A DNA stretch of 64,000 bases, taken from NCBI GenBank assembly GCA_005887925.1, contig VBLP01000125.1, forward strand, positions 9,777 through 73,776, written 5' to 3'. The stretch comes from Deltaproteobacteria bacterium. GTDB lineage: Bacteria > Myxococcota_A > Polyangia > Haliangiales > Haliangiaceae. The notes under the pieces are model-generated. The model saw only the letters and a program-made list of their open reading frames with translations, made no database searches and was not told the origin of the DNA. A program made the position numbers and the translations under genes. This document shows positions 1-64,000 of this stretch, piece by piece. The stretch's first letter is position 1. Each line of letters starts with the position of its first letter.

Positions 1-2
1 CG

Positions 3-1175
3 CTGCGCGACGCGGCGCCCACCGCGCTCGCCCCGCGCCTGATGAGCACCGACCAGAGCAACAGCAATGTGCTCTACGGCGAGCGCTTCCTGCTCAAGCT
101 GTTCCGCATGATCGAGGAGGGCCCGGGCGCCGAGCTCGAGGTCGGCCGGTTCCTCGGCGGCCGGCCCGACTATCGCGGCGTGCCGCGACTCGCCGGCGTG
201 CTCGAGTACCGCCAGCCCGAGCGCGAGCCGAGCACGCTCGGCCTGCTGTTCGAGTTCGTGCCCAACCAGGGCGACGCCTGGCATCTCGCGCTGGACGAGC
301 TCGATCGCTACTACGATCGCGTGCTGACCGACGAGCGCCACCCCGAGACCCCGCCGATCGAGCCGGCCACGCTGCTCGCTCGCGCGCGCGCGCCGCTGTC
401 CGATCGCGTCGTCGACTGGCTCGGCCCGTTCCTCGATCACGTGCGGCTGCTCGGCCGCCGCACCGCCGAGCTCCACCTCGAGCTCGCCGGCGCGACCGAC
501 GATCCGCTGTTCGCGCCCGAGCCGTCCGACATCATGCACCAGCAGTCGAGCTACGGCTCGGCGATCGCGTATGCCGCGCGCACCTTCGACCTGCTGCGCA
601 GCCGGCTCACCTCGCTCGGCCCCGACCAGCGCGCGCTCGCCGAGTCCGTGCTCGCCCGCGAGGCCGACCTCGATCGCGTGCTGTCGCGCCTGACCCGCCG
701 CCGGATCGACGTCGTCCGCACCCGCACCCACGGCGACTACCACCTCGGCCAGGTGCTGTGGACCGGCAACGACTTCGCGATCATCGACTTCGAGGGCGAG
801 CCCGGCCGCCCGCTGTCGCAGCGCCGGTTCAAGCGCAACCCGCTGCGCGACGTCGCCGGCATGCTGCAATCGCTGCGCTACGCCAGCATCGCCGAGCTGC
901 GCAGCGGCCGGCGCCGCCCCGAGGACCTCGCGCGCCTCGAGCCATGGGCCCGCGCGTGGTCGGCCTGGATGTCCGCCGCGCTGCTCGCCGGCTACCTCGA
1001 GCGCGCGCGCGGCTCGCGGATCGTGCCGGCGAGCGACGCCGACCTCGCCCTGCTGCTCGAGTTCTACCTCCTGGAGAAGTGCGTGTACGAGATCAGCTAC
1101 GAGCTCAACAACCGCCCCGACTGGCTCGAGATCCCGATGCGCGCGCTGCTCGACCTGCTCGCGGGGACGCCATGA
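3..1175 (+). CDS. pep2: Maltokinase (Pep2-type) domain, 5' end cut by the window edge; probably the C-terminal part of a TreS-Pep2 fusion
   Basis: ORF 42..1175, but the frame is open back to nt 3. SNSNVLYGERFLLKLFRMIEEGPGAELEVGRFL and HGDYHLGQVLWTGNDFAIIDFEGEP fit the kinase-like maltokinase family. The stop overlaps the glgB start (ATGA, 1172-1175). Confidence 0.8.
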   Translation: MRDAAPTALAPRLMSTDQSNSNVLYGERFLLKLFRMIEEGPGAELEVGRFLGGRPDYRGVPRLAGVLEYRQPEREPSTLGLLFEFVPNQGDAWHLALDELDRYYDRVLTDERHPETPPIEPATLLARARAPLSDRVVDWLGPFLDHVRLLGRRTAELHLELAGATDDPLFAPEPSDIMHQQSSYGSAIAYAARTFDLLRSRLTSLGPDQRALAESVLAREADLDRVLSRLTRRRIDVVRTRTHGDYHLGQVLWTGNDFAIIDFEGEPGRPLSQRRFKRNPLRDVAGMLQSLRYASIAELRSGRRRPEDLARLEPWARAWSAWMSAALLAGYLERARGSRIVPASDADLALLLEFYLLEKCVYEISYELNNRPDWLEIPMRALLDLLAGTP

Positions 1176-3085
1176 CCGCGCGGCCCGCCGCGCCCGCGCC
1201 CGCGCCCGATCCGCACGTGTTCGGCGAGCTCGACGCGCACCTGATGCGCGAGGGCACGCACCCCCGGTTGCACGACAAGCTCGGCGCGCATCCCGCGGCG
1301 CGCGGCACCTACTTCGCCGTGTGGGCCCCCAGCGCGCTCGCCGTCAGCGTGATCGGCGAGTTCAACCAGTGGACGCCGGGCGCCGATCCGCTGCGCGAGC
1401 TGCCCGGCACCGGCGGCGTGTGGACCGGCGTCGTCCCGGCCGCGACCCGCGGCGCGCTGTACAAGTACCACGTGCGGTCCCGGCTGCGCGGCTACGAGGT
1501 CGCCAAGGCCGATCCGTTCGCGATCCGCCACGAGTGCCCGCCCGGCACCGCGTCGGTCGTGTGGACCGCGGAGCACCCCTGGCGCGACGCCGCGTGGATG
1601 GCCGAGCGCGCCGCGCGATCGCGGCCCGACGCCCCGGTCGCGATCTACGAGGTCCACCTCGGCTCGTGGATGCGCGTCCCCGAGGACGGCAATCGCTCGC
1701 TGACCTACCGCGAGATCGCGCCCCGGCTCGTCGAGCACGTCACCCGCCTCGGCTTCACCCACGTCGAGCTGCTGCCGCTCACCGAGCATCCGTTCTTCGG
1801 CTCGTGGGGCTACGAGACCACCGGCTACTTCGCCGCCACCGCGCGCTACGGCACGCCCGACGACCTGATGGCGCTCGTCGATGCGTTCCACCAGGCCGGC
1901 GTCGCCGTGCTGCTCGACTGGGTGCCGGCCCACTTCCCGAGCGACGAGCACGGCCTGGCCTACTTCGACGGCACGCCGCTCTACGAGCACCCCGATCGCC
2001 GGCTCGGCTTTCACCCCGAGTGGAACACCTCGATCTTCGACTTCGGCCGACCCGAGGTCCGTAGCTTCCTGCTGTCCAGCGCCCTGTACTGGCTCGAGCA
2101 GTTCCACATCGACGGCCTGCGCGTCGACGGCGTCGCCTCGATGCTGTACCGCGACTACAGCCGCCGCCCCGGCGAGTGGATCCCCAACGCGCGCGGCGGC
2201 CGCGAGTACCTCGAGGCCGTCGAGCTCGTGCAGCGGCTCAACGCCGCGATCGCCCGCGAGCAGCCCGCCGCGATCACCGTCGCCGAGGAATCGACCGCAT
2301 GGCCCCACGTCACCGGGCCCATCGATCGCGGCGGCCTCGGCTTCTCCTACAAATGGGACATGGGCTGGATGCACGACACGCTCGCCTACCTCGGCCGCGA
2401 CCCCATCCATCGCAAGCACCACCACAACCAGCTCACGTTCCGCGGCCTCTACGCGTTCAGCGAGCGCTTCGTCCTGCCGCTGTCGCACGACGAGGTCGTC
2501 TACGGCAAGCGCTCGCTGCTTCGCCGCATGCCCGGCGACAGCTGGCAGCAGTTCGCCACGCTGCGCCTGCTCTATGCCTACCTGTACAGCCAGCCCGGCA
2601 AGAAGCTCCTGTTCATGGGCGGCGAGTTCGGCCAGGATCACGAGTGGAACCACGACGCCAGCCTCGACTGGCACCTGCTCGACGACCCGCCCCACCGCCA
2701 GCTCCAGCTCCTGGTCGGCGAGCTCAACCGGCTCTACCGCAGCGAGCCCGCCCTCCACCAGCTCGACTGCGAGCCCACCGGCTTCCACTGGCTCGACGCC
2801 GACGACGCCGAGCGCTCCGTCCTGGTCTACGAGCGCATCGCGCGCGACGGCCGGCGCATCGCCTGCGCCTTCAACTTCACCCCCGTCCCGCGCTTCAACT
2901 ACCCGATCGGCGTTCCCACCGCCGGCCTCTGGCGCGAGCTGCTCAACACCGACGCCGCCGACTTCGGCGGCTCCGGCCAGGGCAACTTCGGTGCCCTCGA
3001 CGCCGCCCCCGTCCGCGCCCATGGCCGCGAGCTCTCGCTCAACGCGACGATCCCGCCGCTCGGCGCCGTGTGGTTCCGGCAGTAG
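1172..3085 (+). CDS. glgB: 1,4-alpha-glucan branching enzyme (GH13)
   Basis: ORF 758..3085 trimmed to ATG 1172 (MTARPAAPAP...). Branching-enzyme signatures are DWVPAHFP, GLRVDGVASMLY, VAEESTAWP and LPLSHDEVVYGK. Confidence 0.92.
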   Translation: MTARPAAPAPAPDPHVFGELDAHLMREGTHPRLHDKLGAHPAARGTYFAVWAPSALAVSVIGEFNQWTPGADPLRELPGTGGVWTGVVPAATRGALYKYHVRSRLRGYEVAKADPFAIRHECPPGTASVVWTAEHPWRDAAWMAERAARSRPDAPVAIYEVHLGSWMRVPEDGNRSLTYREIAPRLVEHVTRLGFTHVELLPLTEHPFFGSWGYETTGYFAATARYGTPDDLMALVDAFHQAGVAVLLDWVPAHFPSDEHGLAYFDGTPLYEHPDRRLGFHPEWNTSIFDFGRPEVRSFLLSSALYWLEQFHIDGLRVDGVASMLYRDYSRRPGEWIPNARGGREYLEAVELVQRLNAAIAREQPAAITVAEESTAWPHVTGPIDRGGLGFSYKWDMGWMHDTLAYLGRDPIHRKHHHNQLTFRGLYAFSERFVLPLSHDEVVYGKRSLLRRMPGDSWQQFATLRLLYAYLYSQPGKKLLFMGGEFGQDHEWNHDASLDWHLLDDPPHRQLQLLVGELNRLYRSEPALHQLDCEPTGFHWLDADDAERSVLVYERIARDGRRIACAFNFTPVPRFNYPIGVPTAGLWRELLNTDAADFGGSGQGNFGALDAAPVRAHGRELSLNATIPPLGAVWFRQ

Positions 3086-3115
3086 CGAGTCGGCCTGTCA
3101 CGCGGCTCGGGGCGG

Positions 3116-5164
3116 CTACTGCGCGTCGAACACGTACTCGTGCTGGCCGTCGCGCAGGGTCAAGGTCGGCTTGCCCGCCGCCTCGCCGACGACGAACTCG
3201 AAGCCGGCGATGCCCGGATCGATGGTCTGGAACGTGACCGTGCCGTCCGGGTTCTTGAGCGTCGCGACCTCGCTGCGGAACTCGCCGAAGTCGAACACCG
3301 TCTTGCCGTCGCGGGCCACGACCTTGATCTCGCCGAGCGCGGCGTTGCGGTAGCCCCTGGCGAGCTTGGCGACGGCGGCCGGCTCGGGCGGCACGGTGAG
3401 CAGCTTGCGCACCGCCGTGTGCTGGGTGAAGAAGTTCTTCGCCGCCTGCGCCACGTTCTCGTCGGCCTCGGGCTTGCCGTCGTAGAGCACCTCGAGCAGC
3501 TTGCGCTGGAACTGGCCGCGGATGATCGGGCCGAGGTCGCCGTTGGTGAGCACCACCGCGCCGACGTTGGCCTCGGGGATCCACATCATGTCGCTGTGGA
3601 ACCCGATCAGGTCGCCGCCGTGGTGATAGACGGTGATGTCGTACTTGGTCTGGATGAACAGGCCCATGCCGTACGCCGCGTCGGCGCCGATCGCGACGCC
3701 CGGGGCGCGGCGCGCGAACAGCGCGTCCTTCGAGATGTACGGCTTGCCGCCGGGGAGCTTGCCCTCGGCGAGCTCCATCGCGAGGTACTTGAGCAGGTCG
3801 TCGACGTTGCTCCACGCCGCACCCGCCGGGCGGGCCGAGATCGCCGAGTAGTTCTCGTCCATCGCGTCGCGCGCCGGCTTGCCGTCGACGTTGATGCCGT
3901 GCGGCATCGCGTGGTTGCCGCGCAGCGCCTTTGCATAGTCGAACGTGGTCGCCTTCATGCCGAGCGGATCGAACACCAGCGTCTGCATCGCCTTGTCGTA
4001 GGCGGCGCCGAGCTCGAGCTTGGGATACAGCGCGTGACCTCCGGTGTAGCCCCCGGCCGCCGCCATCAGGTTCGAGTACTGGAACAGCTCGCCGAACTTC
4101 GAGGTCGGCATCATCGTGCCGAGCGTCTTCATCACCGACTCCGGCGTCGAGCCCTTCCACTCCATCAGCCACTCGAGGTCCTGGCGGGGCAGGCCGGTGC
4201 ACGCGCAGATCAGGTGCTTGACCAGCACCTGCTTGGTGATCTCCGCGCTGCCCAGCTTGAAGCTCGGCAGGATCGACGTCACCGGCTGGTCCCACGCGAT
4301 CCGCCTGGCGTCGACCAGCTTGGCGAGCATCAGCGTGGTCAGCGACTTGGTGTTCGACGCGATCATGAACAGCGTCTTGTCGTCGACCGTCTCGCTCTTG
4401 CCGAGCTCGCGCACGCCGATCCCGCCGGCCCACACGAGCTTTCCGTCCTGGATCACGCCGAACGACACGCCCGGCACGCCGGTCGCCTCCTCGGCATCGC
4501 GCACGAACTTCTTGAGCTGCTCGAGCTTGCCGGCGTCGATCTTGGCCGCGGTCTTGCCGCCGAACGACTCGCGCGAGTAGCCCTTGGGGTAGAAGTGGCT
4601 GAATACCTTGGCGAGCTGTCCGGCGCGCTTCTCGGCCGTCGCATCGGCGAAGTCGAAGATGACGACGCACCAGCGGCCATTCGCGAACCGCGTGCTCGCC
4701 CCGACGCCGCGCTTCTCGTTCGGCGAGGTCCGGTAGTTGTAGCTCTTGCCGCGGGTCCATCCGTCGCGGTCGGGTGTGTCGACGGTCGCGAGCAGCGGCC
4801 ACGTCACGTCGGGCTTGTACACCTTCCAGCCGGCGTCGCGCGCGGCGTCGTTCGAATCGGCGGAGACATCGATCACGGCGAGGTGCGAGTCGCCCTCCGG
4901 CGGACTGATCACGACCATCGCGGCGAACGTCTCGACCTTCCAGCCATCGGGCACGATGAACGTGTTGCCATCGAGATCGGCCGATGGCGTGTCGCCCGTC
5001 ATCACCTTGGCGACCGCAGCCCGCGCGGGCGCGGGCGCCGACGCCGGCGCCGGCGCCGGCTGGTCGGCAGCGACCGGCGCGGGCGCTGTCGCCGGCGGGG
5101 CCGCAGCCGGCTTGGGGGCCGAAGAACAGGCGACGAGCAACACCACGCACGCGAGGCCTCGCAT
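3116..5164 (-). CDS. Beta-lactamase-family serine hydrolase lipoprotein
   Basis: Lipobox at MRGLACVVLLVACSS. S-x-x-K motif in LFMIASNTKSLTTLMLAKL. Ordinary amino-acid composition, unlike the Arg-rich shadow ORF 3140..5668 on the other strand. Confidence 0.75.
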   Translation of the reverse strand: MRGLACVVLLVACSSAPKPAAAPPATAPAPVAADQPAPAPASAPAPARAAVAKVMTGDTPSADLDGNTFIVPDGWKVETFAAMVVISPPEGDSHLAVIDVSADSNDAARDAGWKVYKPDVTWPLLATVDTPDRDGWTRGKSYNYRTSPNEKRGVGASTRFANGRWCVVIFDFADATAEKRAGQLAKVFSHFYPKGYSRESFGGKTAAKIDAGKLEQLKKFVRDAEEATGVPGVSFGVIQDGKLVWAGGIGVRELGKSETVDDKTLFMIASNTKSLTTLMLAKLVDARRIAWDQPVTSILPSFKLGSAEITKQVLVKHLICACTGLPRQDLEWLMEWKGSTPESVMKTLGTMMPTSKFGELFQYSNLMAAAGGYTGGHALYPKLELGAAYDKAMQTLVFDPLGMKATTFDYAKALRGNHAMPHGINVDGKPARDAMDENYSAISARPAGAAWSNVDDLLKYLAMELAEGKLPGGKPYISKDALFARRAPGVAIGADAAYGMGLFIQTKYDITVYHHGGDLIGFHSDMMWIPEANVGAVVLTNGDLGPIIRGQFQRKLLEVLYDGKPEADENVAQAAKNFFTQHTAVRKLLTVPPEPAAVAKLARGYRNAALGEIKVVARDGKTVFDFGEFRSEVATLKNPDGTVTFQTIDPGIAGFEFVVGEAAGKPTLTLRDGQHEYVFDAQ

Positions 5165-5253
5165 GCATCCACCCTAGATCAGTTATCGCGCGCGATCGAC
5201 GCGCGACGCGCTGCGACAGCCGCGACAGCGCCTACCGAGGATCCGGACGGACG

Positions 5254-5287
5254 GCAACATGTTGCATCGCCGGAGCAACGTGCTTGC
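5254..5287. promoter_or_regulatory. Two adjacent palindromic sites in the divergent intergenic region (candidate operator)
   Basis: Perfect 12-bp palindrome GCAACATGTTGC (5254-5265), followed by the related imperfect GCAACGTGCTTGC (5275-5287). They lie between the lipoprotein start (5164, minus) and the kinase start (5473, plus). Confidence 0.2.
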
Positions 5288-5472
5288 CGTGGTGGATGTG
5301 CGCGAAAGCACGTGTCGCGAGGGGACCGCGATCAGTGCAAGAACGCCACGTCGTCAGGTGTTCGACGCTCGGACCGCGCCGTTCCGCCGGCGCGGCAGCA
5401 GCGGTGCAGCTGCCACAATATGCGGCGCCCGGCGGAACAGCCGCACCGGCTCGCGAGCATAGCGTGTTCGGA

Positions 5473-7383
5473 ATGCCCGACATCGATCCGCTCGCAGGCC
5501 TTTCGACCGGCAGCAGCACCGTGCACGACTCCACCGCGGGCGAGCAGTCGCACGGTGGCGTGCCGCCGCGGGTGCGCGCAACGGGCGCCATCGATCGCAG
5601 CTCGCCGGCACCCCAGTCATCGATCGACTTCCTCCAGCGCCGGCGGCTGTGGTGGTTGTGCTTCGTGATCCTGGCGCTGTGCGGAGGTTCGGCGCTGGCG
5701 ATCCGCGTGCTCGGTGGCTCGTTCGCGATCTGCTGCGTGTACGTCGCGGGCATGACCGGCGCGGCCGCCGCGTCGCTCTGGATGGGATGGATGGCGCGCC
5801 ACCGCCGCACGTCCGTCGCCGGCGCCGGCGTGGCGTGGTTCATCATCGCCGCCGCCGGTGTCGGCGGGGCCATACTGTACTACGGGGCATTCTCGCCGGC
5901 GGTCATGCTCGCGGTGCTCGCGGTGTTCTTCGTTGCGACGCGCGACGAGCTCGTCATCGCGCTCGCGGTCTATCTGACCGTTGCCGCTGTGCAGGCGGCA
6001 CTGGCGATCGCGATCATCGCCGGGGTCGGTCCGGAGCTCGGCGTATTCGCGCTGCGCGAGACCTCGCCCGGCAAGCTCGTGATCCTCGAGGTCCTGCTCC
6101 AGAGTGTCATCCTGGGGACGCTGATCGTCGGCTGTGCGGTGCGCAGCAGCATGGTCGGGACGATCCGGCAGCTCGAGCAACAGGCGCGCGAGCTCGGGCA
6201 TCACGAGCTGATGCTCGAGGACGCGCGGCGCGCCTTCGAGGCCTCGCTGCGCGCCGCCGGCGGCGGCCACTTCAGCCACCAGGTGTTTGGCGCTTACCGC
6301 CTGGGCCGGCTGCTCGGCGAGGGTGCGATGGGCGAGGTCTACGACGCGGTCGACACGCGCAACGGCGCCGACGCGGCCGTCAAGGTCCTCCGGCGCGAGG
6401 CGATGGGCGACCAGCGGCTCATCCGGCGCTTCTTGACCGAGGCGCGCATCGTGACCTCGCTCCAGAGCGAGCACATCGTGCGCGTCTTCGAGACCGCCGA
6501 TCCTGATGCGGTGTTGCCGTACATCGCCATGGAGCGGCTGCACGGCACCGATCTGCGCAACCACCTCAAGAGCCGGCACGATCGCCGGCTATCGCTCGCC
6601 GAGATCGACGATCTGCTGCGCCAGGTCGCGCGGGGGATCAACGCCGCGCACAGCGCCGGCATCGTCCATCGCGATCTCAAGCCGTCGAACCTGTTTCGCG
6701 ACAGCGCCGGCACCTGGAAGATCCTCGACTTCGGTGTCTCCAAGGTGGCCGGCGAGCGCACCGCGATCGGCGCCGTCGTCGGAACCCCGAGCTTCATGTC
6801 GCCCGAGCAGGTCGAGAGCAAGACCGTCGATGCGCGGACCGATATCTTCGCGCTCGGCGCGATCGTGTATCAGGCGCTCACCGGCAAGCTGGCGTTCCGC
6901 GGCAACACGCTCGCCGCGACCCTGCTGGAGGTCGTCCATGGCATACCGCTGCGCCCGAGCGAGATCGTACCAGGCCTCTGTCCAGAGATCGATCATGCGA
7001 TCATGACCGCGCTCGCCAAGGATCGGCGCGAGCGCTTCGCGACCGCCACCGCGTTCGCCGAGGCGTTCAGCCGCGGCGTGGCCACCCAGCGCGTCGCCGA
7101 CGAGGTGCGCCACGCCGAGCAGCGGCGGCGGCAGACCGCGGCTCGCCGCGCCGTGCTCAGGCACGAGGACATTCGCGGTGCCTCGGACGCCGCCGGGCCG
7201 GCGGTGGAGGCTGGCAACGGTGCAGGCACCGGCGGTGCTGGATCCTCCGACGAGCGCTCGACCGTGCTCGAGATACCGGCCGGCAGGCGCGGCGTGCCGG
7301 CGCTCTCGGTCGCTCACGCATGCGAGGCCGCGCCCCCAGATGCGGCCGGTGATGCGGCCGGTGACACGACCGACTGGTCATAG
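5473..7383 (+). CDS. Ser/Thr protein kinase with N-terminal polytopic membrane domain
   Basis: ORF 4984..7383 trimmed to ATG 5473 (MPDIDPLAG). Several hydrophobic helices come first ([14 protein letters not shown]..., [18 protein letters not shown]..., [12 protein letters not shown]...). Hanks kinase motifs follow: [32 protein letters not shown]. Confidence 0.85.
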
Positions 7384-9237
7384 TGCGGGCGGCGCGGCCA
7401 GGGCGAGATCGATGGCGAGGGGGATGTCGAGGGCGGCGCCGCGGGCGAGCCGATCGCGGTGGAGGTCTTCGAAGTCGGCGGGCAGGCGGAGCGACCAGTT
7501 GGCGGGGTCGACGAGGCCGGGGACGTTGAAGCGCTCCTCGCAGCCGAACAGGTCGGCGAAGAAGATCGAGACGTTCTCGGCGCGCGAGACGAACAGCTCG
7601 GCGAGCATCGCCGAGGCGAAGAAGCCGGGGGTGGCGAGGCGCTCGGGGCGGGACAGCGCGAGGCGCGCGGCGAGGTGGCGAGCCCAGGCCTCGCGGTGGC
7701 CGGGCGACCAGGCGCGCAGCAGCGCGAAGATCGGCGTGGTGTCGTGGTTGCCGATCATGACCCAGTCGTGGGCCGCGACGTTCTCGGTGCGGTAGACGTC
7801 GCGCGGGTCGTCGAGCCGGGCCTTCTGGGTGACCCGCCAGCGGCCGAGCTGGTGGCGTCCGAGGACGGCCTCGAGCGGATGCGGCATGGTGCTGAGGACC
7901 TCGCAGCTGAGATCGGCGGGATCGCGGCCGTGGCGGCGCGCGCTGTCGAGGAGCACGTCGAACAGGACGGCGTAGCGGTCGACCTGCGCGGGATCGAGCG
8001 CGCGGACCCAGCCGTCGGCATGGCGCGGCTGGCTGCGGTCGAGCTGATCGGGGCGTGCGATCGCGAAGCGGGCGAGGGCGGGGTGGTCCGGGAGGTCGGG
8101 CGACTCGAACAGGCGCGCACCCTCGGCGACGGCGCGCTGCGGATCCGCGGCGCCGGCGGCGTAGACCCACGGGCAGATCAGGCCGTGCGGGTGATCGATG
8201 CGCAGGCTGTCGTACTCGGCGAACGCCTTGTCGGCGCGGGCGCGGACCAGCGCGCGGGCGTGGCCGGTGTACTGCGCGGGGTCGAGCACGGGATAGCCCC
8301 AGGGCTGGCCGTCGCCGTTGGTGCGGCTCGGCGGCGCGCCGAGGCGATAGCCGGGAAGGAACGCGGCGGCGTGGGCCCACGCGTCGGCGTCGGAGTAGCC
8401 GACGTGGAGGTCGCCGTACAGCGCGAGGCGGTGGCGCGCGGCCTCGCGGCGGACCCGCGCGTGCTCGTCGTGGACGAGCAGCTGGCCGAACGCGTAGCGC
8501 TCGATCGCGGCGGCGTGCTCGCGCATGTGCGCGGCGCGCTGCTCGAGCGTGGCGGCGTCGTCGGCGCACCACAGGTCGCGGTCGCGCGCCGGCCAGTCGC
8601 GGAACCCGGCGCCGCGATGCTCGACGCACAGCGCGGCGTGCAGGGCGTCGCGATCGAGCCAGGCGGCGTGCTCGGCGCGGAACCGGCGGAGTCGGTCGCC
8701 GAGGTCGGGCCGCGCGGGGAGCGCGGCGAACGCCGCGTCGATCAGCTGGTGATGGACCTCGTGGGCGCGGCGATGCTGCGCCGGCCCGCCGGGGTCGGCG
8801 AGCACGGCACGCGCGAGCGCGGGCTCGCCGATCAGGCCCTCGAAGGCGCCGCCGGGCCGGAACGAGCCGAGCGCGACGCCGCCGAGGTTGCGCGAGAAGA
8901 TCGTCGCGTCGTAGGGCGAGGGGTTGTCGTGCGAGGTCTGACCCTGCGGGCCGAGCTGGATCCCGGTGAAGCCGAGCGAGCGGGCGTAGGCAAACAGGCG
9001 TGCAGCGGCGCGGGTGGCGGGGCTGCCGCGACCGGTGTCCTCGTCGGCGTCGGCCGGAAAGCTGGCGTCGTGGATCGCGAGCAGCAGGCGCCGCACGCCG
9101 AGCCGCGCGAGGCCCTCGTCGATCGTGCCGGGCGGCGCCGGCGCGGCGATCGAACCCGGCGAGAGCAACGCGGTCATCCGATCATCGTTAGCACGAACGC
9201 GAGACGTGATGCGGCGCACGACGTCGGGGCCAGGCAT
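7378..9237 (-). CDS. malQ: 4-alpha-glucanotransferase (amylomaltase, GH77)
   Basis: [24 protein letters not shown] and [12 protein letters not shown] are GH77-type motifs. A more likely start is ATG 9177 (MTALLSPG). The 3' end overlaps the kinase stop by 6 nt, convergently. Confidence 0.85.
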
Positions 9238-9473
9238 GCGTCGTGGCGAAGCCGATCGACGCGGCTCGAGTCGGCCTACGTCTGCAGATCACGTCCAGCG
9301 CCGCACCTCCACGCCGCCGCGCAGTGCGCACCTTTCGTGATCGGGAATTGCCCACACTGCACACCGAAACGTTTTATCGCCGATCGTCCTCTAACGATCG
9401 AACGCGCTGTCGTGCGGGGGAATCCGCGCGCGCGGCGCCCATGCATGTCGAGTGGTGCTCGACGGAGGATACG

Positions 9474-10826
9474 ATGCGATCAACGGACTACGTATGCGCA
9501 GTCTTGTGTCTGGGTGTGGTGAGTTGCACGACCGGCGACGGCAATGGCAGGCGCGACGAGGCGGCGACACAGCTCGCCATCGACAGCACCGACACGGCCG
9601 ATCCGGTCAAGGCGTTCGCGAGCGCGCAGATCGATGCGGGCCGCCGGACGTTCCGGTTCGAGACGTTCGGCGACGAGGCATTCTGGGGCGATACGCTGCA
9701 GCTCCATCGCGCGATCGCGGGTGCGGCGAACGGCGGCGTGGGTGGCGGTGTCAGTCCGCGGACGGCGCTCGCGGTCGGCCTCAGGGTCGATGTCGACGCA
9801 CTGTCGCGCGACCTGCGCGACGCGCTATCGCATGGCCAGGTCAACCTCGACGATCCGGCGTCGACGCTGGTGCTGCTCCGCGCCAACGCGGTGGTCGGCG
9901 TCACCGGCGTGTTCGACCACAGCGGCAAGCTGTCGTCGATGGGCATCCAGTGTGCGCTGTGCCATTCGACGGTCGATAACTCGTTCGCGCCGGGGATCGG
10001 CCACCGGCTCGACGGCTGGGCCAACCGCGATCTCGATGTCGGCACGATCGTCTCGCTCGCTCCGGATCTGTCGGCGGTCGCGGGCCTGCTCGGGGTCGAT
10101 CAGGACACGGTGCGCGCCGTGATCACGCAGTGGGGGCCGGGCCGGTTCGATGCCGAGCTGTTCATGGATGGCAAGGCGGTGGGCCCCGACGGTCGCCCAC
10201 ATCCCACCTTGATCCCGCCGGCGTACGGGCTCGGCGGCGTCAACCTCCACACCTGGACCGGGTGGGGCGGGGTGAGCCACTGGAACGCGTTCGTCGCCAA
10301 CCTCGAGATGCACGGCAAGGGCAACTTCTACGATCCGCGGCTCGATGACGCGGTGCGGTTCCCGATCGCGGCCGCCAACCGCTTCGGGCACGTCTCGACG
10401 CCGCCGGACCAGGACCGGATCACGCCGCGGCTCGCCGCGCTCCAGCTCTACCAGCTCGCGCTTGCCCCGCCGGTGCCGTCGGCGGGCAGCTTCGACGCCA
10501 CGGCGGCCGCGCGCGGCAAGGCGCTGTTCGCCGGCAAGGCGCGCTGTGCGGGCTGCCACGTGCCGCCGCTCTACACCGAGCCGGGCTGGAACATGCACAC
10601 CGCGGCCGAGATCGGCATCGACGACTTCCAGTCGGCGCGCGCGCCGGATCAGCGCTACCGGACGAGCCCCCTGCGCGGCCTGTTCGCCCACGCCAAGGGC
10701 GGCTACTACCACGACGGCCGGTACGCGACGCCGCTCGACGTGGTCGCGCACTACAACACCGCGTTCGCGCTCGGCCTCACCGACGGCGAGGCCGCCGATC
10801 TCGTCGAGTTTCTGAAGTCGCTGTGA
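9474..10826 (+). CDS. Di-haem cytochrome c family lipoprotein (CCP/MauG-like enzyme)
   Basis: ORF 9243..10826 trimmed to ATG 9474, which is preceded by GGAGGA. The signal/lipobox is VLCLGVVSCTT. There are two CxxCH haem motifs (CALCHS, CAGCHV). Confidence 0.7.
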   Translation: MRSTDYVCAVLCLGVVSCTTGDGNGRRDEAATQLAIDSTDTADPVKAFASAQIDAGRRTFRFETFGDEAFWGDTLQLHRAIAGAANGGVGGGVSPRTALAVGLRVDVDALSRDLRDALSHGQVNLDDPASTLVLLRANAVVGVTGVFDHSGKLSSMGIQCALCHSTVDNSFAPGIGHRLDGWANRDLDVGTIVSLAPDLSAVAGLLGVDQDTVRAVITQWGPGRFDAELFMDGKAVGPDGRPHPTLIPPAYGLGGVNLHTWTGWGGVSHWNAFVANLEMHGKGNFYDPRLDDAVRFPIAAANRFGHVSTPPDQDRITPRLAALQLYQLALAPPVPSAGSFDATAAARGKALFAGKARCAGCHVPPLYTEPGWNMHTAAEIGIDDFQSARAPDQRYRTSPLRGLFAHAKGGYYHDGRYATPLDVVAHYNTAFALGLTDGEAADLVEFLKSL

Positions 10827-10850
10827 CGGTGCGCGCCGCGCGCTCGCGGA

Positions 10851-12280
<1,430 letters not shown>

Positions 12281-12284
12281 GGCG

Positions 12285-13046
12285 TCAGCGGAAGTTGATC
12301 TCGGTGCAGCCCGCCCCGCACGGCCCGGCGTCGCGGCGGACGGCATAGACGGCGACGACGCCGCCGGCGATGACGCCGCCCACGACGGCCCAGAACGGCC
12401 ACTTCTTCCAGACCGGGGTGTCCTCGGCGCGCGAGGTCGCGAGCGGCGCGGCCGGTGCGGGGTCGCCGGAGGTCATGCCGGGCGGTTGCGCGCGGGTCGC
12501 CGACGGCGGCAACAGCGGCAGCGGCTCGCGCGCTGGTTCCGGCGGGACGGTGGTCACCGCAGGTGGCGGCGGGGCTGCGCGATCCGGAGGCGATGCACCA
12601 GCCGCGCGATCGAGATCGTCGAGCCGGGCGCGCGCCGTGGCGGACAGCGCGCTGGTCGGATCGACGCGCAGGAACTCGAGGTAGCTCTCGCGCGCCCTGG
12701 CGACATCGCCGCTGGCGCGCGCGGCCTCGGCCATGTTGAACAGGAACAGCGGGCGCTTGGTCACCGCATAGCCGGCCGCGAACTCGCGATACGCGGCCGC
12801 GTAGTCGCCGGCGGCGCTCAGCCGCTGACCGCGCTGGAAGTGCGCTCGGCCGGCGGCATCGGCGGCCGCGGTCCTCGCATCCGGTGGATCGGCCCACGCG
12901 CGCGGGGCGTGGATCGGTGCCAGGAGCAACGTCAAGAGCAACGTCAGGAGGAACGCCCGGCATGACGCCCGGTGTGACGAAGATCCCGAGGGCCATGGCG
13001 ATGCGCGGCGGATCGGTGTCATGGGGCGCTCCAGGTCAGTTGCCAT
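12285..13046 (-). CDS. TPR-like secreted protein with C-terminal membrane anchor
   Basis: Leu-rich signal LLTLLLTLLLAPIHA. TPR-like helices GDYAAAYREFAAGYAV...ARESYLEFLRVDP. A Pro-rich linker, then the TM segment WPFWAVVGGVIAGGVVAVYAV. Only 4 nt separate its stop from the start of the downstream lipoprotein gene. Confidence 0.6.
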   Translation of the reverse strand: MATDLERPMTPIRRASPWPSGSSSHRASCRAFLLTLLLTLLLAPIHAPRAWADPPDARTAAADAAGRAHFQRGQRLSAAGDYAAAYREFAAGYAVTKRPLFLFNMAEAARASGDVARARESYLEFLRVDPTSALSATARARLDDLDRAAGASPPDRAAPPPPAVTTVPPEPAREPLPLLPPSATRAQPPGMTSGDPAPAAPLATSRAEDTPVWKKWPFWAVVGGVIAGGVVAVYAVRRDAGPCGAGCTEINFR

Positions 13047-15507
13047 GAGAGAACGGATCGACGATCAGCACGTCCTTCGCGTCGTCGGACCGCGGCTTCT
13101 TGGGCGGTTTTCTGTCCGGCGGCTTCGGACGAGGACGATGTGGCGCGGTGGCGGCGCCGGGCGGCTCGATCGGCGTGGCAACGCCGGGCTCGCTGCGTTG
13201 CTCGGAAGGCGGGCTCGCGGGCGCCGGCGCGGCGGTGCGAGCGGCGTCGTCGGGCTGTGCAGGCACGGTGAGCGGTGCTGCGGGCACCGCGAGCGGCGCC
13301 GGCACCGGGGCGGGCTCCGCGGCGCGGTACGACGACTCGCCGATCCCCACGACCAGCACCGCCGCGGCCAGCGCTGCAGCGGCCAGCACGCCACCGCCGA
13401 TCATCAGCGCGGTGCGCGCGCGCGGCCGGTCGTGGGGCGCCGTGACGGGACCGAGCGCGCCGCCCGTGCTCGCCTCGCGCTCGCCATGGTCCATCACCGC
13501 GGTGTCGGCGCGACCGAGCTGCGTCGGCGCCTCCAGATCCGCCATGTGGCGTCGATCGATCGATAGGGGGCTTTCCCGCCCCCTCTGGACCGGCACAGCC
13601 GGTCCATTCACCCCTCCGCGCGTCGCGTCGCGCGGTCGGTCAATCGGCGGACGGCGGTCCGTGGGCGCCGCGTCGAGCGCCGCCGCCTCCGGCGGGACAT
13701 CCATCGGCATGGTCTGGCCGCCGAGATCGTCCGATCGCGGCCAGCGCGCCACCTCGTCGAGGACCCACAGCATCGACGGCGCCCGCTCGTCGGGGTCGCG
13801 CGCGATCATCCTGCGGATGGTGTGGGCCACCGCGTCCGGAATCCCGGCGCCGCGCGGATCGGGCGGATCCTCGGTCGCCTTCGACGACAGGATCACGGGG
13901 ACCTCGCCGACGAACGGCGGGGCCCCGGTCAGCATGTGGAACGCCGTGGCGCCGAGGCTGTAGACATCGGTCCGCACGTCGACCTCGTGGCCGAACACCT
14001 GCTCCGGGGCGCAGTACGAGGGCGTCCCCAGGAACGCGCCGGTCAGGGTCTGGGTGGCCGAGCGGTTGCCTATCACCTTGGCGATCCCGAAGTCGAGCAC
14101 CTTGACCTCGAGCGGCGGCGCGCCGGGGGACGAGCCGCTCGCCGTGAGCCTGGCGGAGCGGACGGTCCGGTCCGGGGCGACCAGGAACAGGTTGTCGGGC
14201 TTGAGGTCTCTGTGGATCAGCCCGGCGTCGTGCGCCAGCAGCAGCGCGCGCGCGGTCTGCTCGAGGATCTGGGCGGTCTGGGCCACCGGCAGCGTGCCGT
14301 CGCGGCCGAGCCGCTGGCCGAGCGTCTCGCCCTCGAAGTACTCCATCACTGCGTAGGGCAGGCCGGTCGACGTGGTGCCGAAATCGAAGTAGCGGGGGAA
14401 CGCGGGGCTATCGATCTGGCTCGACGCGCGCGCCTCCTGGATGAAGCGCTCGACGGTCTCGGGGCTGCGCTGCGGCAGGAGCACCTTGATCGCCACCTTG
14501 CTGCCGATCACCGGGTGCTCGCCGAGGTAGACCCGGCCGGTGCCGCCCGAGCCGAGCAGCGCCACGACCCGGTAGCTGCCGATCATCGCCGGGATGTCGG
14601 GCGGGTCGCCCGGCCGCGCCGCGTCCGGCGCACCCGGCGCCGGCTCGAGCGCGCGCAGCGTCGCCTCGATCTCGTCGAGGCGGGGCCGCAGCATCGGGTT
14701 GCGCAGCCGGCACGCCCGGACCAGCTCGTCGAGCCGCCCCGGCAGCGCGAGCGCCGGATCCTGCTCGTTCATCCCGACCGGATCATCGCTGAGCGCGTCG
14801 CCGGCGCAGCGGCCCTCCGGCGGCGGCCGGCCGGTCAACAGCTCGTGCGCGATCACGCCGAGGCCGAGGATGTCGTCGCGCGGATCGGCGTCCGCGACCG
14901 CCGGGCCGAACTCGGACAGCCTGGCGACCAGGCGCCGGCCGTTGCCGACGACCAGCACCTTGTCGAGCGACAGCTGGCCGTCCACGACGCCGCGTCCGTG
15001 CGCCGCCGCGATCGCGCGCGCGATCTGCAGGAGCAGCGGCACCGCGCTCGGCCACGGCAGCGGTCCGGCGCGGCGGATCATCGCCGCCGCGGTCGGCCCG
15101 GCCGGCGGCTCCGTCACCAGGTAGCTCACGCCGAGCGCGGCGTCGCGGCCGAAGTCGACGATGCCGGCGATGTGGTCGTGCGCGAGGGCGGCGAGCGCGG
15201 CGGCATCGCGCAGGAAGCGCTGCTCGGCCTCGGTGACCGCGCCGGACGCCCGCGCCGGTGCGCGCAGGATCTTGACCGTCACCGCGCGTCCGGCGGGGAC
15301 CGCGTGCGCCCCGAACAGGAACGAGGCCTGTCCGGCGGCGATCAGGGTGTCGACCTCGTAGCGCCCTGCGATCGAGAACGGCCGATGCACCCCGCCGTGC
15401 GCGGGGCAGTAGGGGCCCACCTCGACCACCTGACAGAGGGAACAGAGCTCGCTCATACCGTACGCGACGCACCAACTGCGATCGTGTCGCGCGTGCGTGT
15501 CAACCAT
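13036..15507 (-). CDS. Tandem pseudokinase + Ser/Thr kinase with C-terminal TM segment
   Basis: ORF 13036..15708; likely starts are 15507 (MVDTH) or 15456 (MSELCSLCQ, Cys-rich). Domain 1 has VTVKIL but lacks HRD/DFG (VVDGQLSLDKVLV, LSEFG). Domain 2 is canonical (VAIKVL, HRDLKPDNLFL, DFGIAK, GTPSYCAPEQ). A TM segment ALMIGGGVLAAAALAAAVLVVGIG and a Pro-rich tail follow. Confidence 0.8.
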   Translation of the reverse strand: MVDTHARHDRSWCVAYGMSELCSLCQVVEVGPYCPAHGGVHRPFSIAGRYEVDTLIAAGQASFLFGAHAVPAGRAVTVKILRAPARASGAVTEAEQRFLRDAAALAALAHDHIAGIVDFGRDAALGVSYLVTEPPAGPTAAAMIRRAGPLPWPSAVPLLLQIARAIAAAHGRGVVDGQLSLDKVLVVGNGRRLVARLSEFGPAVADADPRDDILGLGVIAHELLTGRPPPEGRCAGDALSDDPVGMNEQDPALALPGRLDELVRACRLRNPMLRPRLDEIEATLRALEPAPGAPDAARPGDPPDIPAMIGSYRVVALLGSGGTGRVYLGEHPVIGSKVAIKVLLPQRSPETVERFIQEARASSQIDSPAFPRYFDFGTTSTGLPYAVMEYFEGETLGQRLGRDGTLPVAQTAQILEQTARALLLAHDAGLIHRDLKPDNLFLVAPDRTVRSARLTASGSSPGAPPLEVKVLDFGIAKVIGNRSATQTLTGAFLGTPSYCAPEQVFGHEVDVRTDVYSLGATAFHMLTGAPPFVGEVPVILSSKATEDPPDPRGAGIPDAVAHTIRRMIARDPDERAPSMLWVLDEVARWPRSDDLGGQTMPMDVPPEAAALDAAPTDRRPPIDRPRDATRGGVNGPAVPVQRGRESPLSIDRRHMADLEAPTQLGRADTAVMDHGEREASTGGALGPVTAPHDRPRARTALMIGGGVLAAAALAAAVLVVGIGESSYRAAEPAPVPAPLAVPAAPLTVPAQPDDAARTAAPAPASPPSEQRSEPGVATPIEPPGAATAPHRPRPKPPDRKPPKKPRSDDAKDVLIVDPFSHGN

Positions 15508-15740
15508 CGCACACTCCCCGCCGCCGGTGGGCTCGGTCGCGACCGGCTTGCGGCCGGCAGCGGGAGCCGCGTCACTCCGTGCACTTGGCCATGTACCCGG
15601 CGGATCCTGCGGCGCGCAGCGACTCCTGGGCGCACATGCGCGGTGCGGGGCGAGCGCGCGGGTCCGGCCGGCGAGCGCGCGTCGGATCGAGGGAGCTAAC
15701 CGATACAACGCCGCGAGTGGACTGCTATCGTGCCCCGTAG

Positions 15741-17105
15741 ATGCGCGTCCTCGTGCAACACCCTCGCAGCGCGGCCGCGCTGATCGGGATCGCGCTGGCG
15801 GCTGTCGAGCATCCGGCGGCAGCGCAGCAGACCGACGTCGAGGCCAACGCGACGGCCAACCTCGGATACAACCAGCAGACGCAGTCGGTGTTCGTGCCCG
15901 ATCCGAACGGCCAGCCGCAGGACATGCCGAGCAGCACGAGCAACCGGCTGTTCCTCGAGATCCGCCCCGGGATCTCGCTGCAGAGCGGCTCGCCGCGGCT
16001 GGCCTGGAGCGCCGGCTACATCTTCTCCGGAACGCTCGCGGTGGTCGGTGACCAGAGCGCGTCCTACTCCAACGCAGCCAACGCGTCGCTCGCGGCGCAG
16101 GCGACCAAGTTCACCACGGTGACGATCGCGGCCAACGCCGCGCAGGGCGGCACGTCGTTCCAGCTCACCGCGCGGCCGGCCGACGCCGGGCAGCCCGAGC
16201 TCCGCGCTCCCGGCAGCCCCGACCAGGTCTCGGCGACGCTGGCGGAGACGCTGTCCAACGAGCTGGCCAAGCACCTCACGCTGCAGCAGGCGCTGGTCGG
16301 GGCGATCAGCGCGCCGCAGGACGCGATCGGCCAGCGCAACTCCGCGGTGAGCGGCTCGCTCGCCCTCGATCAGCTGTTCGAGACCGACACGATCGGGGCC
16401 GAGGTCCACGGCAGCGTGTCGTGGCTGCGGCCGCTGCGGCTCGTCCAGAACCCGTACAAGAGCTACACGAGCTCGATCCAGGCGCACTGGAACCACGACT
16501 TCACGGCGGGCTGGAACGCGATGGTGAGCGCGGGGATCGAGCAGGTGTTCACCGACACCGGCAGCAGGCCGCTGGCGTTCCTGCCCGCCGGGGCGCTGTC
16601 GGTGCGCTACGCGCTCGGCGAGAGCATCGGCGGCGCGTTCGACTTCAGCCACGGCACCGCGACCAACCTCCAGGTCGGCTCGATCTCGCTGACCGATCGC
16701 GCCACGGTGCACGGCAACGTCGCGATCGACACCCGCGAGGCGCGCGCGATCGCGTTCTCGGCGGGCTTCCTCCACAACGAGCCGCTCGGCGAGACCTCCG
16801 CGGTGATCGCCGCGGGCACCGGCAACGCCGCACAGCTCGACGCCGGGTTCACGACCCGGGTCGCCAAGAACGTGCTCGGGGTCGCGCGCTACAGCTTCGC
16901 GTACCAGTTCGGCCAGGGCGGCAACCTGCCGTCGACGGTGGCCCACGTGTTCTACCTCGGCGTCAGCGCCAGCATCCGCAACACCGATCGGGTGCTGCGC
17001 CCGGTGCCGGTGCGCGGCCATCGCGTCGATGGCACCGACAGCTTCGGCTTCCCCGACGTCGAGCCGCCCGAACCGCCGCCGGCCCCGCCGTCGGCACCGC
17101 CATGA
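15741..17105 (+). CDS. Secreted protein, candidate outer-membrane beta-barrel of the polysaccharide locus
   Basis: Signal peptide AALIGIALAAVEHPAAAQQ. The sequence is polar/aromatic-alternating and Cys-free, as is typical of OM barrels. The stop overlaps the next gene's start (ATGA, 17102-17105). The function is an inference only. Confidence 0.5.
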   Translation: MRVLVQHPRSAAALIGIALAAVEHPAAAQQTDVEANATANLGYNQQTQSVFVPDPNGQPQDMPSSTSNRLFLEIRPGISLQSGSPRLAWSAGYIFSGTLAVVGDQSASYSNAANASLAAQATKFTTVTIAANAAQGGTSFQLTARPADAGQPELRAPGSPDQVSATLAETLSNELAKHLTLQQALVGAISAPQDAIGQRNSAVSGSLALDQLFETDTIGAEVHGSVSWLRPLRLVQNPYKSYTSSIQAHWNHDFTAGWNAMVSAGIEQVFTDTGSRPLAFLPAGALSVRYALGESIGGAFDFSHGTATNLQVGSISLTDRATVHGNVAIDTREARAIAFSAGFLHNEPLGETSAVIAAGTGNAAQLDAGFTTRVAKNVLGVARYSFAYQFGQGGNLPSTVAHVFYLGVSASIRNTDRVLRPVPVRGHRVDGTDSFGFPDVEPPEPPPAPPSAPP

Positions 17106-18262
17106 CCCCCAGCGTCGTCCACGTGCTGTCGTCGTTCGGCATCGGCGGCCAGGAGCGGGTGGCGTACGATCTCGCGGTGTCGCAGCTGCGCGCCGGCTGC
17201 CGGGTCGCGGTGGTGTCGCTCGCGCCGCCGCCGGACGGGCCGCTGGCGGCCGAGCTCCGCGCGGCCGGCGTCGAGGTCGACCGGGTGGCGCGGTCGCGCC
17301 GCGGGATCGATCCGCTGCTGGTCGTTCGGCTCGCGCGGTGGCTTGGCCGGCGCGGCACGCAGCTCGTGCACACCCACAACCGGATGGCGCTGATCTACGG
17401 CGCGCCGGCGGCGCGGCTCGCGCGCGCGGTGGTGGTCCACACCAAGCACGGCTACAACCCCAAGGGGGGGACTCGCCTCCTGGCGGGCAACCTGGCCGGC
17501 CGGATGGTCCACGCCTTCGTCGCCGTGTCGGACGAGACCGCGGTGTTCGCCCGCAAGCGCCGCGAGGTCGACGAGCGCCGCCTGCACGTGATCCCCAACG
17601 GCATCGACCTCGGCCGGTTCCATCCCTCGCCCGCCGGGCGCGACCGCGTGCGCCGCGAGCTCGGCATCGACGCCGATGCCTGGGTGATCGGCACGGTCGG
17701 CCGGATCGCGGTCGAGAAGAACCACGCGCTGCTGGTCAAGGCGATCGCGCCGCTCGTCGGGCCGCGGACCCGGCTCATCATCGCCGGGGACGGGCAGCTC
17801 TTGCCGGCGGTGACCGAGCTGACCGGCTCGCTCGGGGTCGCGCCGTTCGTCCACCTCCTGGGCGCGCGGGGCGACGTTCCGGATATCCTCAATGCGCTCG
17901 ATACCTTCGTGCTGTCGTCCGACCTCGAGGGCCTGCCGCTGGTGGTGCTGGAGGCGATGGCCACCGGTCTGCCGGTGGTCTCGACCCGGGTCGGCGGCGT
18001 GCCCAACGTGCTCGACGAGGGTCAGACCGGGTTCCTGGTCCCGGCCGGCGACGAGCCGGCGCTGCGCGACCGCGTCGCCCAGCTGCGCACCGATCCGGCG
18101 ACCAACCGCGCGGTGGGCGAGCGTGCCCGGACCGCCGCGATCGAGCGGTTTTCGGCCGAACGCATGGCGCGCGACTATCTGGCGCTGTACGCGCGCGTGC
18201 TGGGGATCGATCCGTGGTACTCTGAGGCAAAGCGGGATGTGCGGGATCGTCGGTCTGTATAA
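17102..18262 (+). CDS. Glycosyltransferase family 4 (GT-B fold)
   Basis: ORF 16421..18262 trimmed to ATG 17102 (MTPSVVHVLSSFGIGGQE). The C-terminal E-x7-E region is SSDLEGLPLVVLEAMATGLPVVSTRVGG. Confidence 0.85.
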   Translation: MTPSVVHVLSSFGIGGQERVAYDLAVSQLRAGCRVAVVSLAPPPDGPLAAELRAAGVEVDRVARSRRGIDPLLVVRLARWLGRRGTQLVHTHNRMALIYGAPAARLARAVVVHTKHGYNPKGGTRLLAGNLAGRMVHAFVAVSDETAVFARKRREVDERRLHVIPNGIDLGRFHPSPAGRDRVRRELGIDADAWVIGTVGRIAVEKNHALLVKAIAPLVGPRTRLIIAGDGQLLPAVTELTGSLGVAPFVHLLGARGDVPDILNALDTFVLSSDLEGLPLVVLEAMATGLPVVSTRVGGVPNVLDEGQTGFLVPAGDEPALRDRVAQLRTDPATNRAVGERARTAAIERFSAERMARDYLALYARVLGIDPWYSEAKRDVRDRRSV

Positions 18263-20168
18263 CTTCGGGGGTACCGCCGAGGCGTCCGCACGTGACCGCG
18301 CGCTCGTCCAGGGGATGTGCGACCTCATCGTGCACCGCGGCCCCGACGACGGCGGGCTGTGGCAGAGCGACGACCGCCGCGTGGTCCTCGGCCACCGGCG
18401 GCTCAGCATCGTCGACATCAGCGCCGCCGGCCACCAGCCGATGTCCAACGAGGACGGCACGGTCTGGATCAGCTTCAACGGCGAGATCTACAACCACGCT
18501 GAGCTGCGCGCCGACCTCCGGCTCGACGACCGCCACCGCTTCCGGTCGCGCACCGACACCGAGGTGATCATCCACCTCTACGAGGAGCGCCAGGTCGAGG
18601 TCGTCGAGGCGATCGATGGGATGTTCGCGTTCGCGCTGTGGGACGGCGCGCGGCGGCGGCTGCTGCTCGCGCGCGACCGCATGGGCAAGAAGCCGCTGTA
18701 CTACGTGATCGCCGCCGGCCGCCTGCTGTTCGCGTCCGAGATCAAGGCGCTGCTCGCCCACCCCGACGTGGCGCGCCGCCTCGATCCGGTGGCGCTCAAC
18801 GAGTACCTGACGTTCTCCAACGTCCCCGAACCGCGGACCCTGTTCGAGGGCATCCGCAAGCTGCCGGCCGGCCACACCCTGGTGTGCGATCAGCACGGCA
18901 ACCTCACCATCGCGCGCTACTGGTCTCCGCTCGACGGTCCGCCGTGGGTCGCGCCCGCCAGCCGCGGCGAGGCGGTCGAGCGCGTCCGCGACCTGGTGAA
19001 GACGGCGGTCAAGAAGCGGCTGATGGCCGACGTCCCGGTCGGCGCGTTCCTCAGCGGCGGCGTCGACTCGTCGACCAACGTGGCGCTGATGAGCCGCCTG
19101 GTGTCGACCGCGCTCCAGACCTTCACCGTCGAGTTCACCGGCTTCGGGCCGGCGGAGAACTTCCACGACGTGCCCTACGCCCGCCAGGTCGCGTCGATGT
19201 TCGGCTGCCGCCACACCGAGGTCCCGGTGACCGCCGCCGAGGCGCTGGCCTACATCCCCGAGATGGTCCAGCACCAGGACGAGCCGCTCGGCGACCCGGC
19301 CTGCCTGCCGATGCACTTCGTGTCGCGCGCGACGCACCAGGCCGGCATCAAGGTCGTGCTGGTCGGCGAGGGCAGCGACGAGGTGTTCTGCGGCTATCCG
19401 GAGTTCCCGCGGCTGCTCGACCCGTTCAACGGCCGGTGGTCGCAGCTCAAGCGGATGCCGCAATTATTGCGCCGGGCGGTCAAGCGCGGGGCCGAGCTCG
19501 CAGGCGCGCCGAGCGGCCGGGTCGACGTGCTGCGGCGCGCCGCCGAGGACGAGCCGCTGTACCTCGGGCTCGACGTGGTGTTCTTCGACTGGGAGAAGAC
19601 CGAGCTGTACACGGCCGACGGCCGGCGGATGATGCCCGGCAAGGCGGCCGACACGGTCGCCGCCTACTACCGCGAGATCAACGAGCGCCGACCGGACGCC
19701 GACTTCAGCCAGCAGATGTCGTACATTGAGCTCCGCAACCGGCTCCCCGAGCTCCTGCTCATGCGGGTCGACAAGTTCTCGATGGCGCACTCGCTCGAGG
19801 CGCGCGCGCCGTTCCTCGATCACCAGCTCGCGACCTACGCGCTGTCACTACCTGCCGCCATGAAGATGAACGGGACCCGCACCAAGGCCGTCCTCAAGGA
19901 CGCGGCCCACGAGTGGCTGCCCGACGACGTCATCGAGCGCACCAAGCAGGGGTTCCGCGTGCCGCTGCCGGCGTGGCTGCGCGGCGAGCTCGCACCGTGG
20001 GCCGAGGACGTCCTGCGCCGCTCGCCGCTGCGCAAGCTCGGCATCTTCAACTTCGACCACATCCTCGAGCTGTGGCGGCGCCATCGCGACGGCGAGGCCG
20101 ACCACTCGTTCGACCTGTGGTGCCTGATCAACCTCTCGGGCTGGTACGAGCACTGGTTCGCGGCATGA
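18237..20168 (+). CDS. Asparagine synthetase (glutamine-hydrolysing) family amidotransferase
   Basis: ORF 17892..20168 trimmed to ATG 18237 (MCGIVGLYNF, Ntn Cys at position 2). The PP-loop is VGAFLSGGVDSS. It overlaps the GT4 gene by 26 nt. Confidence 0.88.
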   Translation: MCGIVGLYNFGGTAEASARDRALVQGMCDLIVHRGPDDGGLWQSDDRRVVLGHRRLSIVDISAAGHQPMSNEDGTVWISFNGEIYNHAELRADLRLDDRHRFRSRTDTEVIIHLYEERQVEVVEAIDGMFAFALWDGARRRLLLARDRMGKKPLYYVIAAGRLLFASEIKALLAHPDVARRLDPVALNEYLTFSNVPEPRTLFEGIRKLPAGHTLVCDQHGNLTIARYWSPLDGPPWVAPASRGEAVERVRDLVKTAVKKRLMADVPVGAFLSGGVDSSTNVALMSRLVSTALQTFTVEFTGFGPAENFHDVPYARQVASMFGCRHTEVPVTAAEALAYIPEMVQHQDEPLGDPACLPMHFVSRATHQAGIKVVLVGEGSDEVFCGYPEFPRLLDPFNGRWSQLKRMPQLLRRAVKRGAELAGAPSGRVDVLRRAAEDEPLYLGLDVVFFDWEKTELYTADGRRMMPGKAADTVAAYYREINERRPDADFSQQMSYIELRNRLPELLLMRVDKFSMAHSLEARAPFLDHQLATYALSLPAAMKMNGTRTKAVLKDAAHEWLPDDVIERTKQGFRVPLPAWLRGELAPWAEDVLRRSPLRKLGIFNFDHILELWRRHRDGEADHSFDLWCLINLSGWYEHWFAA

Positions 20169-21406
20169 ACGGCATGACCATGAACGGCACGACGATCAAC
20201 GGCAGGCACGTGGGGCCCCGGGCCGTCCTGTACATCATGGACACGCTCGGGCTGTCGGGCCGGACCAAGGGCATCATCGATCTCGCGCTCCACCTCGACC
20301 CGCAGCGCTACCGGCCGGTGTTCTGCTCGCTCGGTGAGGAATCGAGCGAGCTGGCCGACCGCCTGCGCGACCGCGGCGTGCCGATCGAGGTCCTGCCGCT
20401 GCCCGCCGGGCTCCGCCCCGACGGCGTGTGGAAGCTCGCGCAGCTGATCCGGCGGCTGGGGATCAGCGTCGTCCACCCGGTCAACCCCCGCCCGCTGCTC
20501 TACGCCGGGCTGGCGGCGCGGCTGACCGGCGTGCGCTCCGCCGTCGGCTCGCTGAGTGCGTTCGCCTGCCAGGTGCCGGACCGCGAGTACCGCTTCCTGC
20601 CGCAGGAGCTGGTCAACCGCGGCCGCCGCCAGGCGCTGCGCAACCAGATGGCGTGCCGGCTGATGCATCACGTGGTCGCCGTGTCCGACGAGCTCGGCGA
20701 GCGGTTCTGCCGGTTCACCGCCCAGGCCTCCGGCCCGATCGCGGGCCTGGGCTACTGGGGGCTGCGCCGCCGGATGCACACGATCAGCTACGGCATCGAC
20801 CTCGCGCCGTACCGCGCCGTCACCGCCGCCGAGGTCGCCGAGCTCCGGGCCCGCCTGGGTGCCAACGGCGAGACGATCCTGGTCGGCAGCGTCGGCCGCC
20901 TCGTCGAGCAGAAGGACTACCCGACCCAGCTCCGCGCGTTCGCGCTGGCCGCGCGCGCCGAACCGCGGCTGCGCATGGTGCTCGCCGGCGACGGCCCGCT
21001 GCGCGCCTCGATCGAGACCCACGCCGGCGAGCTCGGCATCACCGATCGGCTCGTCCTGCTGGGCCACTGGGTCCGCGTGCCCGCGCTGCTCCGCGCGCTC
21101 GACGTGTTCGTGCTGGCCTCGAAGTTCGAGCCCTACGGGGTCGCCTTGCTCGAGGCCAAGTGCGCCGGCAGCGCGATCGTGGCGACCGCGGTCAACGAGA
21201 TCCCCAAGCTGCTCAACGACGGCGTGACCGGCCTGGTCGTACCGGCCGAGTCCCCCGAGCCCATGGCGAAGGCGTTTCTCCGGATGGCGCAGGACGCCCC
21301 GCTGCGTCGTACCTTGGCGCAGAGCGCGCTCGCCGAGGCCGAGAACAAGCACAGTATCGACGCCGTCGCTCGCGCTTACCAGGCGTTGTACGATAATCCT
21401 TCTTGA
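20165..21406 (+). CDS. Glycosyltransferase family 4 (second copy)
   Basis: ORF 19913..21406 trimmed to ATG 20165 (ATGA overlap with the upstream stop). LYIMDTLGLSGRTKG and ASKFEPYGVALLEAKCAGSAIVATAV fit the GT4 pattern. Confidence 0.82.
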   Translation: MNGMTMNGTTINGRHVGPRAVLYIMDTLGLSGRTKGIIDLALHLDPQRYRPVFCSLGEESSELADRLRDRGVPIEVLPLPAGLRPDGVWKLAQLIRRLGISVVHPVNPRPLLYAGLAARLTGVRSAVGSLSAFACQVPDREYRFLPQELVNRGRRQALRNQMACRLMHHVVAVSDELGERFCRFTAQASGPIAGLGYWGLRRRMHTISYGIDLAPYRAVTAAEVAELRARLGANGETILVGSVGRLVEQKDYPTQLRAFALAARAEPRLRMVLAGDGPLRASIETHAGELGITDRLVLLGHWVRVPALLRALDVFVLASKFEPYGVALLEAKCAGSAIVATAVNEIPKLLNDGVTGLVVPAESPEPMAKAFLRMAQDAPLRRTLAQSALAEAENKHSIDAVARAYQALYDNPS

Positions 21407-21410
21407 ATCC

Positions 21411-23297
21411 ATGTCAGCCATCTGCGGAGTGATTGGGAATTACGCTCGGCGTCCGACGGCGGAGGCCGAGCTGTCCGCCATGCTCGACGCGCTGGCGCCG
21501 CGCGGCCCCGACGGTGCGACCACGTGGCATGCGCCCGATGGCGCCGCCCGCTTCGGGTTCCGCTGGCTGCGCACGCGGCCCGACGAGCACAACCCCGGGA
21601 TCGCGGTGTCCGGCGACGGCAACCTCGCGATGGCCTGCGACGGCCACGTGTTCGGCGACGACGGCACGCAGAGCGTGGCGCCGCTGCTCGAGCGGTTCGC
21701 GGCGCGCGGCCCCGAGGGCTGGCGCGGCCTCGACGCCCAGTTCGGGCTCGCGATCTGGGATCGCCGCCGCGGCCGGCTGACCCTGGCGCGCGACCCGCTC
21801 GGCGTGCGCTTCGTCTACTACTGGAGCTCGAGCGATGGCGCGATCTTCGCGTCCGAGATCAAGGCGCTGCTCCGCCACCCGGCGGTGACCCGCGGCCACG
21901 ACGAGATCGCGCTCGTCCACTACCTGGTGTTCCTCACCACGCCGGGACCGCGCACGCTGTTCGCCGGGATCCGCCGCGTGCCGGCCGGCGGCGCCGTCGA
22001 GCTCGGCCCGAGCCAGGGCGCCGGTGAGGCCACCGAGCAGCGCTGGTGGGACCTGCTCGACAACGCGGTCGACGAGCGCGACGACGAGAAGTACTACGTC
22101 AACCGGACCCGCGAGCTGCATCAAGCGGCGGTGCGCCGCCGCACCGTCGCCGGGCCGATCGGCGCGCTCCTGTCGGGCGGCAACGACTCGAGCTCCAACG
22201 TGGTGCTGCTGTCGCGCCAGGGCGCCAGCCCGCTGCACACCTTCACCGTCGGGCTCGCCGACTTCGAGGGCGACTCCAAGTACAACGACCTGCACTACGC
22301 GCGGCAGGTCGCCGAGTACGCCAAGAGCCAGCACCACGAGTCGCTGCTGTCGACCGACGAGTTCCTGAACATCATCCCGCAGACCGTCGAGGCGCAGGAC
22401 GACCTGGTGTCCGAGCCGTCGAGCGTGTTCCTGTTCCACGCCCTGCGCATGGCCAAGGATCAGGGGCTCAAGGTCGTCGTCACCGGCGAGGCCAACGACG
22501 AGCTGTGCTGCGGCCACGGCGGCATGGTCGCGATCCGCGACGGCTACAAGGCGCGCTGGCAGCCCCTGATGCGGCTGCCCCGCCCGGTGCGCGGCGCCGC
22601 GGCCGCCCTGGCGCCGCTGGTGACGCCCGGCCGCAGCGACGTCCTGCGGCGCGCCGCCGACGACGGCGAGTACTTCTGGAGCTACGAGGTGGCGTGGGCG
22701 CAGAGCCTCTTGCCCTCCGTCATCTCGCCCGAGCTGTGGGCGCGCTGCCAGGCCGAGCTGCCCGAGACGATCGTCGCGCGCAACCGGCGCCGGTTCGACG
22801 CCAGCGGGCACGCCAAGCGCGACTACCTCGACTACATGATCTACGCGATGATGATGGACAACTACTTCGGGAACCTGATGCTCTCGAAGCTGGACCTGCT
22901 GTGCTCGCGCCTGGGCCTCGAGCCGCGCTGTCCGTTCACCGAGCCGGCGTACGCCCACTGGGTCTACAACGTCCCGGCGGCGTTCAAGTCGCGCGACGGC
23001 TGGGTCAAGTACTTCTTCAAGAAGTCGATCGAGGGCGTCTTGCCGCACGACATCATCTACCGGCCCAAGCAGGGCTTCCGCACGCCTGCCCAGGAGCTGT
23101 TCGCAGGGCGGCTGGGCACGTGGGCGCGGCCGGTGCTGCTCGAGACCGGGTTCACCCGGCTGGGCCTGCTCCGCCGCGACACCCTGGCGGCCCTGCTCGA
23201 TGCCCACCAGCGCCGCGAGCGCGACCACAGCACCAAGCTGTGGACGGCGATGGTGTTGAACCTCTGGCACACCCGGTACATCGAATCCAAGGCGTAG
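21411..23297 (+). CDS. Asparagine synthetase family amidotransferase (second copy, atypical N-terminus)
   Basis: Starts MSAICGVIGNY, so the Cys is at position 5, not 2. The PP-loop is GALLSGGNDSS. The start is 4 nt after the GT4 stop. Confidence 0.82.
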   Translation: MSAICGVIGNYARRPTAEAELSAMLDALAPRGPDGATTWHAPDGAARFGFRWLRTRPDEHNPGIAVSGDGNLAMACDGHVFGDDGTQSVAPLLERFAARGPEGWRGLDAQFGLAIWDRRRGRLTLARDPLGVRFVYYWSSSDGAIFASEIKALLRHPAVTRGHDEIALVHYLVFLTTPGPRTLFAGIRRVPAGGAVELGPSQGAGEATEQRWWDLLDNAVDERDDEKYYVNRTRELHQAAVRRRTVAGPIGALLSGGNDSSSNVVLLSRQGASPLHTFTVGLADFEGDSKYNDLHYARQVAEYAKSQHHESLLSTDEFLNIIPQTVEAQDDLVSEPSSVFLFHALRMAKDQGLKVVVTGEANDELCCGHGGMVAIRDGYKARWQPLMRLPRPVRGAAAALAPLVTPGRSDVLRRAADDGEYFWSYEVAWAQSLLPSVISPELWARCQAELPETIVARNRRRFDASGHAKRDYLDYMIYAMMMDNYFGNLMLSKLDLLCSRLGLEPRCPFTEPAYAHWVYNVPAAFKSRDGWVKYFFKKSIEGVLPHDIIYRPKQGFRTPAQELFAGRLGTWARPVLLETGFTRLGLLRRDTLAALLDAHQRRERDHSTKLWTAMVLNLWHTRYIESKA

Positions 23298-23299
23298 CC

Positions 23300-24901
23300 A
23301 TGCCGACCCCGACCGCCCCGAGCGCCACGATCGCCACGATCGCCGCCTGCCTCGCCTGCCTCCTCGTCTGCCTGGCGGTCGGCGCCGCGCCGGGCTGCGT
23401 GATCTACCTGAACCCGCAGTGCAACGACCAGATCAAGAACGGCGACGAGACCGGGCTCGATTGCGGCGGCACCTGCGGCCACTGCGACTTCGGCCAGGGC
23501 TGCCGGGTCGACAACGACTGCGACGGCAACAACTGCGTCAGCGGCACCTGCCAGCCGCCGCCGTGCGAGAACAAGGTGCGCGATGACGCCGAGACCGACG
23601 TCGACTGCGGCGGCGGCACCTGCCGCAGGTGCTCCGGCGGCCGGCACTGCGAGGCCGACTCCGACTGTTTCGGCACCTGTGTGCCGGGCCTCAAGGTGTG
23701 CTCGTCGATCACGGTGTCGTTCGCCGACGAGGTCCGCTTCCAGTCCGGGTTCAAGGCCTACGCGATGTTCTCCGGCGACCTCGACGGCGACGGCGACCCC
23801 GACATCGCGGTCGCCAACGAGTACGGCAGCTCGATCTCGGTGTTCCTCAACGACTACGACCACGCCGCCGCGTTCCGCCACCTCGAGAATCCGACCGGCA
23901 TGGCACCGGATGACTCGGTGTTCGCGAAGAACTTCCCGACCGGGCTGTACCCGACCGGCGGCGCGCTCGGCGACTTCGACGGCGACGGCCACCTCGACGT
24001 GGTCACCGCCAACTACCACGGCAACTCGGTCAGCATCCTGTTCAACACCGGCACCGGGGTGCTCACTGCCCGGCCGACCGTCACCTACACCACGCTGACC
24101 TGCCGCGGCGATCCGACCAAGCTCGAGGGTTGCGCCGAGACGTCGAACCTCGCGGTCGGCGACCTCAACAACGACGGCGCGCTCGACGTGATCGCCAGCA
24201 ACCCCCAGCGCTCCTCGATCAGCGAGTTCCTCGGCCATCCCGGCGCCAGCGGCAAGGGCGACGGCACGCTCGACCCCGCGATCGACGTGCCGGTCGGCAT
24301 CACCGGCGGTTCGAACCCGTACTCGGTGGCGATCGGCGACTTCAACAAGGACGGCAACAACGACGTCGCGATCGGCGACGACCTCACCGGCAGCATCATC
24401 GTGCGGCTGGGCAACGGCAACGGCACGTTCCAGCCCGAGGTCGCCTACGAGATCCGCGGCACCAGGGACTACATCATCATCGCGCGCGACATCAACCTCG
24501 ACGGCAACCTCGACCTCCTGTGCGCCAACCGCGGCAGCGACAGCGTCAGCGTGCTGCTCGGTCGCGGCGACGGCACGTTCCGCAAGGCGCTCGTCGCGTC
24601 GGTCCGGCCCGCCGATGCGCCCAAGGCCAAGATGTTCTCGCCGTACTCGATCGCGGTCGCCGACTTCAACAAGGACGGCGTCCCCGACGTGGTCACCCCC
24701 AACTTCATGGCGGACAGCGCGACGATCCTGATCGGGATCGGCGACGGCACCTTCGAGCCGCCGATCGAGATGCCGTTCAAGATGCCGACGACGCCGTACG
24801 GCGTGACGACCGGCGACTTCAACAAGGACGGCAAGGTCGACTTCGCCACCGCCAACGCCGGCTCCAACGATCTGCTGGTCAAGCTCAACAACGGCCACTG
24901 A
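23300..24901 (+). CDS. FG-GAP/VCBS-repeat (integrin-alpha-like propeller) protein with N-terminal Cys-rich modules
   Basis: ORF 22046..24901 trimmed to ATG 23300 (MPTPTAPSATIATIAACLACLLVCLAV). Cys-rich repeats include CNDQIKNGDETGLDCGGTCGHC and CENKVRDDAETDVDCGGGTCRRC. Seven D-x-D/N-x-D-G loops are present (DLDGDGDPDIAVAN, DFDGDGHLDVVTAN, ... DFNKDGKVDFATAN). Confidence 0.85.
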   Translation: MPTPTAPSATIATIAACLACLLVCLAVGAAPGCVIYLNPQCNDQIKNGDETGLDCGGTCGHCDFGQGCRVDNDCDGNNCVSGTCQPPPCENKVRDDAETDVDCGGGTCRRCSGGRHCEADSDCFGTCVPGLKVCSSITVSFADEVRFQSGFKAYAMFSGDLDGDGDPDIAVANEYGSSISVFLNDYDHAAAFRHLENPTGMAPDDSVFAKNFPTGLYPTGGALGDFDGDGHLDVVTANYHGNSVSILFNTGTGVLTARPTVTYTTLTCRGDPTKLEGCAETSNLAVGDLNNDGALDVIASNPQRSSISEFLGHPGASGKGDGTLDPAIDVPVGITGGSNPYSVAIGDFNKDGNNDVAIGDDLTGSIIVRLGNGNGTFQPEVAYEIRGTRDYIIIARDINLDGNLDLLCANRGSDSVSVLLGRGDGTFRKALVASVRPADAPKAKMFSPYSIAVADFNKDGVPDVVTPNFMADSATILIGIGDGTFEPPIEMPFKMPTTPYGVTTGDFNKDGKVDFATANAGSNDLLVKLNNGH

Positions 24902-25399
24902 GAGCCTGGGCACGATTCGGCGCGCCAGGATCGTGGGCTGAAGACGGAGCCGCCGATGGCCCTGGAAGGCTCGGGATGGCGACCGGGAGCCTGCCAGGAG
25001 CGCGAGATCCGTGCGCCGCGCCGCGCCCGGTCACAGGCCACCCTGCGATCTCCCGAGGTCATGGCGCGGTGCGAGGAGCGACACGAGTGGCGCGGGCCGG
25101 GCCGCGTCTCGAGCGTTCGGAGGTTGAACACGGCCTCGCATAACGTCCCAGCTGGAACGTGATGCCGCCGAATCGAGTCAATCCGCGCAAGTCACCGAGC
25201 AGAGCGTGGGCAAGGCGGTCCCATCACGTCGCGCCCGACCTGGTTTTGCCGCCGGCCCAGACCTGGCTGTTGCGCGCGGGCTGGAAGCGAGCGGGGCCAT
25301 GAGCCGCGAGCGGCCGGCGCCCCGCACGGGGTCAGCGACCAGCCCCCGTTGTGGGCCGGTGCCGCGGACGAACCCGCCGGGTCGGCCGGGCCGAGTTGC

Positions 25400-25996
25400 C
25401 CGGTGCAGCCGGAGCGCGACGTGCGGGTCAAGCGCGCGCAGCGCGGCCAGATCACCTGAGGGCGGGTCGACGTCGACGCCGAGGTGCCCGCCGATCACGA
25501 GGTGCGTGCGATCGCCGCCGTCGTCGACAAGCTCGATCTGCGCGGGCGCTACGCCGACGTCCGCGCCCGCGGCGAGATCGCCGGCGCACCAGACACCGAC
25601 CCCAAGATCCTCCTGGGGCTCTGGGTCTATGCCACCAGTGACGGCGTCGGCTCGGGTCGCGAGATCGCGCGGCTCGTCGAGGTCCACGCCGCCTACCGCT
25701 GGCTGTGCGGCGGCGTCGCCGTCGCCTATCACCGCCTCGACGACTTCCGCAGCGACCACCGTGACGTCTTCAGCGAGCTCGTGACCCAGGTCCTGGCGCG
25801 GCTCATGAAACACGACCTCATCGATCTCCATCGCGTCGCCCAGGACGGCACCCGCATCCGCGCCTCCGCCGGCGCCGCGTCGTTTCGAAGCGGGAGACCC
25901 TCGAGCGGCTCATGCTCTCCGCCCGCGCCCACCTCCTGCGCTTCCACCGCCTGCTTGCGGTCCCGTCCGGCGCGGCGAACCGTGCCCAGGCTCTGA
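25400..25996 (+). mobile_element. Remnant of an IS5/IS1182-group transposase gene (N-terminal DUF772-like part only, with an in-frame stop)
   Basis: In the frame of ORF 25484..25996: PVQPERDVRVKRAQRGQIT*GRVDVDAEVPADHEVRAIAAVVDKLDL...DPKILLGLWVYATSDGVGSGREIARLVEVHAAYRWLCGGVAVAYHRLDDFRSDH...HRVAQDGTRIRASAGAASFR. There is a TGA at 25457. No DDE catalytic part follows; the wzx 3' end is at 26009. Confidence 0.65.
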
Positions 25997-26008
25997 GCCC
26001 GACCCGCG

Positions 26009-27514
26009 TCAGCGCCGCGCCATGCTCGCGCGCACCATGCCGAGCACCTCGACGGCCAGGTCGCGGAACACCACGAGCGCGCCGAGGCCGTAGATCGCGG
26101 CGCCGATCGCGATCTCGACCAGCAGCCGCAGCCGCGGCGACAGGCCCGCAAGCTCCGGCCGGATCGCGAGGATCGCGGCGACCATGGCGATGCACACCGC
26201 GAGCGGCCGGATCAGCGGCACGAGGAAGCGCCGCAGCGGCACGCCGTCGAGCCGCTTGACCACCCAGAGGTAGGCCAGGGTCCGCAGGACGAACACGGCG
26301 CCGACCGCGCCGCACGTCCACAGGATCGCGCTGGCCCCGAGCGCGGTGGTCCCGGCCATCCCCGCGCCGATCGCGACGATCGCGGCGACCAGCGCGCCGA
26401 GGCTCAGCCACTCGAGCCAGACCACGATGCGGATGCGCTGGGCGGCGTAGAGGTACGAGCCGACGATCTGCGCCGTCGGCCGCGGCGCCGACAGGATCGA
26501 CAGGAACATCAGCATCGGGCCGATGCCGGCCCACTTGCGATCGAAGAACGCCTGGCCCACCGTCTCGGACACCGCGCCCAGGCCGAACGCGAGCGGGAAC
26601 ATGATCAGCGCGGTCGTCGTGCACGCGCGGACCAGCGCGGTCTGGCGCTTGGCGCCCTCGGCGTGGGGGAACGCGGCGGCGACCACGTCGCTCAGCTGCT
26701 CGCCGATCGCGACCGCAGGGGTGTCGGCGAGGTTGTAGGCGTAGTTGTAGGTGCCCATCGTCGCGGTCCCGAAGTAGCGGCTGACCAGGAGGTTGTCGGC
26801 GCGGCGCATCAGGAACGCGGCGATCGAGGCCACCGAGATGCCGGCCCCGGCGCGGATGATCGGCCGGAGCAGGCGCATCTCCAGCCGGTGCGGCTCGAGC
26901 CACTCGCGCCAGTGCACCGCGGGCACGATCGCGACGAAGCGCAGCACCGAGCGGGCGAGGTTGGCCCAGGCGATCGCCATCGCGCCGGCGCCGAGCACCG
27001 CGAGCAGGAGCGACAGGGCCGTGTAGGTCAGCTCGCCCAGCGCGCGCGACAGCGACGTCCAGCGAAACCGGAGCCTTCTGATCAGCATGCGCTCGGGGAA
27101 GAACAGGATGCGATCGAGCACCGCGGCGAGCACGAAGAACGGCATGTAGCGCGCCATGTGCGGCGCCTGCAGCCAGTCGCCGATCGGCCCCGCGAGCGCC
27201 CACACCAGACCCAGCGCCGCGACACCCGTGGCGACGAACCAGCAGGTGGCGTGGAACACCTGGGCGCGGCTGAGCTCGCGGTTGGACAAGAGGTAGGTCC
27301 CGACGCCGAGCGAGGTCACGCCGAACGCGGTCAGCGTCACGATCTGCGCGTTGGTCACCTCGCCGTAGTCGTCGGGCCGGAGGTAGCGCAAGAGCAGCAG
27401 GCTGCCGATCAGGCCGATCACGCGCGATCCCAGGCTGGTCGACAGCGTCCAGGCGGCGCCGCGGATGGTCCGCGCGGTCAGGCTCGACGGGCCAGCGGTC
27501 GACGACTCGGTCAT
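26009..27514 (-). CDS. wzx: Polysaccharide/oligosaccharide flippase (Wzx-like, MOP superfamily)
   Basis: 501 aa, hydrophobic throughout with about 12-14 predicted helices. The N-terminal GAAWTLSTSLGSRVIGLIGSLLLLRYLRPDDYG is typical of Wzx/RfbX-type flippases. Confidence 0.75.
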   Translation of the reverse strand: MTESSTAGPSSLTARTIRGAAWTLSTSLGSRVIGLIGSLLLLRYLRPDDYGEVTNAQIVTLTAFGVTSLGVGTYLLSNRELSRAQVFHATCWFVATGVAALGLVWALAGPIGDWLQAPHMARYMPFFVLAAVLDRILFFPERMLIRRLRFRWTSLSRALGELTYTALSLLLAVLGAGAMAIAWANLARSVLRFVAIVPAVHWREWLEPHRLEMRLLRPIIRAGAGISVASIAAFLMRRADNLLVSRYFGTATMGTYNYAYNLADTPAVAIGEQLSDVVAAAFPHAEGAKRQTALVRACTTTALIMFPLAFGLGAVSETVGQAFFDRKWAGIGPMLMFLSILSAPRPTAQIVGSYLYAAQRIRIVVWLEWLSLGALVAAIVAIGAGMAGTTALGASAILWTCGAVGAVFVLRTLAYLWVVKRLDGVPLRRFLVPLIRPLAVCIAMVAAILAIRPELAGLSPRLRLLVEIAIGAAIYGLGALVVFRDLAVEVLGMVRASMARR

Positions 27515-27654
27515 GACTTCGACCCGCGCGTGTGGCAGCGGCTGCTCACTCTACCACCGTGGCTCCGACGCTGGGCCGCCCGGGGTCGCCCTCACGCGCG
27601 GCAAAATGACGGCGCGGCGGCCGCCGGCGCCGCCTGGAGATATAGTGGGTAGCC

Positions 27655-28965
27655 ATGAAGCTCGCCGTCATCGGCTCGGGATATGTCGGCCTCGTCGCCG
27701 GCGCTGGATTCTCCGACTTCGGTAACCACGTCACCTGCGTCGACATCGACCCGTCGCGGATCGAGCGGCTGCGGCGCGGCGAGATCCCGTTCCACGAGCC
27801 GGGGCTGTCCGAGCTGGTGCAGCGCAACGCCAGGCAGGGCCGGCTCGTCTTCACCACCGACACCGCCGAGGCCGTGCGCGACGCCGAGGTCGTGTTCCTG
27901 GCGGTGGGGACGCCGTCGCGCCCCGACGGCTCGGCCGATCTCAGCTACCTGTTCGAGGCCGCGCGCCAGGTCGGGCGCAGCCTCACCGGGTTCACCGTCG
28001 TGGTCACCAAGAGCACCGTCCCGGTCGGCACCGGCGACGCCGTGCGCGACGCGATCGGCCAGGTCACCTCGCAGCGCTTCACGGTGGCGTCGAACCCGGA
28101 GTTCCTCAAGGAGGGCGACGCGATCAACGACTTCCTCAAGCCGGCGCGCGTGATCCTCGGCTCGGACGACCCGCAGGCGATCGACATCCTGCGCCGGCTC
28201 TACACCGGCTTCCTGCGCACCAGCGACCGGATCCAGGTCATGGACCTGCGCTCGGCCGAGCTCACCAAGTACGCCGCCAACGCGATGCTCGCCACGCGGA
28301 TCTCGTTCATGAACGAGCTCGCCGCGCTCGCCGACAAGGTCGGCGCCGACATCGAGAAGGTCCGCAAGGGCATCGGCAGCGATCCGCGGATCGGCGCCAA
28401 GTTCCTGTTCCCGGGCGTCGGCTTCGGTGGCTCGTGCTTCCCCAAGGACCTGCGCGCGCTGCACGACATGGGCAAGGCGAACGATGTGCGGCTCGGCATC
28501 ATCGAGTGCGCGATCGAGGCCAACACCCGCTCCAAGCAGGCGTTCGCCGCGCGCATGATCGAGCGGCTCGGCGGCTCGCTCGCCGGCAAGCGCATCGCGA
28601 TCTGGGGCCTGGCGTTCAAGCCCGAGACCGACGACATCCGCGAGGCCCCGGCGCTCGACGTGATCGGGCAGCTGCGAAGCAAGGGCGCCGCGATCGTCGG
28701 CTACGACCCGATCGCGGGCGACAACGTCCGCGCCCTGCTCGGCAATTCGATCAGCCTGGTCGACGACCCGTACGGCGCAGCCGACGGCGCCGACGCGATC
28801 GTGCTGATCACCGAGTGGCACCAGCTGCGCCAGCCCGACTTCGCGCGGCTGCGCAAGGCGGTGCGGACGCCGCTCCTGTTCGACGGCCGCAACGTGTGGG
28901 ATCCGGTCGCGGCGCGGCGCGCGGGCTTCGAGTACATCGGCATCGGCCGGCCGTCGGGGGGCTGA
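27655..28965 (+). CDS. ugd: UDP-glucose 6-dehydrogenase
   Basis: MKLAVIGSGYVGLVAGAGFSDFGNHVTCVDID (Rossmann fold). GFGGSCFPKDLRAL carries the catalytic Cys. The length of 436 aa fits. Confidence 0.92.
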   Translation: MKLAVIGSGYVGLVAGAGFSDFGNHVTCVDIDPSRIERLRRGEIPFHEPGLSELVQRNARQGRLVFTTDTAEAVRDAEVVFLAVGTPSRPDGSADLSYLFEAARQVGRSLTGFTVVVTKSTVPVGTGDAVRDAIGQVTSQRFTVASNPEFLKEGDAINDFLKPARVILGSDDPQAIDILRRLYTGFLRTSDRIQVMDLRSAELTKYAANAMLATRISFMNELAALADKVGADIEKVRKGIGSDPRIGAKFLFPGVGFGGSCFPKDLRALHDMGKANDVRLGIIECAIEANTRSKQAFAARMIERLGGSLAGKRIAIWGLAFKPETDDIREAPALDVIGQLRSKGAAIVGYDPIAGDNVRALLGNSISLVDDPYGAADGADAIVLITEWHQLRQPDFARLRKAVRTPLLFDGRNVWDPVAARRAGFEYIGIGRPSGG

Positions 28966-28976
28966 CCCGCCGATCC

Positions 28977-29005
28977 GCAGGAATCGACCCGGCCGGTCGA
29001 CCTGC
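28977..29005 (+). terminator. GC-rich hairpin downstream of ugd (possible terminator, no U-tract)
   Basis: GCAGG-AA-TCGACC / CGGCC loop / GGTCGA-CCTGC. That is 11 bp of pairing with a 2-nt bulge, 12 nt after the ugd stop. Confidence 0.25.
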
Positions 29006-29032
29006 GATGCCGCGGCGTTGTAGCGTCGGGCG

Positions 29033-30994
29033 GTGCGACAGATCGACAAGCTGCTCGTCGCCAACCGCGGTGAGATCGCGCTGCGCGTGATGCGGACCTG
29101 CCGCGCGATGGGGATCGCCACGGTCGCGGTGTACTCGGACGCCGATGCCGACGCGCCGTTCGTCCGGTTCGCGGACGAGGCGGTCCGGATCGGGCCGGCG
29201 CCGGCGCGCGAGTCCTACCTCGTGATCCACGCGATCCTCGACGCGGCGCACCGGACCGGGGCTGCCGCGATCCACCCCGGCTACGGGTTCCTGTCGGAGA
29301 ACGCCCGGTTCGCCGAGGCGGTCGCCGAGGCCGGCCTGGTGTTCATCGGGCCGCCGGCGGCGGTGATCGGCCAGCTCGGCAGCAAGCAGGCGGCCAAGCG
29401 GCTCGCCGCGCGCGCTGGCGTGCCGACCGTGCCGGGCTACCTCGGCGACGATCAGTCGACCGCGGCGCTGGCCGCCGCCGCCGAGGCGATCGGCTACCCG
29501 CTGCTGGTCAAGGCGTCGGCCGGTGGCGGCGGCAAGGGCATGCGGGTCGTCCGGGGCGCGGGCGAGCTCGCCGAGGCGATCGACCGCGCGCGCGGCGAGG
29601 CGGCGTCGGCGTTCGGCGACGACACCCTGCTGCTCGAGAACTACATCGAGCGGCCGCGCCACATCGAGATCCAGATCCTCGGCGACACCTACGGGCGCGT
29701 CGTCCACCTGTGGGAGCGCGAGTGCTCGATCCAGCGCCGCCACCAGAAGGTGATCGAGGAGGCGCCGTCGCCCGCCCTCGACCCCGAGCGCCGCGCGGCG
29801 ATGGGCGCCGCCGCGGTCGAGCTCGGCCGCGCCGCCGGCTACGTCGGGGCGGGCACCGTCGAGTTCATCGTCGATCCCGAGCGCCGGTTCTACTTCCTCG
29901 AGGTCAACACCCGGCTGCAGGTCGAGCACCCGGTCACCGAGCTGACCACCGGCCTCGACCTCGTCCGCGAGCAGATCCGGATCGCGCGCGGCGAGCCGCT
30001 GGGCTACGACGCCGCGCCGCCGCAGCGCGGCTGGGCGATCGAGGTCCGGCTCTGTGCCGAGGACCCCGAGCGCGCGTACCTGCCGACCACCGGCGCGCTG
30101 CTCGCCGTCGACGTGCCCGGCGACGGGGCCGTACGCGCCGACCTCGGCGTCGCCGCCGGCAGCGAGGTCGGCATCCACTACGATTCGATGCTGGGCAAGA
30201 TCATCGCCCACGCGCCGACCCGGCGCGACGCCGCGCAGCTGCTGCGCCGCACCCTCGAGCAGACCTGGGTGCCGGGCCTCATCACCAACCGCGAGCACCT
30301 CGCCCGCATCCTCGCGCACCCCGCGTTCCTCGCCGGCGAGCTCGACACGCACTTCCTCGAGCGCTGCGCGGGCGAGCTCGCCGCCCGGCCGCCGGGCCTG
30401 GACCGGGTCCGGGTCGCTGCGATCGCCGCCACGCTGCACGGCATCGCGGGCCGCCGCGAGCCGGCCGCGCTCGCCCCGCCGGGCTGGCGCAACGTCCGGT
30501 TCGCCGACCAGCAGGTCGTCTACCAGCTCGGCGACGCCGACGTGATCGTCGGCTATCGCCCGGTCGGGGCCGAGGTCGAGCTCGCGATCGGTGGCGTGCC
30601 GACCCGGATCGCGCGGTTCGGCCTCGACGGCGACCGGCTGTGGTTCATCGAGCACGGCGGCCACCGTCGCGCGCTGCGCGTCGCGCGCGCCGGAGCGCGG
30701 ATCTGGGTGCTGTCGGACGGCGAGCTGTTCTCGCTCGTCGAGCAGCCGCAGTTCCTCGAGCCCGGCGCCGACACCGTCGCCGGGGGACTGGTCGCGCCGA
30801 TGCCGGGCAAGGTGGTCCGGATCCTGGTGATACCCGGCCAGGAGGTCGCAGCCCACGCGGCGCTCGTCGTGCTCGAGGCGATGAAGATGGAGCACACCGT
30901 GCGCGCGACCGCCGCCGGCACGGTGCGTGCGATCCACGTCGCGGTCGGCGATCAGGTCGATGGCGACCACGTGCTCGCCGTGGTCACGCCGTAG
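29033..30994 (+). CDS. Acyl-CoA carboxylase alpha subunit (biotin carboxylase + biotinyl carrier domain)
   Basis: GTG start. KLLVANRGEIALRVMRTCRAMGIATVAVYSD marks the biotin carboxylase N-terminus. An ATP-grasp core follows. The C-terminal biotinylation motif is VLEAMKMEHTV. Confidence 0.9.
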   Translation: MRQIDKLLVANRGEIALRVMRTCRAMGIATVAVYSDADADAPFVRFADEAVRIGPAPARESYLVIHAILDAAHRTGAAAIHPGYGFLSENARFAEAVAEAGLVFIGPPAAVIGQLGSKQAAKRLAARAGVPTVPGYLGDDQSTAALAAAAEAIGYPLLVKASAGGGGKGMRVVRGAGELAEAIDRARGEAASAFGDDTLLLENYIERPRHIEIQILGDTYGRVVHLWERECSIQRRHQKVIEEAPSPALDPERRAAMGAAAVELGRAAGYVGAGTVEFIVDPERRFYFLEVNTRLQVEHPVTELTTGLDLVREQIRIARGEPLGYDAAPPQRGWAIEVRLCAEDPERAYLPTTGALLAVDVPGDGAVRADLGVAAGSEVGIHYDSMLGKIIAHAPTRRDAAQLLRRTLEQTWVPGLITNREHLARILAHPAFLAGELDTHFLERCAGELAARPPGLDRVRVAAIAATLHGIAGRREPAALAPPGWRNVRFADQQVVYQLGDADVIVGYRPVGAEVELAIGGVPTRIARFGLDGDRLWFIEHGGHRRALRVARAGARIWVLSDGELFSLVEQPQFLEPGADTVAGGLVAPMPGKVVRILVIPGQEVAAHAALVVLEAMKMEHTVRATAAGTVRAIHVAVGDQVDGDHVLAVVTP

Positions 30995-31016
30995 CTCGCG
31001 GCCGAGATCCGGCAAG

Positions 31017-32481
31017 TCACCTCGACTCGAGCCACTGCAGCACGTTGTCCAGTGCCTGGGGCTCGGTGAGGGTCACCGCGGCGCCGGCTCGCGCGCGGGT
31101 CGGATCGAAGAAGTGGACCTGGGACGCCGGCGTGACCACCGCGACGAGCGCTGCGCTTGACCTGCAGGCCGACCTGGACGCCCGCGCGAATGCCCAGCAG
31201 ATCGAACGCGCCGCGCGACGCCCGCGACTGGTAGACCAGCTCGAAGCCGGTTGCGGCGAGCCGGCGCGCGATCTCGAGCTCGGCTTCATCGCCGATCACC
31301 GTCATCGGTACCACCGTGCCTCCGGGCTGGCGCCAGCGCAGCCATACGCCGAACACGGGATCCGCCAGCGACCAGCGCTGATCGTCACCGCGGGCCACCG
31401 CATCGCCGAGCCGACCGAGATAGCGCACCACGGCGCCGGACGACGCGCCGGTGCGGCGAGCGATCTCCATCGTGCGCAGCGGCCCGTCGGCCAGCGCTTC
31501 GAGCGTGGCCGCCAGCGTCGCGGAGTTGCCGACCAGCCGATCGAACTCGCGCGCGAAGTAGAGCGACAGCCGGCCGGTGCGGGTGAACAGCAGCTCCGAG
31601 TACACTTGTCGGACGTGCCCGACATCGTAAGGCGGCTCGCTGGCGGTGAGGACCTCCCCGAACAGCTGCAGATAGAACGGGTGGCCGCCGAGGATCTCGA
31701 CGGCTTGCCTGGCGAGCGGCACCGGGATTGCGCGGCCCGGCGGGGCCGCCCCGTCGAGCAGCTCTAGTGCCGCCGCCGTCGTCATGGGTCCCAGTTCCAT
31801 GAAGTCGAAGTGCTGGAAGAACGGCGAGCGCTCGCTGGTCACCAGCTGCCGCAGCACGCTGCGCTCCGAGCCACAGATGATGTACGTGGTCCGCTGGTGC
31901 CGCTGCCAGATCGCGCGCGCCACGCTCAGCACCCCGCCGCGCGACGCCGGTAGCTTCGCGAGCTCCTGGAACTCGTCCCAAGCGACCACGCAATACCGTC
32001 GGGTCGCGGTGGCGAGCCGGTCTGCCAGTCCGAGTGCGAGGTGTGCCGTCTTCGCGTTCGCGGGCAGCTCGCACAGCGACAGCAGGTCGGCGCGCAGCGC
32101 GCGGTCCAGCGTCGAGAGCTCCGGCACCTCGAGCAACGCCGCGCGATAGTCATCGGGGCGATCGGCGAGCGCCTCGAGCGACACCCCGAGATCCCGGCCG
32201 AAGAACGCGTCGACCGAACGCAGCGCCAGCCGGCGGAAGATATCGAACCCGAGCGGCTGGTCCTCGAAGCTGTCGAGCACCACGAACCGGACGTCGTCGT
32301 GGCGATTGCGCCGGACCAGCTCGAGCAGCAGGCTGGTCTTGCCGACCCGCCTCACGCCGAGCACCGCGACCCAGCGCGGGGCTCCCGCGCGCAGCTGCTC
32401 CACCCGTTGCGTCAAGGCGTTCAGCTCGGTGGTGCGATCGTGGAACGCGCCCTGGGTCACCGGCGTGCTGGTACGGAACAC
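31017..32481 (-). CDS. Archaeal-type AAA ATPase (Arch_ATPase-like) with wHTH and C-terminal PD-(D/E)xK-like nuclease module; 3' frame disruption
   Basis: ORF 30952..32718. The likely start is GTG 32481 (VFRTSTPVTQGAFHDRTTEL). Walker A is LGVRRVGKTSLLLE and Walker B is VVAWDEFQEL. The nuclease-like segment is GFELVYQSRASRGAFDLLGIRAGVQVGLQVKRS. After that the protein-like continuation (ALVAVVTPASQVHFFDPTRARAGAAVTLTEPQALDNVLQWLESR*) is in the frame of ORF 31017..31289, which ends at 31017. Confidence 0.65.
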
Positions 32482-32506
32482 CGCTGGAGCATACGGGGGG
32501 ACCTGG

Positions 32507-32591
32507 GCGCTGGCAACCTTGCCAGCTGGCAAACTTGCCAGCAGCAATCTTGCCAGCAGCAACCTTGCCAGCTGGCAACCTTGCCAGCGCC
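32507..32591. repeat. Tandem array of 15-16 bp units CTTGCCAGC(T/A)GCAA(N), with embedded 14-bp palindromes TTGCCAGCTGGCAA
   Basis: Units lie at 32518-32533, 32534-32548, 32549-32563 and 32564-32579, with a partial unit at 32580-32591 and a half-site GCTGGCAAC at 32509-32517. Units 1 and 4 carry the perfect palindrome. The array fills the gap between the stop of the upstream gene (32592) and the ATPase start (32481). Confidence 0.9.
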
Positions 32592-33494
32592 TCACCACCA
32601 GCGGCCGAGCGCGCGGGCGAACGGGGCCGCCAGGCGCGCGACCTTGGCGGCGCCGATCCGCATCTCGGCGAACGGCTCGAACGGGTCGGCGAGCAGATCG
32701 CGGCGGACCTCGACGCACAGCGCGCGGCCGGGGCGCGCCATCACGTGGCCCCAGGCCAGCGTGCTGGGGTGGAGCGGATAGGTCGCGCTGTCGGCGACGG
32801 CGATGCCCAGGCCGGCGAGCTCGGCGCGCAGCGCGTCGACGACGGCCGCCGGCGCGCGGCGGGTGCCATCGAGCTCGCGGCCGATCACGTCGACCTCGGG
32901 CCGCAGCGGCCAGCTCGGCTCGCGATCGGGCAGGTAGGCGCGCCGCAGGTTGTCGACGATCTGGAGGTCGACCTCGACGTCGACGGTGCGGGGCGCGTAG
33001 CTGTGGAGCAGGAGCAGCGCGCCCTCGGGCGCGAGCTGCGCGGTCACCTCGCCGACGGCGGCGACGTAGCGGTCGTAGGCGGCTCGCAGCAGCGCGCGGT
33101 CCTCGGTGGTGGTGATCCAGGGCATGAGCCCGGGGGTCACCTTGCCAGCCTGGAAGTCAGCGGGCGCGGCGTCGATCCGGCGGTTGCAGTCGATGAACGT
33201 GCGCGGGATGCGGCAGCGCAGGACACAGACCGACCGCGCGGGCGCGTCGGCGACCAACCGCTCGGCGATCGCCTGGCCGAGCTCCGGCGCCCCGGCGTCG
33301 GTGTTGACGTGAAAGAACTCGACGAGACCGTCGGGCAGCGGGCTGGTCAGCCGCGCCGCCAGCGCCGTGAAGTCGGCGGTGGCGGTGGCGCCGTGCGGGA
33401 TCTCGATCACCAGGTCGAGCGCGGCCTCCGGCCGAGCTCCGGCACCGCGGACCAGTGTCACATCGAGGATCCCGGGGAGCGAGGAGGGCGGCAT
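32592..33494 (-). CDS. N-formylglutamate amidohydrolase-family protein (FGase-like)
   Basis: 300 aa. LDLVIEIPHGATATAD and LLLLHSYAPRTVD resemble the FGase metal-binding pattern. The assignment is by motif resemblance only. Confidence 0.5.
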   Translation of the reverse strand: MPPSSLPGILDVTLVRGAGARPEAALDLVIEIPHGATATADFTALAARLTSPLPDGLVEFFHVNTDAGAPELGQAIAERLVADAPARSVCVLRCRIPRTFIDCNRRIDAAPADFQAGKVTPGLMPWITTTEDRALLRAAYDRYVAAVGEVTAQLAPEGALLLLHSYAPRTVDVEVDLQIVDNLRRAYLPDREPSWPLRPEVDVIGRELDGTRRAPAAVVDALRAELAGLGIAVADSATYPLHPSTLAWGHVMARPGRALCVEVRRDLLADPFEPFAEMRIGAAKVARLAAPFARALGRWW

Positions 33495-33610
33495 GGCTGA
33501 TTCGAGGCGGACCCGGCGACGTTAGACGCCTGCACGGGCGGCGGCAACGTCCGGCGCTGCTCGCGTGACCGCGCTCGACGGCCGTCCGCGCTGCGGTAAC
33601 AATCTGTACG

Positions 33611-36325
33611 ATGGCGATCGCGGGATGCCTGGCACGTGCGCACGGAATGCGCGCGCTCGCGGTCTGCGCGGCGCTGGCCGGATGCGGCCGGCCCGACGTG
33701 CCGGCGGCGGTGCGCGGCCCCGGCCGTCCGGCCGCGCCGGCGATCGCCGTGGCCGATGCCGGCGCGATGGTCCCGGCCACCGCGGCCGCCGCGGACGCAG
33801 GCAGCGCCGCAGCCGCCGACGCGGGCAGCGCCGTCGCCGCCGGGTTGCGGCTCGGCGAGGACGCCGCGCCGGTCGCCTACGACCTGACGCTCGATCTCGA
33901 TCCCGATCGCGCGACGTTCACCGGCCACGTCGCGATCACGATCGCCGTCGCGGCGCCGGTGACGCGGCTGTGGCTGCACGCGGTCGATCTCGACATCGCG
34001 AGCGCTCGCCTGCAGAGCGTCGGCGGCGATGCACCGGCGGCCGTGATCCCCGGCAGCGACGGCTCGGAGATGCTCGGCTTCGCGCCGCCGCATCCGATCG
34101 ACGCGGGAACCGCCGTGCTGGTGATCGACTACACCGGGCGCGTCGCCGACCTCAGCCGTCACGCCGGCAAGGACGAGCAGGGCCTGTTCCGCGAGCGCGC
34201 CGGCGGCCGGTGGTACCTGTACTCGCAGGCCGAGTCGGTGTTCGCGCGCCGGATCGTGCCGTGCTTCGACGAGCCGCGGTGGAAGCCGCGATGGCGGCTG
34301 ACGGCGATCGTGCCACGCGGGCTGGCCGCGCTCGGCAACGCGGCGGTCGCCGCGGAGCGCGAGCTGCCCGATCACCGGCGCGAGGTCCAGTTCGCCGAGA
34401 TCGCGGCGCTGCCGAGCTACCTGTTCGCGGTCGCGGTGGGGCCGTTCGAGCTGGTCGACGCCGGCCGGCTCGGCGACGGCCACATCCCGGCCCGGCTCGC
34501 GGTCGCCGCCGGCGACGGCAAGCGCGCGGCGCTCGCGCTGCGCGAGCTGCCCAGGATCGTCGACGCGCTCGAGCGCTACATCGCCGCGCCGCTGCCGCTG
34601 GCCAAGCTCGATCTCGTCGCGGTCCCCGAGTTCTTCGGCGCGATGGAGAACCCCGGGCTGATCACGTTCCAGACCGGCGTGCTGGTCGGCGGCCGCGACT
34701 TCACGCGGATCGCCGCGCACGAGCTCGCGCACCAGTGGTTCGGCAACGCCGTCACGCCGGCGTGGTGGGACGCGCTGTGGCTGTCCGAGGCGTTCGCGAG
34801 CTGGCTCGGCGATCGCGTCACCGGCTCGCTCACCACACGGATCCCGGCGCTGGCCCACCGCGGGCGGCTCGCCGCGCTCGAGGCCGATGACCGGATCGAC
34901 GCCGAGGCGCTGATCCATCCGGTGGCGACGTCGGGGGAGGTCGAGCCGGCGTTCGACGCGATCCTCTACGACAAGGGCGCCGCGGTGCTCGCGATGTTCG
35001 AGCGCTTCGTCGGCCGGGACACGTTCCAGGCCGCCGTGCGCAGCTACCTGGCGACGTACACCGGGCGCTCGGTGACGACGCGGCAGTTCCTCGACGCGCT
35101 CGGCGCCGCGGCGCGGCCGGCCGTGGCCGAGGCGCTGGCCTCGAACCTGCGCTACGCCGGCACGCCGGCGGTCGAGCTCTCGCTGCGCTGCGGCGCCGCG
35201 CCGGCCCTCGTCGCCTCGGCGCGCGACCGCGTCGCCGTGCCGGTGTGCGTCCGGTTCCCCGCGGCCTCCGGCGGGGCCGCGACGCAATGCGTGCTCGCCG
35301 GGTCTGCCACCGTGCATCCGCTGCCCGCGGCGACGGGCTGTCCGGCGTGGCTGATCGGCAACGATGGCGGCCTGGGCTACTACCGCACGGTGTGGCGCGG
35401 CCCGGTCCGGCTCGCGCCGCTCGCGCTGCTGTCGCCCGACGAGCAGCTCGCGCGCGCCGACGACGTCGCGTTCGCGGTCCGGCGCGGGGAGCTCGCCGCC
35501 GCCGAAGCGCTGACCGAGCTCGCCGCGTTCGCCGCGCTGCGCGAGCCGCACGCGACGCTCGCGGCGCTCGAGATCGCCGGCGCGATCGATGCCATGGTCG
35601 GCGATCCGGTGCGGCCGGCGTGGACGAGCTGGCTCGCCGGGCAGCTCGGCCATCGCATGACCCGCGACGCGCTCCTCGCGCCGCCGCGCTCGGTGGCCGA
35701 GTACATCGCGCGCGCCCAGATCGTCGAGCTGGTGCGGGGCGAGATCGATCCCGACGTGGTCGCGGAGGCGCGCGCCCGGATCGATCGCCTCGGCGACGTC
35801 GCCGGCGATCCGGCGCGGCTCCGGATCGCCGCGGCCCGCGACGCCGGCGCGCTGTTCGAGCGCCTGGTCCGCGCCGCGGCCACCGTGCGGACCGGCCAGG
35901 CCCGCGACCAGGCGCTCGAGGCGCTCGGCGACTTCCCCGCGCCGCTCGCGCCGCGCGTCGTCGACGTGCTGCTCGACGCGCGGTTCCCCACCGATCGCGT
36001 GTGGCCGGCGGTCGCTACGATGCTGGCGCGCGGCGAGACCCGGTCGGCGGCGTGGCGCGCGCTCCACGCCCGGTTCGCGCGCGTGCTGGCGGCGCTGCCC
36101 CCGGCCCGCGCGCGAGACGCGCTCGAAGCGCTCGCCGGGCTGTGCGATCCCGGAGCGCGCGCCGAGCTCGCCGCCGACGCCGCGCCGGTGGTCCCGGCGG
36201 CCGGCGATGCCCGCCGCACCCTCGATCGCACGCTCGCGGTGATCGATCGCTGCGTCGCCCGCCGCGCCATGGTCGGCGACATCGCGGCCGCGCTCGCGGC
36301 GGTGCCCCGCGCGTCCGGGCTTTGA
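33611..36325 (+). CDS. M1-family zinc aminopeptidase (aminopeptidase N-like) lipoprotein
   Basis: GAMENPGLITF exopeptidase motif, and HELAHQWFGNAVTPAWWDALWLSEAF (HExxH-x18-E). The lipobox is MRALAVCAALAGCG, so the true start may be ATG 33647. Confidence 0.9.
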   Translation: MAIAGCLARAHGMRALAVCAALAGCGRPDVPAAVRGPGRPAAPAIAVADAGAMVPATAAAADAGSAAAADAGSAVAAGLRLGEDAAPVAYDLTLDLDPDRATFTGHVAITIAVAAPVTRLWLHAVDLDIASARLQSVGGDAPAAVIPGSDGSEMLGFAPPHPIDAGTAVLVIDYTGRVADLSRHAGKDEQGLFRERAGGRWYLYSQAESVFARRIVPCFDEPRWKPRWRLTAIVPRGLAALGNAAVAAERELPDHRREVQFAEIAALPSYLFAVAVGPFELVDAGRLGDGHIPARLAVAAGDGKRAALALRELPRIVDALERYIAAPLPLAKLDLVAVPEFFGAMENPGLITFQTGVLVGGRDFTRIAAHELAHQWFGNAVTPAWWDALWLSEAFASWLGDRVTGSLTTRIPALAHRGRLAALEADDRIDAEALIHPVATSGEVEPAFDAILYDKGAAVLAMFERFVGRDTFQAAVRSYLATYTGRSVTTRQFLDALGAAARPAVAEALASNLRYAGTPAVELSLRCGAAPALVASARDRVAVPVCVRFPAASGGAATQCVLAGSATVHPLPAATGCPAWLIGNDGGLGYYRTVWRGPVRLAPLALLSPDEQLARADDVAFAVRRGELAAAEALTELAAFAALREPHATLAALEIAGAIDAMVGDPVRPAWTSWLAGQLGHRMTRDALLAPPRSVAEYIARAQIVELVRGEIDPDVVAEARARIDRLGDVAGDPARLRIAAARDAGALFERLVRAAATVRTGQARDQALEALGDFPAPLAPRVVDVLLDARFPTDRVWPAVATMLARGETRSAAWRALHARFARVLAALPPARARDALEALAGLCDPGARAELAADAAPVVPAAGDARRTLDRTLAVIDRCVARRAMVGDIAAALAAVPRASGL

Positions 36326-36406
36326 CACCGCCGCGGCGAATCGGTTCCCGGCGATGTGCGCCGCGGCCGGCTGCAACGCGGCGGCCGCACCCGTGTCCTC
36401 TTCCTC

Positions 36407-36913
36407 ATGGCGCAGGCCCTCGGAACCTCCGACAAGAAGTCGGTCAACGTCGATCTCAACATCATCCCGTTCATCGACCTGATGAGCTGCATCACGGCCT
36501 TCCTGATGGTGACCGCGGTGTGGATCAACATCGCGCAGCTCGAGATCCGGCCGGCCGGCCACGCGCGCGACGCGCCGCCGTGCGTCGAGATCGACTGCGA
36601 CCCCCCCAAGCTCTCGGTGCTGATCGAGGCCGATGACATCTGGGTCGGCGTGTCGCGCGTCAACGACTTCCAGAAGCTGCCCAAGATCCAGACCGGCTAC
36701 GACTGGACCGGCCTCGAGACCGCGCTCCGGGCCCACAAGGCCTCGGCGTTCTTCGAGCGCGTCAGCAACATCGAGATCGCGGCCGACAGCACGGCCGCGC
36801 ACCCGATCGCGTACCAGGAGCTGATCGCGGCGATGGACACCGCGGTCAAGGCCGGCTTCATCGACGTCGGGATCACCGACCCGCAGGGGCTGTCGGCGCG
36901 CCCGGTGCTGTGA
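36407..36913 (+). CDS. ExbD/TolR-family protein (orphan paralogue)
   Basis: ORF 36356..36913 trimmed to ATG 36407. VNVDLNIIPFIDLMSCITAFLMVTAV carries the conserved TM Asp. About 60% identical, by manual alignment, to the ExbD at 40288..40791. Confidence 0.8.
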   Translation: MAQALGTSDKKSVNVDLNIIPFIDLMSCITAFLMVTAVWINIAQLEIRPAGHARDAPPCVEIDCDPPKLSVLIEADDIWVGVSRVNDFQKLPKIQTGYDWTGLETALRAHKASAFFERVSNIEIAADSTAAHPIAYQELIAAMDTAVKAGFIDVGITDPQGLSARPVL

Positions 36914-37485
36914 CCGGTCCGAACCGGCGGCCGTGCCACGCCGGCAGCTCGGCCATGGTGGTGAGCACGACGTCGGCATCGCCGAGCGCCTCGGCCGGAT
37001 CGCTGCCGGTCGCGACCGCGCACGCGATCGCGTCGCACGCCCGCGCCGCGCGGATGTCGTGCACGGTGTCGCCGACGACCACGACCTCGCGGAGGTCGGC
37101 GCGGTGCCGGGCGCGCGCGATCGCCGCCGCCACCAGATCGGCGCGCAGGTGCGAGTCCGAGCCGTAGCCGCCGAGGGCGAAGTATCCGGCCAGGCCCGCT
37201 GCCGCGAGCTTGGCGTCGGCGCCGGCGCGCACGTTGCCGGTCGCGACGCCCAGCATCACGTCGGGCCGCGCCGCGAGCCAGGCCAGCGCATCGGCCACAC
37301 CGGCGAGCACCTCGACGCCTTAACAGCTCGTCGATCAGCGCCGGATCGGTCTTGCCGCCGAACCGCATGCCCTCGCACGCGCGCTCGATGCCGTGGTGAT
37401 CGGCGAACACCGCGTCGAACGCCCGCGCTCCCGAGCGCCGCGCGTGGAGCAGCGTGCCGTCGATATCGAACAGGTAGAGGATCAC
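36873..37485 (-). CDS. HAD-superfamily phosphatase, reading frame broken near 37318-37322
   Basis: The N-terminal motif I (ILYLFDIDGTLLHARRSGARAF...GGKTDPALIDELL) starts at GTG 37485 and lies in the frame of ORF 36697..38175. Motifs II-IV (VEVLAGVADALAWL...MLGVATGN...VVVGDTVHDIRAA) are in the frame of ORF 36873..37310. The junction is at GAGCTGTTAAGGCGTC. Confidence 0.7.
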
Positions 37486-38630
37486 TTCTTGGGCGGCGCA
37501 GCCGGGGCCGCGGCCGGCGGGGCGCCCTTGGGCGGCGCGGCCTTGGGCGCCGTCTGTGGGTGCTTCTCCGCCCAGCGCTGCGCCGCGTCGAGCAGGCCAT
37601 CGAAGGTGTCGCGCATCGCCCAGGCCTTCTCCTTGTATGTCGTCAGCCCGTTGGCGCGCAAAAGGCCATCGCCGAACGCGCTGCGCACGCCGTTGCACGC
37701 GGCGTCGCGCTCGAACTTGAGCGCGGTGCCCTCGTAGATCCGGTAGCAGGCCTCGTGCTTGCCGTCGTTGTACAGCGGCGCGCCGTTCTCGATCGCCTCG
37801 CCGATCTGGCGCACCAGGTCCGCGATCTCCTCGAGCTTGCAGCCGTCGAACACGGTGATCTCGTGGACCGGGACGCGGCGCACGATGCGCACGTTGTCGT
37901 CGGACTGGTTCGGCCGCTCGCTGGCCCGCGTCGCCTTGGCGAACTGGTCGGGCGACAGCGCCGCGTTCTGCCGGAACAGCGGCTTGAGGTAGTTGCCCGG
38001 CACGGCGAAGTTGAGGTTCTGGCCGATCAGGATGATCCGTGTGGTCACGCCGACCACCTCGCCGAACTGGTTGAACAGCGGGCCGCCGCTCGAGCCCGGC
38101 GAGATCGCCGCCGAGATCTGCAGGACCTTGAACTCCTTGGGACAGTTGCCCGCGGCGAGGTCCTCGGGCGGGCACGCCTGCCGCACCGACGAGATCAACC
38201 CGCTGGTGACCGTGTAGTCCAGGCCGAGCGGGTTGCCGATCGTCACGATCTGATCGCCGGGCGACACCGCGTCGCTGTCGCCGAGCTTGAGCGTCTGCAG
38301 CGCCTTGGTCGGCTGGATCTTGAGCAGCGCGAGATCGCGATCCGGATCGACCCCCGAGATCTGCATCACCGGGTACTGCGAGCCGTCGTACATCCGCACC
38401 TTGATCGCCGACTCGCCCGCCACGACGTGCAGGTTGGTCGCGACCACGCCGGTCTTGTCGACGATGAAGCCGGTGCCGATCTTGTCGATGCCGGCCTCGA
38501 TCCGGACGATCGCGGGGCTCGCCCGCTGTACGATGTCCTTGGCCGTCAGCGGCGCGCGCGCCGCCTTGCCCACCGTACCGGCACAGGAGGCGACGAGCGC
38601 CAGGACGGTGACCAGGCGGAGGCGGCGCAT
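37482..38630 (-). CDS. Trypsin-like serine protease (S1C/HtrA-like, no PDZ) lipoprotein with C-terminal helical domain
   Basis: Lipobox LVTVLALVASCAG. His, Asp and Ser contexts are VVATNLHVV, DRDLALLKI and ISPGSSGGPLFN. The stop overlaps the HAD start (GTGA). Confidence 0.85.
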   Translation of the reverse strand: MRRLRLVTVLALVASCAGTVGKAARAPLTAKDIVQRASPAIVRIEAGIDKIGTGFIVDKTGVVATNLHVVAGESAIKVRMYDGSQYPVMQISGVDPDRDLALLKIQPTKALQTLKLGDSDAVSPGDQIVTIGNPLGLDYTVTSGLISSVRQACPPEDLAAGNCPKEFKVLQISAAISPGSSGGPLFNQFGEVVGVTTRIILIGQNLNFAVPGNYLKPLFRQNAALSPDQFAKATRASERPNQSDDNVRIVRRVPVHEITVFDGCKLEEIADLVRQIGEAIENGAPLYNDGKHEACYRIYEGTALKFERDAACNGVRSAFGDGLLRANGLTTYKEKAWAMRDTFDGLLDAAQRWAEKHPQTAPKAAPPKGAPPAAAPAAPPKK

Positions 38631-38736
38631 GCGCGGATCATAGCCCGGGAGTCTGGCGCCTGCACACCGCGGTACGTGTTACGGAAGGTTGCTGCCGGCC
38701 GGTGCCTCGGCGCGGGCACGGGAGCACGCGACCGGG

Positions 38737-39345
38737 TCAGGGCGACGGCCGATCCGGACCGTTGCTGCCGGGGCCCGACGGAGGCGCGCCGCGCTCGACG
38801 TCGTGACCGCCGACGTGGATCCGGTGCAGCGCGCGCTCGCCGGCCATGCGGAAGCCCTCCGGATCGCGGCGCGGGTCGATGCCCGAGGCGACGCCCGCTT
38901 CCAGCTGGTCCTGGTACAGCGTCATGCGGCTCTTCTCCCAGCTCGGGCAGGCCGCCTCGTGGTCCTTGCAGGCCGCCAGCGCGCGGTGGGCGTAGTCGAG
39001 GGCCGGTACCGCGTCGTTTCGCCCCGCGAGCGCGACCGACGCCGCGAGCAGGGCGCGCCACCGGGTCGGCGACTGCCGGGCGCGCGCGGCGCCGCGCACC
39101 GCGGTCTCGATCGCCCAGTCGGTCTCGCCCGCCGCGGCGAGCCGCCGCGACAGGTCGTCGATCGCCGCGCCGTCCTGCGGATGGGCGATCGTCCGCGCCT
39201 CGGCCAGCGCGAGCCCGAACCGCTCGGCGTCGGAGCCACCATGCGCCGAGCCCGCGTACATCTCGCGCGCCGGCAGCGCCAGGGTCACCAGCACGACCGT
39301 GGCGACGCCGAGATCGATGATGCCCACGAAGCGCGAGAACTGCAT
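38737..39345 (-). CDS. Hypothetical membrane-anchored protein
   Basis: This is the 3' 203 codons of ORF 38737..40707, from ATG 39345 (MQFSRFVGIIDLGVATVVLVTLALP). The composition is ordinary, whereas the upstream part of that ORF is antisense to the exbB/exbD genes. Confidence 0.5.
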   Translation of the reverse strand: MQFSRFVGIIDLGVATVVLVTLALPAREMYAGSAHGGSDAERFGLALAEARTIAHPQDGAAIDDLSRRLAAAGETDWAIETAVRGAARARQSPTRWRALLAASVALAGRNDAVPALDYAHRALAACKDHEAACPSWEKSRMTLYQDQLEAGVASGIDPRRDPEGFRMAGERALHRIHVGGHDVERGAPPSGPGSNGPDRPSP

Positions 39346-39490
39346 GTCTTCTAAGACAGTACCAGTCGCCACAAGTTCCCACGTAGTCGCGAACAGCGGC
39401 GTAGCATTTCGCCTCGAGGCGTCCCGAGATGCTACGGCGCAAAGCCGTATCTCTGTTGCACAACGGCAAGCATCTCGGTCGGTTGCGCCG

Positions 39491-39506
39491 TGGATCTGGC
39501 CTTGCA
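39491..39506 (+). promoter_or_regulatory. Candidate sigma54 (-24/-12) promoter upstream of the ExbB-like gene
   Basis: TGGATCTGGCCTTGCA has GG and TTGC at the canonical TGGCAC-N5-TTGC spacing, 62 nt upstream of ATG 39568. Chance matches are expected in 64 kb of GC-rich DNA, so this is tentative. Confidence 0.3.
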
Positions 39507-39567
39507 TTTCCGCCACGCCCAGACCTGCACCACTCGCACCCCGATCCGGGCATCGGAGAGGAAGTTC

Positions 39568-40209
39568 ATGCTGACTACTATCTCGACACGGTTCCATCAG
39601 GGCGGCCCCGGCATGTGGCCCATCCTGTTCACCTCGGTGGTCACGATCGCGATCATCGTGGAGCGCGCGATCTATCTGTTCCGCTCGTCGGTCGACAAGG
39701 ACAAGCTGCTCGCGCTGCTCAAGAGCCAGGTGATGAGCGGCAACGTGCAGGGCGCGATCAAGGTGTGCTCGGGCAACCCGACGCCGATGACCCGTATCGT
39801 GCAGGCAGGTCTGATGAAGTTCAACAAGAGCGACGAGGAGGTCCAGGCCGCGATGGACGAGGCCGCGCTGCGCGAGCTGCCCAAGATCAACGCGCGCACC
39901 CCGTACCTGGCGATGACCGCGAACTTCGCCGTCATGGCGGGTCTGCTCGGCACGATCGGCGGCATGATCGGCTCGTTCAGCTCCGTCGGCGCGGCCGAGA
40001 GCGGCAACAAGGCGACCGAGCTCGCGACCGGCATCTCCGAGGCGCTCAACTGCACGTTCTTCGGCATCTTCACCTCGCTGGTCGGCCTGCTCGGGTTCTC
40101 GCTCTTGCAGGGCAAGACCACCCACGTGGTCGACGACATCAACGAGGTCACGGTCCAGGTCGTCAACCTCGTGACGTCGCATCGCGCACAGATGCAGCCG
40201 CAGGCCTAG
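39568..40209 (+). CDS. MotA/TolQ/ExbB-family proton-channel protein
   Basis: ORF 39490..40209 trimmed to ATG 39568 (GGAGAGGAAG upstream). There are three TM helices. The signature is YLAMTANFAVMAGLLGTIGGMIGSF...GISEALNCTFFGIFTSLVGLL. Confidence 0.88.
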   Translation: MLTTISTRFHQGGPGMWPILFTSVVTIAIIVERAIYLFRSSVDKDKLLALLKSQVMSGNVQGAIKVCSGNPTPMTRIVQAGLMKFNKSDEEVQAAMDEAALRELPKINARTPYLAMTANFAVMAGLLGTIGGMIGSFSSVGAAESGNKATELATGISEALNCTFFGIFTSLVGLLGFSLLQGKTTHVVDDINEVTVQVVNLVTSHRAQMQPQA

Positions 40210-40287
40210 GTCCCTCGCGTTGTCCATCCACCGGCTACCGCCCGGCCCGGTCCGGCACTGCTCCGGCACTGCTAGCGAGGAGTCCCC

Positions 40288-40791
40288 ATGTCTGCTGCGA
40301 TAGGCACCGACGACAAGAAGAGCGTCAACGTCGAGCTCAACATCGTCCCGTTCATCGATCTGATGAGCTGCTTGACGGCGTTCCTGCTGGTCACCGCGGT
40401 GTGGATCAACATCGCCCAGATCAACATCCAGCCCAAGGGCAAGACGCGCGACCAGGCGCAGGTCCAGCAGGACGACGAGCGGGTGACGCTGTCGGTGCTG
40501 GTGCAGTCGGACCGGATCTGGGTCGGTCTGTCGCGGGTCAACGAGTTCCAGGACATCCCCAAGAAGGGCGAGGACCAGGACTGGGAGAAGTTCGAGACCA
40601 CGCTCAAGGAGCACAAGGGCTCGACGTTCTTCGCCGACCGCACCGATATCGAGATCGCCGCCGAGAGCACGACCGCGGCTCCGGTCAAGTACCAGGATAT
40701 CATCCATGCGATGGACGTGGCCGTGAAGGTCGGGTTCATCGACGTGGGCCTCTCCGACCCCCAGGGCCTCGCGGCCCGACCATCCCTGTAG
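40288..40791 (+). CDS. ExbD/TolR-family protein
   Basis: VNVELNIVPFIDLMSCLTAFLLVTAV carries the TM Asp. It is a paralogue of 36407..36913. Confidence 0.85.
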   Translation: MSAAIGTDDKKSVNVELNIVPFIDLMSCLTAFLLVTAVWINIAQINIQPKGKTRDQAQVQQDDERVTLSVLVQSDRIWVGLSRVNEFQDIPKKGEDQDWEKFETTLKEHKGSTFFADRTDIEIAAESTTAAPVKYQDIIHAMDVAVKVGFIDVGLSDPQGLAARPSL

Positions 40792-40800
40792 GAGGCGACC

Positions 40801-41409
40801 ATGCCGGTCCAGTCAGCAGGCCCTCGCCTCTATCGCTCGATCAAGTTCAAGCACCTGGTGCGCAAGGCCGGCAGCGCCGCGGCCGCGCGCCCGGCCAACA
40901 TCTCGCTCAACCTGACGCCGTTCGTCGACATGATGACGATCCTCGTCACGTTCCTGCTCATGGTGTTCTCGTCGACCGGCCAGCTGCTCACCGCCCAGAA
41001 GGGCCTCGTCCTGCCGATCGCGCAGGCGCGCGAGACCCTGCAGCAGGCGCCGGTCATCATCGTCACCAAGAGCGAGATCACCTATCAGGGGCAGCTGGTG
41101 GCGACGGTCGACAGCGTGCTGCGCGACGATTCGCCGACCTTCAAGATCGACGCGCTGTTCGAGCGGCTCGACGCCGCCGCCAAGCAGATCCGCGAGGCCG
41201 TCGCGATGGGCAAGATCCCGCGCGATCTGGTCAAGGCGTGCGAGGATGCCAAGTCCAACCTCCGGCCGGCGGCCGGCAAGATCTGTCCCGACGGGCTCGC
41301 GATCCTGCAGGCCGATGAATCCACCGATGCGCGGCTGATCAACAAGATCGTCAATACCGCCAAGGCGGCGGGTTTCGATAACCTGTTGTTCGCCGTCCAG
41401 AACAAGTAA
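40801..41409 (+). CDS. ExbD/TolR-family protein (second, divergent)
   Basis: ISLNLTPFVDMMTILVTFLLMVF carries the TM Asp. The periplasmic domain ends in ...INKIVNTAKAAGFDNLLFAV. Confidence 0.8.
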   Translation: MPVQSAGPRLYRSIKFKHLVRKAGSAAAARPANISLNLTPFVDMMTILVTFLLMVFSSTGQLLTAQKGLVLPIAQARETLQQAPVIIVTKSEITYQGQLVATVDSVLRDDSPTFKIDALFERLDAAAKQIREAVAMGKIPRDLVKACEDAKSNLRPAAGKICPDGLAILQADESTDARLINKIVNTAKAAGFDNLLFAVQNK

Positions 41410-41429
41410 CGAGAGAGCGAGCGCAAACC

Positions 41430-43658
41430 ATGATGAAACGTTCATGGCTCCCGATCCTCGCGGGGCTGACGGTGCTCGCGGGCTGTCCGGACGACCCGAC
41501 CAAGGCGGAGACCTGGACCAAGAAGCTCAAGGACCAGGGCGAGGTCGAGCGCGCCGTGACCGAGCTCGAGCACATCGGCAACCCCGGCGCGATCGAGGCG
41601 CTCGGCAACGCCTGGGAGGCGCAGGGCAAGCCGGTGCGCCTGCTCCAGGTGATCATCTCGCTCGCCCGTCCGCTCACGCCGCAGGAAGCCAAGGACAAGT
41701 GGTTCACCGACTACGAGGCCGCCGGCCGGCCGGCGAGCTGGGACAAGGCGCTGCCGTATCTCAAGAAGGCGATCGCCGAGGTCGACGAGGCCAACCCGCG
41801 CTCGGTCGACAGCGCCACCAAGGCCGCCGAGGCGCTCGGCGAGGCCAAGCTGCCCGACGGGCTCGACGTGCTGATCGAGCTGGCGCAGCGGCCGGTGACC
41901 AAGAAGCTGATCAATGCCCAGGTCGCCGCGATCCGCGCGATCGGCCGCTACAGCGGCGACAGCACGCGGGCCGCCGCGGCGCTGATCAAGCTGATCGACA
42001 AGGATCCGCCGCCGCACCCCAGGACGGCCAAGGACAAGGAGCAGGCCCGCCTGCTCGACGAGAAGTACACGTTGCAGCTCGGCTTCACCCTGGCCGCGAT
42101 CGACGCGCTCGCCGACCTCCGCGTGCCGTCCGCCGTCAAGGTGCTGGTGCTCGCCATGTTCCGCACGCCGGACCTGTTCACGCAGATCCGCCGCGCGCTG
42201 GTCGCGAGCGGGCCGACGGCGTTCGACGAGCTGCGCAAGGTGCTCGCCGGCACCCACCCCGAGGTCAACCAGCTGTTCCGGGACAAGCACCTCGACAAGT
42301 ACTGCGGTGACCGCAACGACGTGCCGCTCGATCAGTGCCAGAACGTCTCGGCGATGTACTTCTTCCCCGCCGTCGTGCTCGGCGACTTCTACGACGCCCG
42401 CGCCGTCCCCGAGCTCCTGGCCGCGCTGCAGCGCCCGCCGCTGCCGATCGCCTACGCCGACGACCAGCCCGATCCGCGCACCCAGTACAACGCGATCTTC
42501 GACGCGCTCCGCAAGATCGGCTCGCCCGAGGCCGCGGCCGCGGTGCGCGGGATGTGGATGGGGCACGCGGCCGCCGCCGCGCCCAGGGCCGCCGCCCGCG
42601 GCGCCAAGCGCGGCGCCGAGACCGCTCCTGCCGCCGGCGGCGCGTCCGACGTCAACACCCGGATCCAGGCGATCAGCGCCTATCCGTTCGTCAGCCGCGA
42701 CGACACCGGCGTCGAGGAGCTCGGCAAGATCGCGACCGACAACAACGCGCATCCCGGGCTCCGCCGGGAGGCCGCGACCGCGTTCGCGCAGGTCGCCCAC
42801 GAGCAGCGCGACATCACCGTGCTCCAGGTCCAGGCCCAGAAGTTCCTCGAGGCCTCCGCCAAGAGCCGCGCCGAGGCCGACGGCAAGCCCAAGGCCGCGG
42901 CCGCCGCCGCCGACAAGGAGCTCGCCAAGGCCAAGAAGCTCAACGACGATGCCGCCGCCGCAGTGCTCAAGGCGACGCACGACAACACCAAGAGCGCCGA
43001 GGACATCCGGGCGGCGACCGACGCCGCCAAGAAGGCCAAGGAGGCGTTCACCGCCGCCAAGAAGACGCACGCCGATGCCGTCAAGCCCTACCGGGCCGCC
43101 GACAGCGACGCCAAGGCATACAAGGACTATGCCCGGATGTTCCAGACCCACATCGCCGGCATCGAGACCGCGATGCGCTGCAAGCAGGACATCAACTGCT
43201 ACGCGGCCACGCTCAAGCTCAAGCCCGCCGATGCCGCGCGCAACAACGCGTCCTACATCCGCGACATCAAGGACTGGGCGCCCGACGAGCAGGTCGGCCT
43301 CGTCGATGCCAGCGTCCTGCGCGCGATGCTCGAGATCGGCAAGCGCGGCACCAGGGCGTCCGCGCTGACCGACACCCTGCTGGACAGCGCCAAGACCGAC
43401 GACCGCCTGATCCGCCAGAGCATCCTGCTCGCGCTGCCCAAGATCGCCGCGTTGCCGTGCGCCAACTGCGAGGCCAAGCTCCAGGACGCGATCCGCGCCG
43501 GTGAGGGCAAGACCACGCTCAAGGAGCTCAACCTCGAGACCACGATGATGAAGAACTACTTCGGCTGGGCCGGCGGCAAGACGCCGTCGCGCGCCGGCGA
43601 CAAGGACCGCCTGCCGCCGCCCACGTCCGTCGCGCCCAAGCCGCCGAAGAAGAAGTAG
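41430..43658 (+). CDS. HEAT/armadillo-like repeat lipoprotein with Lys/Ala-rich central region
   Basis: Lipobox LPILAGLTVLAGCPD. HEAT-like segments include AVTELEHIGNPGAIEALGNAW and AIRAIGRYSGDSTRAAAALIKLI. The low-complexity stretch is KAAAAAADKELAKAKKLNDDAAAAVLKA.... Confidence 0.6.
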   Translation: MMKRSWLPILAGLTVLAGCPDDPTKAETWTKKLKDQGEVERAVTELEHIGNPGAIEALGNAWEAQGKPVRLLQVIISLARPLTPQEAKDKWFTDYEAAGRPASWDKALPYLKKAIAEVDEANPRSVDSATKAAEALGEAKLPDGLDVLIELAQRPVTKKLINAQVAAIRAIGRYSGDSTRAAAALIKLIDKDPPPHPRTAKDKEQARLLDEKYTLQLGFTLAAIDALADLRVPSAVKVLVLAMFRTPDLFTQIRRALVASGPTAFDELRKVLAGTHPEVNQLFRDKHLDKYCGDRNDVPLDQCQNVSAMYFFPAVVLGDFYDARAVPELLAALQRPPLPIAYADDQPDPRTQYNAIFDALRKIGSPEAAAAVRGMWMGHAAAAAPRAAARGAKRGAETAPAAGGASDVNTRIQAISAYPFVSRDDTGVEELGKIATDNNAHPGLRREAATAFAQVAHEQRDITVLQVQAQKFLEASAKSRAEADGKPKAAAAAADKELAKAKKLNDDAAAAVLKATHDNTKSAEDIRAATDAAKKAKEAFTAAKKTHADAVKPYRAADSDAKAYKDYARMFQTHIAGIETAMRCKQDINCYAATLKLKPADAARNNASYIRDIKDWAPDEQVGLVDASVLRAMLEIGKRGTRASALTDTLLDSAKTDDRLIRQSILLALPKIAALPCANCEAKLQDAIRAGEGKTTLKELNLETTMMKNYFGWAGGKTPSRAGDKDRLPPPTSVAPKPPKKK

Positions 43659-43808
43659 CGCCGCGCCGAGTAAACGCGATCGCCGCGGTCGAAGACCGTG
43701 CGGCGCTGCCACACCGAGCGCGAGAGCACGTCGCCTGCCGCGATGCGTTCGCGATTTCGCACGCCAGTCCCTCGGGCGCCGGGCCACCAGTCAGTATGGT
43801 AGCCGTTC

Positions 43809-46578
43809 GTGGAGCTCGCACCAGAGACGTTCCGGCTGCTGGTGGAGTCCGTCGAGGACTACGCGATCTACCTGCTCGCGCTCGACGGAACGGTCGAGTC
43901 GTGGAACGCCGGTGCCCGGCGCCTCAAGGGCTACACGGGCAGCGAGATCATCGGCCAGAACTTCGCGACGTTCTTCTCGCCCGAGGATCGCGCGGCCGGC
44001 AAGCCCGCCTCGCTGCTGCGCCGCACGCTGGCCGCCGGCCGCACCGAGGACGTCGGCTGGCGGTTCCGCAAGGACGGCTCGCAGTTCTGGGCCAACGCGG
44101 TGATCACGGCGCTGCACGATCCGAGCGGCCGGCCGATCGGCTTCGCGAAGGTCACGCGCGACCTCACCGATCGCGCGTACCGCGCGTTCATCGAGGCGAC
44201 GCACGCGATCGTGTGGACCACCGACGCGGATGGCCACCCCAACGCCGACTCCGCCAGCTGGCGCGAGTTCTCCGGCCAGAGCGAGGACGACTGGCGCAAC
44301 CTCCGCGGATGGCAGGCGATCCATCCCGATGACGTGGAGCGGTTCCGCGCGGTGTGGACGCGCGCGAAGCAGACCGGCACGCCGTTCCACGCGGAGTACC
44401 GGCTGCGCCGTCACGACGGGGTGTACGTCTGGATGGAGGCGCGCGCGATCCCGTTCCTCGACAGCGATGGCCGGATCCGCGAGTGGTTCGGCGTCTCGCT
44501 CGACATCTCGGCGCGCAAGGAAGCCGAGCTGCAGACCGAGCGCGCGCTGCAGCTGTGGACGACCACGCTGCGCAGCATCGGGGACGCGGTGATCTCGACG
44601 GGCCCGGCGGGCCGCGTGACGTTCATGAACCCGGTCGCCGAGCGCCTGACCGGCTGGTTGTCCGCCGACGCCGAGGGCCGCGCGCTGCACGACGTGTTCC
44701 CGATCTTCAACGAGGAGACCGGCGGCGTCGTCGAGAACCCCGTCGACAAGGTGCTTCGCGAGGGTGTCATCGTCGGACTCGCGAACCACACCGTGCTGCG
44801 GCGGCGCGACGGTACGATGACCCAGATCGACGACAGCGCCGCACCGATCCGGGGCGTCGATGGAGCGATCCACGGCGTGGTCCTCGTGTTCCGCGACGCC
44901 AGCAAGGAGAAGCGCGAGGTGCTGCGCCGCGCGCTCCTCGCCCGTGCGACCGAGGAGCTCGTCACGGCGGCGGACCACCAGACCGCGCTTGCGACGATCG
45001 CGCAGCTCGCGGTGCCGCAGCTGGCGGACTGGGTCGGCATCAGCGTCGTCGACAGCGCCGACGGCCGGATCCGCCAGGTCGCGGTCGCCCACGTCGACCC
45101 CGCGAAGGTCGAGGTCGCCCGCGAGCTCGGTCGCCGCTACCCACCGGACCCGAACGCATCGACGGGCGTGGCGAACGTGATCCGGACCGGGCGGCCGGAG
45201 ATCTACCGGGAGCTGCCGGCCGAGCTGCTCGCGGCCCGCGCGATCGACGCCGAGCACCTCCGGATCATCCGCGAGCTCGATCTCCGCTCCGCCATCGTGG
45301 TCCCGCTGCGCGGCCGGAACCAGGTGTTCGGCGCGATCACGTTCGTCCATGCTGCGTCCGAGCGGCACTACGGCGACGACGACCTCGCGTTCGCCGAGGA
45401 GCTCGCGCGGCGCGCCGCGCTGCTGATCGAGCGGCGCCGGCTCGAGGAGGAGGCCGAGGCCGCCAACCGCATGAAGGACGAGTTCCTCGCGACGATGAGC
45501 CACGAGCTGCGCACGCCCCTGCAGGCGATCCTCGGCTACGCGTCGATGCTCAAGCACGGCATCGCGCGCGATCAGGCCAAGGCGATCGAGGCGATCGAGC
45601 GCAACGCGGCGGCGCAGGCGCGGCTCGTCGAGGACATCCTCGACGTCTCGCGGATCACGAGCGGCAAGTTCCAGCTCGCGCTCGCCAGCGTGGATGTCGC
45701 GGCGGCGATCCGCGCCGCGATCGACGCGATCCGGCCGGCCGCGCAGGCCCGGCGCATCCGCCTCGTGGAGCAGCTGGCAGGGGACCTCGGCGCGATCCGC
45801 GGCGACTTCGAGCGCCTCCAGCAGATCATGTGGAACCTCCTGTCCAACGCGGTGAAGTTCTCCGACCTGGACGGCAGCGTCGAGGTCTCGGCGGTGCGCG
45901 ACGGCAGCGAGATCCGGATCGCGGTGCGCGACGGCGGTCGCGGCATCGCACGGGAGCACCTGTCGATGATCTTCGAGCGCTTCCGTCAGGTCGACAGCAC
46001 GAGCACCCGGCAGCGCGGCGGGCTCGGGCTCGGCCTGGCGATCGTCCGCTACCTCGTCGAGGCGCACGGCGGGAGGGTCGCGGCCGACAGCGCCGGGATC
46101 GGGCGCGGCGCGACGTTCACGGTGACGCTGCCCGCCCAGAGCGAGGCGATGGCCGCCGAGGCGCGGTCGCCCGAGCTCCGGGAGCCGTCGGCGCGGCCGC
46201 TGCGCGGCGTCCGCATCCTGGTCGTGGACGATGACGACGACGCGCGCGAGCTGATCGCCGCGGTCGTCGCCGCTGCCGGAGCCATCGTGAAGACCGCGTC
46301 CGGGGCGGCCGAGGCGTACGACGCGGTCCAGGAGGACCCGCCGCACGTGCTGATCAGCGACATCGGCATGCCCGGCGAGGATGGCTACTCGCTGATGCGG
46401 CGGGTGCGCGCGCTGCCACCCGGGCGCGGCGGCGACGTGCCCGCGATCGCGCTCACCGCCTACGCGCGCGCGGAGGACTTCCAGGCGGCGATCGAGGGGC
46501 CCGGCAGCGCTGATCGTCGATCGCCGGAGGAAGGGGGTTGTGAGATCGGCTCCGGTGTTGTAAGCCTTCCGCAATCAT

Positions 46579-46601
<23 letters not shown>
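43809..46601 (+). CDS. Hybrid sensor histidine kinase (PAS x3, GAF, HisKA, HATPase, receiver) with damaged 3' end
   Basis: GTG start. PAS segments include [26 protein letters not shown]. The H-box is [19 protein letters not shown] and the G-box is [19 protein letters not shown]. The receiver has VVDDDDDA...[12 protein letters not shown]...ALTAY but no KP motif. The annotated frame runs 23 nt into tRNA-Pro. Confidence 0.85.
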
Positions 46602-46656
<55 letters not shown>

Positions 46657-46689
46657 TGGTTCTCGAGGAGGATTTGGAATCCTCGGCCT

Positions 46690-47592
46690 TCGTGGCAACT
46701 TGTTGCCCACCTGTTGCCCAAACGCGCGCTTGATGGCGTTCCGTTTGTCGGCGGACGTCACCGCGATGTAGCGCTGAGTCGTCTTCACGTCCTCGTGCCC
46801 CATGAGGTCGCCCAGGGTCATGACCGGGATGCCCCGGCGAGCGCACTCGTAGCCGAACGTGTGCCGCATGCTGTGGAACGGCATCGTCCGCCCCGTCTCG
46901 GACCTGGGCACGACCACACCGGCGCGCTTGTACAGGCGCCGGATGGCCTTGAGCATCGTCCGGTAGACCAGGAACGATCCATCGTCCGAGCTGAGCACCC
47001 ACAGCCCCCGCTTGGGCAGCGCCGCCAGCGCTGCGACGATCCGCGGCGATCGCACGACGGATCGCGATCTCTCCGCCGGCCACGTCCGTCCACTGGGCGC
47101 CGCGGAGCTCACCGACCCGCAGCCCGGCTTCGACCGCGAGTAGAACGACCACCCTGTACAGATCGTCGGCCGCTGCGACCAACTTCTCCACGTCCTCCGC
47201 AGACACGGCGACGATCGGTGCGTCCTCGGCCTTGCTGCCACCGACATGGCACCGCAGCGTCGGCTTGCCGATCACCCTGTTCTCGTACGCGTACCTCAGC
47301 ATCGTCGACAGCACCGCGAGTCGATTGTTGACGGTCTTGCGCGCGCAGCGCCTCAGCTCGATCCGCGCGAACGCGTCGACGTCGCTCTGGAGGATCTCGT
47401 CGAGCCGCATGTCCCCGAAGAACGGGATCAGGTGCGTGTGGACGATCTGCGTCTTGTGCTTGAGCACGCCGGGCTTCTGTCCGGGCAGGTAGCCGTCGAG
47501 GAACGGCTCCCGAGCCGGAGGAACTTCGCGGCCTGCTCGACCGTGAGGACGTCGTCGTCCTGGGGAGCGCCGCTGTCGTCGGTGGCGCTCAT
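46690..47592 (-). pseudogene. Tyrosine recombinase / phage integrase, multiply frame-disrupted
   Basis: The N-terminal SAM-like part (REPFLDGYLPGQKPGVLKHKTQIVHTHLIPFFGDMRLDEI...VEAGLRVGELRGAQWTDV) is in the frame of ORF 46460..47467. The catalytic part (MPFHSMRHTFGYECARRG...LMGHEDVKTTQRYI) is in the frame of ORF 46453..47247. The segment that should carry the first catalytic Arg is missing at the junction. A possible ATG at 47592 (MSATDDSGAPQDDDVLTVEQAAKF) is in a third frame. No clean stop occurs before the tRNA. Confidence 0.75.
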
Positions 47593-47749
47593 GCCCTGCT
47601 GCTCCCGCCTGCGCCGCGGTGGCTCGCCATCGCCGCCACGGCAGTGTCCCCGGCGTGCAGCCCGCCGTGGGCTTGCAGCCATCGACCAGGGGACCGCCCG
47701 CGCAAGGTCCACGACATCATGTTGGCGTCGATCGGCGACATCAGATCCG

Positions 47750-48084
47750 CTACGGGTGGGCCTCGTGGATGTGGAACAACTGATCGCGCACGGTGATCTG
47801 CGCGAGCGCCTCGGCAATCGACCACCGTTCAACGCGGCGATCGTCGCGAGTTCGCCCGCCGCGAACGCGGCCACGCGCAGCTCCTCGGGCGGCATGTCGT
47901 ACGTCGAGTAGCCTGACTGGAGGTCAGCGACGAAGCCCGTGACCGTCGGGGCCAGCGAGTCGCAGGACCACGCGGCGATATGGAGCCGCTGGGCGCAGGA
48001 GCGGATCGCGCCCAGGACTTGATCGGCAGCGCGGGCTTCGGCGCTGACGGGGGGATGCTGGCGATGCGGATGCTGGCGTTTCAT
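47750..48084 (-). pseudogene. Small island ORF of unknown function, frame broken near 47815
   Basis: ATG 48084 is preceded by GGAGAAG. MKRQHPHRQHPPVSAEARAADQVLGAIRSCAQRLHIAAWSCDSLAPTVTGFVADLQSGYSTYDMPPEELRVAAFAAGELATIAALNGG then continues sensibly only in another frame (SIAEALAQITVRDQLFHIHEAHP*). The length of 335 nt is not a multiple of 3. Confidence 0.35.
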
Positions 48085-48863
48085 CGTACTTCTCCGGTCT
48101 GGTCCACTGTCACCGTCACGACGCCCCTTGGCAGCATGCAGCCCGCGACCGTGGCGGCGCCTCCTGAGAGGCGTCGTGCTGGCAAGCACCGGCCGCCGGT
48201 GTGTACTGCGCTTCGAGCGCACTGGACGCGGAGCCTGCTCGCATGGATGTTGTCCGCATCCGTGCGGATCGTCCGTCATCGTGGGTGAACAAGACCGGGG
48301 ATGTCCATGAGCTCGCTCGATGACCTCGCTCGACGTCTGGAAGTCGCTGGCCGCGACGGCTGGTGTACTGGTTCGGCGTGAACGCGACGGCGCTGGTTGA
48401 AGGTTACAGAGGCTGAATAGGGGAAGGGAATTGATCGTGCTGCCGAGGCGCTTCTGCGCGTCTACATGCGGGCTGCAGCAGCCGAATGCGAGTTCGCGCG
48501 CACGCGCACGCTTGGCGGAAGCCATCGAAGACGCCATCGTCAACGGGCACATCCAGCCGCGAACGTTACGCTCGGCTCGCGGCCCCGAGAACGCGAACGC
48601 TGTACTCGCGCGACCAGGCCTGTGGACGCTGACGTGGCTGAGGACAACCGCACGATCGTCGCTGCAGAACGCGCGCGATCGGGCGGCGGTTGCCCTCAAC
48701 CACTTGGACAGCCGCACGTATGCTCCGCAGAACGCGCACGGCCGCGCGTGCGGCTGTCCACAGCGCCGCACAGGCCCTGCTGCCAAGATTGATGTTTCAG
48801 GGGATGCAGATCGAGAACACGAGCCGCGCGAGCCGCGGTACTCGTCAGGCGTGAGCGAGCCGA

Positions 48864-49589
48864 TCATGCGGCCTCCTGGTGGAGCTCGGCACGGCGGTGG
48901 GCACGCAACTCGCGCGCCGCGGCGAGACGACGATCGCGCTCGGCCCAGATCGTGGGGCCGCGACCGGCCACGAAGTCGGCCGGGGTGATGTAGCCGATCG
49001 CGCTGTGCAAGCGGACCGTGTTGTAGTGCTCGACGAACTTCGCGACGAGCGCGCGCGCCTCGTCGAGGGTGTGCGGAGCACCCGGGCGGATCGCGTCGGA
49101 CTTGATGGTCTTGTGGTAGCGCTCAAGCTTTCCGTTCGACTGCGGGTAGTAGGGCGACGTCCTGACGTGGGTCATGCCCGTGAGACGGATGTACTCCTTG
49201 AAATCCTTCGCGATGAACTGCGGGCCATTATCGGAGATAATGCGCGGCTTCTCGTCAGGATGCATCTCGTGCGCGCGCTGCAAGATGCACTCGACGTCGG
49301 TCTCGGTCATCGACTCGAGGATGTCCCAGTGCACGATCGCGCGGCTCGCCCCGTCGAGAATCGAGCACAGATAGTAGAACGTGCCACCAAGGTTGAGGTA
49401 CGCGATGTCGATGTGCCAGTGCTCGTGCGGCCGGAGCGGCTGCACGAACCCGGTGCCCTTCTTGGATGGCTTCTTGTTCCAGCGGTCGAGCAGGCCTGCA
49501 GCGGAGAGCACGCGGTACACGCTCGCCGGACTCGCGGCGGCGATGTCGCGATCGATCATCATGAACGTCAACCGACGATAGCCCTGCAC
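48864..49589 (-). mobile_element. IS3-family transposase OrfB (rve/DDE integrase core) fragment, lacking OrfA and its 5' part
   Basis: EHWHIDIAYLNLGGTFYYLCSILDGASRAIVHWDI...IISDNGPQFIAKDF...YYPQSNGKLERYHKTIK is a classic DD(35)E rve domain. No OrfA/HTH gene lies upstream; instead an unrelated gene fragment starts near 49600. Confidence 0.8.
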
Positions 49590-49635
49590 GACGGCGAAGA
49601 CCGCGTTCGGGGTCAGAACCTGGTGGCGGCGCTGG

Positions 49636-49865
49636 GTGCAGGGTCTGCGCGACGCCGCGCTCGATCGCCCGCGCGTCTGGGCCGGTCTCTACGAGATGTC
49701 GCCGGATCGCCACGCCGTACTCGGCTGGGCGCCGGCTGCCCCACATCCTGCTGGTCAACGGCAGCTTCGGCTACGGCGTCATGCACGCGCCGCCGTTCGG
49801 TCTGCGCGCCGCCGAGATCGCCGCCTTCTCGAGGCGCGAGACGAGGATGGGCGAGAGCGCGGTCG
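49636..49865 (+). pseudogene. 3' fragment of an FAD-dependent (DAO-family) oxidoreductase gene
   Basis: VWAGLYEMSPDRHAVLGWAP is in one frame and LLVNGSFGYGVMHAPPFGLRAAEIA is in another. This resembles the C-terminus of DAO-family enzymes. No N-terminal part is present. Confidence 0.4.
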
Positions 49866-51128
49866 TCACTTCCTGCGCCGCGTCGCGCGCGTCGCGCGCT
49901 TCGGCTTCGTGGGCTTCTCTTCCCGCGGCGTCTCCAGGCTGGCTTCAGCGAGGCGCCGGTCCCGTTCGAGCTCGCGTCGCAGCTCCTCTTCGGTCGGCAG
50001 GTACGTCAGGTACTTCGCGGCGAAGAGCTGTTTGTACTCGTTCAGGACCGAGTAGCGCGCGATCGTGTGGTTCTCCTCGGCGCAGAGGATGAGGCCGATG
50101 GTCGGCCCGTCGCCCGGCGCGCGCTCGTGCGCGTCGAAGATCCGCACGTAGCTGTCCATCTGCCCGACGTCTTGGTGCGTGAGCCTGCGGAGCTTGAGAT
50201 CGATCAGCAGGTAGCACTTGAGCAGGATGTTGTAGAAGACGAGGTCGATGAAGAGGTGATCGTCGTCGAAGGAGATCCGCTTCTGGCGGGCGACGAACGC
50301 AAAGCCCTTGCCCAGCTCCAAGAGGAACTGGGACAGCTTGCTGATGATGGCAGTCTCGAGGTCGCTCTCTCGGTACTCGTGACGGCCAGACAGCCCCAGA
50401 AAATCGAGGATGAGAGGCGACTTGATGAGGTCGCTCGGCCGCTCGACGGTCTGCCCCTTCCGAGCAAGCTCCATCACGCCGGCCTTGTTCCGGCTCTTGA
50501 GCAGACGCAGGTGGAGCGCGGTGAAGATCTGGCGCTCGAGGTGGGGCGTTGACCAGTTCTCGCGCTCGGCCTCGATCTCGTAGAAAGCGCGCGCTGCCGG
50601 GTCGCTCACCTTGAGCAGCGCACGGTAGTGCGTCCACGACAGGCGGCTGGAGAACCCCTGGGCGAATTCTGCACGAGCCTCGTGCAGAATCTTGGTTGCG
50701 TCGATCGGCTTCGCATTCTGCACGAGGCTCGCGCGGAATACCTCGGCCCGGATCGAGGGCGCTCGCTCTCGATAGGTCAGGTGGAAGTCACGGAAGTACC
50801 AGAGGTTTCTCGTCGAGTAGCCGCGCCCGACGCGTGCGAGGAGCTGCGCCGACAGGTCCTCGATCACCTGCTCGCCGTACTCCGCGCGCGACTCGCCGCG
50901 CTGCACGTACTCGACGATCTCGTGGCCGATGTGCCAGTACGACAGCACCATCGCGCTGTTGACAGTGCGGACGACGCGGGAGCGCGCGTCCTCGATGATC
51001 GCCACCACGCGCTCGACGAGCGCGGCGAAGTCGCCGGTCGGCGCGAGCGCGTTCCATTGTCTCCGCGCTGCGGAGGTTCTCTTGGGGCTCGGTTGCACGG
51101 CCTTCTTCCTCGCTCGCTTCGCCGTCAT
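49866..51128 (-). CDS. DUF1016/YhcG-family PD-(D/E)xK nuclease
   Basis: 420 aa and intact. ESDLETAIISKLSQFLLELGKGFAFVARQKRISFDDDHLFIDLVFYNILLKCYLLIDLKLRRLTHQDVGQMDSYV matches the YhcG nuclease core. The C-terminus is Lys/Arg-rich. Confidence 0.85.
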   Translation of the reverse strand: MTAKRARKKAVQPSPKRTSAARRQWNALAPTGDFAALVERVVAIIEDARSRVVRTVNSAMVLSYWHIGHEIVEYVQRGESRAEYGEQVIEDLSAQLLARVGRGYSTRNLWYFRDFHLTYRERAPSIRAEVFRASLVQNAKPIDATKILHEARAEFAQGFSSRLSWTHYRALLKVSDPAARAFYEIEAERENWSTPHLERQIFTALHLRLLKSRNKAGVMELARKGQTVERPSDLIKSPLILDFLGLSGRHEYRESDLETAIISKLSQFLLELGKGFAFVARQKRISFDDDHLFIDLVFYNILLKCYLLIDLKLRRLTHQDVGQMDSYVRIFDAHERAPGDGPTIGLILCAEENHTIARYSVLNEYKQLFAAKYLTYLPTEEELRRELERDRRLAEASLETPREEKPTKPKRATRATRRRK

Positions 51129-51566
51129 AGGTCACGCCCCAGCAGTCGAGCCTCGTCGGGCGCCCCCTTGAGCTGGAGGCGCTCGCGGTCGTCGTCTACC
51201 AGGTCGTCGGGCGGTCGAGACGTCCTCACAACCGGTGAGCCTACCGTGTCCCGTGAGAGAGCATCCGGGCGTGCGTGAGATCGACGCTTGTGCGGGATCG
51301 CCAGCTGGTGGCGACGAGATTCCGGTCGATGATGCCCTTGCAGGTCGACTTCGCGGACGCCGCACGAGCTCGGGCTCCGGACCGGCGGCTCGCTCCGCGG
51401 ACCAGGGCGCGGGGACGAGACCCCGGCGAGTTCCGGGAGGCAACCGTTGCCCAAAAAGCCGAGAAGGGCAGGGACCAACCGGGATGACCCGGGATCAGGA
51501 CGCCGGGTAACCACTTGAGATCGTGCGAAGTCGCTGTTTTGCTTCGCCAAGTGGCAGCCCGGCTGC

Positions 51567-51593
51567 GAGGTTCGAATCCTCTCGCCCCGACCA
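51567..51593 (+). repeat. attR: 27-bp direct repeat (duplicate of the tRNA-Pro 3' end)
   Basis: GAGGTTCGAATCCTCTCGCCCCGACCA. There is no matching 5' acceptor arm (CGGGGCG) within 100 nt upstream, so this is not a second tRNA. Confidence 0.9.
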
Positions 51594-52946
<1,353 letters not shown>

Positions 52947-53018
52947 GGCAACCGGCTCCGCGACGATGCTCCTGGGGCCGGCGGTGCGGCCGGGCGGCCC
53001 GAGCGGTACCATGCATCC

Positions 53019-53771
53019 GTGCCCCAGATCCGCGAGCTCGCGATCGAGCGCCTCGACGGCGACACCCGGCGCGCCGACCGCGATCGCGTCGTCGTCGAGG
53101 CGCCGCTCGAGCTGCGCGCGCGCGGCACGCCGGTCGCGACGATCATGCGGACCCCGGGCCACGACCTCGAGCTGGTGCGCGGCCTCCTGCACGCCGAGTC
53201 GCTCGGGCCGGCGGCGCTCGCCCAGGTCGGCGACGACACCGTCGAGGTCGACATCGCGTCCGGTGCGTTCGCCGGCCGCGGCGTGCTGGCCTCGGCCGCC
53301 TGCGGCGTGTGCGGGCGGGTCGCGATCGCCGACCTCGAGCTGCGCGCCCGCGAGGTCACCGCCGACACCGCGATCGCCCACGGCGTGCTCGCCGGACTGC
53401 CCGAGGCGCTGCGCGCCGCGCAGTCCGTGTTCGCCGACACCGGCGGCCTCCACGCCGCCGGGCTCGCCACCACCGCCGGCGCGCTGGTCGCCGCGCGCGA
53501 GGACGTCGGCCGCCACAACGCCGTCGACAAGCTGGCCGGCTGGGCGCTCGGGGCCGGCCTCGATCCGGCCGTGCACGTCCTCGTCCTCTCCGGCCGGCTG
53601 GGCTACGAGCTGGTCCAGAAGGCGATCATGCTCGGCGTACCGATCGTCGCCGCCGTCTCGGCCCCGAGCTCGCTCGCCGTCGAGCTGGCCGAGCGCTTCA
53701 ACGTCGCCTTGGTCGGCTTCGTCCGTGGCCGCCGCGCCAACGTCTACGCCCACGGCTGGCGGGTCTGGTAA
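53019..53771 (+). CDS. fdhD: Formate dehydrogenase accessory sulfurtransferase FdhD
   Basis: The 3' part of ORF 51624..53771, from GTG 53019. Motifs are [23 protein letters not shown] and [15 protein letters not shown]. Confidence 0.85.
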
Positions 53772-53782
53772 AGTCATCGTCG

Positions 53783-54001
53783 ATGCGCCACTTCAAGAGC
53801 GTGATCGAGCGCCATGACGACGGGTATGTCGCGTACCCGGTCGGCTTGCGCGGTATCGTCATAGGCCAGGGCGATACGCTCGACGAAGCCCTGGCGGATG
53901 TACGGTCAGCGATCCAGTTTCACCTGGAAACGTTCGATGCGACATTGGCCGAGGATGAGCCTCTCGATATCGTCCTGGCCGACCTGGCTATCCCAGCGTG
54001 A
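53783..54001 (+). CDS. hicB: HicB-family antitoxin
   Basis: ATG 53783. [49 protein letters not shown] is the HicB/UPF0150 fold pattern. The stop overlaps the next start (GTGA). Confidence 0.7.
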
Positions 54002-54193
54002 AATTCCCCGTTGATGCGCCGCGGCACCGCGTCCTGGCGACGCTTGCGAAGCTGGGGTTCATCGTGGTTCGCGAGGGCAACGCCGATGACCATTCCGAAT
54101 CACGCAACCCTCAAGGGTTCAACGCTGCGAACGATCTGTCGCCAGGCGGGAATCGCGCGCGACGCGTTCTTGAACGCATGGGAAGAGAGCTGA
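53998..54193 (+). pseudogene. hicA: HicA-family toxin, internally deleted and frameshifted
   Basis: The N-terminus [28 protein letters not shown] is in the frame of ORF 53998..54213. The C-terminus PMTIPNHATLKGSTLRTICRQAGIARDAFLNAWEES* is in the frame of ORF 54011..54193. The roughly 10-15 residues that normally carry the G-S-H catalytic region between them are absent. Confidence 0.6.
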
Positions 54194-54221
54194 GAGGCTG
54201 GCGCGTGCAGTAGCACCTCGC

Positions 54222-57200
54222 GTGGTGTCGAACATGATCGAGCGACTACCAGGCGACGAGCCGGAGATAGGCGACGCGCTGATCATCGCGGGCTACGAGG
54301 TTGGCCAGCCCACTGCCGGCACGCGGCTGCCTCCGATCGCCCAGCTCGGGCAAGTTCTCCTCGGAGCGAGGCGTCCGTGGCGGATCCGGCGCCTCGCAGC
54401 GCCGGGCTCGGACCGCGACGTCCCCACGCGGCAAAACGTCCGGCGCGAGATCGATGCGCTGTTCGCGCGTCGCGCCGCCGCTCGGCTGCTCGTGCTCACC
54501 GGCGAGGTGATTCGCACCCTCGAGGGCCTGGGTCTGGTCTGTGCCCCCGAGCTGGGCGGGTTTCGCGAGGACGCCACGGTCCCCCTGGAGTGGATCGGCG
54601 AACGGCTGCGCCCGCTCGGTGGCGCCACGGTGGTGATCCTCGCCGCGACCGCAGAGCAGCGCGATCCCGTGCGCTGGCTGCAGGCACTCGCCGCCCGGCC
54701 GGCGGACCATCTCGTCGTGGCGCATGCCGGCCCGCCGCTCGAGGCGCTCGAGGCGCTGCTCGACGGCCTGGCGCCGGGCGAGCGCGATCCCGAGACCGGC
54801 GAGATCACACCACGCTCGCTGGGAGCTCATCTCGCGCATCGCCTGCGCTCGGCCGCGATCCAGCGCTCGCGATCCGCGGTACCGCTGCTCGCGCTGGCGG
54901 CCAGCCCGGCGCACGCGGGCACCGGGGAACGGCCGGCGCGAGCCGCCGAGCCCGAGGACCTCGTCGGAGCGATCCTGCCCGGCCGGTTCCGGATCGACGC
55001 CGAGATCGCGCGCGGCCGGTTCGCGACGGTGTACCGCGCGCATCAGGAGCTCGTCGGCCGCGACGTGGCGATCAAGGTCCTGGAGTCCGATCCGTCCGCG
55101 GAGGCCGTGCGCCGGTTCCTCGACGAGATCCGCACGGTCGCGCGCCTCGACCACCGCAACATCGTGCGCGTGCTGCACGCGGATCTGACCCGCGGCGGCC
55201 GGATGTTCCTCGCCATGGAGCTCGTGGCCGGCAAGACCCTCCAGCAGGTGCTCGATGACACGGGGCCGCTCCCGGCGGCCCGCGCCGTCGCGATCGCGCG
55301 GCAGATGCTCGCCGGGCTGGCAGCCGCACACGCCGGCGGTGTCATCCACGCCGATATCAAGCCGGCCAACACCGTGGTGCTCGACGGCGACGGCGATGGC
55401 GACGAGCGCGTGGTGCTGCTCGACTTCGGCCTGTCACGCCTTCAGACCGGCGCCGCTGTCGCCTCCGCCGGAGGAACCCCCGCGTACATGGCACCCGAGC
55501 AGCTCCGTGACGGCATCGTCGATGTCCGCTCCGACCTCTACGCGACCGGGCTGGTGCTGGTCACCATGCTCGCGGGGCAGCGCCCCGCGTCGGAGGCCGC
55601 GCTGGCGCGCTCGATCGAATCGCTCGACGACCATCGACTGAGCGCGGCACTGGGTCGCGCGCTCGCGGAGAACCCCAGCGACCGCTTCGCCTCGGCCGCC
55701 GAGATGTCCGCCGCGCTGGCGTTCGACGGCGAGTCGCTGGATCCGCCACCGCGACCGCCGTTCCGCTCAGCGGCGCCGTTCTCGGAAGCCGATCGCGACG
55801 AGTTCTTCGGCCGCGACCGCGAGATCGAGGTCCTGCTCGAACACGTCCTGTTCAGCCGCGCCGTCATCTACGTCGCGCCCTCGGGAACCGGCAAGACCTC
55901 CTTGCTCCGCGCGGGGCTGTCTCCGCGCCTGACCCGGCTCGGGGTTCGCCCGGTCTACGTCGCGTGCCGTCCCGGCGTCCCCGACGGAGTCGCTGCGGCG
56001 ATCTCCCCAGACCACACGCGCATCCTCGACGCCATCGCGCACCATCATGCATCGTCGCAGCGGCGCCTCGTCATCATCATCGATCAGATCGAGGCCGCTC
56101 TCCTCGCGCCGGCCGACGCCGACACGGTCGTCGAGAACCTTTCGCTGCCGCGCTGGCCCGCCGATGCGCAGGTCTCCGTCGTCCTCAGCGTCCGCGAGGA
56201 ATACCTCGCGCGCCTGCTCGACCGGACGCAGCGGATCGACCCGGGTATCCCGATCGTGCGGCTCGGGCCGCTCGGCCCCGACGCCGCGCGTGACGCGCTG
56301 ACCCGCACGCTCGCCACCCGCCGGCTGACGATCGAGCCGGCCCTGCTCACCGCCCTGATCGACGACCTCGCGCGCGCGGCCTCCCGGCTCGCGATCGATC
56401 TCGGCTGGGGCGCGGGGCCCGCGATCTACGCACCGCACCTGCAGCTCGCCGGTGCGGTGCTCTACGAGGCGCTGCCCGCCGGCGCCCTCGAGATCCCGCA
56501 CGCGCTGTACGCGCAGCTCGGTGGGCTCGACAAGATCGTCGCCGAGCACCTCCACCATGTGCTCGAGGGTGAGCTGCCGCCCGGTGACACCGCGATCGCG
56601 CGCGATCTCCTGCTCGCGCTGGTCGCCAGCAGCCACCTGCGCACCGCGCGCCGCGAGTCCGAGCTGGTCGCGATCGCGCGCCGGCCGGCCCGCGCGCAGC
56701 CCGCCGATCCCGGCTCCGAGCGGCCCGAAACCGCGATCGTCGCCGTCATCCACTTCCTCCGCAGCCGTGGCTTGCTCGTGTCCACCGCGGGACCGGCCGG
56801 CGAGACCCTCTGGGACCTCGCGCACGACAGCCTGATCGAGCGCGTCCAGCAGTGGATCACGAGGACCGACCTCGCCCGGCTGCGTGCCGTCGAGCTGGTT
56901 CGTTACCACCTGCGCCGCACGCGCGCCGGCCAGCTCAGCCGCCTCGGTGCCGGCGAGCTGCGCGAGACCCGCAGCCACCTGGCCGCCGCCGACCTGTCCG
57001 ACCTCGACGACGAATGGGCGCGTCCGGGCGACCCCGCGCCGGCGACCGCCCTGGTATCCGCCTCGCGCCGCGCCCTGCGCACCCGGCGCGCCACCCTGGG
57101 AGCCTCCGCCGCCATCGCCATCGCCGTCGCCGCCGGCCTCGCCCTGCGGTGGCAGGAGGAGCGCGCGCTGCGCCGGCGCGAGACCACGCTGCGCGATCGC

Positions 57201-58337
57201 GACATCGGCCACTTCACCCTCGCGCTGCGCGCCTTCGACTGGAATCCCGACGCCCTCGCGCCGCGCGACGTCGCCCCCGCGAGCACCTTCAGCTTCGACT
57301 GGGAGCTCCACAAGCCCGATCCCGACGATCCAGACAGCCCCGGCGCGGTGTACTCCGATGACTATCTCACGCGTCGTCCCGTCACCGCCGCCCTCGGCAC
57401 GCGCACCGACGACGTGGCCGCACGCGGCGGACCCGCCGTCCTGGTCATTCACCGCCGCGACCCCGCACAGCCCGCCGCCTTCTGCCGCGACGTGCTCCTG
57501 CCGATCCGCCGGCTCCCCGGCTACGCCACCGAGCCGACCACCCTGCAATTCACCGTGCGCGTCCCGACCTGCGCCGCCACGCGCGCCGGCACCGTCGCCA
57601 TTCCCGGCGGCCCGTTCATCGCCGGCGGCCAGGGCGACCCTCCGGCACCCTACGCGGCCAGCGAGCTGCCCCCGGAAGCCACCGTCGATCTACCGGCCTA
57701 CGCGATCGACCGCACCGAGGTGCCGATCGCCGCGCTCGATCTGTTTCTCACCATGCGACCGCTGCACGGCATCGTTGCCCCGCCGCACCCGAGCAACACG
57801 GCGCGGTACCCCAACCAGGCACGGTTCCCCGCCGCCGCCATCACCTGGCGCGAGGCGCGCGCGTTCTGCCGCTACCTCGGCAAGGACCTGCCCACGCTCG
57901 ATCAGTGGGACAAGGCTCTCCGCGGCGGCACCACCCTCGACGGCCAGCCCAACCCATGCCCCCGCCGCACCTTCGCCTGGTGCGGCGCCATGAACACCCA
58001 GTGGGCCAACGTCCGCATCGGCGACCAAGCCCAGCCGCTGCCGGTCGGCAGCAACCCGCACGACACCAGCCCCTACGGCGTCCTCGACATGGTCGGCAAC
58101 GTCCAGGAGTGGACGCGCTCTCCCGACCTCCCCTACGAGACCTTCCCGGCCACCCTGTCCGCCGCCGAGCGCTACCGCCGGCAGACCGGCAACCAGCCGA
58201 TAGTCATCTCCCGCGGCTGCGACTGGGGGGACATCGAGTGCGCCACCCTCCCGCTGACCATCATGCCGATCGCCAACCCACGCCTGCGCGACGTCCGCTA
58301 CTTCACCCTCGGCTTCCGCTGCGCGGTCAGCGATTGA
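54222..58337 (+). CDS. Multidomain signalling protein: caspase-like (catalytic residues absent) + Ser/Thr kinase + STAND P-loop NTPase + TM + FGE-sulfatase (SUMF1) domain
   Basis: 1371 aa. Kinase motifs are VAIKVL, HADIKPAN, DFGLS and GTPAYMAPEQ. The STAND entry motif is FSEADRDEFFGRDREIEVLL...VAPSGTGKTSLLRAGL. The TM segment is LGASAAIAIAVAAGLAL. The FGE domain shows YAIDRTEV, ITWREARAFCRYLGKDLPTLDQWDKALRG, GVLDMVGNVQEWT and LGFRCAVSD. Confidence 0.85.
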   Translation: MVSNMIERLPGDEPEIGDALIIAGYEVGQPTAGTRLPPIAQLGQVLLGARRPWRIRRLAAPGSDRDVPTRQNVRREIDALFARRAAARLLVLTGEVIRTLEGLGLVCAPELGGFREDATVPLEWIGERLRPLGGATVVILAATAEQRDPVRWLQALAARPADHLVVAHAGPPLEALEALLDGLAPGERDPETGEITPRSLGAHLAHRLRSAAIQRSRSAVPLLALAASPAHAGTGERPARAAEPEDLVGAILPGRFRIDAEIARGRFATVYRAHQELVGRDVAIKVLESDPSAEAVRRFLDEIRTVARLDHRNIVRVLHADLTRGGRMFLAMELVAGKTLQQVLDDTGPLPAARAVAIARQMLAGLAAAHAGGVIHADIKPANTVVLDGDGDGDERVVLLDFGLSRLQTGAAVASAGGTPAYMAPEQLRDGIVDVRSDLYATGLVLVTMLAGQRPASEAALARSIESLDDHRLSAALGRALAENPSDRFASAAEMSAALAFDGESLDPPPRPPFRSAAPFSEADRDEFFGRDREIEVLLEHVLFSRAVIYVAPSGTGKTSLLRAGLSPRLTRLGVRPVYVACRPGVPDGVAAAISPDHTRILDAIAHHHASSQRRLVIIIDQIEAALLAPADADTVVENLSLPRWPADAQVSVVLSVREEYLARLLDRTQRIDPGIPIVRLGPLGPDAARDALTRTLATRRLTIEPALLTALIDDLARAASRLAIDLGWGAGPAIYAPHLQLAGAVLYEALPAGALEIPHALYAQLGGLDKIVAEHLHHVLEGELPPGDTAIARDLLLALVASSHLRTARRESELVAIARRPARAQPADPGSERPETAIVAVIHFLRSRGLLVSTAGPAGETLWDLAHDSLIERVQQWITRTDLARLRAVELVRYHLRRTRAGQLSRLGAGELRETRSHLAAADLSDLDDEWARPGDPAPATALVSASRRALRTRRATLGASAAIAIAVAAGLALRWQEERALRRRETTLRDRDIGHFTLALRAFDWNPDALAPRDVAPASTFSFDWELHKPDPDDPDSPGAVYSDDYLTRRPVTAALGTRTDDVAARGGPAVLVIHRRDPAQPAAFCRDVLLPIRRLPGYATEPTTLQFTVRVPTCAATRAGTVAIPGGPFIAGGQGDPPAPYAASELPPEATVDLPAYAIDRTEVPIAALDLFLTMRPLHGIVAPPHPSNTARYPNQARFPAAAITWREARAFCRYLGKDLPTLDQWDKALRGGTTLDGQPNPCPRRTFAWCGAMNTQWANVRIGDQAQPLPVGSNPHDTSPYGVLDMVGNVQEWTRSPDLPYETFPATLSAAERYRRQTGNQPIVISRGCDWGDIECATLPLTIMPIANPRLRDVRYFTLGFRCAVSD

Positions 58338-58363
58338 CTGAACGACGAATTGAGAATCATATA

Positions 58364-59086
58364 TTATGGCAGGACGAAGAGACATTCGAGTTCTTTGATG
58401 GGAGCATGGGAACTATCGGACGACGAATAGTGTCGAGTCTGGTTCTCGGCCCGCTTCTGGCTGATCCGCACGAGCTTGCCACCAAAAAAGAGCTCGCCGC
58501 GAGCTTCGACATCGACATTCGACAATAGCTCAATCGACTGGGATGGGACGGCAAGCAGCCCTGGTAGAGAGAACCAAGTATCAAGTCTAAGCACCTGCTC
58601 TAACGTTGTCACTTCTGTGCCGCGAACATTTGATAGAAGATTCGACAACTCTTTGCGCAAAGGCTCGCTGACCGAGCGCCGAATGGCGCCGGCTGACTTC
58701 ATCACTGAATCATTCAGCTCGTAACGGTGTGTTTTGTTTTGCAATTTTGCGAATAGATTGTGTCGTCTGTTAGAAAGAAGACCGTTGCTATTGAAGTCAT
58801 ATAACCCTACAGGACGCTGAGTTCCGTATGCTTGTATTCCGAATTCTCTCATGCGCTCTAATGCTTCCTGGGCGGCAACGCCGACGCATGTGTAGCATCC
58901 AACGAGATACAAGGGATTCTTGCTTAGACGTTCCAGAAGCGAGCGCGGCAACCGGCGGATGTTCTCGGCTGTGAGCCGGCTGATTTGGCGATCGCATCTT
59001 CTATGTCGGCCGGGCCTCCGGCTTCGGCACAACCACTTATTTGAGTTCTGACAGCCCTGAGCCAGAAATCTGATTCTGCGCCGCAA
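58364..59086 (-). CDS. Hypothetical protein in AT-rich cassette (may be the C-terminal half of one frameshifted gene)
   Basis: A 240-codon ORF in DNA where stops are frequent. The composition is ordinary from about ISRLTAENIRRLPRSLLERLSKNPLYLVGCYTCVGVAAQEALERM onwards. It overlaps the upstream ORF by 163 nt. An alternative independent start is ATG 58852. Confidence 0.55.
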   Translation of the reverse strand: MRRRIRFLAQGCQNSNKWLCRSRRPGRHRRCDRQISRLTAENIRRLPRSLLERLSKNPLYLVGCYTCVGVAAQEALERMREFGIQAYGTQRPVGLYDFNSNGLLSNRRHNLFAKLQNKTHRYELNDSVMKSAGAIRRSVSEPLRKELSNLLSNVRGTEVTTLEQVLRLDTWFSLPGLLAVPSQSIELLSNVDVEARGELFFGGKLVRISQKRAENQTRHYSSSDSSHAPIKELECLFVLP

Positions 59087-59796
59087 ATTGCCAGATGGTC
59101 TTGACGCTCGGCCAGAATAGAACCAGCATGGAAGCGATGCTCTGACGGTTCTGCCCGGGCTGCGCCAAAGGGAACCTTGGGGCCCGCAAGGAAATAGAGT
59201 GAGCGTCTGCCGATTTCTTTGAACGAGACAAAGATAGGGCCTTCTTGATCTTTGCTGAGTTTCGTGAGCGCTTGATCAAATAGCGCTGCGTCTGTCGCTT
59301 TGATCCAGGCATCCCCCAAGACTTCATTGGTCCACGAAAAAAACATCACACGCCAGAGCAAAGGGTCGTTTTCGTCGACTTCAATCACTCGTGCGTGAAA
59401 GCCCATGTAACCCTCAGTTATGCCTGCACTGCCCAGACGCATGAGGACCTGTGTCCGATAGGGTTGTTTTTGATAATACGGTGGAAGTGGTAATGAGTCT
59501 GAAATTTTAGGTACCTTGTGGATATCTTCATAGATCGGAGGTGCAAAATCGACCTCCTTGTCATCTGTTGCTCGGTCCAGTGTGTGATTCAAATCTACAT
59601 CGATTAATTCTCCTTTGATATCTTCGACAGATAATCTGTTATCTAGCCATTTGGATACATTGTCACTGGCCGATCGATCTGGAATCCATATCTTACATTT
59701 GCTCGTGGAGTTGACTGTCATCACGCATGCGTGAACGATCTGGAACGTGTATGTGGGATTGAGCGCCCCACCGGCGCTCGACGTTGACTCCGTCAT
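58924..59796 (-). CDS. Hypothetical protein in AT-rich cassette, translationally coupled to the upstream regulator gene
   Basis: A 290-codon ORF. ATG 59796 is preceded by AGGAGA with a 5-nt spacer and lies 13 nt after the regulator stop (TAA, 59810-59812). I recognise no known motif. Confidence 0.6.
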   Translation of the reverse strand: MTESTSSAGGALNPTYTFQIVHACVMTVNSTSKCKIWIPDRSASDNVSKWLDNRLSVEDIKGELIDVDLNHTLDRATDDKEVDFAPPIYEDIHKVPKISDSLPLPPYYQKQPYRTQVLMRLGSAGITEGYMGFHARVIEVDENDPLLWRVMFFSWTNEVLGDAWIKATDAALFDQALTKLSKDQEGPIFVSFKEIGRRSLYFLAGPKVPFGAARAEPSEHRFHAGSILAERQDHLAICGAESDFWLRAVRTQISGCAEAGGPADIEDAIAKSAGSQPRTSAGCRARFWNV

Positions 59797-59809
59797 GACT
59801 GTCTCCTGG

Positions 59810-61321
59810 TTAGACGCTGGACTTGGGTCGCTTGAGCTCGAAGGTCGCGATGAGGTTGTAGAGCTGCGAGCGCGCGAGCCCGAGGCGCTGGATTGCGTCG
59901 GGGACGTCCCAGTCGCAGTCGGTCAGCACGTCGAGCAGGTAGCGGCGCTGGAATCGCCGCGTGGCCTCGCGGTAGTCGAGGATCTCGCCGGCGCGCTCGG
60001 GTGGTCGGGTCGGGAACAGGTGGTGCGGATGCAGGCTGGTCGCGCCCTCGGCGGTCGCGCGGATCGCGCCGGTCTCGACGACGTTGGCCAGCTCGCGCAC
60101 CTGGCCGGGCCATGCCTCGTTCTGCACGACCGCGATCGTCGGACGCGATACGGTGAGCGGAGGCAAGCCGTGACGCGCGCAGGCCTCGCGTGCGAAGTGC
60201 TCGATGAGGGCAGGCAGGTCGTCGCGGCGATCCGCCAGGTCCGGCATCTCGATCGCGACGATGTTGAGCCGGTAGAACAGGTCGCGCCGGAACGCGCTCT
60301 TCTCGACGCGCTCGCGGAGGTCGACGTTGGTCGCCGCGATCACCCGCACGTCGGCGGAGACGATCTGCGACGAGCCGAGGGGGTAGTACTGGCGGTCCTG
60401 GAGCAGCTGGAGGAGCTTGGTCTGCGCCTCGTAGGGCAGGTCGCCGATCTCGTCGAGGAAGAGGGTTCCGCCGCGCGCGGCCGCGACCTTGCCGGGCGTC
60501 CGCTGGGTCGCGGTCGAGTGGGCGCCGCGCTCGGTGCCGAACAGCTCGCTCTCGACCAGGGCGACCGGGATCGCGCCGCAGTTGATCGCGATGAACGAGC
60601 CGCCGGCGCGACGGCTGTTATCGTGGATCGCCCGCGCGAGCGCCGACTTGCCGGTGCCCGATGGCCCGGTGATCAGCACGCCGATATCGAGGGGCGCCAT
60701 GTTCGCTGCCTCATTCAAGACCCGAGCCAGCGCACGGCTGCGCCCGATCAGCAACGGACACAGGAAGCGGCGGCGGATGTCTGCCGTGTGATCGACCGAC
60801 TCCCGCTCCGGCCACGGCGTGTGGAGGCGCTCGGCGATGAGCCCGAGCTGGGTGGCAAACAGCTCGGCCCAGTCGCGGTGCTCCGGCGAGAAGCTGCCGC
60901 CGTCGGGGCGGCCCTGCAAGTACACCACGCCGAGCGGCGGCCGGCCGATCGGCGCGCACAGCACGGCATCGATCTCGTGCTGCTGCACGCTGCTGCGGGC
61001 GGCGAACCGCGGATCGTCGCGCGCCGACGGGGTCTCGACGGTCTCCCCGGCGGCCAGCGTCGCCTGGATGATGCCGCGCGACACGGTGTTGCGGATCGTC
61101 TCGACGTGCTCGGGAGTGCAGCCGTGCGCCCGCGAGTACGCCGCCCCGGTGCGCTGATCGTGATGCAGCTCGAGATAGGCGACCTGCGCGGATGTGGACT
61201 CCACGATCAATGCGAGCGCGTGATCGAGCAGCGGCGCGAGCTCTCCCTCACGACCGACCTCGAGCAGCCTGCGATAGAAGGTGCGCTCCGACTCTGCCTG
61301 CCGTACGCCTGTACCGACCAT
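59810..61321 (-). CDS. GAF + AAA+ (sigma54-EBP type) + Fis-HTH transcriptional regulator with non-canonical GAFTGA loop
   Basis: The 3' 504 codons of ORF 59810..61966, from ATG 61321 (MVGTGVRQAE). An N-terminal GAF domain comes first. Walker A is ITGPSGTGKSALA and Walker B is GTLFLDEIGDL. ESELFGTERGAHSTAT stands where ESELFGHEKGAFTGA is expected. The C-terminal HTH is AIQRLGLARSQLYNLI. Confidence 0.85.
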   Translation of the reverse strand: MVGTGVRQAESERTFYRRLLEVGREGELAPLLDHALALIVESTSAQVAYLELHHDQRTGAAYSRAHGCTPEHVETIRNTVSRGIIQATLAAGETVETPSARDDPRFAARSSVQQHEIDAVLCAPIGRPPLGVVYLQGRPDGGSFSPEHRDWAELFATQLGLIAERLHTPWPERESVDHTADIRRRFLCPLLIGRSRALARVLNEAANMAPLDIGVLITGPSGTGKSALARAIHDNSRRAGGSFIAINCGAIPVALVESELFGTERGAHSTATQRTPGKVAAARGGTLFLDEIGDLPYEAQTKLLQLLQDRQYYPLGSSQIVSADVRVIAATNVDLRERVEKSAFRRDLFYRLNIVAIEMPDLADRRDDLPALIEHFAREACARHGLPPLTVSRPTIAVVQNEAWPGQVRELANVVETGAIRATAEGATSLHPHHLFPTRPPERAGEILDYREATRRFQRRYLLDVLTDCDWDVPDAIQRLGLARSQLYNLIATFELKRPKSSV

Positions 61322-61515
61322 CTTCTCGCTTTGCCACACGGCGTGGATCGGCCGCAAGGTCGTTGCGGGATCCGATGGACGCCTTGCGGGCCGTGGCATG
61401 GCGCCCCGAGCGCGGCCCCTCGCCGACGGCGTCCGGAAGATCGGACGGATGGCTCGCCAGTCCAGGCGACCGGACCGGCGGACCGCGCAGCTGCGCGACG
61501 CGCGGGTATCTCGTC

Positions 61516-61531
61516 TGGCGCGCGTCTTGCT
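61516..61531 (+). promoter_or_regulatory. Candidate sigma54 (-24/-12) promoter upstream of the S8-like gene
   Basis: TGGCGCGCGTCTTGCT has GG and TTGC at consensus spacing. It lies in the 225-nt divergent region between the EBP-type gene and the S8-like gene. An inverted repeat CCGCAAGGTCGTTGCGG (61352-61368) further upstream could be a UAS. Confidence 0.35.
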
Positions 61532-61546
61532 GCGGCTCCCGACGGG

Positions 61547-62788
61547 ATGCGCGAGTATGCGATGCTGCGGAGGAGGCGAGGGGCTGGTGCTCGCGCACCC
61601 TTCGACATGGCGCCCGGACCGGCGGCCGGCGCCGAGATCGAGCCAGGCGAGGTCTGGGTGGAGCGGGCGTATCTCACGGACAGCGAGGTGCTCGATCTCG
61701 CCGCCGACCCGAGCGTCGCGACCGTGACGCCGACCATGCCGACGTCGCTGGGCGCGCTGCCGGCGCTTTCGACCTCGGATGCGCCCTCGGCCTGGGGCAT
61801 CGGTGCGATCCGGGCCGACAGCTCCCCGTTCGACGGCAGCAGCATCGCCGTCGCCGTCCTCGGCACCGGGATCGACGCCGAGCACGCTGCGTTCGCCGGC
61901 GTGCAGCTCGTGCAGCGCGACTTCACCGCGACCGGCGGCGGCGATGGGCATGGCCACGGCACGCACGTGGCGGGGATCCTGTTCGGCCGGGACCTCGATG
62001 GCGTGCGCATCGGCGTGGCGCGCGGCGTCACGCGCGCGCTGATCGGCAAGACATTCTCAGAGAGCGGCGTGGGCCGGAGCGACTGGATGCAGGAGGCGAT
62101 CCTGTGGGCGTACCAGGAAGGCGCGCGGGTGATCGCGCTGGCGATGACACTCGACCTCGAGCGCGCCGTGGCGGAGTTCGTGGCCGAGGGACTGCCGCCG
62201 CATGCGGCGACCCTGCGCGCTCTCGAATGCTACCGGGCCAATGCCCGCGCGCTCGACGCGCTGATCACGCTGGTGCGGGCCAGGTCGGCATCCGAGCCCG
62301 GCGCCATCGTGGTGGTCGCTGCGGGCGATGACTCGAGGCGCGACGCGCGCCCTCCGGCCGTGGCCTTCCGGATCGCCGCCGGGCCGCCGGCCGCCGCCGC
62401 GGATGCGCTCGTCGTGGGGGCCGTGGAGCAGCGCACGGCCGGCCTCATCACCGCACCGTTCTCCAACCTGTACCCGCGCCTGTGCGCGCCCGGCGTCGAC
62501 GTGGCGTCCGCCCAGCGCGGAGGTGGCATCGCAGCGCGGAACGGCACGAGCATGGCCGCGGCGCACGTGGCCGGCGTCGCTGCGCTGTGGTGGCAACACC
62601 TCGGCGAGCGCAGCCCGGCCGAGCTCGTCGCCGCGCATGTCCTGCGATCGTGCCGCACCGGCGTGTTCGCGAGTGCGCCTCATCCGGCCGAGGCCGGGGC
62701 GGGCCTCGTGACCGCACCGGGCGAAGAGCTACTCGCGCCGCGGGCCCGGACTCCCGCGAGCGCAATACCGGACTGCAGACATCGATAG
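61547..62788 (+). CDS. Subtilisin-like (S8) protein with no signal peptide and a non-canonical Asp/oxyanion position
   Basis: The 3' part of ORF 59747..62788. Candidate starts are ATG 61547, 61562 or 61607. The His motif is DGHGHGTHVAGI and the Ser motif is NGTSMAAAHVAGVAAL. The Asp motif reads VAVLGTGID (GGC where GAC is expected). AAGDD stands where AAGN is usual. Confidence 0.75.
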   Translation: MREYAMLRRRRGAGARAPFDMAPGPAAGAEIEPGEVWVERAYLTDSEVLDLAADPSVATVTPTMPTSLGALPALSTSDAPSAWGIGAIRADSSPFDGSSIAVAVLGTGIDAEHAAFAGVQLVQRDFTATGGGDGHGHGTHVAGILFGRDLDGVRIGVARGVTRALIGKTFSESGVGRSDWMQEAILWAYQEGARVIALAMTLDLERAVAEFVAEGLPPHAATLRALECYRANARALDALITLVRARSASEPGAIVVVAAGDDSRRDARPPAVAFRIAAGPPAAAADALVVGAVEQRTAGLITAPFSNLYPRLCAPGVDVASAQRGGGIAARNGTSMAAAHVAGVAALWWQHLGERSPAELVAAHVLRSCRTGVFASAPHPAEAGAGLVTAPGEELLAPRARTPASAIPDCRHR

Positions 62789-62837
62789 ATGAGCAGCTGT
62801 ACTGCTTGAACCAGGAACTCCATAGGGCGAGGTGAAC

Positions 62838-64000
62838 ATGAAGCGGGTCGTCGTCGTGTTGTGGTTGATCAGTGGAATCACGCGGGCGTGGGCAGATGCA
62901 GCGCCGCCCCCGGCAAAGCCGAGCGGACCGCCGGCCGAGGCGCCGGTAGCGTCGGCACCAGTCTGTGACAATGCCGAGCTCAAGCAAGGTCATTCATGGT
63001 GTGATCCAGCTACATTCCCGGGCCTCGGCGACGCAGTGCTGGTGTGCATCGAAGCTCGCCGTGGCTGTCTCGTGGGTGTCACGCACGTACACTCCCGGTA
63101 CCATCTGGACACCGGAACAAAGCCAACCACGAGCATACAACCGGATCTGATTCCTCCAAACCTACCGATCGTGGTCGCCGTGCACGCCCGGGATGACTCA
63201 TCCGCGAGAGATGTGTCTGTGGCACTCGCAGGAACCGCTGGCCAGTCACTGCCAGAAGTGTTTACAGGGTTGGGCAAGGGAATTGGCACCTCAATGGTCG
63301 CAGAAGCCATCGACACTACTCCACCACCGCCGCCCGAAGAACGATATTATCTATCACGTTTCGCCCCTCGGACTCCTGGCGCTGCACAGCTCACTGTGAC
63401 TATCACAGAGGCGGTAGACAGTCGGGCGGTCGCCGGCGGAGGCACGCCAGAAGCGTCGTCGCGCGGCTCGTTGTGTTTCGCGGTCTTCTGCAACGTCGTC
63501 TACGCAGCAGCTGCCGCCGAGAAATCCGACGGTGGTCCGAAGCTGAAGAAGTCGACCTTTGCGTACGAGCTCTATGTTCCCAAGATCTACGGAGGCGCGC
63601 TGCGGCTTGGCATCGGCGCGGTCCGCGTCCACGGTCTCGAGCACAGCTACGGGGCGCGCAAGGTGGCCGGCAGCGACTTCTCGCAGGTCGTCGATAATGG
63701 CGCCGATCCGGTCAACCTGGAGGTCGTGGTCGGCTATGCGCCCTTCCTCGGCGCAAAGCTGACGTCCGACATGGGCGGTCGCACGTACATGCGCGACGAC
63801 AATCCGTGGACGCGGTTTGCTCCCTACTTCGGCGTCGGGATCATCTCGTCATCGAACAGCAAGTTCGAGTGGCTGCGTTCGCTGTACGCGGGCGTCGAGT
63901 ACGAGCTCACACCGGGTAGCTCTCTCGCGCTCGCACTGGTCATCCGGCGCGTGGATGCGCTCGCGAACGGCCTGTCGGTTGGCATGCCGGTGGCCGATAC
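62838..64000 (+). CDS. Secreted protein of unknown function, 3' end beyond the window
   Basis: Not in the ORF track because no stop is reached. ATG 62838 follows GGCGAGG. My own translation gives MKRVVVVLWLISGITRAWADAAPPPAKPSG... (signal peptide), a Cys-containing N-domain, then a strand-like C-terminal part (...FAPYFGVGIISSSNSKFEWLRSLYAGVEYELTPGSSLALALVI...). The frame is open to nt 64000. Confidence 0.6.
   Translation, partial: MKRVVVVLWLISGITRAWADAAPPPAKPSGPPAEAPVASAPVCDNAELKQGHSWCDPATFPGLGDAVLVCIEARRGCLVGVTHVHSRYHLDTGTKPTTSIQPDLIPPNLPIVVAVHARDDSSARDVSVALAGTAGQSLPEVFTGLGKGIGTSMVAEAIDTTPPPPPEERYYLSRFAPRTPGAAQLTVTITEAVDSRAVAGGGTPEASSRGSLCFAVFCNVVYAAAAAEKSDGGPKLKKSTFAYELYVPKIYGGALRLGIGAVRVHGLEHSYGARKVAGSDFSQVVDNGADPVNLEVVVGYAPFLGAKLTSDMGGRTYMRDDNPWTRFAPYFGVGIISSSNSKFEWLRSLYAGVEYELTPGSSLALALVIRRVDALANGLSVGMPVAD

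Follow-up and report, generated by a model that had tools for sequence, protein, structure and literature searches.

The locus raises the question of whether an enhancer-binding protein (EBP) whose sigma-54-contact loop reads GAHSTA, and not the canonical GAFTGA, still drives a sigma-54-type promoter across the divergent region that it faces. The window (the whole stretch of DNA analysed, 64 kb) probably holds such a unit, in which a non-canonical EBP controls transcription in a sigma-54-dependent way. The genes concerned are listed below.

54222-58337, plus strand: Pkinase-nSTAND1-FGE-sulfatase protein of 1371 aa, convergent with the predicted EBP operon (Pfam)
58364-59796, minus strand: DUF4347-like gene, which follows the EBP stop after 13 nt (composition, blastn and DUF4347 matches of orthologues)
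59810-61321, minus strand: GAF-AAA+(sigma-54 interaction)-HTH enhancer-binding protein of 503 aa (Pfam, NCBIfam)
61547-62788, plus strand: S8 pro-subtilase of 413 aa without a signal peptide (Peptidase_S8, 2.8e-28, Pfam)
62838-64000, plus strand, cut by the window end: exported protein with a signal peptide, after a 49-nt gap from the S8 gene (translation)

The EBP is identical to database protein P0121 (503 aa) and was matched by Pfam to GAF/GAF_2, Sigma54_activat (PF00158; 208 bits, profile positions 1-167 of 168 covered) and AAA_lid_14. HTH_8 was matched weakly (18.9 bits; cut-off, 22); many close homologues are annotated with PF02954, and the conserved palindromes described below argue for sequence-specific DNA binding by the EBP. 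GAFTGA is absent from the protein, and contact loop L1 (GAHSTA, codons 60526-60509 on the minus strand) equals it in length with three of six residues changed. Zhang and colleagues reportedly found in 2009 that the loop Phe can be replaced only by Tyr with activity kept. GAFTGA has been called invariant in loop L1, and surveys filter on it (PMC12316311, PMC3162934). Work on model EBPs such as PspF shows that Phe and Thr of the loop touch sigma-54 and that replacing them usually destroys activation (PMC3467059, PMC3162934).

The earlier note had counted the loop among eroded motifs and left it as a question whether it occurs in a clade. It does: of the 120 closest protein clusters, 107 carry GAHSTA, with identities reaching as low as 54%, and the loop was found in at least 120 metagenome contigs; it is a conserved clade signature. 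A scan of genome contigs with the EBP chose generic EBP peptides and gave a single useful locus, L011, from a Kofleriaceae MAG. In 119 homologues, GAHSTA was kept together with the Walker A, Walker B, and R-finger regions (GPSGTGKS, LFLDEIG, and FRRDLFYRL), and a second GAHSTA family, of FHA-AAA+-HTH architecture, adjoins a Pkinase-TPR gene. On this distribution, GAHSTA is the normal, selected, and nearly invariant state of a large Kofleriaceae-type EBP clade, rather than a product of erosion. GAHSTA turned up neither in a search of 8.3 million full texts nor among the defective GAFTGA motifs tabulated by Francke et al. 2011, and no description of a GAHSTA-loop EBP clade of soil myxobacteria was found in the literature searched.

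An EBP with this loop might make no contact with sigma-54 and instead repress or activate sigma-70 promoters, including its own, the -24/-12 element before the S8 gene being a relic or served by a canonical EBP. We consider this unlikely. The GAFTGA Phe and Thr are indeed sigma-54 contacts (PMC3467059), EBP-like proteins without GAFTGA function at sigma-70 promoters (PMC10274813, PMC3162934), and TyrR, DhaR, HupR, VpsR, and the NtrC proteins of Rhodobacter and Caulobacter are, like the window EBP, PF00158 family members without the canonical loop (PMC3162934, PMC10274813). The known sigma-70-acting paralogues, however, mostly have loop deletions, and some are independent of ATP hydrolysis, whereas the GAHSTA clade keeps the loop length under strong constraint, conserves its ATPase motifs, including Walker B and the arginine-finger region, and has -24/-12 promoters accompanying its predicted binding sites.

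These sites lie in the 225 nt (61322-61546) between the EBP and S8 genes. The minus-strand GAF-AAA+-HTH regulator and the divergent region are present as described earlier, and the region contains four elements.

61353-61369, no strand: inverted repeat CCGCAAGGTCGTTGCGG with 6-nt arms (intergenic comparison of the window, L005, and L008)
61431-61446, no strand: distal palindrome GTCCGGAAGATCGGAC, a predicted EBP binding site (UAS), its centre at about -103 from the predicted start
61460-61475, no strand: proximal palindrome GTCCAGGCGACCGGAC, a second predicted UAS, its centre at about -74
61516-61531, plus strand: predicted sigma-54-type -24/-12 promoter TGGCGCGCGTCTTGCT, the top match in the window and conserved in orthologous loci

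The -24/-12 element, already picked out in the earlier note and the window's best, fits TGGCACG-N4-TTGCW at 11 of 12 defined positions and scores highest over both strands of the 64 kb; the loose form TGGC-N7-TTGCW occurs twice, with 0.38 expected. Transcription is predicted to start near 61542, which would leave a leader of about 5 nt before the S8 gene. The promoter counterparts are TGGCGCGCGCCTTGCT in L005 and CGGCGCGCGGCTTGCT in L008. The element is kept in orthologous loci while the flanking DNA diverges, and it is conserved although S8 identity to the window is only 69% (L005) and 60% (L008). GTCC-N8-GGAC occurs nowhere in the window except at the two palindromes of this one intergenic region, and the distance from the start of the distal palindrome to the T of TGGC is 85 nt in the window, L005, and L205. 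A search of Rfam over 58000-64000 gave nothing credible.

Taken as bare counts, these matches could be chance in G+C-rich intergenic DNA and the genes mere neighbours: the two palindromes compare with a chance expectation of 2.5 per window, and two or more loose -24/-12 matches were obtained in 6 of 100 shuffled sequences. Coincidence is nevertheless very unlikely, with both palindromes and the top -24/-12 match packed into about 100 nt of the 225-nt region and their positions conserved across diverged loci.

The pair of GTCC-N8-GGAC palindromes is likely the better enhancer candidate, rather than the CCGCAA/TTGCGG repeat to which the earlier note had drawn attention. That repeat is present at 61353-61369 but is not conserved as a palindrome; its half CCGCAAG (TTGCGG on the EBP strand) alone recurs in L005 and L008, and it was rejected as an enhancer because the second arm is not conserved in either locus. 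The conserved half may serve the EBP gene itself as a promoter -35 element.

Related loci show the same geometry. Gene calls there came from a crude ORF caller, and the counts are not independent because many of the loci are orthologues. Of 102 loci, 65 have GTCC-N8-GGAC ahead of the EBP gene (overall background, 0.157 per kb), often doubled with copies about 29-33 nt apart. Of 82 loci, 16 have a -24/-12 motif scoring at least 10/12 (chance rate, 0.025 per 450 nt) on the divergent strand, compared with 1 that has it on the same strand. When loci are sorted by the direction of the upstream gene, the motif is present in 13 of 52 where that gene diverges and in 2 of 38 where it is co-directional. 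The palindrome-to-motif offsets fall into two clusters, 55-57 nt (10 cases) and 84-87 nt (6 cases), and in 10 loci an ATG is reached 12-16 nt past the motif. This spacing recurs before genes with no relation to one another, which encode S8, a small membrane protein, a protein of 150 aa, and an HExxH protein. Five intergenic regions were compared by motif positions, the MAFFT alignment being poorly anchored. A -24/-12 element at a fixed distance from the clade's own palindromes, before several unrelated genes and with a clear strand bias, tells against an EBP restricted to sigma-70 promoters; together with its conservation in orthologous loci, it bears out the activator/target layout that had been suggested for the window.

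Most GAHSTA loci are of type A (recA upstream), in which palindromes are present without an adjacent -24/-12 motif. There, a conserved sigma-70-like promoter (TCGATTTCGAC...GATACT) stands between the palindromes and the EBP start, about 8 nt from the latter. This arrangement favours action without sigma-54, and it suggests that part of the clade's activity may be sigma-70-linked autoregulation. Two sister EBPs with canonical loops, P0149 (GAFTGA) and P0158 (GSYTGA), at 59% identity, fall within the GAHSTA clade when the loop is masked for tree building. Their loci have the gene order of GAHSTA loci, and the same small membrane gene is preceded at 16 nt by a -24/-12 motif; sister locus L215 has one exact palindrome at a 55-nt offset, and L214 has degenerate copies only. 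This equal layout weighs against the sigma-70 alternative, and the shared locus and promoter organization makes it most likely that the GAHSTA proteins still use sigma-54.

The first gene under the predicted promoter encodes the S8 protease. Its start at 61547, as read earlier, is the right one because the N-terminal motif MREYxxLR...PF is kept across the family; the database gene call P0001, which starts at 61607, is too short. The catalytic triad is present (D110 in GTGID, H140 in HGTHVAG, and S335 in GTSMAA) and 116-119 of 120 homologues keep it. At oxyanion position 261 the protein has Asp (AAGDD), a residue shared by 5 of 120 homologues, the other 115 having Asn, so that the description of an eroded motif stands for this site. 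The eukaryotic convertase PC2 likewise has Asp at the oxyanion position. The AlphaFold model (pLDDT 91) has a long helical insertion near residues 200-250, and the N-terminal ~75 aa resemble a propeptide; the top fold matches were unprocessed pro-subtilisin E and Tk-subtilisin, and the top PDB sequence match was the intracellular serine protease 7y6m. Like the intracellular subtilisin proteases and pro-subtilisins (S8A), the window protein has the Asp-His-Ser triad and an N-terminal extension or propeptide and lacks a signal peptide; it differs from them in the oxyanion Asp for Asn, the insertion at ~200-250, and a conserved N-terminal motif of its own family, Y-x-[IL]-L-R...PF.

An AAA+ protein beside an S8 protease also recalls IetAS, in which an ATPase antitoxin and an S8 protease toxin act in plasmid stabilisation and anti-phage defence. 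The IetAS genes form a co-operonic toxin/antitoxin pair (PMC13069673). That the window pair is an IetAS-like toxin/antitoxin or anti-phage system working through protein-protein control, the reading raised in the earlier note, is extremely unlikely. The likeness consists of a P-loop ATPase gene adjoining an S8 gene, a 'subtilase' match at 2.3e-18, marginal PADLOC IetS matches (E = 0.0011 and 0.0022, 14-15 bits, in each case confined to one short segment of profiles of 749-795 positions), a compost contig (L212) with a 48%-identical S8 homologue among TIR and caspase genes, and the neighbouring STAND kinase, which is of a type common in conflict systems. The window ATPase is, however, a predicted DNA-binding transcription activator with an HTH and conserved DNA sites; IetA models in PADLOC did not match it, its top matches being RtcR/PspF-type EBP models, and it also scores as NifA/NtrC-type. 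The two genes diverge from a joining promoter region and share no operon. The S8 gene adjoins the EBP only in the window, in same-strain contigs (e.g., L002), and in L005, L008, L132, L200, and L204. Its place beside the EBP is confined to relatives at ~68% identity or more; elsewhere other genes replace it, and no EBP gene adjoins the S8 homologues of Sorangium and Nocardiopsis.

The second gene downstream, which follows the S8 gene by 49 nt as described earlier, encodes a full-length product of 423 aa (from L001) with a beta-sandwich and a ~190-aa C-terminal domain of long beta-strands (model pLDDT 79), the family of the latter having 296 representatives. A lipoprotein gene comes next, beyond the window end. 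Pfam, NCBIfam, and PADLOC gave no match to either protein, and Foldseek of the exported-protein model against PDB gave none below E = 0.1. Regulator, S8, and exported protein, which the earlier note had treated as a module, occur together in the window's lineage and L005 only; the clade-wide partners are the DUF4347-like and kinase genes.

The DUF4347-like gene is low in G+C (45-53%). The window copy is disrupted by 85-nt and 69-nt deletions relative to L001-L003 (blastn), in which 528 aa are encoded. PF14252 was matched by the L008 orthologue at 27.3 bits (cut-off, 24.6), with 17.5 for L005 and 15.1 for a type A protein, and not by the 528-aa L002 protein, which matches the window; a homology search with the fragment retrieved a single further protein, 91% identical, besides that of the window itself. 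The position of the gene downstream of the EBP is conserved across loci, and with 13 nt between them on the same strand, the two are probably co-transcribed. Kinase homologues are full-length (~1340 aa, 42-47% identity) at the same position in many GAHSTA loci and are also in place in the GAFTGA and GSYTGA sister loci. By conserved gene order, the EBP's partners are the fast-evolving DUF4347-like gene and the convergent Pkinase-nSTAND1-FGE gene, and this trio is the conserved core, while the genes under the divergent promoter vary by lineage; the same gene order is what suggests a functional kinase-EBP link.

Among characterized regulators, the Group III (GAF-sensor) EBPs (NorR, NifA, and Myxococcus PexR) share the GAF-AAA+-HTH architecture, divergence from the target gene, and multiple dyad-symmetric sites ~70-110 nt before a -24/-12 promoter. 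The nearly leaderless layout also has a parallel in pexR (PMC12754779). The window EBP differs from this group in its loop, its target genes, its site sequence (GTCC-N8-GGAC), and its constant linkage to a DUF4347-like gene and a STAND kinase, and PexR was rejected as a member of the same family on account of its canonical GAFTGA loop and other targets. FHA-domain EBPs of Myxococcus are reportedly coupled genetically to Ser/Thr kinases (Jelsbak and colleagues, 2005), a coupling that the present locus resembles, although its EBP has no evident phospho-acceptor or FHA domain. The nSTAND1 part of the kinase is shared with STAND NTPase conflict and signalling systems.

From the domains and motifs, their conservation, and their geometry, we infer a sigma-54-dependent course of events. 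The EBP would most likely bind both palindromes, at about -103 and -74; a signal would relieve its GAF domain, and the EBP would spend ATP to open the promoter at 61516-61531. The kinase or the DUF4347-like protein may have a part in controlling the EBP. The resulting, nearly leaderless transcript would jointly encode the signal-peptide-less pro-subtilase, the exported two-domain beta protein, and the lipoprotein as putative cargo. A broader reading is offered tentatively: GAHSTA may be a functional redesign of the sigma-54-contact loop, fixed in GAF- and FHA-type myxobacterial EBPs, with the GAF-type three-gene sensory module (EBP, hypervariable DUF4347-like protein, and STAND Ser/Thr kinase with an FGE-type sensor domain) driving interchangeable leaderless sigma-54 cargo operons of proteases and membrane, secreted, or lipoproteins. 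If so, this would be a programmable envelope or conflict response, maybe with specialised sigma-54 engagement or a dedicated sigma-54 paralogue.

EBP repertoires are, to our knowledge, largest in the Myxococcota, and sigma-54 is essential in Myxococcus. Surveys of sigma-54 regulons recognise true activators by GAFTGA (PMC3162934, PMC12316311), a filter that would discard the whole GAHSTA clade. The locus yields a predicted promoter, predicted binding sites, and a corrected protease start codon. Should the GAHSTA proteins activate -24/-12 promoters, as the conserved spacing and the sisters with canonical loops suggest, the loop would be far more permissive than PspF and NtrC mutagenesis had implied, and the clade would be a natural system for finding which loop features sigma-54 region I needs. 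The constant STAND kinase, the fast-evolving DUF4347-like link, and the lineage-variable cargo point to an uncharacterised signalling module of soil myxobacteria.

The locus is an EBP-target unit of familiar design, and it likely works through sigma-54, with palindromes, a -24/-12 promoter and an enhancer-binding protein (EBP, the sigma-54 activator type) that carries a GAHSTA loop. The gene anatomy described in the earlier note, a GAF-AAA+-HTH regulator divergent from an S8-like gene and a signal-peptide protein, was borne out by translation of 59700-64000 and a Pfam scan. The features are as follows.

58364-59796, minus strand: DUF4347-like gene (4597-6234 and 3061-4671 in the orthologous loci L005 and L008)
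59810-61321, minus strand: EBP, 503 aa, with Pfam matches to GAF, Sigma54_activat (208 bits), AAA_lid_14 and, weakly, HTH_8
60526-60509, minus strand: GAHSTA codons of the sigma-54-contact (L1) loop ELFGTERGAHSTA, from translation
61322-61546: divergent intergenic region of 225 nt between the EBP and S8 genes
61431-61446 and 61460-61475: GTCC-N8-GGAC palindromes, the sole two in the window, both in this intergenic region
61516-61531: -24/-12 element TGGCGCGCGTCTTGCT, matching 11 of 12 defined positions of TGGCACG-N4-TTGCW
61547-62788: S8 gene, from reading and translation, Pfam

By NCBIfam the EBP falls among NifA-, NtrC- and NorR-type activators, and all equivalog cut-offs were missed. Its loop, canonically GAFTGA, had been taken for an eroded motif; GAHSTA is instead a clade signature, found in 107 of the 120 closest 90%-identity EBP clusters (identity range 100% to 54%). 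One-residue variants occur in six clusters (GSHSTA, GAHTTA, GAHSAA twice, GAHSMA and GAHSQA) and a G[AS][FY]TGA loop in four. The ATPase motifs are kept across the whole GAHSTA clade, the source names of these homologues indicate an origin in Kofleriaceae MAGs (Myxococcota, Haliangiales), and at least 120 metagenome contigs match the DNA pattern coding for ELFGxE[RK]GAHSTA. Recent surveys term GAFTGA invariant and use it as a filter (PMC12316311, PMC3162934); GAHSTA is not listed among the defective GAFTGA variants tabulated by Francke et al. 2011, and a full-text literature search for the string returned no relevant paper. New here is a large EBP clade with a fixed GAHSTA loop, for which no description was found in that search. 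Mutagenesis of model EBPs counts against action through sigma-54, since a His at the Phe position looks non-functional there (PMC3467059). The known EBP-like proteins that work with sigma-70 mostly carry loop deletions (PMC10274813). A second GAHSTA family, FHA-AAA+-HTH with the Walker A motif GETGVGKE, was found at L096, L100, L115, L120, L122, L141, L158, L174 and L175; there, the EBP gene diverges from a Pkinase-TPR gene and is followed by a class I methyltransferase-like gene, and no GTCC-N8-GGAC palindromes were found.

The -24/-12 match reported in the earlier note is present, is the best TGGCACG-N4-TTGCW match on either strand of the 64-kb window, and is retained in the orthologous loci (TGGCGCGCGCCTTGCT in L005 and CGGCGCGCGGCTTGCT in L008, where the S8 proteins are 69% and 60% identical to that of the window). 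Counted from the C of the -12 GC at 61530, S8 transcription is predicted to start near 61542, which would give a leader of ~5 nt. The palindrome, GTCCGG-N4-YCGGAC, is likewise kept in the window, L005 and L008. An inverted repeat, CCGCAAGGTCGTTGCGG, previously proposed as the upstream element, was not taken for an enhancer because only one arm is conserved in L005 and L008. The loose -24/-12 pattern was observed twice in the window against 0.38 expected. Two more sigma-54-like matches lie on the minus strand, CGGCAAGCACGTTGCT at 5274-5289 and TGGCCGCCTGCTTGCT at 29381-29396. A tandem array at 32505-32590 (minus-strand reading), directly 3' of a stop codon, has five head-to-tail copies of a palindromic unit of 15-16 nt, CTGGCAAGNTTGCCAG; two of the five score as -24/-12 look-alikes, but an operator or REP-type repeat seems the better description of the array.

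Across the related loci, GTCC-N8-GGAC (consensus GTCCACTnnAGTGGAC) was found upstream of the EBP gene in 65 of the 102 loci with upstream sequence, often paired with copies ~29-33 nt apart, and its rate over all locus DNA was 0.157 per kb. Of 82 loci, 16 had a -24/-12 motif (≥10/12) upstream of the EBP on the divergent strand and one had it on the same strand, the chance expectation being 0.025 per 450 nt; by orientation of the upstream gene, it was found in 13/52 divergent and 2/38 co-directional cases. Spacings measured from the start of the palindrome to the T of TGGC concentrate in two ranges, 55-57 nt (10 cases) and 84-87 nt (6 cases); in 10 loci an ATG comes 12-16 nt beyond the motif. 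The first genes after this layout are unrelated to one another: S8 in the window, L005, L132, L200 and L204, a small four-helix membrane protein (start MSLAIRP) in L008, L205 and L193, a 150-aa protein in L157, L178, L192 and L201, and an HExxH protein in L144 and L181, besides several singletons. Within each of these groups the GG and GC blocks are constant and the four-base spacer is variable. The GAHSTA clade has its own predicted binding site and promoter geometry, a second new point.

The majority of the GAHSTA loci (type A), where the EBP gene is directly preceded by recA and a small gene in the same direction, also speak against the sigma-54 reading, having the palindromes without the -24/-12 motif. 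These loci carry a highly conserved sigma-70-like element, TCGATTTCGAC...GATACT, downstream of the palindromes and ~8 nt before the EBP ATG (e.g., L093, L105, L123 and L194), a spacing that suggests a leaderless EBP mRNA. Given this element and the palindromes, the type A EBP probably controls its own gene from a sigma-70 promoter as well, similar to what has been described for PexR at ahpC; its sigma-54 targets, if any, would lie elsewhere in those genomes.

Partner genes were analyzed by tblastn and clustering of our own ORF calls in related loci. The same-strand gene directly 3' of the EBP nearly always belongs to one fast-evolving DUF4347-like family (one gene of 512-596 aa or split in two; the L008 orthologue scores above the DUF4347 threshold at 27.3 bits), whose His (LDLIGH) and Cys (LLGC) motifs look invariant. 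Next comes a convergent Pkinase-nSTAND1-FGE-sulfatase gene of ~1340-1370 aa, overlapped by 14-21 nt by the 3' end of the DUF4347-like gene in L005 and L008. The window and L005 share 88% identity in the EBP, 78% in the kinase and 35% in the DUF4347-like protein. The window's DUF4347-like gene has 45-53% G+C, versus 71% for the contig. Compared with three independent same-strain contigs (L001-L003), otherwise 99.9-100% identical, it is missing 85 nt and 69 nt (junctions near 58976 and 59519). The 85-nt loss causes a frameshift and removes the conserved His motif; the deletions reflect either a genuine pseudogene in this sequence or a misassembly of low-G+C DNA. Also new is the apparent linkage of the GAHSTA EBP clade to a DUF4347-like gene, nearly always, and to a STAND kinase.

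Two sister EBPs with canonical-type loops, P0149 (GAFTGA) and P0158 (GSYTGA), share 59% identity with the EBP of the window, and their loci are arranged like GAHSTA loci. On the downstream side, the DUF4347-like protein is represented by two genes, one for each half, ahead of a convergent Pkinase-nSTAND1-FGE gene; on the upstream side are the MSLAIRP membrane gene and secreted proteins. The intergenic motifs, TGGTTCGCGGGTTGCA (L214) and TGGTGCATCGGTTGCA (L215), both stand 16 nt before the ATG; a single exact palindrome, GTCCGGGATTCCGGAC, offset by 55 nt, occurs in L215, and L214 has degenerate copies only. In a rough neighbor-joining tree of the AAA+ core (loop masked, without support values), the four G[AS][FY]TGA proteins fall within the GAHSTA clade, and eight canonical EBPs branch apart from that clade. 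That orthologous systems with either loop share the promoter architecture is the main argument that GAHSTA proteins remain activators of sigma-54 promoters. The GAFTGA sister's cargo operon (L214 2871-4698) ends in two paralogous lipoproteins, each with ~11-12 tandem CGN-x-x-C-E-x-GE repeats and then a small beta domain.

The database gene call for S8 (P0001, 393 aa) begins at 61607. The in-frame sequence before it, MREYAMLRRRRGAGARAPFD, carries x-x-Y-x-[IL]-L-R...PF, which opens family proteins in Kofleriaceae-like contigs, Sorangium and Nocardiopsis, and the start assumed earlier, 61547, was therefore retained. The Asp-His-Ser triad is present; the oxyanion Asn is replaced by Asp, a state found in 5/120 relatives. 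The S8 model (pLDDT 91) aligns with unprocessed pro-subtilisins over ~410 columns, so the first ~75 residues look like a propeptide; no signal peptide was found in S8. In two Sorangium genomes (L009 3486-9995 and L211 1493-7999), an FHA-domain gene and a small gene precede the S8 homologue (44-46% identical), which adjoins a divergent Pkinase-FGE-sulfatase gene, so the S8 and kinase-FGE pairing recurs without an EBP. On a compost metagenome contig (RCUP01000094.1; L212 2795-5781), a same-family S8 (48% identical) lies between two ThsB-type TIR genes and adjoins a caspase-like Peptidase_C14 gene; a NERD/AAA gene is close by, and the setting resembles a conflict or defense island. The Nocardiopsis member stands alone.

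The analogy with IetAS, a protease toxin and ATPase antitoxin in one operon (PMC13069673), did not hold, and membership was rejected. The IetAS ATPase is an antitoxin, whereas that of the window is a predicted DNA-binding activator with no IetA match; S8 matches IetS models only at E ~1e-3, the two genes diverge rather than share an operon, and their pairing is restricted to the closest relatives of the window's EBP.

The proposed module of regulator, S8 and secreted protein stands together in the window's lineage and L005, the only places where the secreted protein was found. An S8 gene adjoins the EBP gene in no relative below ~68% identity. The secreted protein opens at ATG 62838, 49 nt after S8 with no terminator predicted in the gap, and runs past the window end; related contigs give its full length, 423 aa, and show a lipoprotein gene (lipobox LVAAC) beginning 8 nt further on. 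Its model has a signal helix, then a beta-sandwich, and at the C-terminus a beta domain with long strands. The C-terminal ~190 aa had no PDB or Pfam match; the family they define (including P0243-P0392) counts at least 296 representatives when clustered at 50%, always C-terminal in signal-peptide proteins of 350-600 aa and ending ...FNFTPxFFQFAxSALPK. Through this cargo, a GAF-sensed signal might switch on a proteolytic or envelope response.
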